From assembly GCF_963921235.1 (NCBI RefSeq), contig NC_086097.1, positions 17,422,001 to 17,486,000 of the forward strand: a stretch of 64,000 nucleotides of DNA, given 5' to 3'. Position numbers and translations under genes: made by a program. Shown piece after piece: positions 1-64,000 of this stretch. Below the pieces are notes generated by a model. That model had not been told where the DNA came from. It did no database searches and saw nothing but the letters and a program-made list of their open reading frames with translations. Origin of the DNA: Mobula hypostoma. Its lineage: Eukaryota. Position 1 is the stretch's first letter. Each line of letters opens with the position of its first letter.

Positions 1-39
1 CATTCAGTTAATGGCTAAATGTTTATTTCAAGGCTGAAA

Positions 40-960
40 AGTTTAAAGTATATTTATTATCAAAGCCATTCATATACTACACTGAGATTCATTTTCCTGC
101 AGGCATTCACAGTAGAACAAAGAAATACGATAGAATCTCTGATACTTCTTTGAAACCTTTGCAAGTAAATTACCAAGATTGGAGAACAACTCAACCCACC
201 TGAGCTACACACCTTCTGAATTATTTCCAACAATAAAAAAACTACACACAAAGACTGACAAGCAACTAATGTATAAAAGAAGACAAACTATTCAAATGCA
301 ATAATAATAATAATAATAAGTACATAAATAATACTGAGAAATTGACTTGTAATGTCATTGAAAGCAAGTTCATAGATTGTGTTCAGTATTGTGGTGTGTG
401 AAGATGTCCACCCCGGTTCAGAAGCCTAATAGTTGAAGGGTAATAACTGTTCCTGGAAATGGTGGTGTGGGACCTAAGGCACCTATACCTCCTTACCAAT
501 GACAGCAGTGAGAAGAGAACATAGCCTGGATGGTGGGAGTCCTTGATAATGGAAGCTGACTTCTTGTGGCAGAGCTCATTGTAGATGTGCTCAACAGTGG
601 AAAGGGTTTTTTTCCTATGATGTACTAGGATGTATCCACCACCTTTTGTAGGCTTTTCCATTCTTGGGCATCGGTGTTTCCATACCAGGTCATGATGCAA
701 CCAGTCAGGATACTTTCTGTAGAAGTTTGTCAAAGTTTTAGATTATATACCAAATCTGTGCAAACTTCTAAGAAAATAGAGGCATTGTTGTACTGTACCT
801 TCTTTGAAATAACACTTACATGCTGGTCCCAGGAAAGCTCCTCTGATAAAATAACACCAATGGATTTAAAGTTACTGACTCTCTTCAACTCTGATTTCCC
901 AATAAGTTCTGGCTCATGGACCTCCAGCATTTTTCATCTGTACTCAATAATCTTTCGTTT
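40..960 (-). mobile_element. Rex1/Babar-like LINE 3' end
   Basis: IIKDSHHPG..LFSLL..RNSYYPSTIRLLN; upstream LSW..H..KK remnant. Confidence 0.75.
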
Positions 961-2659
961 TGCTGAGATTGTCTACTTGATACCCTTTGGATCTTGCAAT
1001 AATCTTCCATCTCCCAACAGCATGTACTCCCTCCTCCCACAATCCCATATCTGCCTCATCCATCAGCTAGTGGTAGCTATCTAGGTCTCCTCCTGCACTG
1101 ACTTATAAACTACACAATCAGTGAACATTTGGTACTTGCTGCTCATGTTACCCAAAACCTCAACAACAAAGCTATTTGCATAAATACATGGATAAGAAAG
1201 GTTTAGAGAAATGGTTTCCAACCGTTTTTATGCCATGGACCCTTACCATTAACCAAGGCGTCTGTGAACTCCTGGTTTAGAATGGTATATGTCAAACACG
1301 AGCAAATAGGTGTAAACTGGTGGACACCATGGTCAGCATAGATAAGTTGGGCCAAAAGGCCTGTTTTTAAGCTACATAGCTCTGTGACTCTGAAACTCAT
1401 GTCTAAAAGTGACCACTTGCTCTTGATTTGCACACCACAATCATTCATCATATCACCACAATATTTTAGCTCCACGTAATCTGGAGTAAAAATGTTCTAT
1501 ACAGTCAATTTATTGTTGGCACATAAGGTGTAGAATTATTCACTTTAATTTCCATGCTTTAAGAAATCTTTATTGTGCAATAAAACTGTACAGGATACAA
1601 TCTTTTACATTGACACATGCAAGCACACTGCAATTCATAGAACATAGAACAATACAGCACTGGATAGGCCAATCAGCCCACGGTGTTGTGCCTTTCTCAT
1701 TGCCAATTCATTCTGAATGTCTTCCTCCTGTATATCACCCATATCCCTCCATTCCCTTCATGCTTAGGTGTCTCTCTAAAAGCCACTGAAACTCCACCAA
1801 ACTGACTGCATCCACTATCACCCTGGAAACCAATTCCAGGCATCTACTGCTATTGGTGTTAAAAAAAAACTTGCCCCTTACATTGGTTTTAAACTTCCCC
1901 TCTCTAACTGTAAAACCATGTCCTCTTGTGCTTGACTTTTCTACTCTGGGGAAAGGATTCCAACTGGAGTTGGCTGATTTGTGATGCCTGCCTCTATTAT
2001 ATCAACGTGCAAACCGTAATTTTATCTATCAGGGCCTGAACAATACCAAACCCAGTGCAGACTGATGTCAAGGAAGCCTGTGCCATCATCCCAACATTCT
2101 CCTCAATCTATCGCATGTTCAACAAACTTCCAGCTGGAGTGAGGACTAATGGAAGCTGTTTGATATGTTATCTCCATTCCAGAATCAAGGTCATACCAAC
2201 TTTAAGCACTGATGTGCAGTACATAAGTGACACTTGCAACTGTGCATTTTCCAAGTGACAAAAGTGCAAAGTTCAAAGTAAATGTATTATCAAAGTACAT
2301 ATATGTCACCATATACAACTCTGAGATTCTTTTCTCTTGCAGGTATTCTCAACAAATCCATAATAAAATAATAAACATAATAGAATCAATGAAAGACCCC
2401 ACCAGCTTGGATGTTCAATCTGTGTGCAATAGACAACAAAATGCAAAAAGAAAGAAATAATATAATAAATCAATAAGCAATAAATATCAAGGACATGAGA
2501 TGACGAGTCCTTGAAAGTGAGAAAGTGAGCCCGTAGGTTGTGGGAACGTTTCCGTGATGGGGCAAATGAAGTTGAGTGAAGTTATTATCCCCTTTGGTTC
2601 AAGAGCCTGATGATTGCTGCTTTTCTGTGACAATGCTCTGTCTAGATGTGCATGGTGTG

Positions 2660-3266
2660 CAAATCAGAGGATTGAGTTCAAGGGCTGCGAGATAGTAGCT
2701 TGCTGCTCGATAAAACCCTGCTTAGACCGCACTTGAAATATTTGTTCAGTTCTGGTCAACCTTTTAGGAAGTATATAGAAGCTTTAGAGAGGGTGCAGAG
2801 AGATTTATCAGGTTGCTACCTGGTCTAGAAAGCATGTCTTATGAGGAAAGGCTGAACAAGCTATGTGTTTTTCTCATTTTAGGGAAAGAGGGTAGGATGT
2901 GGCTTGATAGAGGTGTATAAGTGATAAGAGGCATAGATTGTGGGAAAACCAGAGACTTTATTTTCCCCAGGGCAGAAACAGCTTATATGAGGGAGCATAA
3001 TTTTAAGGTGATTGGAGGAAAGTTTGGGGGAGATGTCAGAGGTAAGTTTACACAGAAAATGGTGGGTGCGTGGAAGGCAGTGCCGGGGTGGTGGTAAAGG
3101 CAGATACATTAGGGACATTTAAATGACTCTCAGATAGGCACATGGATGACAGAAAAATGAAGAGCTATATGGGACTGAAGGATTAGATTGATCTTAGAGT
3201 AGGTTATAAATCAGCACTATATTGTGGATTGAAGGGCCAGTACTGTGCTGTAATGTGCTATGTTCT
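2660..3266 (+). mobile_element. Old CR1 3' end
   Basis: Degenerate ORF2 C-terminus and 3' UTR. Similar short pieces at 1638-1990(-), 9455-9790(+), 16850-17143(+), 36990-37680(-) and 53811-54070(-). Confidence 0.75.
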
Positions 3267-6200
3267 AAGTTGCTGTCAGTTCATCCACTGAAATATATGA
3301 GAGAGTGTTCTTATACACAACATCCATAAAGCAAAGATGCACTAATAACCTGCTCCTAATATACAACAGCACATCTCTTTCCAAACAGTAATGGATCATG
3401 GTAAGCACTCGGAAAATATTGACCACTTTGCACATGTCAATGAAGGCAGGCATCTGTGATAAAATTTACCAGCACTTTCCACGGGTGCTTCAAAATGGGG
3501 TGCTGCACCACAGATCCAAGTTCACCCCTGACTTCTGCAGCTGTCTCTGTAAGCTTGCTCATTCTCATGCAAACCATGCAGATGTCCTCAGGGTGCTCCA
3601 ATTTGCTCCAACTTTTTCAAAATGTGCAGGTTGGTAGGTTAATTGGCCACTGTCAATTGTCCCTAGTGTGTGAGTGGTGGAATCCGGAGGAGGTAAATGG
3701 ATGTGGGTAGAATAAAATAGGATTTGGGTGGGATGAGTGTAAATGCTCACAGTCAGAGTGAACACAATGGGCTGTATGGCCTGTTTCCATGCTGTATGAC
3801 TCTAGAAAGAACAACTTTGTTCTTTGAGTGTTTGAAAATGAAGATCTCAAACATAGCACAACACTAGTGGTTTACCAGGCAGCAGGGCGACCTACCTTCC
3901 TTACATGCTACTGAGACTTGGACTACCTGCAGCAGGCATCACAAATCACTTGAAAGTCCCATCTCTGAAAAATTCTCCAACTCTACTAGTAGGGTAAGGG
4001 AGATGATATCAACATTCTTTCCAAGGCTGAGATCCCCAGTTTTGTGGGCATTAGTTCAATGGTCAGGTCATCTCATCTGCCTGGCTGATACCTTTACATT
4101 TAATAGAAACTTTACTCTGATCTCTTCATGATAGACAAAGGAAATGACTTGGGGATATTCACCAAGCTTCACTGATAAAATGTAAAAACCTGAGCCGTTC
4201 ATGAGAATCTCAAGCCCATGCATGACCCTTAAAAATGGCATTGAGGGTATAAATTTAATTTGTTGGAAGTATGAGGAGACCCACTATAAATGACAAAAGG
4301 GCAACATAGTTAGTGAAACGCTTTATAGCATGCCAGTGTAAGACTGGGATTCGATTCACTGCTCTCTGTAAAGAGTTTCTACAATCTTCCCATGACCATG
4401 TGGGTTTCCTCTGGGTACTCTTGTTTTCTCCCACTTCCAAAGACATACCGGCTAATGTTAGTGAGTTATGGGCATGCTCTTTCTCTCCCTTGATGCTGTC
4501 AGAGGATAGTGTTGGAGCAAGGTTTAATCAACACGGTTTATGGATTGGACTCTAATTCATGTATGATGTGTTACTAGTTTTTCTGGTCACTTTTTTTTTT
4601 GTTGCTATCTTTGGGTGATTTTGAATCAGGGCAGCCTGCAGACAACAAACACTGAGCTGAACTGAAATATACCTTTTGATTTTGTGTTTTATATTCTGCA
4701 TTTTTCACTTGATTTTGTTTTGTTGCTGTTTGCATGATTTGTTTTTTTTTGCTTGTGGGGGAGTCGATGTTTTTCTTTGAATGGGTTCCATGGTTCTTCT
4801 TTGTTTCATGGCTGTATGTGGGGAAGACAAATCTCAGAGCTGGATACCACATACATACTTTGATAATAAAAGTACTTTGAATTCTTCGAATATCACCACA
4901 ATATCTGTAATCTACCTATTCCTGTTAGACGCAACACCTTTATTGTTTCTTGGTGAAACTGTACAGGTTCATAGAGAACCCACACCTGGACTATTTGTCT
5001 ATGTAGCACATGCTTTTTGTAAGGATCACACTTGCTTCTCGTCACATGCCAGACTTTAGACTTCAGACATCACACTTTAGCCAGCACATAAGTCTCATGG
5101 AACCCAAAAGCACTGGTAAAAATCCCAGAACACCATGTAACAAAAATGGAATTTGACTTATTCATTCAATTTAAATTAGTGCCTCTGATAATAATAAGCA
5201 GCATTACTGGGCATAACACTCCTATTGTTATAAAATTGCATATCCCGCCAATCACTGTGAGTAACACCATGTGAGATTGAGATTGAATTGTTTCATTTGG
5301 CAACTAGGCAGAGATTATTTGCTCTCCAGTTTTGATGAAGTGAACAAAGTAGTGGATCGTTCCATGGCCTTTTGGTATATTTTGTTCAAAGGACCGCTCC
5401 ATTTTACAGACCCAAAAATATTCTACTACAATTTTCTTTATTTTTCTTGTACAGATATCTGGTAGATTTGGCTTTTCTTCTGGCAAATTTATCAGATCAC
5501 ATCACAGGTGCTTTAAACTTCAACATTGAAGACATTTCTTTAAGGAATTCTTCCGTAATGTACATTCTTTCTCTAAATTAATGCATCTTCTGTGCTTTTC
5601 ATTTCCAAAAGCTTACAGCAAACAAGAAGTATTGATGTGTTCTTTCTTCATGTTGTTTAAAGTTTTAAACCTTCTGAAGTAGATTCACTGCTGAAGCTGG
5701 GAAAATTCCAGTCTTTAGCAAAGTTAGCCATTGAACAGCAAACCATTCCAAAAAAAAGACTTGATGTCTATGTTTCTCAGCTGGAATCTGTCCAGATACC
5801 CATTAGCCAACCTAGAAACAAATAATAAACTTACCCATGAGATTTCAAAAGCTGACAGAGTTACTGCTCAGGCTCGGCATATAGGCTTGATGACATGCAA
5901 ATTAAAGGGTTCTACCAGTCTACTGGTCAAAATGGAATGAGGCAAACTGAATATGCGGCGTAAATCAGAATTACATCCATTCCCAAATATCACTGTAAAT
6001 CTGAGTGGAAGTAGCAGCTGAAAAAAGATGCATTTCTACCCAATCTGGTGCACCTCCGTAAATGATGGCTAACGATGCCAAAAACTGTCCTAAAGTAATT
6101 TCATCGCAATTATGCTCAACTTTAAGTACACTTAGGTAGATCAATTGCCTACAGATCAGGAAACAGTCGAGTTAAAAGAATATCATTCAACTTTATCTGA

Positions 6201-6379
6201 GGGACTGGATGTAACCTTAACAAGATCAGCCTTTTGGGAAACTTAGTTTTACTTTAAATTGAAGGTAGCAGGGAGTGATGTTGGTTATTGTGTAAAACTG
6301 AGTCTGACCTGTTGAGTTAACAAAAGCACTTAGATACCTTTTTTCTCAGATATGTAACTGAGGATTCTCCAAACTACTT

Positions 6380-7500
6380 TTTTTTGTTTATTTCATCCTG
6401 GGCATTCTCCATCTTCTCTCAGGAAACATAGGCCACAGTCCACAATCAGTCTGTGTGGGCAAAAATGTCTCTAGTCCCATTACACTGAGCACTGGCGCTC
6501 TCCAAGTCTGTGTGCTCAGCCCACTGCTGATCCATAACTGTGTCGCAGGATTCAGCTCAAAACAGTGTCATCAAGTTTGCGGATGACACAACAGTGGTTG
6601 GCCTCATTAAGAATGACGATGAGACAGAGTACAGAGAGGAAGTAGAGTGGCTGATAGATTAGAGTGAGAAGAACAGCCCAAGTCTGAACGAGGAGAAGAC
6701 AAAGGAAATCGTTATGGGCTTCAGGAAGGTGCAGACAAATCATCCCCCCTGCGAATACATGGCTCCTCCATAGAGAGAGAGTTAAGTGCACCAAGTTCCT
6801 GGGAGTTCACAACATGAATGACCTCACCTGGTCTCTTAATATCATCTCCCTGAGCAAGAAGCACAGCAGTGCCTTCACTTCCTAAGAAGACTGAGGCAAG
6901 CAAGGCCCCAACCCATCATAACTATGTTTTACAAGAGCACCATTGAGAGCATCCTGACAAGTTGCATCTCCATCTGGTATGGGAGCAGTCGAGCATCGGA
7001 CCAGAAGTTCCTACAAAGGACTGTGAGAACAGCTGAGAGGGTCGTAGGGGTCCCCCCACCATCCATCAGGGACATTTATCAGGAGCACTGTGTATGCAGG
7101 GCCCTTAGTATTATTAAGGATCCTGCCCATCCATCCAGCATCCTCTTTGACATTCTACCATGAGGCAGGAGACTCCAATGCATAAAGACAAGACCAGTCA
7201 AGAGGAAACCGTTTCTTCCCTTAAGCCATCAAGGAGGCTTCTGAACTCCCTCCTTCATTGTATTCAAATGGTCACTGGTTAATCTGTTCCATGCCTTACA
7301 ATATTTAACATTAATACACTTTAGTTTGTTATTCATCTGTAGATTTTATCCTTACCTTCATAAGTTATCGTGTGTTATGTGTGTAATGTGTAATACTGTG
7401 ATTTTACCCTGGTTTGGATAAACATTGTCTCATTTCAATGTACATTATATGGTTATATACATTATATACATGTATATAGTTAAACGACAATAAACTTGAC
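6380..7500 (+). mobile_element. Rex1/Babar-like LINE 3' end
   Basis: KFADDTTVVGLI and FYKSTIESILTSCISIWYG; AATAAA-CTTGA tail. Confidence 0.82.
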
Positions 7501-7686
7501 CACTCCTCACCCTCAGAGTCACAACTGGCCTGCTGAAAATATCCATGTATTGAAGGCCATGCAGAAACAGAAGAAATGGATTTGTGAAAGGCAGCAGGAT
7601 AAGACTAATTGGGCCACCAGCATTCCCTCAATTTTGGCTGCTCAAAGGAACCACAGTGTAATGAAGGAGATTAGAAAGAATTACAT

Positions 7687-8159
7687 AGAAACATAGAAAA
7701 TAGGTGCAGGAGTAGGCCATTCGGCCCTTCGAGCCTGCACCGCCATTTATTATGATCATGGCTGATCATCCAACTCAGAACCCAGCCTTCCCTCCATACC
7801 CCCTGACCCCTGTAGCCACAAGGGCCATATCTAACTCCCTCTTAAACATAGCCAATGAACTGGCCTCAACAGTTTGCTGTGGCAGAGAATTCCACAGATT
7901 CACCACTCTCTGTGTGAAGAAGTTTTTCCTAATCTCGGTCCTAAAAGGCTTCCCCTCTATCCTCAAACTGTGACCCCTCGTTCTGGACCTCCCCAACATC
8001 GGGAACAATCTTCCCGCATCTAGCCTGTCCAATCCCTTTAGGATCTTATACGTTTCAATCAGATCCCCCCTCAATCTTCTAAATTCCAACGAGTACAAGC
8101 CCAGTTCATCCAGTCTTTCTTCATATGAAAGACCTGCCATCCCAGGAATCAATCTGGTG
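7687..8159 (-). mobile_element. Young CR1 LINE 3' end
   Basis: Intact ORF2 C-terminus (LSYEERL..LGLYSLEFRRLRGDLIE..RTRGH..FFTQRVVNLWNSLP); (TTTCTATG)n tail; TSD AATTACAT (7679-7686/8184-8191). Confidence 0.93.
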
Positions 8160-8185
8160 AACCCTAACCCTAACCCTAACCCTAA
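8160..8185 (-). repeat. Interstitial telomeric repeat (TTAGGG)4
   Basis: aaccctaaccctaaccctaaccctaa abutting the CR1 5' truncation point. Confidence 0.92.
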
Positions 8186-11100
8186 TTACATGTCTTATTC
8201 CAATCAGAACTTGGGTCGAACCCGAAGTTATCCTTCTCCCACACCCTTAGAAAATATCTCAAAAATTTTCCCTGCACCAGGAAATAAATAACTGGCACAA
8301 GAAAAAGGAAGGATGACCAAAAATCTTGATCAAGGCCTTTAGCACAATTTTATTTTTCAGTAGTTTCAACAAAGTAAGGCCAACGCATGAAAAGGAAAAG
8401 AAAACATTGCTGAAATTTCTGATGATGAAATTTAAATACTAATCTGCCTCCAATTTGTTTGCCCATTTCTTAATACATGGATTAGTTTACTTACTATTAC
8501 ATTGATTAATGTCTATTTGAGTCATGGATGCACAATGATAATGTCATCCATTATAACCTTTATCCTGTTGATGTGAAATTAGAGTTGCTGTAATATCTGA
8601 TGTTTGCAAATGCTCAGTCTACATTTCAACTACTGAACATGGATGCTTAGTTACGAATTTCATTCTATTTGAGGTTGAATACTCTTTTGTGTCCTGGTCA
8701 TGGAAGAATGAAGGATGGAAGAGGGAATACAAAACTTGTTCAGACAGGAAATGCTGAATGAACTTCCAATTACTTTAACCATCTGAAACAATTACTCCTT
8801 TGAATGAGCCTCACTGAGAGCAGAACTGCAGGACTGAGACTTAATATAAATTGAAGCTTGCTTGCAGAATTTGTTTATTAGTTTCTCACCTATGATGCAG
8901 TTACTGGTTAGATTTTAAAAAATCAGCTTTTACATTTTTTGGTAATTTTTCTGAATAAACTAATTTAATTTTGCTACTAGCCAAATTAAAATGAAAGACT
9001 TGGAAAAAATATCATTCAACTTTTCTTTCTAATTTCACTGGTTATCCTAAACTTTTGCACACTGTACAAAAGTTTATCTTATAGAAAAGATAGAAAGAAT
9101 ATTCCAAAATAATTCCAGGAAGTAAGTAGTGAACTAGAATATGGCATATACTAATGGGCTGAACCAAACTTAAACTGTACTGGTGCCCGTATTCATTTAT
9201 GCTTTTCCTGTGTCTGCACTAACCTCTTACGGCTGCAGACCTTCGGATAAAGAGGCTCTGCCCCCAAGCCACCTATTGGCCTTCAGGAAACTCTCCATTG
9301 CCAAAGGCCTTTTAATCCAAATGAAATGACTCTTATTAGCAGGTCCATTTATCAGTTCAGATAAATTGAAATAAAAGAAAATAACATATAAAAATAACAG
9401 GTTTGCTTAAAATTGCATTGCATTACTAGAAATAAAATAAATCAAAAGAAAACAAGGTGTAAAGATTGTTATAAGGGGTATATATAGGGTTAACACAAGA
9501 AGGCTTTTTCCCCACTGAAGTTGGGTGAAACTAAAACTAGAGTTCAAAGGTTAAGGGTGAAAGGGGGAACCTGAGGGGGAATGTCTACACCCAGAGGGTG
9601 ATGAGAGTATGGAACTAGCTGCCAGAGAAAGTGGTGGATGAGGGCTCAATTTCAACATAAGAGAAGTGTGGGTAAGTATGTGGTCAGGAGGGGTATGGAA
9701 ATCCATGTGCAGATCAATGGGACTAGGCAGAATAACAATTTGGCACAGACTAGATGGGCTGAAGGGCCAGTTTCTGTGCTGTAGCACTCCCTGATTTGAT
9801 GGCTTTGTAAATCAAAGAACAAATCTACAATCTTTTTAATTAAGGTTAAAAGCCCTATTTAAATAAATGAGCCTGTACTATTTTAGCAGCCACAACTGAT
9901 AACAAGCTGAGGATTAGAATGAAATGCATTTAGAAACTTCACCTCAGTTAAGGCTATTTGCATTTTGCCATTGCTCTTGGATGAGTCCAACAGTGGATTC
10001 ATCAGAGTAAAAATAAAAGAGTTAATCAAAATTCACCGACGTTCTTTCAGTTCTTTCAATTATTTCTATAGTTAAATATTTTTTAAAAAGACACTTACCT
10101 TTGTCTCCTAAACATTATGTCTGGAATCCCCATGGAAATCAGTGAGATGTTTATGGAACAGGACTTGGGAGGTAGTTACATAATATGTTGTTAGGAATCT
10201 CAGCAAGACTGGCCCCTTGTGGGGCTCTACTTACTCAAGCTGCAATGGCTTACAGGCAGTGGTTCACACCAAAAGCATCTGCTGCACCCAGCAAGCATCA
10301 TTCTATCACCTTCGACAACGAAACACTCCTTTTAGAGCTGTACAGAAGGTCAGCCTGGATTTAGTGTTAAATTCCTGTATCTACAGTTTTCTCATGTGGA
10401 AGCAAAAGCACTACAGGTTGAGCTAAGATGATATTTAATTTACCTGATGTAAAAAATTGCCAGGTAAAGATTATGATTCAGCAACAGCCAACCTTAGTTA
10501 TCATTGCAGTGTCAAAAGGAGAGTCACTGAAGCCGATGAATTGATTATTTACAGGTGTTTAGTTCATTCAAGTCATTCATTATTACTTTGTGATTTTTGC
10601 AGGTTATATCTGATTACATAAACAGCACATTTAGCAAAGTTAATATGTTTATCAGTTTATGATGAAAATGAGCAGAGTTGCATTTTTGGAGTTCAGGATT
10701 TCATATCCCATTGGCAGAATTGGAAAAAAAACAACAGAACCTGGAACCTAGCCTGGAAAAAAAAGACTTGGAAAACAATTTTATTTCAGAATTAAGTTAT
10801 TGCACCAAACTGGAAAAACATTAGAAACAAGTAAGTTTACCTTTTAAAAGCCTGACAAAATATACTTATTCTTTGCACTTTATGTTCTCTTCTTCCACTA
10901 TGAGACTTTTCCTTAAAAATGCACACATAATCTGTCATCATTTCTATTCCCCATAGCTATAAATCTTCTAACATGCCTCAGACCTGTACCTGGCTGCTGA
11001 GTCTGTCCCATGTGCTCACTTGTCAGAGACACCTGACCACCTAACGGCAACTGCACAAAAGGTGAGTTCCAACATAGAATGAGAAGAGGGTGGAAATATC

Positions 11101-12722
11101 ATTTAATGTAAATCCCAGAAACTTTGATGAGTACCACCAAGTAATAAATCATGAGCTTCCACATGAAACACTAGTTGGGAGGTTTTGACCGATACTTCCT
11201 TCTATAGTCTAATGGAAAATGAGAAATCCCTTCTAATATCAGGGGACTGCAAACCACATCTTCCATCTCATTGGTGAAGAGTATTCACCACATCCTAGCA
11301 AATTACTGCGGAACGTGCCATGCATTTGAAACTACCCTGTACAATATTATTGTGGAAATGCTTGCACAGGACTGAGTTACTTTCTGAGTTCAGAATTGAA
11401 TCCTTCCACATCAGAAAACATTCTAGCATGGAATCCTGGGAGGACGACCAGCGATGAATAATCTTGCTGCAATGCACTGCATTTACAATTTCGATAATAA
11501 TGGTTACAAACACTGGCCATGTGTCTCCCTGGAATACGTAAAGAAAATCTGCAAAAGTTCATCACCGATATAAACAGTTTTCGTAGCCCTGGAGCAGAAA
11601 GTCACTGGCTGGTAGTTGAGAGCAGATCACCTGTCTGCCCATTTGGTTGGTATTAGCATATGTCCCAGGAGACACGGAAAAGAGAAATTAAAATAATTGT
11701 AAACAACAATAGCAAAGAGCATTTCTAGATATCAGGCAAAATAACTGCAATTCTGAGGTCTGACAAAGAAGAATATTGTGCGGCATGATCTCAAACTTAT
11801 GAGATATCTCAGATCAAAATCTGTTATTTTAATATATATAGAACCAAATCATCAGCAATCCAATGAACCCAATTAGTGGGGCACCATGGTAGTGTAATGG
11901 TTAGTGCAATACTATTACAGCTCAGGGCATCAGTGTTCCAAGTTCAGATCTGGCATTGTCTGTAAGAGTTTGTATGTTCTCCCTGTGACCACGTGGGTTT
12001 CCTCTGGGTGCTCTGGTTTCCTCTCACAGTCCTAAGATGTACCGGTTAGTAGGTTAATTGATCAATGTAAGTTGTCCTGTGATTAGCCCAGGGTTATACA
12101 GTGGCATGCAAAAGTTTGGGCACCCCTGGCCAAAATTTCTGTTACTGCTAAGCGAGTAAAAGATGAACTGATTTCCAAAAGGCATAAAGTTAAAGATGAC
12201 ACATTTCTTTAATATTTTAAGCAAGATTACTTTTTTTATTTCCATCTTTTACAGTTTCAAAATAACAAAAAAGGAAAAGGGCTTAAAGCAAAAGTTTGGG
12301 CACCCTGCATGGCAGTACTTAATAACACCCCCTTTGGCAAGTATCACAGCTTGTAAATGCTTTTTGTAGCCAGCTAAGAGTCTTCCAATTCTTGTTTGGG
12401 GGATTTTCGCCCAATTGTCCTTGCAAAAGGCTTCTAGTTCTGTGAGATTCTTGGGCCGCCTTGCATGCACAGCTCTTTTGAGGTCTATCCACAGATTCTC
12501 GATGATGTTTATGTTGGGGGACTGTGAGGACCTTCAGCTTGCGCCTCTTGAGGTAGTCTATTGTGGATTTTGAGGTGTGCTTAGAATCATTATCCTGTTG
12601 TAGAAGCCATCCTCTTTTCATCTTCAAACAACAGGAATTCTGCAGATGCTGGAAATTCAAGCAACACACATCAAAGTTGCTGGTGAACGCAGCAGGCCAA
12701 GCAGCATCTATAGGAAGAGGCG

Positions 12723-12760
12723 CAGTCGACGTTTCAGGCCGAGACCCTTCGTCAGAACTA
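12723..12760 (-). ncRNA. Minimal hammerhead ribozyme motif
   Basis: Inverted copy of 14617-14654; stem I closes with a U-G wobble. Confidence 0.78.
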
Positions 12761-13057
12761 ACTGAAGGAAGAGTGAGTAAGGGATTTGAAAGCTGGAGGG
12801 GGAGGGGGAGATGCAAAATGATAGGAGAAGACAGGAGGGGGAGGGATGGAGCCGAGAGCTGGACAGGTGATAGGCAGAAGGGGATACGAGAGGATCATGG
12901 GACAGGAGGTCCGGGAAGAAAGACGGGGGGGGGGGGGGTGACCCAGAGGATGGGCAAGAGGTATATTCAGAGGGACAGAGGGAGAAAAAGGAGAGTGAGA
13001 GAAAGAATGTGTGCATAAAAAAGAGTAACAGATGGGGTACGAGGGGGAGGTGGGGCC

Positions 13058-13810
13058 TTAGCGGAAGTTAGAGAAGTCGATGTTCATGCCATCAGGTTGG
13101 AGGCTACCCATACGGAATATAAGGTGTTGTTCCTCCAACCTGAGTGTGGCTTCATCTTTACAGTAGAGGAGGCCGTGGATAGACATGTCAGAATGGGAAT
13201 GGGATGTGGAATTAAAATGTGTGGCCACTGGGAGATCCTGCTTTCTCTGGCGGACAGAGCGTAGATGTTCAGCAAAGCGGTCTCCCAGTCTGCGTCGGGT
13301 CTCACCAATATATAAAAGGCCACATCGGGAGCACCGGACGCAGTATATCACCCCAGTCGACTCACAGGTGAAGTGATGCCTCACCTGGAAGGACTGTTTG
13401 GGGCCCTGAATGGTGGTAAGGGAGGAAGTGTAAGGGCATGTGTAGCACTTGTTCTGCTTACACGGATAAGTGCCAGGAGGGAGATCAGTGGGGAGGGATG
13501 GGGGGGACGAATGGACAAGGGAGTTGTGTAGGGAGCGATCCCTGCGGAATGCAGAGAGAGAGGGGGAGGGAAAGATGTGCTTAGTGGTGGGATCCCGTTG
13601 GAGGTGGCGGAAGTTACGGAGAATAATATGTTGGACCCGGAGGCTGGTGGGGTGGTAGGTGAGGACCAGGGGAACCCTATTCATAGTGGGGTGGTGGGAG
13701 GATGGAGTGAGAGCAGATGTACGTGAAATGGGGGAGATGCGTTTAAGAGCAGAGTTGATAGTGGAGGAAGGGAAGCCCCTTTCTTTAAAAAATGAAGACA
13801 TCTCCCTCAT
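13058..13810 (-). CDS. Penelope ORF C-terminal part: linker, Cys motif and GIY-YIG endonuclease (fragment)
   Basis: CKQNKCYTC linker motif; VIYCVRCSRCGLLYIGET...RFAEH...LEEQHLI...GMN. Confidence 0.88.
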   Translation of the reverse strand: MREMSSFFKERGFPSSTINSALKRISPISRTSALTPSSHHPTMNRVPLVLTYHPTSLRVQHIILRNFRHLQRDPTTKHIFPSPSLSAFRRDRSLHNSLVHSSPPSLPTDLPPGTYPCKQNKCYTCPYTSSLTTIQGPKQSFQVRHHFTCESTGVIYCVRCSRCGLLYIGETRRRLGDRFAEHLRSVRQRKQDLPVATHFNSTSHSHSDMSIHGLLYCKDEATLRLEEQHLIFRMGSLQPDGMNIDFSNFR

Positions 13811-14616
13811 CCTAGAATGAAAAGCCTCATCCTGAGAGCAGATGCGGCGGAGACGGAGGAATTGCGAGAAGGGGATGGCGTTTTTGCAAGAGACAGGGTG
13901 AGAAGAGGAATAGTCCAGATAGCTGTGAGAGTCAGTAGGCTTATAGTAGACATCAGTGGATAAGCTGTCTCCAGAGACAGAGACAGAAAGATCTAGAAAG
14001 GGGAGGGAGGTGTCGGAAATGGACCAGGTAAACTTGAGGGCATGGTGAAAGTTGGAGGCAAAGTTAATAAAGTCAACGAGTTCTGCATGCGTGCAGGAAG
14101 CAGCGCCAATGCAGTCGTCGATGTAGCGAAGGAAAAATTCTATTCTGGTATCTGTCCCCCATTTTTCCTTCGCTACATCGACGACTGCATTGGCGCTGCT
14201 TCCTGCACGCCTCCTCTACTGTAAAGATGAAGCCACACTCAGGTTGGAGGAACAACACCTTATATTCCGTATGGGTAGCCTCCAACCTGATGGCATGAAC
14301 ATCGACTTCTCTAACTTCCGCTAAGGCCCCACCTCCCCCTCGTACCCCATCTGTTACTCTTTTTTATGCACACATTCTTTCTCTCACTCTCCTTTTTCTC
14401 CCTCTGTCCCTCTGAATATACCTCTTGCCCATCCTCTGGGTCACCCCCCCCCGTCTTTCTTCCCGGACCTCCTGTCCCATGATCCTCTCGTATCCCCTTC
14501 TGCCTATCACCTGTCCAGCTCTCGGCTCCATCCCTCCCCTTCCTGTCTTCTCCTATCATTTTGCATCTCCCCCTCCCCCTCCAGCTTTCAAATCCCTTAC
14601 TCACTCTTCCTTCAGT

Positions 14617-14654
14617 TAGTCCTGACGAAGGGTCTCGGCCTGAAACGTCGACTG
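14617..14654 (+). ncRNA. Minimal type I hammerhead ribozyme motif
   Basis: UAGUC-CUGACGA-AGG(GUCUCGG)CCU-GAAA-C-GUC-GACUG: stem I, core, stem II, palindromic ACGU stem III. Confidence 0.82.
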
Positions 14655-16214
14655 CGCCTCTTCCTATAGATGCTGCTTGGCCTGCTGCGTTCACCAGCAA
14701 CTTTGATGTGTGTTGCCTCTTTTCATCTTCAGCTTTTTTACAGACGGTGTGATGTTTGCTTCCAGAATTTGCTGATATTTAAATAAATTCATTCTTCCCT
14801 CTACCAGAAAATGTTCCCCATGCCACTGGCTGCAACACCAGCTCAAAGCGTGATCGATCCACCCCCATGCTTAACAGTTGGAGAGGTGTTCTTTTCATGA
14901 AATTCCGCATCCTTTTTTCTCCAAACATACCTTTGTTCATTGCGGCCAAAATTCAGTGTCAGAAGTTTGCAAAGGAACATCTAGACAAGCCTGATGCATT
15001 TTGGAAACAAGTCCTATGGAATGATGAAGTTAAAATAGAACTTTTTGGCTGCGATGAGCAAAGGTATGTTTGGAGAAAAAAGGGTGCAGAAATATTAAAG
15101 AAATGTGTCATCTTTAACTTTATGCCTTTTGGAAATTGGTTCACCTTTTACTCGCTTAGCTATTCACAGTAACAGAAATTTTGACCAGGGGTGCCCAAAC
15201 TTTTGCATGCCACTGTATAGGTGCGTTGCTGGGCAATGTGGCTCATTGGGCTGAAACGGACTGTTCAGCACTGTATTTCTAAATAAATAAACAAATAAAT
15301 ATAAAGATTAAATATTGAAATGCTGTATTATTTAAAGTACAAAATAAATAATACAGAATTTATAATTATTCATTTACAACTAACAGTTCAATAAAACAAC
15401 CCGCTGTTTGATGACAGCTGCGTGGATGGATAGAAGTGAGCTGAATTTTCAGAGTCAGGTGTAAGTAAGGCCAGTGAACATTCAACAATCACAGTGAACA
15501 TTTACCAATCACTGTTTGTTGAACTTGTACAGTTTGGAGATAATTTTCAACTCAAGTACAAACCCTGGACAGTTTACAATGATTTTTATACTGAAAAGGT
15601 TTCAGCTGAATTCTAAGAATAAAGTTGTTTAAATATAGGCCAATTTGACATGAAAATTGCACTGGGATCAGGTTTCAAATAGACTGCATATAAAAATGGA
15701 CAAATTGTGACTCTTTGCCTCACCGCCTGATTTATTGGTTCATTCAGAGATCCTATCTTAACAAAAACTGTTAATACTGAGCCAGAATGTTTTACACCAG
15801 ACAGATGTCGTGGACTTAGGTGGAAGTTGGCACCAATTTGCCTCATGAGCAACAGAATTACAAAACAAATAATCAGAGATTATCTTTTTTTAATATATAC
15901 TTGAGTCAAGAATTCATATTAAAATGTTGTGGTTGGATCAAGAGGGCTGCATAATTGAAGTGGAGGGGAAGTGGTTTGAGACATTGGAACTGCACAGTTG
16001 GATCAGATCTCTATTTCTCTGAAGTCTGTTTACATCCATGATTTTTCGAGCTGCCTGCTTATCTCTGGCATGCTCAAGTTCCCTACTTCAAAGAAATTGT
16101 TACTAATTTTTAGTAAGGGTTTATATGTCTCTAATATTTAAAGCTCATTTTCTCCCTTCTTAGTTGGAGAACCATTAACAAAACCAACCAACCTGATCTA
16201 CTATATAATAGGAG

Positions 16215-16338
16215 AAAATCCACAGATTCTGGAAATCCAAACAACACACACAAAATGCTGGAGGAACTCAGCAGGCCAGGCAGCACCTATGGAAAAGAGT
16301 ACAGTGACGTTTCAGGCCAAGACCCTTCAGCATGACTG
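16215..16338 (-). mobile_element. Short Penelope 3'-end remnant
   Basis: aacacacacaaaatgctggaggaactcagcagg...gacgtttcaggccaagacccttc; similar remnants near 46080-46175 and 51430-51550. Confidence 0.7.
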
Positions 16339-17143
16339 CTGAGTTTACTCAGTAAATCTGTCTCTCCTAGGGAAACAGCCAACCAATTTAAAAAAACAGT
16401 TCTTCAATGACCTCCCCCTCTTGCCAAACCTCGGCTCCACCTGAATTAAGTCAATTTGCCTCTAATCAGCACTTCCTTTTTTAATCTGTTTTAAATGAAA
16501 CCCAGCAGAGCTGGGTTTACTCCTTCATCGGTATGTTCTCTGATGTGGAATATTGATGGTTAAAAAACACAGTGTCACATCCGAACTGAATTAAATGTGC
16601 TTTTACTATTGCTGTTTCTGAACAACTTCACCCTTGTATTTATATTGATGACAACCAGACTTCCATTTACACCCATTTTCGCAGACCTCCAGCCGATCAA
16701 ACTGTCTGCCTACTATCGTTATGGATGAGTCATAATTTATGCAAAGCCATCATTTTAACCTGTGTGATTAACTTCTTGCCCTTTCAGCTGATTTCATCAA
16801 TGTTCTGAGGAACGTATTCAGACTGAATCAGAACTTGAGAATCTCCAAATTATGAGGAGCTCTGTTAAAGTTTTCCCCTTGGAACAGGAATCTATAACCA
16901 AAGGGCACAGGTTTAAGATAACAGAATTTAAAGGGGAACTTGAGGAAGGTGTTTTTCACCCAGAGATTTGTAGACACTGGGACGATACAGCCTGATGGAA
17001 ACAGATGCTCTCATAACCTTTGAGAGGTATTTAGATGGACACCTGAAATGTTTTGGTTCAAAAATTGAAATGAGGTTGGATAGGTCCTTCATGACTGGCA
17101 TGCACAAATTGGGTTGAAGAACCAGTTTTCAAATTGTTGGGCC

Positions 17144-17423
17144 TGTGGCGACCCACTTTCTGGCACCCACGAACCGGTTCACGAAACAGCGCGCGCAGGC
17201 AGAGGGCCGGCACCAAAAAGGGCGCCAGGCCATCTTCACCAGCAGGGGGAAAATCCCGCGTGCGGAAAGGGTCTGGGAATATGCATTCCCCACAGTAGTC
17301 TCGCCCAGGGAGGGCGGGAACGGGAAGGCTTTAAAGCGGGCCGTGAAGTTCGAATAAATCTCTTTCATCGCAACTCTAACTCACCGACTCCTTTTCTAGC
17401 GCTGTGTGTAGCACATCGCTACA
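17144..17423 (+). repeat. 5' LTR of Gypsy element
   Basis: TGTGGCGACC...CGCTACA, direct repeat of 21182-21465; contains AATAAA. Confidence 0.95.
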
Positions 17424-17425
17424 AT

Positions 17426-17439
17426 TGGTGACCCCGACG
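17426..17439 (+). promoter_or_regulatory. Primer binding site, tRNA-Trp
   Basis: TGGTGACCCCGACG, 2 nt after the LTR, complementary to the vertebrate tRNA-Trp 3' end (same as the avian leukosis virus PBS). Confidence 0.9.
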
Positions 17440-17463
17440 GCCCAAACGATATTTGGACCAGAG

Positions 17464-18165
17464 ATGACCGACGCTGCATCTGTTCACGCAGTTTCGTTAA
17501 AACTGTCAAGCTTCTGGACGCTGCGACCCCATTTATGGTTCGAACAAGCAGAAGCACAATTCCACATTCGGCAGATAACCTCGGAGTCCACTCGCTACCA
17601 CTACGTGCTGAGCTCCCTCGACCAGGAGACTGCTGCACAAGTTGAGGAGTTTATACAGTCGCCCCCGGAGGACGGCAAATACACAGCATTCAAAGCCCTG
17701 CTCATAAGGACTTTCGGACTCTCACGGCGCGAACGAGCACGCCGCTTAATGCACCTGGATGGTTTGGGAGACAGGCCGCCGTCAGCATTAATGAACGAGA
17801 TGCTGGCCCTGGCTGAAGGACACAAACCCTGCCTCATGTTTGAGCAGGCGTTCCTAGAGCAACTGCCCGAGGACATATGCCTGCTGCTGTCCGACGCAGA
17901 TTTCAGCAACCCCCGGGAGGTGGCGGCCCGAGCAGATGTGCTGTGGAATGCCAGGAAAGAGAGAGGGGCATCCGTCGCACAGATCACCAAGCCGCGTGCC
18001 CAACGACAGACCAGACCAGGCCCGGCAGCAGAGCCTACAAAACCCGGCGACGGGAGTGAGGAGCCCAACGAACAATGGTGTTTCTACCACCAGCGGTGGG
18101 GCACGGAGGCCCGCTGCAGACCGCCCTGCAAATTCCCGGGAAACGCCAGGGCCAGCCGCCGCTGA
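17464..18165 (+). CDS. gag: Gypsy Gag
   Basis: MTDAASVHAVSLKLSSFW..PHLWFEQAEAQF, LGDRPPSALM, C-terminal WCFYHQRWG..CRPPC Cys/His motif. Confidence 0.88.
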   Translation: MTDAASVHAVSLKLSSFWTLRPHLWFEQAEAQFHIRQITSESTRYHYVLSSLDQETAAQVEEFIQSPPEDGKYTAFKALLIRTFGLSRRERARRLMHLDGLGDRPPSALMNEMLALAEGHKPCLMFEQAFLEQLPEDICLLLSDADFSNPREVAARADVLWNARKERGASVAQITKPRAQRQTRPGPAAEPTKPGDGSEEPNEQWCFYHQRWGTEARCRPPCKFPGNARASRR

Positions 18166-18183
18166 TGGCTACGGCGGCTGGCC
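18138..18183 (+). promoter_or_regulatory. Programmed -1 ribosomal frameshift signal
   Basis: G_GGA_AAC slippery heptamer in the gag frame, 5-nt spacer, perfect 12-bp GC-rich stem (18150-18161/18172-18183); the -1 frame is pol. Confidence 0.85.
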
Positions 18184-21181
18184 ATCAGGACAGCCTCCTG
18201 TACGTCTGGGACAAGCAGTCGGGACGCCGTTTTTTGGTCGACACCGGAGCGGAGATCAGCGTCTTACCTCCAACGAGTTACGACAGCCGCAACAGAGAAC
18301 CGGGACCCACCCTGAGGGCCGCTAATGGCAGCACAATACGAACCTACGGCACCCGCACGGTGCGGCTACAGTTCAGCTCCAGCCGGTTCACGTGGGACTT
18401 CACACTGGCCGCCGTGGCCCAACCACTGCTGGGGGCAGATTTTCTATGAGCCCACAGCCTGCTGGTCGACTTGCAAGAGAAGCGATTAGTCCACGCCAAG
18501 ACTTTTCAAACGTTCTCCCTGGGTGAAGCACAGTTGCCAGCCCCACACCTGGACTCCATCACGCTGTCCGACGATGAATTCACCAGGGTCCTGGCGGATT
18601 TCCCATCAGTACTGACACCGCAGTTCACGGCAGCCATGCCCAGACAAGGAGTACAGCACCACATCCCGACCCAGGGACCACCCCTGCACGCCCGTGCTCG
18701 AAGGCTTCCCCCGGACAAGCTCCGACTGGCGAAGGAGGAGTTCAAGAAGATGGAGGAATTAGGGATCATACGACGGTCCGACAGCCCATGGGCCTCCCCC
18801 CTTCACATGGTGCCCAAGGCAACGGGGGGCTGGAGACCATGCGGTGACTACCGCAGACTGAATGAGGCTACAACGCCAGACCGCTACCCTGTGCCGCACA
18901 TTCAAGACTTCGCAGCAAACCTACACGGCGCAAGGATCTTTTCCAAGGTAGACCTCGTCCGGGGATACCATCAAATCCCTGTACATCCGGACGACATCCC
19001 CAAAACAGCACTTATCACCCCGTTCGGACTTTTCGAATTCCTCCGAATGCCATTTGGTCTAAAGAACGCCGCACAGACTTTCCAGCGGCTAATGGAAGCG
19101 GTGGGACGCGACCTGGACTTTGCATTCATCTATTTGGACGACATCCTCATAGCCAGCAGTAGTCGGCAGGAGCATCTGTCCCACCTCCGATCTACTCCCG
19201 CCTGACTGAATTCGGCCTTACAATCAATCCAGCCAAATGCCAGTTCGGACTCGACACCATTGACTTCCTGGGCCACAGGATTACTAAAGACGGGGCAACC
19301 CCGCTGCCCGCCAAGGTAGACGCGGTCCGCCACTTCCCCCGATCCAACACAATCAAAGGCCTGCAGGAATTCGTGGGTATGGTGAATTTCTACCACCGTT
19401 TCCTCCCCTCAGCAGCCCGAACCATGCGCCCCTTGTTCACTCTAATGTCGGGTAAGGGCAAGGACATTACCTGGAACGAAGAGGCCGCAACCGCTTTCGT
19501 TAAGCCTTGGCAAACGCCGCGATGCTAGTGCACCCCAGAACGAACGTTCCTACTGCCCTCACGGTGGACGCATCCAACACAGCAGTCGGTGGAGTGCTGG
19601 AACAACTCATCGAGGGTCGCTGGCAACCCCTGGCGTTCTTCAGCAAACACCTACGACCACCCGAACTCAAATACAGTGCTTTCGACCGGGAGCTATTGGC
19701 ACTATACCTGGCAATCCGGCATTTCAGGTACTTCTTAGAAGGTAGGCCCTTCACTGCGTTCACTAAGGTGTCCGACCCCTGGTCGTCCTGCCAGCAGCAA
19801 CATCTGTCCTACATCTCCGAGTACACGACGGACATCCGGCATGTCTCTGGAAAGAACAATGTCGTGGCAGACGCACTATCCAGACCTACCATACAGGCCC
19901 TGTCCCAGGGGGTGGACTATGCAGCGCTGGCAGAGGCACAGCAGGCAGACGCTGAGATCCCCAGTTACAGGAATGCAGTCTCCGGTTTGCAGCTCCAAGA
20001 CCTCCCGGTAGGCCCAGGTGAGAGGACCCTACTATGTGACGTAGCTACTGGCCAACCCCGCCCCGTCGTCCCAGCAGCCTGGCGCCGGCGGGTGTTCGAA
20101 TCCATTCACAACTTAGCGCACCCCTCCATCAGGACAACCGTCCGGCTGGTCTCCAACAGGTTCGTGTGGCATGGACTTCGTAAACAGGTCAGTAAATGGG
20201 CCAAAACGTGTATGCAGTGCCAAACGGCCAAGGTGCAGCGGCACACCAAGGCTCCACCGCAGCGGTTCGAACCCACCCGCCGGAGGTTCGACCACATCCA
20301 TGTGGATATCGTGGGGCCCCTGCCAGTGTCACGAGGAGCGCGGTACCTCCTAACTATGATAGACCGGTTCACCAGATGGCCAGAGGCAGTCCCGCTCAGC
20401 GACACCACCTCCAAATCCTGCGCCCGAGCACTGATCGCAACCTGGGTAGCACGCTTCGGGGTACCGGCCCACATTACCTCCGACAGGGGCGCCCAGTTCA
20501 CCTCCAGCCTGTGGTCGGCTATGGCCAGACTTTTAGGAACACAGCTACACCACACAACTGCCTACCACCCACAGTCGAACGGACTAGTGGAGCGCTTCCA
20601 CCGTCACCTGAAATCGGCTCTCATGGCCCGGCTGGAGGGGCTTAACTGGGTGGACGAACTTCCCTGGGTCCTCCTCGGAATCCGCACAGCGCCCAAAGAG
20701 GATCTACACACCTCGTCGGCCGAGTTGGTGTACGGCGCGCCCCTGGTCGTCCCAGGAGAGTTCATACCAGCCCCAAGGGGGCAAGAGGAAGAACCCACAG
20801 CAGTCCTGGACAGACTACGGGAGAGGCTCGGTAACCTGGCCCCCATACCCACTTCACAGCACGGACAGAGCCCGACTTGCGTACCCAAAGACCTGCAGAA
20901 CTGTAAGTTTCTTTTTGTACGACGGGGCGGACACCGGGCACCGCTACAGCGGCCCTACGAGGGGCCGTTTAAGGTGATCAGGAACAACGGGTCCACGTTC
21001 GTGCTGGACATTGGGGGGAGAGAGGAGGTTTTCACGGTGGACCGACTCAAACCGGCCCATGTGGACTTGGCGCAACCGGTCCAGGCTCAGGCACTGCGGC
21101 GCAGGGGCAGACCTCCCAAACAGAGGCCGATCCAGACTGGACACTGGGGGAGGTATCGCCGGTTCTGGGGGGGGGGGGTTA
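18138..21181 (+). pseudogene. pol: Gypsy Pol (protease, RT, RNase H, integrase), disrupted
   Basis: LVDTGAEIS protease, YLDD RT, DAS...YSAFDRELLA RNase H, HHCC plus DDE integrase and GPY/F motif. In-frame TGA at 18447, frameshifts near 19190 and 19500, apparent loss of the DHKPL segment near 19760. Confidence 0.92.
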
Positions 21182-21465
21182 TGTGGCGACCCACTTTCTG
21201 GCACCCACGAACCGGCTCACGAAACAGCGCACGCAGGCAGAGGGCCGGCACCAAAAAGGGCGCCAGGCCATCTTCACCAGCGGGGGAAAATCCCGCGCGG
21301 AAAGGGTCTGGGAATATGCATTCCCCACAGTAGTCCCGCCCAGGGAGGGCGGGAACGGGAAGGCTTTAAAGCGGGCCGCGAAGTTTGAATAAATCTCTTT
21401 CATCGCAACTCTAACTCACCGACTCCGTGTGGTTATTCTAGTGCTGTGTGTAGCACATCGCTACA
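21182..21465 (+). repeat. 3' LTR of Gypsy element
   Basis: Direct repeat of the 5' LTR, preceded by the PPT and followed by the GGCC TSD. Confidence 0.95.
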
Positions 21466-23159
21466 GGCCTGTATTTCATGACTCAGTGTCATCTAATATA
21501 TAATGCTGAGTTTCAAACCCATTGTTATACTCTCCTTCCACCTGTCTCTTTTCCTCAGCTCTATCATACCTAAAGCTGCACTTTTATATACATTTGGCAA
21601 CACAGCCTCGCCCTTTGAGCCACAGCAACCCAACCCCCAACAAACCTGATTAACCCTAACTTAACCACAGGACAATTTACAATGACCAGTTAACCCACCC
21701 AGTGCAACTTTGGTCTGTGGGAGGGAACTACGCATTCCATGGGGATGACGTTGAAATTCCTTACAGAACACCACTGGAATTGAACTCCAAACTACAGAAT
21801 GCCCTGAGCTGTGATAGAATTGTACAACCTGCTACACCATTGTGGCACCCTTTATAATCAATATCAAATAATTTTATAATCATTGCCTCAATTAATCCCT
21901 TCCTTGCTTCTCATCCATCTTGTTCGCACTCTAATATGTCTGTCCTGTTCTGTCTCCTAACCTGACTTAAAGTTTTGGGTCAACAAAGTTAAACCCATCC
22001 CAAACCCAATTCAACCATGGTTAGCCTGAACCTAAAACCTTGCAATGTATTCCATACCCAATTTAGCCTGACCCAACCTGGAGTGATTATAGAAAAACAG
22101 GGAGAGAAAGGCCTACTATGCTGCCCATAAGAAGACATAAGACCCTTAGGGTAATACAATGCATATCATCCTGACCTGGGTAATATATGGAGCGAGAATG
22201 GCAGAGCACAGCCTGACCTGACCTGAACTCAAATATTCTATCAGATATATACCCTCATCTGATCTAAACTTTGCAAATATAGTCTGTTCCCATTGGTTCA
22301 GGTCAAGTGTCTATAACTAACGGGCATGGGTTCAATGCCAAATTCCAGCATACTTTTTTTTATATAGTTTCTAACATAGATTGAAAACAAACTTGTAGGA
22401 GATGCAAAATGATAAACTAGGGTGAGAATAAGAGTTAACTTTTTGATTGAGTGCCTTGGAAAATCATCAGATCTAGAGCTTTAAATAAGTAAACTGCAAG
22501 TTAAAGAGGCTGCAGAGAGAACTGCTGTTTTTATCTACAAGATTATTTAACACGTACTTTAATTTAAGTGTTGATTTTTCTGTCAAGAATTGAACAAACA
22601 AATAAAATGCAAGCATGTAAATAATGAGAACTAGGTTCCTTCACACTTTAAAATTAATATGACAGATTTCATTTGCTTGAAGATTCATGGACGCTGCAAT
22701 TTCCTCTTTGACCAGGGATTCCTGTCAGTTATCTCCAACACAAACAGTAAAACTAACCACAACCACAGGCAGCATGCAGTGTATGCAGAGAATGGGGAGG
22801 AGAAGACTAACTAACTACTTAAATAAATTTGTTATTGTTGGCAGAATTGTTAAAGACATAAAATATAATTTCTTGAAATATGGGAGAAAAATTGGAAAGT
22901 GCAATAGTTTAGGTGTACTTCTACATAAATCATTTTTTACAGTTTCTAATCAACAATCAGAAGGCTTAAATGGGACTTCCCTCCCTAAACTACTTCATCT
23001 CCCTACAGCCCTATCTAACTATACAATAGACCTTAAAACCAATCTGTTCAAGTTATTTATCACTTGATAGTATTAGGTGACCTGGTATTGAATTCTAATG
23101 TATTATTTACCTGGGATGTCTTATTATGTTTAAAGTTCTACATACATGTCAGTGTATGC

Positions 23160-23613
23160 ACTGTGAGAATGGCTGCGAGAATCATAGGGGTCTTCCTACC
23201 ATCTATCATGAGTGCTCTGTACACAGGGCCCTTAGTATTATTAAGGATACCACCCATCCGTCCAGCATCTTCTTCGATTTTCTACCATCAGGCAGGAGAC
23301 CCAATGCATAACAACAGGAACAGTCAGGATGGGAAACAATTGCTTCCCTCAGGCCATTAGGCTTCTGAATTCCCTGCCGCACTGCATTCAAAGTGTCACC
23401 GGTTAATCTGTCCTGAATCTACAATACTTGATTTATGCACCTTACTTTGCTATTTATATGCAATTCATCTGTAGATTTTATCCTTACTTTCCTAAGTTAT
23501 TGTGTGTTATGTGTACGACTGTGCTTTACACCCTGGTCTGGAGAAACATTGTCTCATTTGATGGTATACATGTATATAGTTAAATGACATTAAACTTGAC
23601 TTGACTTGACTTG
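23160..23613 (+). mobile_element. Rex1/Babar-like LINE 3' end
   Basis: Same family as 6380-7500; (CTTGA)4 tail. Confidence 0.8.
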
Positions 23614-24962
23614 AGTTGTTATTGGTGTAGTGTACCCCTCGCTTGGCAAACGTCTCTACTATTAATAACTGACATCAAGAAACATCCACATCTAAGTGCA
23701 ATTTGTGTTCAGTTTATTTCTCCTTCAACATGTCAGGAGTAATTTGAATCTCTAACTCTTTACTAACTCCAATTATAGTGGTAACTTGAAAACAAACCAA
23801 AACCGCTGAGAGACTGAGCAAGGGACTCAACACTGTATGATGTGCTTCCAAATAACTGATTTCCAAGTTTAATAAAGTACGTTTGATCCTTTATTATGAA
23901 ACCAGCAAAGATGTGTGATCCTACATAGCAATAAAAAACTAACAAAACTAGCAAAATGATAGTAAAATAAGCAAATCAAGTGAAATAAGCATAGCATAAC
24001 AAAATTAGAGATATAGCAGTCAACAAAAAATAACCATATCATTGGCTGTCTCTAATGAACAACTAACTGCACAAAAGGTGATTTTATGACTGCACTCATT
24101 TGCTTCCATCACGCTCCGACCCACGTGACGAAATACTGCAACCCATAATAAATGCACAACACAAAACACAATACAGACAGACGTGGCTCCTATACCAATT
24201 ATGCTGACCGTACAACTGGTTGTTGAGATCAGTGTGATGGCCTCTTTGACTTTGAGGCTGGACAACTAAGATGAAGGCAGGAAGTGGTATGGTGATTTTT
24301 GATAGATGTAAAGGACTTCTGTTACTATGCTCACTCCAGCATTCTTTACTAGATTTATTGCATAATGATCTTTCCTTTCAGTTCAAGGGCATAGCAGTAG
24401 CATAACACTACTAGCGTCAATGACCAGAGTTCAATTCCTGCTGCTGTCTGTAAAGAGCCTGTACATTCTCCAAATGACTGCATGTATTTCCTCTGGGTGC
24501 TCTGGTTTCCTCCCACGTTCAAAAGACATCTGGGTTAGTGGGTTAATTTGCCACAAGCGTGTAATTGGGTAGAATGGGCTTATCGGACTGAAAGGACCTG
24601 TTACTCTTCTGTATCTCTAAATTTAAAAAAATAATCATGGTCCAGTATCTAATCACAGGTTAGTTTTTCAAACCAGCCTAAACTACCCTGAAATACTGCC
24701 CAAAGCCAGGTACTCACCATCATGGTCAAGGGCCTAAGGGAGCTCCACTACTTGCAGATTCTCCTGCTTGACACAAGTCATACAGAGCTGGAAATATAAA
24801 ACTGTTCCTGAATCCTGAAACTCCCTACTGAATAACATTATGGAAATACCTTTACCAGGACTGAATTAGTTAAAGATACTGGTGCAACATTATACTTAAG
24901 GGCAAGTAGGAATGAACAATAAATATCAGCTTTGACAGAGAAACCATCATATATGTATTTCA

Positions 24963-26840
24963 TAATACCATAATACATAGGAGCAGAATTAGGCATTTTT
25001 GGCCTAATTTTGGCATTTTTGACTCTGCTCTGCCATTCCATCATGGCTAATTTATTATCCCTTTTAACCTCATTCTCCTGTCTTCTCCCATAAGACCATA
25101 AGACATTGGAGCAGAATTAGGCCATTCAGCCCATCGAGTCTGCTCCGCCATTCAATCACGGCTGATCCAGGATCACACTCAACCGCTAACACCAGCCTTC
25201 TTGCTATATCCTTTGATGTCCTGACCAATCAGGAAAATATCAACTTCTGCCTTAAACAGACCTACGGGCTTGGCATCCACTGCAGTCTGTGGCAGAGCAT
25301 TCCACAGACTCACCACTCACTGGCTAAAAAAATTCCTCCTTAACTCTGTTCAATTTTGGGGGTGTGCCCTCTAGTTCTGGATACCCCCACCATAGGAAAC
25401 ATCCTCTCCACATCAACCCTATCTAGTTCTTTCAACATTTGGTAGGTTTAAAATGAGATCCCTTTGCATTTTTCTAAATTCCAGTGAGTACAGGCCCAAA
25501 GCTGCCAAATGCTCCTCATATGTTAACTCCTTCATTCCTGGAATAATCCCCCTGATTCATTCGTGGAATCACCAACCGTGGGATTGAGTTTAAGAGCCAA
25601 GAGATAATGTTGTAGCCTTATAGGAACCTGGTCAGACCCCACTTGGAGTACTGTGCTAAATTCTGGTTGCCTCACTATAGGAAGGATGTGGAAACTATAG
25701 AAAGGGTGCAGAGGAAATTTACAAGGATGTTGCCTGGATTGGGGAGCATGCCTTATGAGAATAGGTTGAGTGAACTTGGCCTTTTCTCCTTGGAGCGACA
25801 GAGGATGAGAGGTGACCTGATAGAGGTGTACAAGGTAATGAGAGGCATTGATCCTGTGGATAGTCAGAGGCTTTTTCCCAGGGCTGAAATGGCTAGCATG
25901 AGAAGGCATAGTTTTAAGGTGCTTGGAAATAGTACAGGGGAGATGCCAGGGGTAAGTTTTTTATGCAGAGAGTGGTGAGTGCGTGGAATGGGCTGCTGGC
26001 GGCGGTGGTGGAGGCAGAAATGATAGGGTCTTTTAAGAGACTCTTGGATAGGTACATGGAGCTTAGAAAAATAGAGGGCTATGGGTAGGTCTAGGTAGCT
26101 CTATGTTAAGGACATGTTTGGCACAGCTTTGTGGGCCGAAGGGCCTGTATTGTGCTGTAGATTTTCTATGTTTCTATGTAACCTCCTCTGGACTTTCTCC
26201 ACTGACAGCACATTCATTCTTTTGACAGTACTCCAAATGCAGTCTGACTAGTCTTATGAAGCCTCAGCATTATCTCTTTTTTTATTCTATTCCCCTTGAA
26301 ATAAATGCCAGGATTGTACTTGACTTCTTTAACACAGACTCAACCTGCAAATTATCCTTCTGGGATCCTTGCACGAGGATTCCTAAGTCCCTCTGTATCT
26401 TTGATGGTTGAACCTTCTCCCCATTTAGATAATAGTCCACGCTATTGTTCCTTTTACCAAAATGCATTATCGTACATTTCCCATCTGCCACATTTTTGCC
26501 CATTCTTCCAATTTGCCTAAGTCATGCTACAATCACATTGCTTCCACGGCACTACCCACCCCTCCACCTATCTTTGTATTATCCACAAACTATTACCCAA
26601 AGCCATCAATTCCATTATCCAAATCATTGACAAACAATCTGAAAAGTAGTAGTCCCAATAATGACCCTTGAGGAGTACCACTAATCACTGGCAGCCAGCC
26701 AGAAAAGGCCTCCTTTATTCTCACTTGCTGCCTTCTGGCTGTCAGCTATTCTTCCATCCATACCAGTAATCTTTGACGCCCTTACTAATCAAGAACTTAT
26801 CAACCTCTGCTTTAGATATACCCAATGACTTGGCCTCTAA
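24963..26840 (-). mobile_element. Nested CR1 fragments (minus strand)
   Basis: CR1 3' tails (accataag) at about 24963 and 25088; ORF2 remnants; interrupted by a plus-strand CR1. Confidence 0.75.
25575..26179 (+). mobile_element. CR1 3' end inserted in an older CR1
   Basis: LEYCAKFWLPHYRKDV..RGDLIEVYK; (TTTCTATG) tail. Confidence 0.88.
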
Positions 26841-27451
26841 TATCTTTTCCTGAATATCAACAAAGAAAAAATTCACTAGTAGTTCCATTAGGCAAATTGA
26901 CAGCTGATATTAGAGGTTCTACTTCTAGAGCATGAACTGTGGCTCCAGATACTGTACATTAAAATAAATTGGGTAGTGTGAAAGGAGAAATGAAGAGGAG
27001 TGAGTATCCACAGATCCATGAAGAACATGTCCATAAGCTGTCATGTGATATAGTGTAGTTTGAGGTGCAGAATACAAGAGCAAATGGGTATTGTTAGAAC
27101 TCTATATAACAGCAAAGTCTGAACATAGCAGACAGTTCTGGTCTGACATCACAAAAAAGATGTGATTCACTTGAGACAGTGTGAAGTAGATTTGAGAGGA
27201 ATGGCGTAAGGTCTTGAATGTTTCAGCTATGGTAAATTATTGAATAGGTTGGGATTGTTTCCTTTGGCTCAGAGAAGTTTCCTTTGAGGAGAAACATCAA
27301 CTGAGGAGCTTAAGGTTGTGAGTTACCTGCAGAAAGTATAGAAAAGGGCCTTTTCTCTTAGAAGAGTCACAAATCCCCGGAGCATAGATTTATAGCAGTT
27401 GTAGAAAGATTAAAGAAGATGAGAAAAAATGGCTCCATCCAGAAGGAGGGT

Positions 27452-28389
27452 TGAAGTCAAGCCAAGTCACTTTTTATTGTCATTTTGACTATAAACTGCT
27501 GGTACAGTACACAGTAAAAACGAAACAACGTTCCTCCAGAACCATAATGCTACTTGAAACAATACAAAACTGCACTAGACTAAGTGAGACAACACAAGGC
27601 TACACTAGTCTACGTAAAACAACACAAAACTACACAGGACTACATTGGACTATATAAAGTGCACAAAACAGTGCAGGGCAGTACAATAAATAATAAACAA
27701 GACAATAGGCACAGTAGAGGACAAATTACAATATATTAATAAATGATGTAGATGTTAGTCAGTTCTCTGGGTATTAAGGAGTCTGATGGCTTGGGGGAAG
27801 AAACTGTTCCACAGGCCGGTTGTGAGAGCCCGAATGCTTCCATAACTTCTGCCAGATGGCAGGAGGGAGAAGAGTTTGTATGAGCGGTGTGTGGTGTCCT
27901 TCACAATGCTGTTGGCTTTACAGGTGCAGCGTGTAGTGTAAATGTCTGTAATGGCGGGAAGAGAGACCCCAATGATCTTCTCAGCTGACCTCACTATCCA
28001 CTGCAGGGTCTTGCGATCTGAGACGGTGCAATTCCCAAACTAGGCAGTGATGCAGCTGCTCAGGATGCTCTCGATACATCCTGTGTAGAATGTGGTGAGG
28101 ATGGGGCGGGGGGAAGTGGAAGATGGACTTTTCTCAACCTTTGCAGAAAGTAGAGACGCTGCTGTGCTTTCTTGGCTATGGAGCTGGTGTTGAGGGACCA
28201 GGTGAGATTCTCCGCCAGGTGAACACCAAGAGATTTGGTGTACTTAACGATCTCAACATAGGAGCCGTCAGTGTTCAGTGGAGAGTGATCTCTCTGTGCT
28301 CTCCTGAAGTCAACAACCATTTCTTTTGTTTCGTTCACATTCAGAGACAGGTTGTTGGCTCTGCAGCAGTCCGTTAGCTGCTGCACCCA
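27452..28389 (-). mobile_element. Rex1/Babar-like LINE 3' end
   Basis: NNLSLNV..TKEMVVDFRR..KKAQQRLYFL; NSFFPQAIRLLN. Confidence 0.85.
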
Positions 28390-28546
28390 ATTCACTTTTG
28401 TAGAGGCAAAAACACTCATTGCGTGTGAAAGTATTTGATATGCACATGATGAGCTATGCCTTTTACACCTAACGATCAAAGAAACTGTGATTGGCTGGAT
28501 AGCTGTTTCTCAACAAATAATGGCATAAAGGGGCAAATGGGCTCTA

Positions 28547-28865
28547 AAAGGTGATTGATAACTTTGTGGCCTAAGGTAGAAGGAGTCAATATTAGAAAAC
28601 CTAGCACATTCACTTTTCAACATAGTCCCCTCCTACATTTATACACTTAGTCCAGTGGTCGAGGAGCATACGGATCTTGGTCCTCCAGAAAGTGCCCACA
28701 GCAGGGGTGATTGATAAGTTTGTGGCCTAAGGTAGAAGGAGTTGAATTATACAGCTCTCGTTACATGCACATGCAGTCCAACTCTTTGAGTGATTATGCA
28801 GAAAGTTTGAAGTTAATAACTCATCTCCTTCTACCTTAGGCCACAAACTTATCAATCACCCCTTG
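28547..28865 (-). mobile_element. Non-autonomous mariner element with internal TIR copy
   Basis: TIR GGGGTGATTGATAAGTTTGTGGCCTAAGGTAGAAGGAG; transposase tail WTKCINVGGDYVEK on the minus strand. Confidence 0.85.
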
Positions 28866-29649
28866 TACATATCTATGAACTTTCATACAGGATATAAATG
28901 GATGCTGTTGCTGTGTTGAGTGTTTCATGCCATCATATTTATTAATCTGTTCCTGGATAAACAGGTAGCTTTCAATGTTCATTGATTTCATATCATCTGT
29001 TTTTCCTTGTTGAACTTGCTAATTACTAAAAGTTATTTATATAATTTTTGCGACTGAAACTTGTGCAATTATATCTATTCACTCCAGACTGAAATCAATC
29101 ATTCACATTGTGGAACAGAAGCTTTCTGCAGTATCAAAGCAACATTAAAGGAGCTTGGAGTCCACTGCAATGCACAATGCCCTATGTTCTAAATGTCAGT
29201 CAATGATGCTGAAGTCATTATATGGTAGAATGAAGAACCATAATAACCTCTTAATAAGGGAGAATGACAGAGCATTAAAGGTGTCAGTATCAAGAGAAGA
29301 TGTTACAAGAATAGCTATTTAAACAGCACAAAGTATAATCTAACCATCACTCATTATCACCCATTCATCAGCAACTTAATTTACAGTAGTTTCAGCACTT
29401 TTTAGTTACCTCAACACATGTCAAATATACAGTATTTCACAGCAGAAACTTGAATGAAATGACTTTGCAGTGCATTGATATATAAGGAACAACAAATATT
29501 TGCTTATTTGGCTATATTTATTAAATAAATTGCAAATGTATCTTAATGTATAGAAGAATTTAAAATACAATATTCCAACATGATTTGATTAAATAATCTA
29601 TTATTCTGTAGCTATTTCCATCTTTCATGTGTAAGCTTTACTATGTATG

Positions 29650-30053
29650 CTATGCTGGGGCTTTACTCTTTGGAGAGAAGGAGGATGAGAGGAGACATGA
29701 TAGAGGTGTACAAGATAATAAGAGGAATAGATAGAGTGGATAGCCAGCGCCTCTTCCCCAGGGTACCACTGCTCAATACAAGAGGACATGGCTTTAAGAT
29801 AAGGGGTGAGAAGTTCAAGGGGGATATTAGAGGAAGGTTTTTTACTCAGAGAGTGGTTGGTGCATGGAATGCACTGCCTGAGTCAGTGTGGAGGCAAATA
29901 CACTAGTGAAGTTTAAGAGACTACGAGACAGGTATATGGAGGAATTTAAGGTGGGGGCTTATATGGGAGGCAGGGTTTGAGGGTCGGCACAACATTGTGG
30001 GCCAAAGGGCCTGTATTGTGCTGTACTATTCTATGTTCTATGTCCTATGTTCT
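29650..30053 (+). mobile_element. CR1 3' end
   Basis: LGLYSLERRRMRGDMIEVYK..TRGH..WNALP; (TTCTATG) tail. Confidence 0.88.
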
Positions 30054-33000
30054 ACATAATGCCTTTCCAACTTTACAAAAGCTAGTATATAAATTATCTT
30101 CAAATATTTCATAATACATTGGGTATATTTAAAGTGGAGTTTGATAGCTTCTTAACTAGTAAGGGCATCAAAGGGTATGGGAGGAGGCAGGAGAGTGGGG
30201 TTAATAGGAATAATGAATCAGCCCTCATGGGATGGCAGAGCAGATCTGATGGGCTGAATAGCTTCATTCTGCTCATTCATCTAATGGTTTTATAGCCTAC
30301 ATAAATAATGATCAGCATTGTAACTGGAGACCTAATAGCAGACTCTTTAATCCTATCCTTCACATAAACTATTTGTTCCTGCAGAACATGAGTGACATTT
30401 GCTATTCTAATTCTCTAAATTCTCCCAATTGTTTTAGTTTTTACTAGTCACTATGTGCTTTTTGTAGTAGTTTTTGAAATAAGAACAATGTTTCTGGATG
30501 CTCAGAAGATAGGGAGGAACCCATCAAATTCATTGACAAAGGGGGAAGGGGGTAATTATCTGACCACCCTTCATGCAGATAAAACACAACAAATTATCAA
30601 TCAGGACCAACTACTCTTGACTCAGTCTAAATATAGAGTTCATCCCGTATGAATTTTGCAACTTTTACAATTGGGGTGATATAAACTTTTTTTTTGCTTT
30701 AAGTGTACACTAAGGCAAGCTAATCATTAACTAAATTTAACCTTAGTAAAGGTTTATCTTCTATATGTATATTCCTTATCACTTTTGCTAAGGAGTATCT
30801 GTTGTAAAATAACTTTCCAGCTTTAATGGAAAACAGTGCCATGTGGAAGTATAATTATGAAAATGGCCTTCGTTGATTTGCCCTCTGACATTTCCATCCT
30901 GTTAGGAAGTAGCTGCCCTTTATTTACCTCCTGCCCAATCTACTCTCAAAGGCAGGATGGACATCAGGGCGCATTGTCTGGGGGGAGTTGTGAGTTTCAC
31001 CTGTTTCCTATGGAGGTTATTCTGTTATTAATACTTTTCCAATAGTATAATCTCTAACCTTCTCAGAACAATCTGTAACTAGTCCACACTAATTCCTCAG
31101 CGTGTATTATTTAGTCGTAATATTGTAGTACTTACTGTAGCTTTGAGCATTTTGAAACTTTACTCAACCATCACTTCTTTCACACGACACAAAGCATTTT
31201 GCAACATAAGAAATATTATAACTTGCCAAGGGGCACCGAGGTACATGGCAAATTGCCTTTCCTTTGATTTTTGTTTTTTCTCTTTGATTAGTTTTTGCAC
31301 ATCTCTAGCCCAGAGTCATATAGCTGATGTGGAACTACAAGGCAATCTATGCCAGAGAGTTAAAGCGATTGTTTTGATTCTCCACAACAACATTGTGCTA
31401 TTGTTGAACTCTGGAGGCCCTTTTATATATTTCCTAACTGTGTTCTAATGAGAAATTTCAAACGTGTATCTTATGAAACTGTACATGGTGCTCAATTACG
31501 AGTTAACAAAAGGAAGGGTAAATGCGAAATTTAAAGACGTGTTAGATCATATGTATTTTAATTAGGGGTCTAGTCAGAAATCCATTTCGAGTATGGTTAA
31601 GAGACAAAGTAGTCCCAGTAATAATGTACCGAGTCCAGTTCCTTTAATGACCGCCCCAGGACGTTTTACCACTCTAGGCATGATATTAATAGAAATCGCT
31701 TCTTTGTTTACGCATTAAACCATCTCAAAAAGGAAGGGATCGAAAATGACTTATAAATGTTGGGGATGACATTTGAATTTTGAGATGACGGGAGCATTTA
31801 ATGCTTCAATGTTTAATTTACTCTCCTAATATTTAATTAGTATTAGCACGTTAAGAGTTTGAGATATCTTGCTGTAGCTCTGGAGACTGTGTTAGAGCCC
31901 AGCTATGAGACCTGAACCCAACGCGCCCAACCTTTAGGGACGGATTAACTGTTGTTAAATAGGCTTTTAATTTTATACCAAGCAAATCTTGGGGAATCAG
32001 GAAGGAACGACAGATCAGGGCTCGTATTCAAAATCATTTGGAGTTCCAGGAGAGGATGATATCGTGGAAGTTCTGTTTGAGTAGGGAAGAGTTAAAAGTA
32101 TTGTCTTGGAATAGTTATGGAGGGAACACGTATCCGCACCTTTTAGTCACAGGTGCTAAATAATCTTAGGGACTGAGAGAAAAATGACGATCAATATGTC
32201 TTTTACTGGATCACGCTTGTTCTGAGAAGGGGGTAAACTGTGCCCAATTCGGAGTGCATAGATTTCAATCTCGTAGCCCGCACTGCTCGGGTTGCTTTGA
32301 ACTTTCAGACGAGTTTGCCTGATTTGTGGCGGCATCTGTTTAAGGCTGCAAAATCGACCATCTGGGTAAATGAGGAGGCAATGGTGGGAGGGGGGAGGGC
32401 AGGGAAAGTGAAGTGATTGTCAGTTTGTGATCTTGAAGGATTCGGCATTAGGGAAAGCCCCATCCGGACACTAATCAAAGCCAAAAATAAATCATTTTTC
32501 TTTAAATGGACGCATTCAACGCCGTATATCTTATTGAGATAAATATTTTTAAATATAATTATAACTTTGCAAATCATTATTTTAATTTTAATTTAAAGCG
32601 TAAGCGCTAACTGATGTCGATGCCTGAACAACACAAGGCGATCTGACAGTTGTGGTTCCTTAATTGCAACCACTTCCTAAAGTACCTCAGGAAACGAGCA
32701 ACGAGCCTCGCTGCCGGATCAGTCATCTCTCACCGGGAAGTCACCCCTCTATTAGAGCTCACCCCTCTATATATTATGTAACATATTCTGTTTTAAAGGG
32801 TAGCGCGAATTGTTTGATGACAAATATATGGCATTTAAGACCGTCATTATAAGAACCAAGCGGGGTAAACGCACTAACAGTGATACTTGGGTCCGCGACT
32901 AAATTCTTGCTTTAACGCGTTCGCTGATCTTCCCCGAATGTTGTTGATCTTCCGCTCCGTCTCCTGTCAGCAAACGGCGGGGTGTTGCATGCGCATATTT

Positions 33001-33455
33001 TTTTAAGTCTTTATTTCTCTCTCGATACTAAATTAGGTTCTGTCCTTACGTCAGAGTTCATTGAGAGTGGGCGAGAGCGTCCTCTGTACGTAATGCCTGG
33101 TTCAGAAGGAATCCGAATGGGAAGCCAGAGTTACTTCAAAACTCCAGGGCAGAAGCTGTTTTTTTAAACCACAGTTACTGACTAGGAGTCTGACAGTCAC
33201 CCACATGCACCAGAACCTAACAGAGTCGGCAAACTTCTAAACGTGGATGCGGAGCGACTTGAGAAATTCAAGTATTTCAAGTACTTAGAAGCCATTTAAT
33301 TTTATTTTGCAAGAAATACGTCCACACTTCAGTTTTGCAGAAAGGCTTTTTTTTGCGTTTTACGCAAAACCTTGTGAGGATTATATTGCAGGACTACATA
33401 CCAGGATTAAGTGAATTTTTCAACAAGAAGAACGCGAAATCATTCGGCGTGTGAC

Positions 33456-34225
33456 ATGGAGCGCAGTTGGTTCGAGATTTGCATCCCCGTTTTGATAGTG
33501 CTGGGGCTTTCTGCTGCGCCGAATGAGTCTCGAGAGAATTTTCGCGGGAAGTCAACACAGTCCTGGGGACTCCAAACGGGACATGGGATCTCCAACCTGA
33601 CAGCGAATAGTGCAAGACTACCTGGCCACAGAAGAAGACTGAGGGGCCAGAGAAGTCCGGAGACAAATCCCGTTTTGTTTCGGATGCCATCCGATGCTAA
33701 CATGCCTGTTTTACTTCGGGCAGCGCGCCCAGTATCAGATTTCGGTGGAGAAGCTAACTCCCGAGAAAGCGGCACTCATCGTTCCCGGGTAAATGGACAG
33801 GTTGCAGCAGGGACTGGACGCGTAGTTCCCAATCCGCTAAATTATAACCCCGTTACATTACGGAGAATCAGTTCGGCCTCACCCAGGACGAGTCGTCCTA
33901 TTACATCCCGGATTAGCGCGGTGTCGTCCCGGGAGAGAAGTCGGACACACCTCGGGAGAGCAGAGGGTGGTAGGCATACATCGGCATGGACACACAATGT
34001 CGGCTTCTCCGAAAGACGAAGTGCTTTTATTTCTGACGCTGGCGGTAGTCCGGTTTCATTACAGGAGAAGAGACCCGCTTCCACCCCAGTTTCACCTGTC
34101 CGGACCAGATATCTAGCTTCAGATGCTCCAAGGGCACGGCTGACGGCCGCGGTTTCTCAGTTGAGGAGCAGGCAGATTGCCAGACAGAACCAAGGGAGAC
34201 GCACACCGACCAGGAGGTTGATAGG
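33456..34225 (+). CDS. LTBP2: First coding exon of a secreted protein, most likely latent TGF-beta binding protein 2
   Basis: ATG in GACATGG context; signal peptide MERSWFEICIPVLIVLGLSA; 256 open codons in a CpG island; ends in a phase-2 donor AGG|GTGAGA. The end RRLIG and internal VLFR..DANMPV resemble, from memory, human LTBP2 exon 1 (SLFREQDAPV...GRLTG|RNVCGGQCC). The exon itself is better supported than the gene name. Confidence 0.6.
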
Positions 34226-34814
34226 GTGAGAGTCTGAATAAAATACGACATCACTTTACATTAAAAACTTTAATCATTGCATTGCACTCTAATGCAGGTC
34301 TATGCGCTCTACTTTTATAATTAAAAAAACACATTATGCGGTAAATAAAAAGTATGGGCCACTAGGTTATATTTCGAGTTTTAATTTTTTTTTGCAATAT
34401 TTCACGGGGCATGATGATAAGACTAGAACGGCGCTTTTTCTCCCGAAATTGTTTTTGGTTTGAACTTCTAAAGGGAGAAAATGTACTGCAATATATAAAA
34501 TCCACCCTCATTCTCCAGTAACCAGTCTCAATTTAATGTTTACATTGAATTTCTGTACCTTCCCGCGCTGTCTAATCAAGTTAATTCGTCGTAAGATCCC
34601 ACTTGCATTGAGCATGCTAGCTTGAACTCGCAGGTGGCGCAACAGTATCGTACAGAAAATCTCTCCACGTGTATTTCTTTACATTTCGTCTTAACTGTGT
34701 GTAAACATTTCCAAAGACCCCAGGTCCCCGATTTCCAATGTGCCGAGTCCGTCTGCTAATAAAAAAAAGAGGCGAATAAATCCTCCAGTGGATACCCACA
34801 GCAAAATCATCCTC

Positions 34815-35260
34815 AGAATCAGAATCAAAATCAAGTTTAATATTACCGGCATATGTCGTGACATTTCTTAACTTTGCGGCATCAGTAAAATACAATACAT
34901 GACAATATAGGAAAAACTGTGAAATACAGTAAGTATATATATAATAGTTAAATGCAATAAATAATGCAAAAAAAACAGAAATGAAAAAAAAGTGAGGTAA
35001 TGTTCGTGGTTTCAATGTCCATTCAGAAATCGGATGGCAGAGGGAGAGAGGCTGTTTCTGAATCGCTGAGGGTGTGCCTTCAGGCTTCTGTACCTCATTC
35101 CCGATGCTAACAGTGAGAAGAGAGCATGCCCTGGGTAGTGGGGGTCATTAATGGTGGACGCCGCCTTTCTGGGGTACCACCCCTTCAAGATGACTTGGGT
35201 ACGACGAGGCTAGTGCCCATGCTGGAGCTGACTAAATTTACATCTCTACAGCTTACTACG
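34815..35260 (-). mobile_element. Rex1/Babar-like LINE 3' end with (ATTCTG)n tail
   Basis: Same family also at 61232-61580 and 63576-63900. Confidence 0.75.
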
Positions 35261-36349
35261 ATCTTTTCTCGCTCTTTTCAAGTTGTTTAGAGTTTATTTT
35301 GCCCACTCCTTTCGCATCAGTTGGCGAAATCAAACTCTATTGTGCGGCAATCGATGGGTTAAAATTGTACAATGCAAGTAAAAAGCGATTGGCATTTTTA
35401 GTTTAGATTACAAATGCACACCAGATCCCCCGAAGCACTGCACACTCATATAAGGGTAGCCCAATACAACCTGCGTATGATTGTTCACTGGTCATAAATA
35501 GCTTGTTTCGCTGGTAAATCTTGTGCTTAGACATTGAACCGATCTTGTGTCAGTGTGGGCAAACATGCCATTTGCACGGTGAGAGAAATGCACTGGTGAA
35601 AGACCTCACTGGTGTAATTAGGTATTGAACATGGTACCAAAGGGGGTGGTTCTTTTGGACAGAGTTGGGAAGAAGTTCATACTTTTCTGTAAAGTGGCAT
35701 TAACAAGCTAACAATATCCCGTCTCGTGCTGTTATGCTCTGTTGGCTCCAGGGTTGACGAGGGACCCCGCTTTAATAAGTGATGCCAGAATGAAATCACA
35801 AACCTCGCTTTAATGACTTCATGCTCTTAAAAAAAACGACGGCGCCAACAAGCTAACTTGCGAGGGAGGGGGTGGGGTCGAAGGAATATTTCTATCGTTT
35901 CTGCAGAAAGAAAAATAGCCGCCTTTTCCTTTTCTGTAGCCAATGGCAATTTTCGAAACACCGAGGATAAATCCTCTTCTTAACAATGACTTCTTATCGG
36001 TGGCAACGGCAAGTCTCCACAGCTGGTCCCAGTGTAATAAATCCCAGATCAGCAAATGGGGATCCAGCTAATGCAGATCTCTGAAAAAAAATAATTCCGT
36101 TGCATTTCTTCACTTGGACGTTTGAGTTGCTTGTGCTGATGTGTATGAATGGTTTCGCAGTGTGACACTTTGTAATTACATCTTTAACCTTCCTGAATTC
36201 TTGAGATCAAGCAAGAAGGGAAGAGCAGTTCAATCCCAGGGAGATCACTTAAATTCGTAGTGTCTTGTTTCAAATAATCCTTGTTGCTTTAGGTAAATAG
36301 AAAAATGTGTTTTTTTCTCTCTAGGAGCACGCTACAATACGCATCAACA

Positions 36350-36352
<3 letters not shown>

Positions 36353-36386
<34 letters not shown>
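36353..36386. repeat. (CA)n microsatellite
   Basis: Pure CA run; others at 43816-43851 (GT) and 51751-51772. Confidence 0.95.
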
Positions 36387-36387
<1 letters not shown>

Positions 36388-37905
36388 ATATATACACCAC
36401 TAGGAGTAGCGGATTTCGAGTCTGCCAATGTTAGGCAAGTGCCAACTATGCGATTTTATGAGTATGATCGCGAACTCATTGAAATGATTAGAATAGTGTT
36501 TTACTTTATTTCAAATGAGTTAGACAGAAACAAGAAGGGTTACTGTGAAAATAATTAAAGTGGACTGGTTGGATCCAGTTGAATGATAAACATTCATTCT
36601 CTACAATTTTTATTCCATTTTCCATCTAGTAAAGTGGAAGGCAACTTATATTGTATATGCTGCATATTCATATATCATGTTCTGTTTTAAAGCAATTATT
36701 TTATATTGGAGGTGGAAAAAGGTAACATTTCAAAAAATAGAATGAATCCAAAGCAGTAAACAACATAATTTTTGCAGTTTTGTAAGAATATTTTGAAATT
36801 GTTCTAAAAGAATAATGCACGGGGACCTTGACAATATAATGAATAATTTGGCAGATTCTGTCCGAGACAGTTTACTCAAATCTTCCTGTGTTTACCCTAT
36901 TGAAAACATATAAGATAACTGTTCTTTCTTTTAATTTGGAGATGTTGAATGCAATAATGATGTACGGATATAGAATAAAGGGAGAAAAAGAACAGATAAC
37001 AAAAAATAAGAGCATATGACCCTTCACGCTTGCTCCACTGTGCAAGATCATGACTGATATTCTATCAGAATGTCGTTCCCTTAATATGCAAAAATAAATG
37101 GTTCTTTATTTTCAGTGATTATTTCTTTACAGCCTTCTGGGATAGAGAATTACATCCAGATTCACTGCTATCTGTGTGAAAAAAAAATTCTCATCTCAGT
37201 CCTAGATGGCCTAGTCCTTAATCCGAATCAGCACCCATTGATTTTAGACTCTTTGGCAAGGGGGAACAACCTCCTTACACCCAGTCTTTTGAGTTTTTTA
37301 TCAGAATTTTCATTCTTCTTAAACTCTAGAAAAATCATCTCTCCTCAGATAGCAGACTTACCATCCCTGGAATTAATGTGGCATTCATGGCAAGTAGAGA
37401 TCTTTTCTTAAAAATAAGACAGCAATAAATATAATACTGTAGATAAGATTCACATAGGGCCTAAGTAATTGCAGTAGGACAGATTTACTCATGTACCCAA
37501 GCCCTTTCACAATAATGACAAACATAGCATTCACGTTCCTAATCAATAGTAGGCTCTGCATATTGACTTTCAGATACTTGGAATTATGGACACCCAGGAT
37601 CCTTTGAATGCTCATAATACTAACCTTGTTCACTATAATAAAATATGCATTACAGCTTTGTGCACCAAAGTGGATATACTTTTAAGAAATCCATATATGT
37701 ACAGAGGAGATTTACATGGATGTTGCCAGGATTCAAGGGACTAACTTTTGAAGTGAAGTTGAGTGGGTTGGGACTTTTTCCCTTGGAGTGTAGGAGATTG
37801 AGGGTTGATTTTACAGAGCTGTATAACATTGTGAGTGTTGGAGATAGGGTGAATGTGCACAGTCTTTTCCCTAGTGTTGGCGAATCAAGAACTAGAGGGC
37901 ATAGG

Positions 37906-38916
37906 TGTCATGGTCTGGTCCGTGAGCTCTGCATACCGGTTCATGGTCCAGTCCGTCGATTCCTTTTTCCGAGTTTTCCTGTTTTCCCTTGTTCCATTGG
38001 GTGCCTTAGTTGAGGCATCTGATTCTTGTTTTGGGTTGGCACATTAATACCTCTCAAACCAAAGATTCCCTGCTGGACTGTTCCCTTCCCTTCTGCTTCC
38101 TTCTGAACCTCCGCCTGCAACCTCGTCAGTATCCCCATCAAGTTCAACTGCTGGAGTGAGACCGGAGCCTTGCCACACCAAGAGAAGGAACTATCTATCA
38201 TTGAGTTTGGAACTGTCTCTTTGTGTCCCTATGCTTAGTGTCCGTGTTCTGTGTACGAGTCCTGGCCCTACGTCCTGTGCTCCCCAAGGAGGGGTCCCAG
38301 CTCTGTGTTCTGTGTTCCTGTGGTCAAGTCCAAGGCTCTGTGTTCCTGTATTCCAAGACCAAGTCCAGGCGCCGTGTTCCAGCCCTGGCCAAGTCTGAGC
38401 TTCGTGTCCTTTCCCAGCGAGTCCAAGCCACATCCTAGAACCTCATTCAGTCCAAGCCACGTCCTAGAACCTCGTCCAGTCCAAGCCACATCCTAGAACC
38501 TCTTCCTGTCCAAGTCAAGGCTTTGTGTTCGCTTCCTGTCCATAAGCCTCATCCTGTGCAGGAGTTCCACGTCCAGTCCTGTAGCCTAGCCACATCCAGA
38601 CCTGTAGCCATGTCTTGTTCTTGCCTAGATCCGGGGTCCGAGCCTGAATCAAGACCCAGGTTCCGGGTCCCTGTCCAGTCTCTGGTTCAGAGTCCTAGCC
38701 TAGGCTCCTAGTTCCAAGTTCCTTGTCCTGGTCCTGCTTTCCTTGTCCAGGTCCTAGCCCAGGCCCTGAATCCTAGTCTCGTCCAGTGGCTGTGTCAATG
38801 TCCAGTGTCGTTTCTTCCTTCCTCACCTTGCTATCTCGATAAACCTAGTCCTGTTCTTAGTATTTAAGTGTCTGTGTCTTGCATTTGGGTTCGCCATCAA
38901 CGCCCACCTTATGACA
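37906..38916. mobile_element. Solo LTR (1011 bp) inserted in a CR1
   Basis: TGTCAT...ATGACA termini; 5-bp TSD ATAGG; CR1 sequence resumes exactly afterwards. Confidence 0.85.
38421..38514 (+). repeat. 29-bp tandem repeat x3 inside the solo LTR
   Basis: GTCCAAGCCAC(A/G)TCCTAGAACCTC... units at 38421, 38450 and 38479. Confidence 0.9.
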
Positions 38917-39307
38917 ATAGGTTTAAGATGAGAGAGGAGAGATTTAATAGCAAACTGACAGGCAGCTTTTTCACCAAGAGGGTGGTCAGTATATGAAATG
39001 AGCTGCCAGAGAAGTGATGAGGCAGGTGCATTCAAAAGGTACTTGGACAGGTACTTACAGGTAGATAGGAAAGCTTCAGCAGGATATGGTCCCAACCCAG
39101 ACAGATGGGAATCTCAGTCAGCATGGATCAGTTGGACTGAAGGACTGTTTCCATGGTGTGTGACACTATGACACTATGACCATTGTCTTTGCTCACTCAG
39201 CTTGCCAATGGACCCTTTAAACTTTTTAAACCATTCCCAAATAGAACGCACAACACATATAAAATATTTGAATGATTGCATTACTGTAATAATAACAAAC
39301 TTAAGTA

Positions 39308-40175
39308 CAGGTTGAGTACACCTTATCTGAAATGTTTGGGGCTGGAAGTGTTTAGGATTTTGGAATAGATAATGAGATAGCTTGGGATTGCCATCATTTC
39401 TGACTTTGAATTTACAGTATGCGCTACCAGTAAGCAGTCTTTGTCTTACACTTGTTCATCACACATATGTACTTAACAGTAAAAATGATTACATTAATAT
39501 ATTGAAAATATAATATGTGTAGGGTAACAAAAGCAGTAACAGCAACATCAGAACACCTGAATCAGCTGTTGAACAACACAAACAGCAACAGGCTTTCAGT
39601 CTCCACCTACGTTGCTGTGTTTTGATTAAAAGGTATTTGTATTTTACTTTTTTTTAGGTTTTATGTAAAGTATAAAATCAATCTGCATTGTAGGCTTGTT
39701 CTGGTGTTAGATTTGCATCGGTGATGATCTTTGAAAACTTATCAGTGAATTTCTCTGCCATTTTATGATCAGTAGACTCTTTATCTCTAAATTTTTTTAA
39801 AGCTTTAAAAAAGTAATGCTGTGCCTTTTCTTAAATTTCTGTAACCAACCTGCTGAATATTCACGATTACATTCAATTTTCAGTTTGTCCTAATAGATCT
39901 TTGCTTGTTTCATGATCAGCATACCGTTAAGCAATAGATCTTCACTCCGATGTTGACGAATCAGCTCTTACAATACACAATTGAGATCTTCATTCTTCAT
40001 GCAGTGTTTTTCTATTTTTCATTAACTTCTGTTTATTACATATGTGAGGTCACTTATTAGAACTTTTTGTGGTGCACAGAGAAATTTCCATTTGTGACAT
40101 CATGTCAGCGTTCAAAATAAACTTCTGATTGAAGAAATTTCGAATAAGAGGTTAGGGGTTCTTGTACTCAACATG
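39308..40175. mobile_element. Tigger/pogo-like DNA transposon relic
   Basis: TA|CAGGTTGAGTAC...GTACTCAACATG|TA; terminus resembles Tigger4/MER46-type TIRs. Confidence 0.7.
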
Positions 40176-41173
40176 TACAAGTTCATAAGATTCAAAGAAC
40201 TGATGCATTTACATTTTTCATGTTTACATAACTCACAGAACTACACTGCCATATTTACTAAAGTCACAACCCAGTCTCTTAAATTTAAACAACTTCCCCC
40301 AACAGAAAATTCGCCTATCAGCTTCTTTTTAACTACGCTGTTAAACTGTGGAACTCAGTAGCTAAAACTATAAGGGATGCAGACCCAGTTGATGCCATTA
40401 AAGGCTAGCTCAAAACCTATTTATTTAACCTTGCTTTTAACTAACATTGTTCTGTCTTTTATTTTTTGTTTGTACTTTATGCCATTGTAAAGCATTTTGA
40501 AGTACATTTGTATGAAAAGTGCTCTATAAATAAGTTATTGTTATTATTATTGTTAAAAGAAAAGATATTCTAAAATTGACAGGCAAAGAGGATGGAAATA
40601 AAACCAGGTATTCACTTTCTGAGAATGTAAACTGCTTTCACAGGAGAACACAATAGAAATCGTAACACAATCAAAATGACAATCCTTTCATGTTTTACAA
40701 GAGACAAATGAGCCACTTAGCTTATTTTTATTGTCCATGTTTCAGAGTCTATGATTTGCTGGCAGGATCAGCATTTATTGCCTTTCTCCATTCACACATG
40801 AGCCACTTCTTGAACCACAGCATTCCTTCTAGTGAAGATACTCCTACAGTGCTGTTGGGTAGGAAGTTCCATGATAAGACCTAGGGTTGAAGGAGAAGTA
40901 GTGACATATTTCCAGATCAGAATGTTGAGCAACTCTCCGAGGGGCAGCATGATAGTGTTAGCAGGTAGTGTAAGGCCATTACAGTTCCAGCAACCTGGAT
41001 TCAGTTCTGCCTTTATCTGCAAAGAGTTTGTACATTCTCCCCCATGGTCACTTGGGTTTCCTCTGTGTGCTCCAATTTCCTCCAATGTTCCATAGACATA
41101 TGGGTTAGTAGGTTACATACATCAAAGTTGCTGGTGAACGCAGCAGGCCAGGCAGCATCTCTAGGAAGAGGCG

Positions 41174-41210
41174 CAGTCGACGTTTCAGGCCGAGACCCTT
41201 CGTCAGGACT
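41174..41210 (-). ncRNA. Minimal hammerhead ribozyme motif
   Basis: Reverse-complement copy with a 4-bp stem I. Confidence 0.75.
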
Positions 41211-41214
41211 CAGT

Positions 41215-41252
41215 TAGTCCTGACGAAGGGTCTCGGCCTGAAACGTCGACTG
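41215..41252 (+). ncRNA. Minimal hammerhead ribozyme motif
   Basis: Identical to 14617-14654. Confidence 0.82.
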
Positions 41253-43009
41253 CGCCTCTTCCTAGAGATGCTGCCTGGCCTGCTGCGTTCACCAGCAACT
41301 TTGATGTATGTTGCTTGAATTTCCAGCATCTGCGGAATTCCTGTTGTTTGGGTTAGTAGGTTAATTGGTCACATGAGTGTAATTAGGTGGCATGCTTGCA
41401 TTGGGCCAGAAAGGCATCTCTAAATTAAAGAAAACCAGGAGGGAACCTGCAAATAGTGGTACACTAATGCACTTGTAGTCCTTGTCCTTCTTGCTGGTTG
41501 AGTCTGTGGGTTTGGGAGGTTCTGTCTGAGTAACCTGGATGAGTAACTGCAGTGCATTTTGTAGATGCTTCCTCACACTTTTGTAGATGGTACTGCAACT
41601 ATTTTCTTCCATTGGTAGAGTGATTGAATGTCTATGGTTACTAATAGGAAGCTTTTTCCTGAAAGCTGTCTAGTTCTTTGAGAGGTCTTAGAGCTGCCTT
41701 CATCCAGATAGATAGGGTATACAGTCATATTTCTATCTTATGTCTTATTAAGAGTGGAAAGTCTATGGGGTATCTGAGGGTAAACTACTATCTGTCTCTG
41801 ACCTGCTCTTGCATCCACTGTATTGATGAAGCTAATTCATTTGTGTTTGCCATTAATAGTGATGTTGAAGGAAATACTAACGGTAATGTGGGGTAAAATA
41901 TCATTTTCTGTCCATGTGAAAAAATAATTTTTGATATTGTGGCAACATTCATGCCTGTGGCTCATACCGCTAAGGTTAAGTAAATTCCAACCAGCCCCAG
42001 CAATGGAGATTGGAATCCTTAGAGCTTGCTATCATTACAATGTTTAGATCCAGTGAGTGTGGACTTGTTCATTGTATAGATTGCGGGAGTCCATAACTTC
42101 TGATCTTCAAGTTGTTATATGAAAACCCATAACCATAAGAAAAATGTTGCCTCATTCACAGAAAATAAAATGGCTTGGTCATATATTTGGAAGAATCAGA
42201 ATAGATATGTTGAAAATAGGTGGCAAAGGAAAAATTGAGCAGGGGAACTAAAAATAATGTTTTTTGCTTTTCACTGTTGTGCATAGAATTCCTCACACTT
42301 TAGTTGTTTCTTTTTGCAGGCATCCTGCCTATTCGCTTTAAATAAGTAGGTGTCTATTTAAATTTGTTAATTATTGTCTAATACCTGCCTTGAATCCCAG
42401 CATGGATCACCTCAAGTAGTTTGTTCGCCAGATTACTGGATATTTCTTGTAGCATTCTGGGTGCTTCTGGTACTGGTTGGTGCTGCTAGCTTCAGGGAAG
42501 CAGAACTAGTACTAATCACAACAGTGACAGGAAGTTATCCTGAAAGGAGCAGCATGCGCCTCACCATGGTAGTACTGTAATTCAAATGATGCTGTATCTC
42601 AGCATTCCCACTGATCTGCAGGAGAGCATAATATTCTTACGCTTCTCGTTCATCTTTGATGCCTCTTCTGGATAAATGATTTTTAATAAATGAAAGAGCC
42701 AGCCTGTCTTCACTTTGCTTAATTTAACCTATTTGGTCCAGTCTTCAAGAGAGGCAGTTAGGGGGAAGGGGGCCAGAATAGGAAGACTCAGGGACCTAAT
42801 TGAAGATTGCAGTCTTTCAACAAAGACCAGCAACAAGAATGTAGATGAAGATTTCTTGAACTTCTTCCAGGTGAGGTTTCGGCATTTTGGGCTAGGCTGT
42901 AGGCTTGAGGTGGCGCAACTGTTAGGATGGGAAGTGGGTTAGGTAGATGCAGGACAATTGGCTATTGTATGGCCAAACATAAAGAAGGCAAGCCACAGTA
43001 GTCAGTAAG

Positions 43010-43480
43010 TTAGATGAGGCCACCCTCAGGGTGGAGGAGCAACACCCTATATTCCATCTGGGTACCCTCCAACCTGATGGCATGGATATCGACTGTAGCT
43101 TCCTGTAAATTAATTTCCTTTCCTTTATTCCCAACTGTGACCTTTTTGCTTCTTCTCACCTACGTATTACTTACCCTGGGTCCTCTCCTCCTTCCCTTTG
43201 TCCTATGGTTCACTCTTCTCTCCTCTGAGATTCTTACTTCTCCAGCCCTTGACCTTTCCCATCCATGTAGCTTCGCCTATCACCTTCCAGCTAGCCTCTC
43301 CTCCCACCCCCCCCACACCTTTTTATTCTGGAATCTTCCTCTTTCCTTCTCAGTACTAAAGAAGGGTCTTGGACCAAAACATTCATTATCCATTCATTCC
43401 ATAAATGCTGCCTGACTTGCTGGTTCCTCCAGCATTTTGTGTGGGTTGGTTTGGATTTTCAGCATCTGCAGACTTTCTCT
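43010..43480 (+). mobile_element. Old Penelope 3' fragment
   Basis: Endonuclease C-terminus (EATLRVEEQHPIFHLGTLQPDGM) and degenerate 3' UTR. Confidence 0.8.
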
Positions 43481-43811
43481 TATTTAAGCGCTCTCATTGT
43501 TAGATGGGTGAACAGTACTTTGAACTTTGAACAGCTAGCAGCAGGAGACTGGGGAGTAGAGAAGATGAGTACATTTCTGGGAATCAAGAGAAGGAAGAGA
43601 CAATGGTTTAACAGGAAAGAAGGTGAGAAATGAGGCAGGTACTAAGAGGGATGAGGAGCAAGAGAGTGGGGAGACTGAGGAAGCAGATAGGGGAAAAGGG
43701 TTAAAAATAGGTCGACTGAGGGAACATCTGAGAAAAAGTGTGTGTGCTAGATCATGTATCTGAGCTCATTTTAGGGGATGATCATGGCTTGTGTGTACTT
43801 TGTGTACTGTG

Positions 43812-43853
<42 letters not shown>

Positions 43854-44274
43854 CCTATGCAGCAAAGCCTTGTCTCCAATTATCTTGCATCTCTCTAATA
43901 TCAGACCAAGTCCTTGCTTTTTCAGGGCAGCATGGTAGCTGATGTGCAATAGCTCTTTTACATTAGACAATTAGACCATAAGATATAGAAGCAGAATTAG
44001 ATCCATTTGGCCCATCAAGACTGCTCCACCATTCCATCATGGCTGTTTTATTTTCCCTCTCAGCCCCCATTCTCCTGCCTTCTCCCCATAACTCATAAAA
44101 CAAAGACCATTTTTCAGTGAAACAAAAGTATTCTGAATCTTGAGAGACTGTATAAGAGGAATAATAAATCTTTATTTTGCTGTGTTTTCCATTAGCTTTC
44201 AAATAAAAATGACTAGATACACAACCAAGATCTTAGCTATTCATTGTTTTAATGAAAAATTTCTCTCAATCTCA

Positions 44275-45310
44275 GCTACAGTTGAGTGTATAAAGGGAAA
44301 ACAGGAGGATAAATACAGGACCCTGGTGAAGCACTTTGTCAAATGGTGCAAGCTGAATCATCTGCAGCTCAACATCAGTAAGACAAAAGAGATGGTAATG
44401 GACTTTAGGAAGATCAAAACTATACTGCTCCCTGTTACTATTGATGGTGAGGACCTACAAGAACCTAGAGGTGCATCACTTGAGATTTGAGTGGAGCACC
44501 AACAGAGAGGCTGTGTACAAGAAGGGCCAGAATTGTCTCTACTTCTTGAGGAGACTGAGATCTTTTGGAGTTTGCAGGCCTCTCCTTCACATGTTCTGCC
44601 AGTCTGTTGTCACCAGTACAGTCTTCTATGCAGTGGTGTGCTGGGGCAATAGCATCAACATGGGTGATGCCAGCAGGCTCAATAAATTGACTAGAAAGGC
44701 TGGCTCTGTATAAGAGTCAAACTGGACATACTTGGAGGCTGTGGTAGAACAAAGGACCCTCTGCAAAATCTTGGCAATTCTGGACAATATTTCCCACTCT
44801 CTGCATGCCACCTTGTCTGAGTAGAGGAGCACTTTTAGTAATAGACTAAGATAACTGCACTATTCCAAAGAGTGCTATATGAAATAATTTTCACCCTTAG
44901 CATTTAGGCTCTATAATGAGTCAACTTAAAGCCGAGGAAGTGATGACCCCTCTCCTGTTAGACTGTTATTAATCTTTGCTTACCAGAGCTCTGTTTAAGC
45001 TCTTTTCAGCTCTGTATATTTTTTAACTCTCTATATCCCTGTTATCATGGACACCTTGTGCAATACTACCTCACTTCTTATCTGGACGGTGTGAATGTGC
45101 AGCTATTACCGTATAATATTACAGTAATTCTTGCACTACCATCTTATTAGTGTGAACTTGGAAATCTTGTAAATCTTCTAATCTTTGATTTGTAAATCTT
45201 GTATATCTCATTTTGAAGGTAACTTATTTTTCATTTTTTTTACTACTCTTCTAATATGTGTATTGTTGTGCACTTGTAATGCTACTGTGATCAATAAAGT
45301 ATCTACCTAT
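44275..45310 (+). mobile_element. Rex1/Babar-like LINE 3' end
   Basis: NHLQLNISKTKEMVMDFR; KKGQ..LYFLRRLRSF. Confidence 0.82.
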
Positions 45311-46539
45311 CTATGCAGTTCATCCCTGGCCTTAGGTATGGAAATACCATGATCCATGCTGTATATCTTATTTAAAGTTCAGAGGTTTAGATTCCTAATT
45401 TTGAGTATTTAACCTCCATTTCTTGATTCTAAATTTGATAAACTATAAAACTCTAGATCAACTTGAACCTACTGCAGCCTTTGGAATTAGGCCTAGGGCA
45501 AGACAATGGACTGTGGACAGCAACCAATATAAACTGTAGGACAGACAAGGGTGCCAAATCCTACACACTCCTAAAATGTGGTCACTGATGATGTGACTGC
45601 TCTTACCGTACTACACTTGGCTTTCCTCACACTGATTTTTTTTTGGTGAATAAGTTATTTTTATTTTATTTGATGTTTAATGTTCATTATTCAGTAGAAA
45701 CATGGAAATTATTCTATAATTTACTGTGCTGGAGAACAAGCCATCTACGGAAAAGGAATGGGGTGGGAGTGGGTGCTTGAAGGCTTGAAGACAAGGAATC
45801 AACAGTCGTGTTTGTTTTTCTTTCAGTGTACTGGTTCAAAAAACACTTCTCAAAACAAATGAAGACATTTCATGACTCAGTAGTAAAACAGATGTTGGTT
45901 TTACTTGATTTTTTCATCTGAATCTAATGCTTGACCTTTATAGTGTATTTAAAAAATAGTTATTACATGCATCTGCCTGAAGCAGATGATGTTTGAAATC
46001 TATAAAAGTAGTTCAACACAAGCATATATTCTACATGAATGTGGAATTCTGCAGAATATATATTAGAAACAGAGCTTTCACACACAAAATGCTGGAGGAA
46101 CTCAGCAGGTCAGGCGGCATCTGTAGAAAGGAATAAAATCAGTCAGCATTTGAGCCAAGACCCTTCATCAGGACTCAAAGTCAGACTTTGTTGACAATTT
46201 ATGTTCCACTTATGCCTCACCTATTCTTTCTCCATTTAATCTATTAGAATAATATCTTATTTCTTCTTCACATGCTTGTCGAGTTTTCTTTCACTGTACC
46301 ACATGTTCTCCTACCACTCCCAGGATAAAGTACTGTATATCTTTGTTGTTTGATTATTTTAGTGGTGGCTTCTGGTTTTGATCTTCTCCACCAGTAGAAT
46401 CACAATATTAAAATATTTTATAACTGTAAAGACCTCTGTTATAACACTCAGTCATTTCTGTTATTGTCCTTGCAAATCACTTCCCAACTCTCCAGTGTCT
46501 CCAAATAATTTTTTGACATGATATGAGATATTGAGGCCA

Positions 46540-48427
46540 TGGTTAAAAAAAAGAGGGCATTTGTAGCAAGTATAGGCAGTTAGGAACACTTGAGGTGTTT
46601 ATGAAGTACAGTATAAGAAATGCAAGAAAACACTTAAGAAAGAAATCAGGCCGTCTAAAAGAAGGCATGAGATTGCCCTAGCAAACAAGGTGAAAGATAA
46701 TCCTAAGGGATTCTACAGATATGTTAAGAGCAAAAGGATTCCAAGGGACAAAATTGGTCCTTTAGAAGATCAGAATGGTAATCCATGTGTGAAGCCAAAA
46801 GAAATGGGGACACAGAGTCTATAGAAGTGAAGCAAAGTGGCATCGACTTCATGGACCCTATACAGTTACTGAGGCGGAGGTGTTTGCTGTCCTGAGGCAA
46901 ATTAGGGTGGATAAATCCCCAGGGCCTAACAAAGTGTTCCATCAGATCTTGCGTGAGTCAAGTTAAGAAGTGCCAAGGACCGAGTAGGGATATTTAAAAC
47001 ATTCTTCATGACAGGAGAGTTACCAGAGGATTGGAGGATAGCCAGTGATGTTCCGATGTTCTAAAAAGGGTCTAAACCGAAACCAGGAAATTATAGGCCA
47101 ATGATTCTGACATCAGTTGTGGGAAAGTTATTGGACGGTATTCTAAGGAACCAGATATATAAGTATTTGAGTTGACATGGACTGATTAAGGATAGTCAGC
47201 ATGGCTTTGTGTGTGGTAGGTCATGTCTAACCAATCTTATAGAGTTTTTCAAGGAAATTACCAAGAAAGTTGATGAAGGCAAGGCAGTGGATGTTGGCAA
47301 GGCATTTGACAAGGTCCTGCATGGGAGGTTGGTCAAGAAGGTTTAGTCACTCAGTATTCAAGATGAGATAGTAAACTGGATTAGGCATTGGCTTTGTGGC
47401 AGAAGCTAGAGAGTAGTAGTAAGTGGTTGCCTCTCTGACTGGAGACCTGTGACTAGTGGAGTGCCACAGGGATCATGCTGGGTCCATTGTTATTTGTCAC
47501 CTATATCAACGATCTGGATGATAATGTGGTTAACTCGATCAGCGTATTTGCAGGTGACACCATCATGGTTGCAGAGGTATATGAACCAGCTGGAAAATAG
47601 GCTGAAAATTTGCAGTTGGAATTTAATGCAGACAATTGTGAATACTGTAGTTGCACTTTGGTAGGACCAACCAGGGTAGGTCTTACACAGTCAACAGTAG
47701 GGCATTGAGGGGTGCAGTAGAACAAATGGATCTGGGAATACAGGTCCATAATTCATTGTAAGTGGCATCACAGGGGGATAGGGTCATAGAGAGTTTTTGA
47801 GTTTTTGGCATTTTGGCCTACATAAATCAAAATATTGAGTACAGGAGATGGGATATTATGTTGAAGATGTCTAAGTTGGTAAGGCCTAATTTGGAGTACT
47901 GTGTGTAGTTTTGTTCATCTACGTACAGGAAAGATGTGAATAGGTTGAAAGAGTACACAGAAAATTTACAAGGATTTTGCCGGGTCTGGAGGACCTGAGT
48001 TATAAGGAAAAATTGAATAGGTTAGGATTTTATTCCTTGTAATGTAGAAGATTGAGAGGAGATTTGATAGAGGTATACAAAATTATGAGAGGTATAGATA
48101 GGGTAAAATGCAAGCAGGCTTTTTCCACAGAGGTTGGGTGGGGCTACAACCAGAGATCATGGGTTATGGGTGAAAGGTAAAAGGTTTAAGGGGAACATGA
48201 GGGGAAATTTCTTCACTCAGAAGGTTGTGTGAGTGTGGAAAGACCTGCCAGCCAAGTGGTGCATGCAAGCTCGATTTCAACATTTAAGTTTGGATAGGTA
48301 CATGGTTGGTAAGAGTACGGAGGGCTATGGCCTCCATGCAGGTAGATGGGAGTAGGCAGTTTAAATGGTTTGGCATGGACTGGATGTGCAAAAGGCCTGT
48401 TGCTGTGCTGTACTTTTCTATGACTCA
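46540..48427 (+). mobile_element. Decayed CR1 LINE
   Basis: PGNYRP, SQHGF, SGVPQGS remnants and CR1 3' UTR. Confidence 0.88.
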
Positions 48428-51400
48428 GTGTGGTTTTTAAGAAATTTTCCGAGAATGATCTGATACAATGATAGAATGATACAATGTACATAGGTTAAGG
48501 ACAACTATAAATTGAAGAAAGTGCCAAACATTCTATATGGGGAAGAGGAAGACCCTGATGTGGTACTGTATTTCAGAACATTAATGGAGGGAAAAGGGTT
48601 GAAGCCTTTCCAGTAAGACTTAAGAAAGTTAAAGTATACCTAAAATGTAATGATTACTGGCAGAGTGATGATATGAGGCATTTCAATTATTTTAGATTTT
48701 TGAGGTTGGAGCAAACACTAACATATAAAGAATCTTCTGAGATGTATTCAACAGAAAGACAGTACCTGGTTCCATATTTATTTAATACCATGTATAAGGT
48801 GGCTATTTTGGACCTGGTTCTGGTCCTGGAAAATAAAGTGGACTGAGTTATGAGGAAGGACCAAGGGCCATCTAGAGGAGAACGTCTTCAGTGGAGGAGG
48901 GTTAATTACAACAGGAAGAGAAGATATTTGGCTTGGGTTAAGTTGAACCAAAAGATTGAGAAGTAAAACTGAAAATTATAATAGGTGACCTTTAAAGAGA
49001 TGTTTCAAATACAGGAAGTGTATATTTCCATAAGGGGGTGAGGGAAGAGTTAGAAGAGAATAAGGCCCAGAAATTAGATCAATTGTTACTCATTGTTCAG
49101 GAAGTAAACTTACAAAAACAAATATCACTTGAGCCAGACTGTAATGGCAATTATTTTGGAGTTTTATTTATTTATTTATGTATTTACTTACTTTGAGATA
49201 CAAAGCAGAATAGGCCCTTCTGGCCCTTTGAGCCAGACCACCCGGCAAACCCCCCCAACAGTCCTGATTTGACCTTAACCTAATCATGGGACAATTCACA
49301 TTGAACAACCTACCCAGTATTGGACTGTGGGAAGAAACCAGGGGACCTGGAGGAAACCCATGCATTCTACAGAGAGGACATACAGAAACTCCTTAGAGAG
49401 GATGTGAGGATTGAGCTCTAAATTCCAACGTCTTGAGCTGAAATAACCTCATACTAACGGCTGTGCTACCGTGGTATCATACATTTCTGTCGCAATATTG
49501 GACTGGGCACTTCTGGGCTAATATACTATATTTGATTTCTACCTTGAATTAATTACAATATAATTTAGGCACAGCATCATTCACTGTCTACTGATAAATT
49601 CAGGCCTCCTGTTGAGGAAGTGATTGTTATATAACAATCACACAAAAAAAACCAAGCCCTTCCATGGATAAAAGATATCTTTGGGATAGAAAGAGGATAT
49701 ACAAAGTAAAATTTGATACTGGTAGACATTAGTATATCCAAAAAGGAAGAGAGGATTTTTAATAGAAATGTGTATGATCGTGCCGGGATTACATAGGATA
49801 AAAAGAACAAAGTTATTTTCCTCTGTGGATGGTTAAAAAAATGTTCATAGTTTTGAACACATGGGAGGTAGTGAGGAAATATTCAATGCAGAGAACAGTT
49901 ATGATCAAGAACATTCTTTGTAACTATAATGGCAACATGCATTTGAATGAGAACCATGGGGAAAAGATTAGGGATTGGGATACGCTGACAGTTATACAAG
50001 GTGAAAGGCAAGTATTCTTGATGTGTACTGCACAATTTACTCTTCTGATAATTCCCTGCTATTAAATTTTCCATCTAAAAATAAAAAAACAGTATTTAAA
50101 TTTGCTTCTGTTATTGCCCATTAGTCTCCAAATCAAATAAATTTTCTATTAATCACAATAGAAGGCCTTTTGCTTTTAGACTTCCTCAAAGGGATTGGGT
50201 CTGGAAAAAGATAAATAAGGTTAAAAATTGAACAGCTGTAACCTGAAACTGTTTTGTTTGGTTAAGCTGTGGCTTTGCAATACGCAAAGCAGACCAGCAA
50301 GTGCAATATTAAGCAGTTAAGTTGCTAATGCATCATGACATATTGAAAATTTACTATTGCTTGAAACATGCTCTGAAAATCTCTGTAATATCAAGTGTAC
50401 TTAAATTAAAAATGCAATGTAATGACAGCCAAAAAATTGGAAGCAATAGCAAAATGGAAAGATACATTATTGAGATCTACGAGAGTGTGATTTCTGCTAT
50501 GAGCATGGATCTGACAATTCTTGATGGACTTGTGAAAGAGGTCACAGTGGGGTCCACAAGGTAAGCATGTATCAAATGATATAATATTTGCGATGTCTTC
50601 TGTTTATATTATACATTCCATTTTAGGGAATAGAGTTAAGGAATTCACCATAAAAAAGAATTGGGTTAAATGTTGTATGATATATTCCTTTGAGATTTGC
50701 TTCTTGTGCAGCTGAAAGCATCAGGATTGTTAATTAGGCCATTGTTTGATGCAGATTTGAACACATGTTTGAAATATTTTCTTCAAACAGACTTTCAAAG
50801 GAGAAAAATAGATCTGATAATTAAAATATGATGTGATGAAGTCATTTCCATGAAGTATGAAAAACATCTAATGAAAATGACAAGATCGCATATGGTGTAA
50901 ATATTTGCCATCTCCTGAAGTCTGCTGACGCTGCCGCTTTGCTCTACAAATCTGACTGCCTAATTAGGAACCTGGTACACATCCAGTAAAACAGTTGGCT
51001 TCAGTGGAATATCAGATTGAGGGAATCTCATTGAAAGACTTAGATGACATCATGATAAAAACAACTGAAGATCTAAGTTCCAAAGTCTTAAAGTTACTCT
51101 GTCTTAGGAACATATTTGGAGTTGGTTAAAGGATGGTGTTTCATCAAGACTGGAACATTATACCCTGTTCCTCAGTTTGCATATGGCTATGTGAACACTT
51201 GTATGTTGAGGTTCTTGACACGATTAATGGTTTTAGGTGAACCTGGTGGGGACAGATGAACTTACACTGCCAAAGGGTCATTTGGGCAAAATTTCATGAC
51301 GTGAACGAAGCTCTGATCATCAAAGCCATAATCACAGTTTAGTCTTTTTTCTAATTTTCCACTTCTATTGCAAGGGGTTACATCTCTGGCTCTATCTCAA

Positions 51401-51779
51401 ATATTTCAAGATGGACTAAAAACTGAAAATCAAAAACCTGCAGATGCTGGGAAATTTGGAAATTTAACAGAAGATGCTGGAAATACTCAGCAGGTCAGGC
51501 AGCAGCTATAGAAAGAGAAAGAGAGTTAACATTTCTTTACAAAGACCTTTGTTAAAGGGTTTCAATATTTTCTGATTTTACTCTAAGCCTTCTTGATAAA
51601 GATTAAATCATGAAGAAAAATCTTCTTTCACCAAAGAATGGTGGAAATATGGAATTGAGTGGAGTTCAGATATGGAGGGCTTGCAGGAAATGTTATGAAG
51701 GACATTTAGGGGAGACTATAGATGAACATGTGAAGAAAGAATAAAGAATTACACACACACACACACACACACATACAGA

Positions 51780-53368
51780 TGAGGGGTGATTGATAAGTTT
51801 GTGGCCCAAGGTAGAAGGAGATGTTATTAACTTCAAACTTTCTGCATCATTACTCAAAGAGCTGAACTGCATGTGCATGTAACGAGAGCTGTATAACTCA
51901 TGTTTGACAAATCTTATTGAATTTTTAGAAGAGGTTACTAGGAAAATTTATGAGGGTAAAGTGGTGGATGTGGTCTATATGGACTTCAATAAGGCCTTTG
52001 ACAAGGTTCCACACGGAAGGTTAGTTAGGAAGGTTCAATCGTTAGGTATTAATGTCGAAGTAGTAAAATGGATTCAACAGTGGTTGGATGGGAGATGCCA
52101 GAGCGTAGTGGTGGATAACTGTTTGTCAAGTTGGAAGCCAGTGACTAGTGGTGTGCCTCAGGGATCTGTACTGGGTCCAATGTTGTTTGTCATATACATT
52201 AATAATCTGGATGATGGGGTGGTAAATTGGATTGGTAAGTATGCAGATGATACTAAGATAGGTGGCATTGTGGATAATGAAGCAGGTTTTCAAAGCTTGC
52301 AGAGAGATTTGGGCCAGTTAGACGAGTGGGCTGAAAGCTGGCAGATGGCGTTTAATGCTGATAAATATGAGGTGCTACATTTTGGTAGGACTAATCAAAA
52401 TAGGACATACATGTTAAATGCTAGGGCATTGAAGAATGCAGTAGAACAGAGGGATCTAGGAATAATGGTGCATAGTTCTCTGAAGGTGGAATCTCATGTA
52501 GATAGGGTGGTGAAGAAAGCTTTTGGTATGATGGCCTTTATAAATCAGAGCATTGAGTATAGGAGTTGGGATGTAATATTAAAATTGTACAAGGCATTGG
52601 TGAGGTCAAATTTGGAGTATTATGTACAGTTCTGGTCACCAAATTATAGGAAAGATGTCAACAAAATAGAGAGAGTACAGAGAAGATTTACTAGAATGTT
52701 ACCTGGGTTTCAACACCTCAGTTACAGAGAAACGTTGAACAAGTTAGGTCTTTATTCTTTGGAGCGTAGAAGGTTGAGGGTGACTTGATAGAGGTATTTA
52801 AAATTATGAGGGAGATAGAGTTGACGTGGATAGGCTTTTTCCATTGAGAGTAGAGGGAGATTCAAACAAGAGGACATGAGTTGAGAGTTAAGGGGCAAAA
52901 GTTTAGGGGTAACACGAGGGGGAACTTCTTTACTCAGAGAGTGGTAGTGGTGTGGAACGAGCTGCCAGTAGAAGTGGTAGAGGCAGGTTCGATTTTGTCA
53001 TTTTAAAAAAATTGGATAGGTATATGGACAGGAAAGGAATGGAGGGTTATGGGCTGAGTGCAGGTAGATGGGACTAGGTGAGAATAAGCGTTCGGCACGG
53101 ACTAGAAGGGTTGAGATGGCCTGTTTCCGTGCTGTTATTGTTATATGGTTAAAAAACTCATCTCCTTCTACCTTAGGCCACAAACGTATCAGTCACCCCC
53201 GCTGTGGACCACTTTCTGGAGGTCCAAGACGCTGACTTCTACAAAGAAGGGATCCGTATGCTCTACGACCGCTGGACTAAATGTATAAATGTAGGAAAAA
53301 TAAACGTGCTAGGTTTTCCAAAATTGACTCCTTCTATCTCAGGCCACAAATTTATCAATCATCCCCCG
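51780..53368 (+). mobile_element. Second copy of the same mariner element, split by a CR1
   Basis: Same TIRs; transposase tail DFYKEGIRMLYDRWTKCINVG near 53235-53295. Confidence 0.85.
51902..53154 (+). mobile_element. CR1 LINE 3' portion (RT)
   Basis: YMDFNKAFDKVPH, SGVPQGSVLGP, YADD; TSD AACTCAT. Confidence 0.93.
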
Positions 53369-55935
53369 TAGATGAGGAAGGACTGGAAAAGGGTTCCTTT
53401 GAGCATAACTGGAATGGTTGGTTGTGCTGAACAGCTTGTTTCTATGTATATATCATGTATAAAACCTTAGACTTCTATACTTGAGGAAAGTGATCTTAAG
53501 TTTGCAAAGTATTGGCCATTTCCATTTCAACCCTTCACAAGGATGCCTAAAGTCTTCTGTTACTGAGAGAGTAATCTAATTAATTTCCCTTGCTCTTGTA
53601 TATAGTTATGTGATGAGATCATTTAAAATCTAATTGAGGTACAGTATTTGTTTAGATCAGTAATTAGAAAAAATGTTTAAATAGTTTTAATATATTATAA
53701 ATTCAATTTTATAGCTGATGTAATATCTTGAACTTACTAAATATTTTTGTGTTCTGTGGCATTGCTTAGAGATTTTATTGTAACTTGGAGTGCCATCGTT
53801 GCAGCAAGCGACCATAAGACCATAAAATATAAGAGCAGAATTAGTCAATTTGGCCCATCGAGTCTGTTCCTCCATTTCATCATGGCTGATCTATTTCCCT
53901 CTCAGCCCCAATCTCCTGCCTTCTCCCCGTACCCCTTCATGTCCTGACCAATCAAGAAGCTATCAACCTTTGTCTTAAATATTCCAAAGACTTGGCCTCC
54001 ATAACTGCTATGGAAATGAATTCCACAGATTCATCACTGTCTGGCTAAAGAAATTCCTCATCATCTCCATTTCGAAGTATGTATTCTGAAGGAGTAAACA
54101 CTTAGAAGGATTTGAAATTATGTTTGTGAGAACCAGTTTTTTTATTCATCCTTGTAGCTGGATTATATATATATATAAAGTAAATGTGCTCCCTTCATAT
54201 GTAGTTGCATATTTATTTATCTGGATAATATGAGGAATTTGCACCGTGGGAAATAAATTGCCACCTGCTGGAGAGAAGAACATGTGGTAGCACTAGTTTT
54301 AAGTTCAATGATATTAGCAATGAAAGGAAAATAGCAATGTAGAATTACAGAGTGTTGTGGCCTCCAGTAGCTGAGATACCTAATCCTACAAAAGAACATT
54401 TAGAGTACAACAGAACAGATTATTGCATTCATTGGGTTATTTTATTACTCCAAAACAAAGAGAACAATGTTTAGCCTTAAAACTCCAATGTTGGCTTCAG
54501 AGCTTTATGATATCATGATACTTAGCTTATACAGAATAAAAGCTGTCACACATAAAATACGTTTGTAAATTCTAAGCACAAAAACATGTTGCATATACCT
54601 AGTTAAATCTTTCTGCTGATATTAATAGCTTTGGAAGAACAACTGCATCACACTTCCCCCTGAGAAGTGTATTTCTCTAATGGAATTGTTACAGGATACA
54701 TTTCAAGTACAGAAAAGCATTATTAAATTTAATATGACAAATCCTGCATTTATCTGTCTTCCCAATTTAATATAACTTAATAATGCAGCTTAAAAGAATT
54801 TATTAGACTAATTGGAGAGGTATAAGGCATCAGAGGTTTAAACTACAGCTGTTTACCTATGGGATCTTCCTTCGAATTCTTTCTGGTCTAATGGGATGGG
54901 AGTCTTTTCTGTCTGTATGTGTTAAGAGTAACAGTTGACTTGAACTGGTATGTCATTGCTGTGTTTTGAGTGGCAAGATATAATGTTCTTAATTTTGTAA
55001 TCATTTGTGCAACCTTCTCGCCGGGGTTTATACACTAACTTGGCTCATTCGTGGTAGGAATGCTGCCTTTCATAAGCAATACAGATCTAGGATTGGTATG
55101 ATTTGGGGTTCAACCAAACAACGTGATGTTCTGATTAAAAGGATCTCAATTTGAATGAATGCTGTGTAAATACTGCCCATACACAGTTAAAGGTAACCCA
55201 GAAAAGACAAATTGTACACCAGCATAAAATTATAAAGCAAGTACATTTACCGTTTTCAATAGGTACACTTAATATGAGAGAAATGTATACAAAATACATC
55301 CTGAAATTCTTTTTCTTCACAAACATCCACGAAAACAGACCCCTCCTATGCACAAGCAGCAGCAAGGCAATGACCACCCCCAGGGGCAAAAAAGCATCGG
55401 TGTCCTCCACCGAGCACTCAAGTGTGCAACAAAGCATCAATAAAGACACAGACTTGCAGTACCCCAAAGACTACTCATTTATCCAGTAATTCGACATACC
55501 ACAGGCTCTCTCTCTCTCCCTAATAAGGGAAAAAGAGGTGACCCTGATTCACAGCGAGAGGGGAGACATAACAAACAACTCGCTGATTTATAATATAAAA
55601 GTCTGTTGCATCGCTTTTTCCCAGCTCTGCACCCAGAGAAGCGGCCCCAAAGGCTCAGGTCTCTGGACACACAGCCCACAGCAGCTAACCCACTGCTCCC
55701 GATATTTCGTGTTCTCCCATGACGCTTCAGTCAGGGGCACCGGCCTAGAATCAGCCCGTCTCAAGAGCCACGAAAATCTGGCACCCTGAAGGCGTGCTAA
55801 TCTTCCAGGCCGCATCCTTGGGATATCAGAAAGCAGCTGGTCGCAAGGCCCTGAGAGCAGATCCCATTCCAGCAAAGGACTTAAGTCAGAGTGTAACTCC
55901 AGGTCAGGGTCTTTAAAAGAACCTTGAAAAAGATA

Positions 55936-56481
55936 GCAGCACACATCAAAGTTGCTGGTGAACGCAGCAGGCCAGGCAGCATCTCTAGGAAGAGGTATAG
56001 TCGACGTTTCGGGCTGAGACCCTTCGTCAGGACTAACTGAAAGAAGAGCTAGTAAGAGATTTGAAAGTGGGAGGGGGAGGGGGAGATCCAAAATGATGGG
56101 AGAAGACAGGAGGGGGAGGGATGGAGCCAAGAACTGGACAGTTGATCGGCAAAAGGGATATGAGAGGATCATGGGACAACCCTTTTCCTTCTCTCTGGCC
56201 CTCCTGTCCCATGATCCTCTCATATCCCTTTTGCCAATCAACTGTCCAGCTCTTGGCTCCATCCCTCCCCCTCCTGTCTTCTATCATTTGGATCTCCCCC
56301 TCCCCCTCCCACTTTCAAATCTCTTACTAGCTCTTCCTTCAGTTAGCCTTGACGAAGGGTCTCGGTCCGAAACGTCGACTGTACCTCTTCCTAGAAATGC
56401 TGCCTGGCCTGCTGTGTTCACCAGCAACTTTGATGTGTGTTGCTTGAATTTCCAGCATCTGCAGAATTCCTTGTGTTTGTG
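55936..56481. mobile_element. Fold-back Penelope 3'-UTR insertion
   Basis: About 240-bp diverged inverted arms (55936-56178/56205-56443); 12-bp TSD TTGAAAAAGATA (55924-55935/56482-56493). Confidence 0.9.
55998..56035 (-). ncRNA. Minimal hammerhead ribozyme motif (variant stem II)
   Basis: UAGUC-CUGACGA-AGGGUCUCAGCCC-GAAA-CGUC-GACUA. The partner copy at 56344-56381 has a mutated core (UUGACGA). Confidence 0.65.
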
Positions 56482-57052
56482 TTGAAAAAGATAAAAAGAG
56501 ATTTCAGAGTTAGAAATAGAGCTGTTCCAAAGATGCAAGCAAACGAGTCACCGCTTAGCGCCATCATAACTTCGCTCCACCCCTCCGTCTTAACAGAGAA
56601 AGAAAAAGAAAGATAAAAGGGCCCATTACAGTTAAACCATTCTAAATGTGCACATAAGTGTTGGAGCTAATTTCTGCAGTACCTGGGTGTACAGCTTTAC
56701 TCACATCGCACAATTCTCATCACCAACCACAGTTAGAACTTCTCTTCTTGGAATCCTTGGCCTTGTGAAGCACTCCTTACAAAACCGTCTCCCCTTCAAA
56801 TGGGTTCCTCCAGGCATCTTCGCTGGTGCACTTCTCCCCATACGTCCCAACAAAAATCCCCAAACCAGACTACCGTTCTTCAGAAATCTCTTCCTGACCA
56901 CCTCTCCAGAACTTTCTTTCACATCCCACAACTCTGATTGGCTGAAACAACTTTCCTAAGTTGGACAACATGGCTCCTTATCTTTAACCAAAGTCAAAAC
57001 ACTCTTTCCAGCAGGGCACACCACTTTAACAGAAAACTGCTAAACTAAAATA

Positions 57053-59710
57053 TCCCAACCCTCCCCTCTCCACTAACACCAGCCTCCCTCCCCCTCCATC
57101 CTCAGATCCCGGCTCTCATCTGTGCCGGGTCTTTACCATCCCCTCCGACCTTCAACTCTTTGAGGCAGAGCGCTCTGTCCTCAGTACAGGCCTTACCTTT
57201 GTCCCCCTTCGCCCACACCTCAGTGAGTTCCGCGTGCGTCATGACACTGAACTCTTCTTCCGCCGGCTCCATCTTCAAGCCTACTTCTTCGGCAAGGACT
57301 CTCCTACCCCCACCGATGACCCCTTCTCCCATCTTCAACCCTCCTCCTCTTCATGGACACCCTGCTCTGGCCTTCTGCCTGCTCTGGATCCCTTTATTGC
57401 TAACTGTCAACGGGACATCAACCATCTCAACTTCACCACACCTTGTTCCAATTCCAACTTCACTCCTTCCGAATGCTCTGCTCTCCAATCCCTCCGCACC
57501 AATCCTAACCTTACTATAAAACCTGCTGATAAGGGAGGGCACTGTTGTTGTCTGGCTTACTGACCTCTACCTTGCCGAGGCACAGTGACAACTCGCTGAT
57601 ACCTCCTCTTATTTACCCCTCGATCATGACCCCACTAAGGAGCATCAGGCCATTGTCTCCCACACCATCACCAACCTTATTAGCTCTGGGGATCTCCCAT
57701 GCACTGCCACCAACCTCATAGTTCCCACACCCCGCACTTCCCATTTCTACCTCCTACCCAAGATCCACAAACCTGCCTGTTCAGGTAGACCCATTGTTTC
57801 AGCTTGCTCCTGCCCTACCAAACTCATTTCTGCATAACTTGACACTGTTTTATCCCCCCTTGTTCAACCTCTTTCCACCTATGTTTGTGACACTTCTCAT
57901 GCTCTGAATTTTTTCAATAATTTTAATTTCCCTGGCTCCCACCGCCTTACTTTCACCATGGATGTCCAGTCCCTATATACCTCCATCCCCCACCAGGAAG
58001 GTCTCAAAGCTCTCAGCTTTTTTTTGGATTCCAGATCTAACCAGTTCCCCTCTACCACCATTCTCCTCCGTCTAGCAGAATTAGTCCTTACTCTTAGTAA
58101 TTTCTCCTTTGGCACCTCCCACTTCCTCCAAACTAAAGGTGTAGCCATGGGCACCCATATGGGTCCCAGCTATGCGTGCCTTTTTGTTGGCTTTGTGGAA
58201 CAGTCCATGTTCCAAGCGTATACTGGTATCTATCCCCCACTTTTCCTTCGCTACATCGACGACTGCATTGGCGCTGCTTTCTGCACGCATACTGAGCTTG
58301 TTAACTTCATTAACTTTGCCTCCAACTTTCACCCTGCCCTCAAATTTACCTGGTCCATTTCCAACACCTCCCTCCCCTTTCTTGATCTTTCTGTCTCTAT
58401 CTCTGGAGACAGCTTATCTACTGATGTCTACTATAAGCCTTCGGACTCTCACAGCTACCTGGACTATTCCTCTTCCCACCTTGTCTCTTGCAAAAATGCC
58501 ATGCCCTTCTCACAATTCCTACATCTCCACTGCATCTGCTCTCAGGATGAGGCCTTTCATTCCAGGACGAAGGAGATGTCTTCCTTTTTTAAAGAAAGGG
58601 GCTACCCTTCCTCCACCATCAACTCTGCTCTCAAGCGCATCTCTCTCATTTCACGCAGATCTGCTCTCACCCCATCCCCCCCCCGCCACCCCACTAGGGA
58701 TAGGGTACCCCTTGTCCCCACCAGCCTCCGGGTCCAACATATAATTCTCCGTAACTTCCACCACCTCCAACAGGATCCCACCACCAAGCACATCTTTCCC
58801 TTCACCCCCTTTCTGCTTTCTACAGGGATCTCTCCCTATGCGACTCCCTTGTCCATTCATCTCCCCATCCCTTCCCACCGATCTCCCTCCCGGCACTTAT
58901 CCTTGTAAGCGGAACATCTGCTACACATGCCCTTACACTTCCTCCCTTACCACCATTCAGGGCCCCAGACAGTCCCTCCAGTTGAGGCGACACTTCACCT
59001 GTGAGTTGGCTGGGGTGATATACTGTGTCCGGTACGGCCTTCTATATATTGGCAAGACCATTTCGCTGAACACGTACGCTCTGTCCGCCAGAGAAAGCAG
59101 GATCTCCCAGTGGCCACACATTTTAATTTCATGTCCCATTCCCATTCTGATATGTCAGTCCCTGGCCTCCTCTACTGTCAAGATGAAGGCACACTCAGGT
59201 TGGAGGAACAACACCTTATATTCCATCTGGGTAGCCTCCAACCCGATGGCATGAACATTGACTTCTCTAGCTTCTGTTAATGGCCCTCCTCCCGTTCTTA
59301 CCCCATACCTTATTTATTTATTTATTTGTTTGTTTATTTTTTCCTTTTCTCTCTCTGTCTCTCTCACAATAACTCCTTGCTCGTTCTCCATCTTCCTCTG
59401 ACACTCCCCTCCCCCTTTCTTTCTCTCTAGTCCTCCTGTCCCATGATCCTCTCCCTTCTCCAGCCTTGTATCCCTTTTGCCAATCACCTGTCCAGCTCTT
59501 GGCTCTATCCCTCCCCCTCCTGTCTTCTCCTATCATTTCGGATCTCCCCATCCCCCTCCCACTTTCAAATCTCTTACTATCTCTTCTTTCAGTTAGTCCT
59601 GACGTCAACTGTGATTCTTCTTATGGATGCTGTCTGGCCTGCTGCGTTCCACCAGCATTTTGTGTGTGTTGCTTGAATTTCCAGCATCTGCAGATTTCCT
59701 CATGTTTGCG
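57053..59710 (+). mobile_element. Near-full-length decayed Penelope-like element
   Basis: IKPADKGG, MDVQSLYTSIP, GVAMGT.MGPSYA and RYIDD RT motifs; broken GIY-YIG; same 3' UTR; 11-bp TSD AAACTAAAATA (57042-57052/59711-59721). Confidence 0.92.
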
Positions 59711-60114
59711 AAACTAAAATACCTCACAGCATAGCTGTAGAAATCTAAACCACGGCATTACAAAGATTTAAAGTAGGTAACAGAAGGGGTATTATGAGAA
59801 TTCTAAAGTAACTTTTTAATAAGGGATGCTGCTATGAGAATGGAAGTAGGATGTTTTATTGGACTATAGAGGAAGTCATAATCAATATCTGTCCCTGCAA
59901 TATCTCATTGGGATTGATTGATGCTAACTCAAGGTGTCAAAAATCCTCCAGAAATTATGTCCCATGAAGTGATGGTCAGAATTTTTTTTGAATACATAAA
60001 ATTTTAACTGATTTGATGCAAGTGTGATATCAAACTAAACTAAATTATTACTTTAATCATTTCAGACAAGGTATATGATAGTGTTTGCAAATGTTAGCTT
60101 TTCTTTTAATTAGA

Positions 60115-61225
60115 GTCATATATTCATGGAGCACTACACAACAAAAAAGGCCCCTCAGGCAGTCTAGTCTGTGCTGAGCCACTAATCTGCTTAGTCCATT
60201 GGACCAGCACCAAGATCATAGTCCTCCAAATCCCCTCTCATCCATGTACCTACCCAAATTTCTCTTTAATGTTGAAATCGACCCTGCATCCACCATTTGT
60301 GCTGGCAGCTCATTCTATGCTCTCAACCTCCTTTGAGTGAAGAAGTTACCACTCATGTTCCCTTAAATATTTCACCTTTTACCCTTAACCCATGACTTCT
60401 AGTTGTAGTCTCACCCAACCTTAATAGACAAACCTTGCTTGCACTTACCCTATCTGTACCCCTCATAATTCTGTATACCTCTATCAAATTTCCCCTTAAT
60501 TTTCTATGTTTCAGGGAATAGAGTCATAACCTATTCCCTATAGTTCAGGTCCTCAAGTCCCAGCAACATCCTTGTAAATTTTCTCTGCACTCATTCAATC
60601 TTATTTACATCTTTCCTGTAGGTGACCAAAACTGCACACCAATTAAGCCTCACCAACACTTTATGCAATTTCAACATAACATCCCAGCTCCTGTACTCAG
60701 TGCATTGATTTATGAAGGCCAATGTGCAAAAAGCTTTCTTTATGAACCCATCTAACTGTAACATCATTTTCAAGGAATGATGGATCTGTATTCCAAGATC
60801 CCTCTGTTTACCACACTCCTCAGTGCCCTACTGCTCACTGTGTAAGATCTACCCTGGTTGGTCCTTCCAAAGTGCAATACCTCACACTTGTCTGTATTAA
60901 ATTCCATCTGCCATTTTTCAGCCCGTTTTTCCAGCTGGTTCAGATCCTGCTGCAAGCTTTGATAGCCTTCCTCACTATTCAATACACTCCCAATCTTGGT
61001 GTCATCTGCAAATTTGCTTGTCCAGTTAACCACATTATCATCCAGATTGTTGATGTAGATGACAAACAACAATGGACCCAGCAACGATTCCTGTAGCACA
61101 TTCTAGTCACAGGCCTCCAGTCAGAGGGGTCTCTACAACAACTCTCTGGTTTCTTCTAGGAAATCCAATTTACTACCTCATCTGGAATGTCAAACGACCA
61201 AACCTTCTTGACCAACCTCCCTTCT
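60115..61225 (-). mobile_element. Decayed CR1
   Basis: LGPLLFVIYIN..KFADDTK..WQMEFN. Confidence 0.85.
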
Positions 61226-62019
61226 GATACCAGAATCAGAATCAGATTTAATATCACTGGCATATGTCGTGAAATTTGCTGTAATGCAGCAGAAATACAT
61301 GATAATACATAACAATAGAGAAAAAATGTGAATTACTGTATATATATACTGTAATTCATATTTTATTATGTATATATAGTACATATAATAGTTACATTAA
61401 ATGACTAATGCAAATAAAAAAAGTAGTGAGATACTGTTCATGGGTTCAATGTTCATTCAGAAATCTAATGGCAGAAAGGAAGAAGCTGTTCCGGAATCAC
61501 TGAGTGTGTGCCTTCAGGCCCCTGTACTTCCTCCCCAGTAGAAGCAATGAGAAGAGGGAATGTACTGGGTGATGGGACAGGTGAATCAATACTCAATTTT
61601 TAAAAAATGGACAAAATATTAAAATACTCACAATTATTTCCTACTTGCATCTTCCTAGTAAGTCTGTAACAGTAATTTATATAGTTCAAAAACAACATTT
61701 TAGAAAAATTATATATAAAAAATATTCAGAATTTCTATTCAACGAAATTATTCATGTATCTCTTTGGAAGTTTTTACTTGTTGATATGAATAATCATAAA
61801 AAACAATGGAGTTTCCACTCTCATCGTCTACCAGTTATTATCTGGTATTTTTGTTGATTTTTTAAATCTATTTTTTGGTTTTAGGTACTTGACGGTGTAC
61901 ATTTCATACACTAAATATATTTCTACATTTTTCACTAGTACTTCGCCCTTTGTAAATCTCCTGCACTCTTATGAGTCTTGCATATCATATTGTTTTTACC
62001 TTATCTGATCATATTCATG

Positions 62020-63340
62020 GAGTCAGAGAGTCAAGGAGCATGAGAATGGGCCCTTTAGCCCACTGTGTTCATGCAGTTCATAATCTCATCTAAGTACTTC
62101 TCAAATGTATGAGTGTCTCAGAATCATCTACCTACTTAGTGCATTCCAGATTTCAATCAGCCTCTGGTTGAAAAAAATATTCCTCAAATTTCCTCTATCT
62201 AAATCTATATGGAATATTTACCTTTATTTTATGACCACTGGCTATAGACACCTCTAAATTTTCTCACTTATCTACTCTGTCTTTGTCCCTCATAATTTTC
62301 TATAATTCAATCCGATCCCTCTCAGTCTTCTCTGCTCTGAAGTCTACCCCAGACTATTCAGCATTTTCTCATAGCTGAAACACCTACACCATAAGACATA
62401 GGAGCAGAGTTAGGCCCATCAAGTCTACTCTGCCATTCCATCATGATTGATTTATTATTCCTCTCAACTCCCAATATCCTGCTGTCTTTCTGTAAACTTT
62501 TGATGCCCTTACTAATCAAGAACCACTTCAACCTCCACTTTAAATATACTCAACAACTTGGCCTCCACAGCTGTCTGTGGCAATGAAATCCACAGATTCA
62601 CCACACTCTAGCTGAAGAAATCCTGTTCTAAAGGGACATCCTTCTATTTTGAGGCTGTACCCTCTGGTCCTAGATTCCCTTACAGTAAGAAACATTCCTG
62701 TCCACATCCACTCTATCAAATTTGAGGTAATAGTCTGGCACAATTCCTCTGCACCCTCCTTAGTGCAATTACATACCTCCTGTAGAGTGGTAACAAGTAC
62801 TCTAGTTGTGACTTAACTAAAATCTATAAATTTTTTTTTGATAACCTCCCTTTTCAATACTTTATGCCCTAACAAATGAAGGCAAATCTCTGTCAAAGTC
62901 CCTCTCTTTTCCATAGTATGTCAGAGTGTCTTACTATTCATTATGTGTATTCTAACCTTTCAAAGTTCATTATTATTAAAGTCCACCTGCCATCTTACCA
63001 ACTTGTCAATATCAAACTCATCAGAAACTGCACACTTTGCTATCAGCAATATCACCAATTTACAGATCTACAAATTCATATCCAGATCATTAATGTGTGT
63101 AACAAACAGCAAAGACCCTGGCAGTAAACTCTTCATTACACCATTGGTTACTGATTTTTGTTTGCGAAACTGAACGTTTATATTTGCATTCTCTGACCAA
63201 TCAGCAAGCTAATTTTTAATCTAATTTGCCAAGTTGCCCCGAACTATACAGATCCTTATCATTTGGATCTGTCTCCCATGTGGGACTTAGTCAAAGACCT
63301 TACAGAAGTTTGTTTATTTTATAACTGTACCACCCTCATC
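62020..63340 (-). mobile_element. Old nested CR1 fragments
   Basis: CR1 3' UTRs near 62020 and 62389; degenerate ORF2. Confidence 0.65.
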
Positions 63341-64000
63341 AGTTCACTAACTAAGGTACAGGCCCTCACCCAGTTACGAAGAGCTGACCTATGGATATCG
63401 TATATGAGTGTGTATTTGGGTGACTGGAATGGATAGCCATTTCATCACCATCTAGATAACTGATGCCATTGCTACGTCAGTTTGTCTCTGGGTGAAAATA
63501 TTTACAGAAACGTATCATTTCTATTATTGATTGAAGCAAACTTGATAGTTATGGCCCTTTTGTAGTAGAATTTGATCAGAATCAGAATTATTTTATTATA
63601 TGATGCAAAATTGTTCTGCAGTAACAGTCCAGTGTAACTATATAAAATCACTATAAATTACAGAGCAATAAATTGTTCAAAACAAGGAATAACAAGGAAG
63701 TGTTCATGGGTTCATGGACCATTCAAAATTTGATGGCTGAGGAGAAGAAGCTGTTCCTGAACTGCTAAGTGTGGGTCTTCAGGCTCCTGCACCTCCTCCA
63801 TGATAGGAACAATGAGAAGAGGGTATGTCCCCTATGGTGAGGATTCATTGTGATTGATTCCATCTTGTTGAGGAACCAGTTTCAAAGATTGATGCATTTC
63901 CATCCAGAATTATGCAAGAACAACAGTAATATATTGGAATTTTGGTGCCTGTGTAAACATTTTCTTAAGATGAATCATACCATCAAGCTGAATATGTGGT

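Follow-up and report, generated by a model that had tools for sequence, protein, structure and literature searches.

A 233-bp head-to-head hairpin in Mobula hypostoma as a probable 5'-truncated insertion of a Penelope-like retrotransposon

We analyzed a 64,000-nt stretch of the genome of Mobula hypostoma (referred to below as the window, meaning the whole stretch at its full length) and found that a 233-bp hairpin within it is best explained, with a probability of roughly 0.88, as a single, recent insertion in which extreme 5' truncation left only the 3' end of a Penelope-like retrotransposon (PLE) of the endonuclease-bearing kind. Three sets of observations are documented here: the anatomy of the insertion, its family identity, and a genome-wide continuum of junctions among fold-back copies. 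Under this explanation integration yields such a hairpin afresh at each event, as its end product, and the hairpin does not copy itself as a unit.

Anatomy and family identity of the insertion

A previous reading of this locus from its sequence alone had described an insertion flanked by target-site duplications and consisting of a perfect 96-bp inverted repeat with a 5-nt loop and a 37-nt tail, and our repeat analysis confirmed this layout. The features of the hairpin are listed below, followed by two further fold-back insertions of the same family that were found in the window.

41101..41115, no strand: left copy of the 15-bp target-site duplication TGGGTTAGTAGGTTA, an exact direct repeat with 41349-41363
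41116..41210, minus strand: left arm, the tail-less and antisense-oriented PLE 3' region, from the inverted repeat and alignment to the longer copy
41179..41206, minus strand: hammerhead core (CUGACGA...GAAAC GUC), 0 mismatches
41211..41215, plus strand: 5-nt loop, CAGTT
41216..41311, plus strand: right arm, the sense-oriented PLE 3' region, from the inverted repeat and alignment
41220..41247, plus strand: hammerhead core, 0 mismatches
41312..41348, plus strand: 37-nt unpaired tail, on one arm only, representing the very 3' end of the element
41349..41363, no strand: right copy of the 15-bp target-site duplication TGGGTTAGTAGGTTA, an exact direct repeat with 41101-41115
12627..14715, no strand: longer fold-back insertion of the same family, with the tail on the left and, at 12611 and 14716, the 16-bp duplication CCTCTTTTCATCTTCA
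55936..56481, no strand: older fold-back insertion of the same family, with the tail on the right and, at 55924 and 56482, the 12-bp duplication TTGAAAAAGATA

The insert spans 41116-41348 (233 bp), and the inverted-repeat analysis pairs 41115-41210 with 41216-41311, each 96 nt long and 100% complementary to the other. Because the first base of the arm is also the last base of the duplication, these borders are known to +/-1. The left arm reaches from an outer end at ...GATGTATG inward to a point just upstream of its hammerhead core, and with the longer copy in the window taken as reference it aligns to positions 1382-1477. The loop CAGTT extends the family sequence of the tail-bearing right arm, which on its inner side therefore reaches ~5-6 nt further than the left arm. 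Within 41116-41348 no direct repeat of element sequence, that is, no tandem pseudo-LTR, was found, as would be expected of so short a stub.

The arms of the hairpin are 96-97% identical to the copy at 12627..14715, and this identity makes the hairpin a member of the PLEs since the longer copy bears an ORF (13058-14215, minus strand) that runs from a reverse transcriptase (RT) with a YIDD motif to a GIY-YIG domain. The YIDD motif is followed by a match to PF01541 (GIY-YIG) with an E-value of 2.8e-4 and a score of 21.6 bits, just below the Pfam cut-off of 22.6. At E<=1e-10 the ORF has 85 protein relatives, all longer (roughly 680-1,360 aa), most of which are listed with PF00078 (RT) and some with PF01541, and two relatives of ~800 aa that were rescanned were found to have RVT_1 at residues 288-479 and GIY-YIG at 705-785. 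The left arm of the longer copy, which carries this ORF, is unbroken for ~1.5 kb; the fold-back pairs 14089-14138 with 14161-14210, and the right arm has no equivalent of 13174-14088. In the older copy the arms are 93.9% complementary and the fold-back lies ~170 nt upstream of the hammerhead. All three core-bearing insertions in the window are thus built as a head-to-head pair with a duplication and one tail, with a fold-back point that is different in each.

This plan resembles that of endonuclease-bearing (EN+) PLEs of the Penelope/Poseidon type. As described in passages of PMC8557442, PLE insertions are strongly 5' truncated and often have an adjacent inverted truncated copy, they carry a tail of 30-40 bp at one end only, and their terminal repeats contain hammerheads. 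We find the counterpart of each of these traits here: 5' truncation with a head-to-head inverted copy, a 37-nt tail at one end, a terminal hammerhead (at the level of the motif) and a target duplication, along with an ORF in the longer copies in which RT precedes GIY-YIG. The hairpin differs in being an extreme case, with arms of ~96 and ~133 nt that hold no coding sequence, and in lacking the partial tandem duplication (direct pseudo-LTR), which the same passages describe as frequent in PLEs but not obligatory. Of the two options in the sequence-only reading, one was a Penelope-like element truncated to an extreme degree, and the anatomy of the insertion, the matching copies in the window and the published PLE signature all support it.

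Hammerhead motifs and a shared variant

The 28-nt hammerhead core CTGACGAAGGGTCTCGGCCTGAAACGTC is present without mismatches on both strands of the hairpin, and the window as a whole has 6 matches to it at <=3 mismatches, as compared with 0 in 100 shuffles. With hammerhead numbering assigned following the description in PMC4209133, both strands were found to have, at motif level, the conserved core C3-A9 and G12-A14, the A15.1-U16.1 context and a cleavable NUH triplet. Position 11.1, however, is a U in the hairpin's subfamily (...GGGUCUCGGCCU GAAA) and not the conserved C, while the older window copy does have a C there (56003-56030, ...CAGCCC GAAA). An Rfam scan of the whole window at the gathering score gave no hammerhead model match and no matches at all. 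Repeating the scan over 41050-41420 at E<=10 gave no hammerhead family either but only sub-threshold matches that were microRNA-like (mir-3926, mir-2432, mir-136) or belonged to UnaL2 and EBER2, all of which we attribute to the perfect stem of the hairpin. The proposal of an intact minimal hammerhead on each strand therefore stands as far as the core motif is concerned, which is found on both, but not with respect to position 11.1 or to recognition by an Rfam model. These matches also carry a warning for annotation, as PLE stubs that score like microRNA precursors could pass for MITEs or hairpin RNA genes.

The minimal type I hammerheads of metazoan PLEs (PMC4209133) share with the hairpin the core CUGANGA...GAAA and the GUC cleavage triplet, the lack of a real helix III, a palindromic 15.1-16.1 region (ACGU) and a helix I of 4-5 bp. 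They differ in the conserved G10.1-C11.1 pair that closes helix II, which in the hairpin would be G-U. These minimal hammerheads are dimer-dependent, with a tandem pair being necessary for weak cleavage in vitro (PMC4209133), whereas each transcript of the hairpin would hold one sense motif. The 233-nt transcript is predicted to fold into a 96-bp stem with an energy of -218.4 kcal/mol (z = -30.5), and in such a fold no ribozyme would be kept free, as the antisense copy would base-pair with the whole motif.

Both arms of the hairpin carry the variant GTATG, from which it had been argued that they derive from one template molecule. We do find GTATG in both arms and GTGTG in the window's two other head-to-head copies, but the variant is not private to the hairpin. 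It is carried by 7 of 21 examined loci and, at the place 41308, by roughly one fifth of the contig depth that the family has in the public run X1. Given that GTATG is a subfamily polymorphism, it lends no support to a single-template origin, and we do not retain that argument.

Fold-back junctions across the genome and competing explanations

The exact 28-nt hammerhead core occurs 42,891 times in the genome. Facing pairs of cores were found genome-wide at 2,087, 1,034, 521 and 260 loci for gaps of 0-30, 31-60, 61-90 and 91-120 nt, respectively, giving at least 3,902 loci with a gap of <=120 nt; all of these are exact-pattern counts and hence lower bounds, with 50 loci listed per class. The four counts form a smooth series that halves with every 30 nt of gap, or ~15 nt per arm. 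Among the first 50 tight junctions listed, we counted 36 different junction sequences by eye. We fetched 21 loci (L001-L021), and every one of them has exactly one tail-bearing arm, with inserts of 179-261 bp and, in 20 of the 21, an exact flanking repeat of 10-17 nt (7 nt in L013). A MITE-like element was rejected, as such a range of junctions, insert lengths and duplications, with the single tail lying on either side, leaves no fixed structure. We found no rule among the 21 loci for which arm is longer, the one with the tail or the one without (6 vs 13, 2 equal), and the comparison is weak either way because the BLAST end points overlap at the loop.

The hairpin's exact 19-nt junction recurs at 6 loci genome-wide, each with a different target duplication. 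Taken alone, this would look like a small mobile family, and the second option of the sequence-only reading was indeed a non-autonomous, retrozyme- or MITE-like hairpin that is transcribed and re-inserted as a unit by the PLE reverse transcriptase. Non-autonomous derivatives of PLEs are known from other organisms, according to passages of PMC8557442 and of the preprint 10.64898/2026.07.22.740005. GTATG is also mildly enriched among the sharers of the junction (4 of 6, against 3 of the 15 other loci), which might be a sign that some of them share an ancestor, with L001 and L002 alike and L003 and L005 alike. However, the six sharers fall into at least three subfamilies, as told by the markers GC or TA at ...CTG[CG/TA]CCTC, CTATAG or CTAGAG, and GTATG or GTGTG, and these markers also occur at loci with other junctions. 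Of the sharers, 3 have their tail on the right side of the loop and 3 on the left, which is impossible from a single master, and two other junctions recur at 66 and 224 loci, far above the hairpin's own. The many kinds of tight junction and the smooth halving of the gap classes speak against a unit as well, and a transcript of it would bury in its stem both the ribozyme and the partner arm of the 3' recognition region.

Animal non-LTR retrozymes, as described in passages of 10.64898/2026.07.22.740005, are head-to-tail tandem units with a hammerhead that are thought to cycle via circular RNA. The hairpin is similar to them in being a short non-coding sequence from a PLE terminal repeat with hammerhead motifs, but its arms form a palindrome joined head to head, it has a PLE tail and a target duplication, its motifs lie on opposite strands, and its junction varies among copies, so we rejected this assignment. 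It had been anticipated that a unique junction, together with fold-back points scattered among the copies, would mark the hairpin as a one-off truncation. The junction is not unique, as six loci with distinct duplications share it, but the points of fold-back spread over a smooth continuum. The scattered fold-backs, mixed subfamilies, tails on either side and commoner junctions together point to a by-product of integration and not to a self-propagating family of hairpins, which we regard as very improbable.

Contigs from the public runs X1, X5, X13 and X14 (Logan) were mapped to the locus, with the RNA label of X13 and X14 being a guess. Word depth over 41120-41362 is in the millions, and mapping there is swamped by the repeat family. 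An 80-nt X1 contig (41054-41133) runs without a single difference from the left flank into the left arm, while among the contigs listed for the four runs none crosses the loop or the right junction. The X13 and X14 contigs over the arms have 4-10 differences and so come from other copies. Contigs of the related organism B on the flanks, which differ at 4 of 233 nt and 7 of 293 nt, end at 41082 and 41358; an empty-site joint (41115 to 41364) was not among the joints listed, nor did the search of public runs list an RNA run containing the stretch. As for gene context, the sequence-only reading had placed the hairpin in a putative intron 1 of LTBP2; a six-frame scan of the 64-kb window for the calcium-binding EGF signature D-x-[DN]-E-C gave 0 matches and so no confirmation of this placement, and windows of >=6 cysteines per 45 residues showed nothing gene-like. 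A GC-rich block at 17-21 kb, considered as a first exon, was rejected as it is an LTR retrotransposon.

Perfect palindromes are known to trip genome assemblies, and with the loop spanned by none of the Logan contigs listed, one might suspect an artefact such as a chimeric fold-back read. Neither a target duplication nor an asymmetric tail would be expected from such a read, however, and the flank is joined to the left arm by the X1 contig (although X1 is possibly the assembled sample). The same plan is moreover repeated at thousands of loci with aged and mismatched arms, and we therefore give an artefact next to no credence. The perfect identity of the arms would also fit a recent local inverted duplication, in which a simple 5'-truncated insertion was later made palindromic by the host, for instance through replication fold-back or through the repair of a hairpin-capped break. 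This we consider highly improbable, as the duplication encloses the whole palindrome and not one arm, the single tail and flanking duplication are all but constant among the fetched loci (21 and 20 of 21), and inverted copies are a described trait of PLEs. The finding of at least 3,902 loci with a gap of <=120 nt for one repeat family instead indicates the element's own mechanism.

Proposed route of integration

We return, then, to the hairpin as a truncated PLE insertion. In the route that we propose, the GIY-YIG endonuclease would cut both target strands ~15 bp apart, giving rise to the 15-bp duplication. The element RNA would be reverse-transcribed from the target DNA primers at two alternative internal start sites ~37 nt apart, which would leave the tail on one arm and not on the other. 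After only ~100-130 nt, synthesis would revert onto complementary DNA, by copy-back or template switch, and the two sides would be linked in a nearly symmetric head-to-head junction. From the tail-less end to the hammerhead motif the distance is ~70-95 nt, and a fold-back just upstream of the motif would bring one motif per strand beside the loop; their placement there is probably incidental.

Twin priming is known from 5'-inverted L1 insertions, in which the second target strand primes and part of the insert is inverted, this part being a different and more 5' segment of the RNA. The proposed route is similar in that the second target strand would act as a primer and part of the insert is inverted, but both arms of the hairpin are copies of one 3' segment and so form a true palindrome.

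Passages of PMC8557442 describe the mechanism of PLE integration as still undefined. Both-strand cleavage and the two start sites are taken from another PLE: as reported in passages of PMC11167929, in vitro work with the PLE protein of Anolis showed cleavage and extension of both strands of the target, and the PLE tail is the interval between two RT start sites. These are results for one lizard element in vitro, and we apply them to the present family by analogy. The order of events and the copy-back step are what we infer, as independent priming of two cDNAs would not by itself account for arms that end within a few nucleotides of each other. Near-symmetric junctions and a halving of counts with arm length are absent from the passages of PMC8557442 and PMC11167929, and neither the halving series nor minimal PLE hairpins turned up in our literature search, which is no proof of absence in print.

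The locus itself is of little weight, being one abortive insertion among thousands in a family that is very abundant and was recently active, and its back-to-back ribozyme motifs are likely an accident of the position at which synthesis turned back. The near-symmetric junctions, the strictly one-sided tail and the halving of counts with arm length may, on the other hand, help research on PLE integration. A more speculative and on balance unlikely idea is that tight palindromic stubs represent a distinct early step of PLE integration, at which the RT snaps back with a roughly constant chance per nucleotide and only the complexes that escape make long copies; at least 3,900 near-perfect hairpin loci would have been seeded in this way. 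If so, transcribed intragenic hairpins could supply double-stranded RNA to silencing pathways that act against their own family.

Anatomy of the hairpin and its relatives in the window

Sequence reading of 40900-41600 and a repeat finder gave an anatomy in exact agreement with that of the sequence-only reading. From the limits of the arms, the target duplication and the tail (extra 3' end sequence on a single arm), the insert is therefore 41116-41348, or 233 bp.

Features of the hairpin and of related Penelope-like element (PLE) copies in the window
41101-41115 and 41349-41363: target duplication TGGGTTAGTAGGTTA, 15-nt exact direct repeat
41115-41210 and 41216-41311: hairpin arms, 96 nt each, 100% complementary (sequence reading and repeat finder)
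Between the arms: loop CAGTT, 5 nt (sequence reading and repeat finder)
41312-41348: hairpin tail, 37 nt, unpaired (sequence reading and repeat finder)
41179-41206 (-) and 41220-41247 (+): 28-nt hammerhead core CTGACGAAGGGTCTCGGCCTGAAACGTC
12627-14715: fold-back copy, 16-nt duplication, tail left, left arm unbroken for ~1.5 kb
55936-56481: fold-back copy, 12-nt duplication, tail right, arms 93.9% complementary
~16223-16337, 43012-43478, 58219-59708: more diverged fragments of the PLE family

Allowing up to 3 mismatches, CTGACGAAGGGTCTCGGCCTGAAACGTC was matched six times in the whole window versus 0 times in 100 shuffles. They fall into three minus/plus pairs (12728/14622, 41179/41220 and 56003/56349). 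Each pair is one head-to-head insertion, with a separate target duplication, of a shared repeat family. All three core-matching insertions share a plan of duplication, inverted arms and a tail on a single arm, with three distinct fold-back points. In copy 55936-56481 the fold-back point lies ~170 nt upstream of the core, while copy 12627-14715 folds back by pairing 14089-14138 with 14161-14210, after which its right arm omits the equivalent of 13174-14088. This last copy is nested in another element, with frames on either side at 12319-12626 and 14732-15172; from the look of the peptide, these frames (e.g. 14783-15172, +) may be a Tc1/mariner-type transposase remnant.

Family identity and the insertion signature

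The long arm of copy 12627-14715 contains an ORF of 385 aa (13058-14215, -) with the reverse-transcriptase motif YIDD and, downstream of it, a GIY-YIG match (E = 2.8e-4) whose 21.6 bits fall slightly under the Pfam cut-off of 22.6. A search of longer proteins with this ORF returned 85 relatives at E<=1e-10, mostly of 700-950 aa; PF00078 was given for the majority and PF01541 for some. Two that we rescanned had RVT_1 at ~288-479 and GIY-YIG at ~705-785. This order, reverse transcriptase first and GIY-YIG endonuclease at the C terminus, is given in PMC8557442 as the architecture of PLEs that bear an endonuclease; the paper also describes strong 5' truncation of PLE insertions, a 30-40 bp 'tail' often at one end only, and hammerhead motifs typically within the pseudo-LTRs. 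The hairpin itself has a duplication, a one-sided tail and a head-to-head order, matching one by one the insertion traits described in PMC8557442 and PMC11167929; the inner ends of its arms also nearly coincide. Judged from sequence, it thus shows the signature published for PLE insertions at its smallest size, and the earlier proposal of an extreme truncation product of a PLE was right, given the YIDD and GIY-YIG ORF, the duplication, the inverted arms and the single tail.

We fetched 21 genomic loci (L001-L021), comprising six that share the loop-spanning junction of the hairpin (L001-L006) and the first 15 listed tight facing-core loci. Exactly one arm bore a tail in 21 of 21. Flanking repeats, exact over 10-17 nt, were present in all except L013 (20/21), where the repeat was only 7 nt. 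Insert lengths ranged from 179 to 261 bp, and the relation of the longer arm to the tail followed no consistent rule (6 versus 13, with 2 equal). On the numbering of the window's own longer copy, the tail-less arm mostly ended within ~20 nt, at 1473-1495; four outliers stopped short of this (1434, 1435, 1443 and 1456). According to passages of PMC11167929, a purified Anolis PLE protein both cuts and extends the two target strands and begins reverse transcription at two neighbouring internal sites, the tail being the stretch between them; hammerhead mutants insert unaffected in vitro. The clustered tail-less ends fit a second, internal start site of this kind.

We infer that, after short synthesis, the polymerase would turn back onto complementary DNA, either that of its own cDNA or that of the second cDNA, each target strand having primed one. 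In support, the junctions listed for all four gap classes described below are mostly near-palindromic and leave few bases unpaired, several form perfect palindromes around sites that are naturally self-complementary, and the shorter of two unequal arms often reads as a short copy-back and then a jump, e.g. in copy 12627-14715. One palindromic junction, ...GAAAGCTTTC..., occurred 4 times among 50 listed loci (gap of 61-90 nt).

Fold-back junctions across the genome

The M. hypostoma genome (3.48 Gb, 200 contigs) contained 42,891 exact cores. Facing cores (exact 11-mers) numbered 2,087 at gaps of 0-30 nt, 1,034 at 31-60 nt, 521 at 61-90 nt and 260 at 91-120 nt, halving almost exactly with each additional 30 nt and showing no peak at the gap of 13 that the hairpin has. 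Such halving would correspond to a chance of turning back that stays constant, nucleotide by nucleotide, over the first ~60 nt upstream of the core. The first 100 listed exact cores included 12 facing pairs with spacings of 36-3,246 nt (counted by eye). Fold-back copies of far greater length occur as well. The length distribution therefore seems to combine two classes, of which the short one would probably represent an abortive phase and not the full range. The genome-wide regularity of these PLE stubs is the only mildly new result here; the hairpin locus itself belongs to a known kind of insertion.

A search with the loop-spanning 19-mer, proposed earlier as a check for a mobile hairpin family, found the junction at 6 genomic places with unrelated flanks and a flanking repeat of their own, so that it is not unique, but the fold-back points form a continuum. 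By eye, the first 50 of the 2,087 tight loci held 36 distinct junction sequences, six of them recurring, and other junctions are far commoner than the hairpin's (224 and 66 loci versus 6). Some junctions are thus strongly favoured: in the one at 224 loci, about a tenth of all tight junctions, one arm starts exactly at the C of CTGACGA and the other two bases earlier. With 42,891 exact cores, a few junctions would be expected to coincide.

Nor do the six sharers look like one lineage from their sequences. L004 and L006 carry older 'TA' subfamily markers common to L012, L013, L015 and L018, while L001/L002 and L003/L005 carry two further marker sets. The tail lies to the right of the oriented loop in L001, L003 and L005 and to the left in L002, L004 and L006; a single master hairpin cannot yield both. 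Some fold-back copy may conceivably have been re-used once as a template, since GTATG occurs in 4 of the 6 sharers versus 3 of the 15 other loci and L001/L002 and L003/L005 are similar pairs, but the continuum of gaps, the commoner junctions and the mixed markers and tail sides speak against hairpins replicating as a lineage, and the idea of a mobile hairpin family is therefore unsupported.

GTATG, the variant of GTGTG found in both hairpin arms, had been taken as the sign of one template molecule. It is present in 7 of the 21 fetched loci, and the corresponding A at 41308 makes up about a fifth of family contig depth in X1 (a public sequencing run) versus ~2% in X5 (a run of a related organism, coded B), so GTATG is a subfamily polymorphism. 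Identity of the arms marks a young insertion and a shared source sequence, but not necessarily a single RNA molecule. In L005 (G000:C21:95298103-95301121) three positions distinguish the two arms, and two of these are sites that separate subfamilies elsewhere. Either mutation after insertion or the use of two different template RNAs could account for this.

Ribozyme motif and genomic surroundings

Read against passages of PMC4209133, each strand contains the GUC triplet and core nucleotides of a hammerhead, a helix I of 4-5 bp and a palindromic ACGU through which two copies could form a common helix III as a dimer. That paper classes the hammerheads of metazoan PLEs as minimal type I motifs that lack a real helix III and presumably work as dimers; in vitro, cleavage was low and confined to tandem constructs. 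In the dominant subfamily (the 42,891 exact cores) the base before GAAA (11.1; 41238 and 41188) is U, and the conserved G10.1-C11.1 pair closing helix II becomes G-U; the older copy at 56003-56030 has C. In older copies, this C precedes G (CpG). Rfam hammerhead models had no match in the window or around the hairpin. The predicted fold of the unit transcript is a full 96-bp stem (-218.4 kcal/mol, z = -30.5) in which the lone sense motif is paired to its own antisense, so self-cleavage from this locus would be unlikely.

Contig depth indicates that the hairpin was inserted inside another interspersed repeat: outside the insert, across 41012-41416, depth is hundreds to thousands versus ~10 in the unique flanks, reaching ~2,000-6,000 in X1 immediately left of the insert. 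The left flank of L006 resembles this host repeat. Contigs of X5 match the flanks 40850-41082 (4 differences in 233 nt) and 41358-41650 (7 in 293 nt) at ~98% identity and break inside the host repeat. The window search gave support neither for nor against the putative LTBP2 intron context. Elsewhere, a GC-rich block (17058-21400, GC 0.56-0.58) contains long plus-strand frames of up to 609 aa (19504-21333), with protease-like, integrase-like and reverse-transcriptase (YLDD) sequence. One peptide string is shared by the minus-strand frames 17058-17330 and 21087-21365, suggesting two LTRs, and the block at 17-21 kb has the appearance of a reasonably complete LTR retrotransposon.
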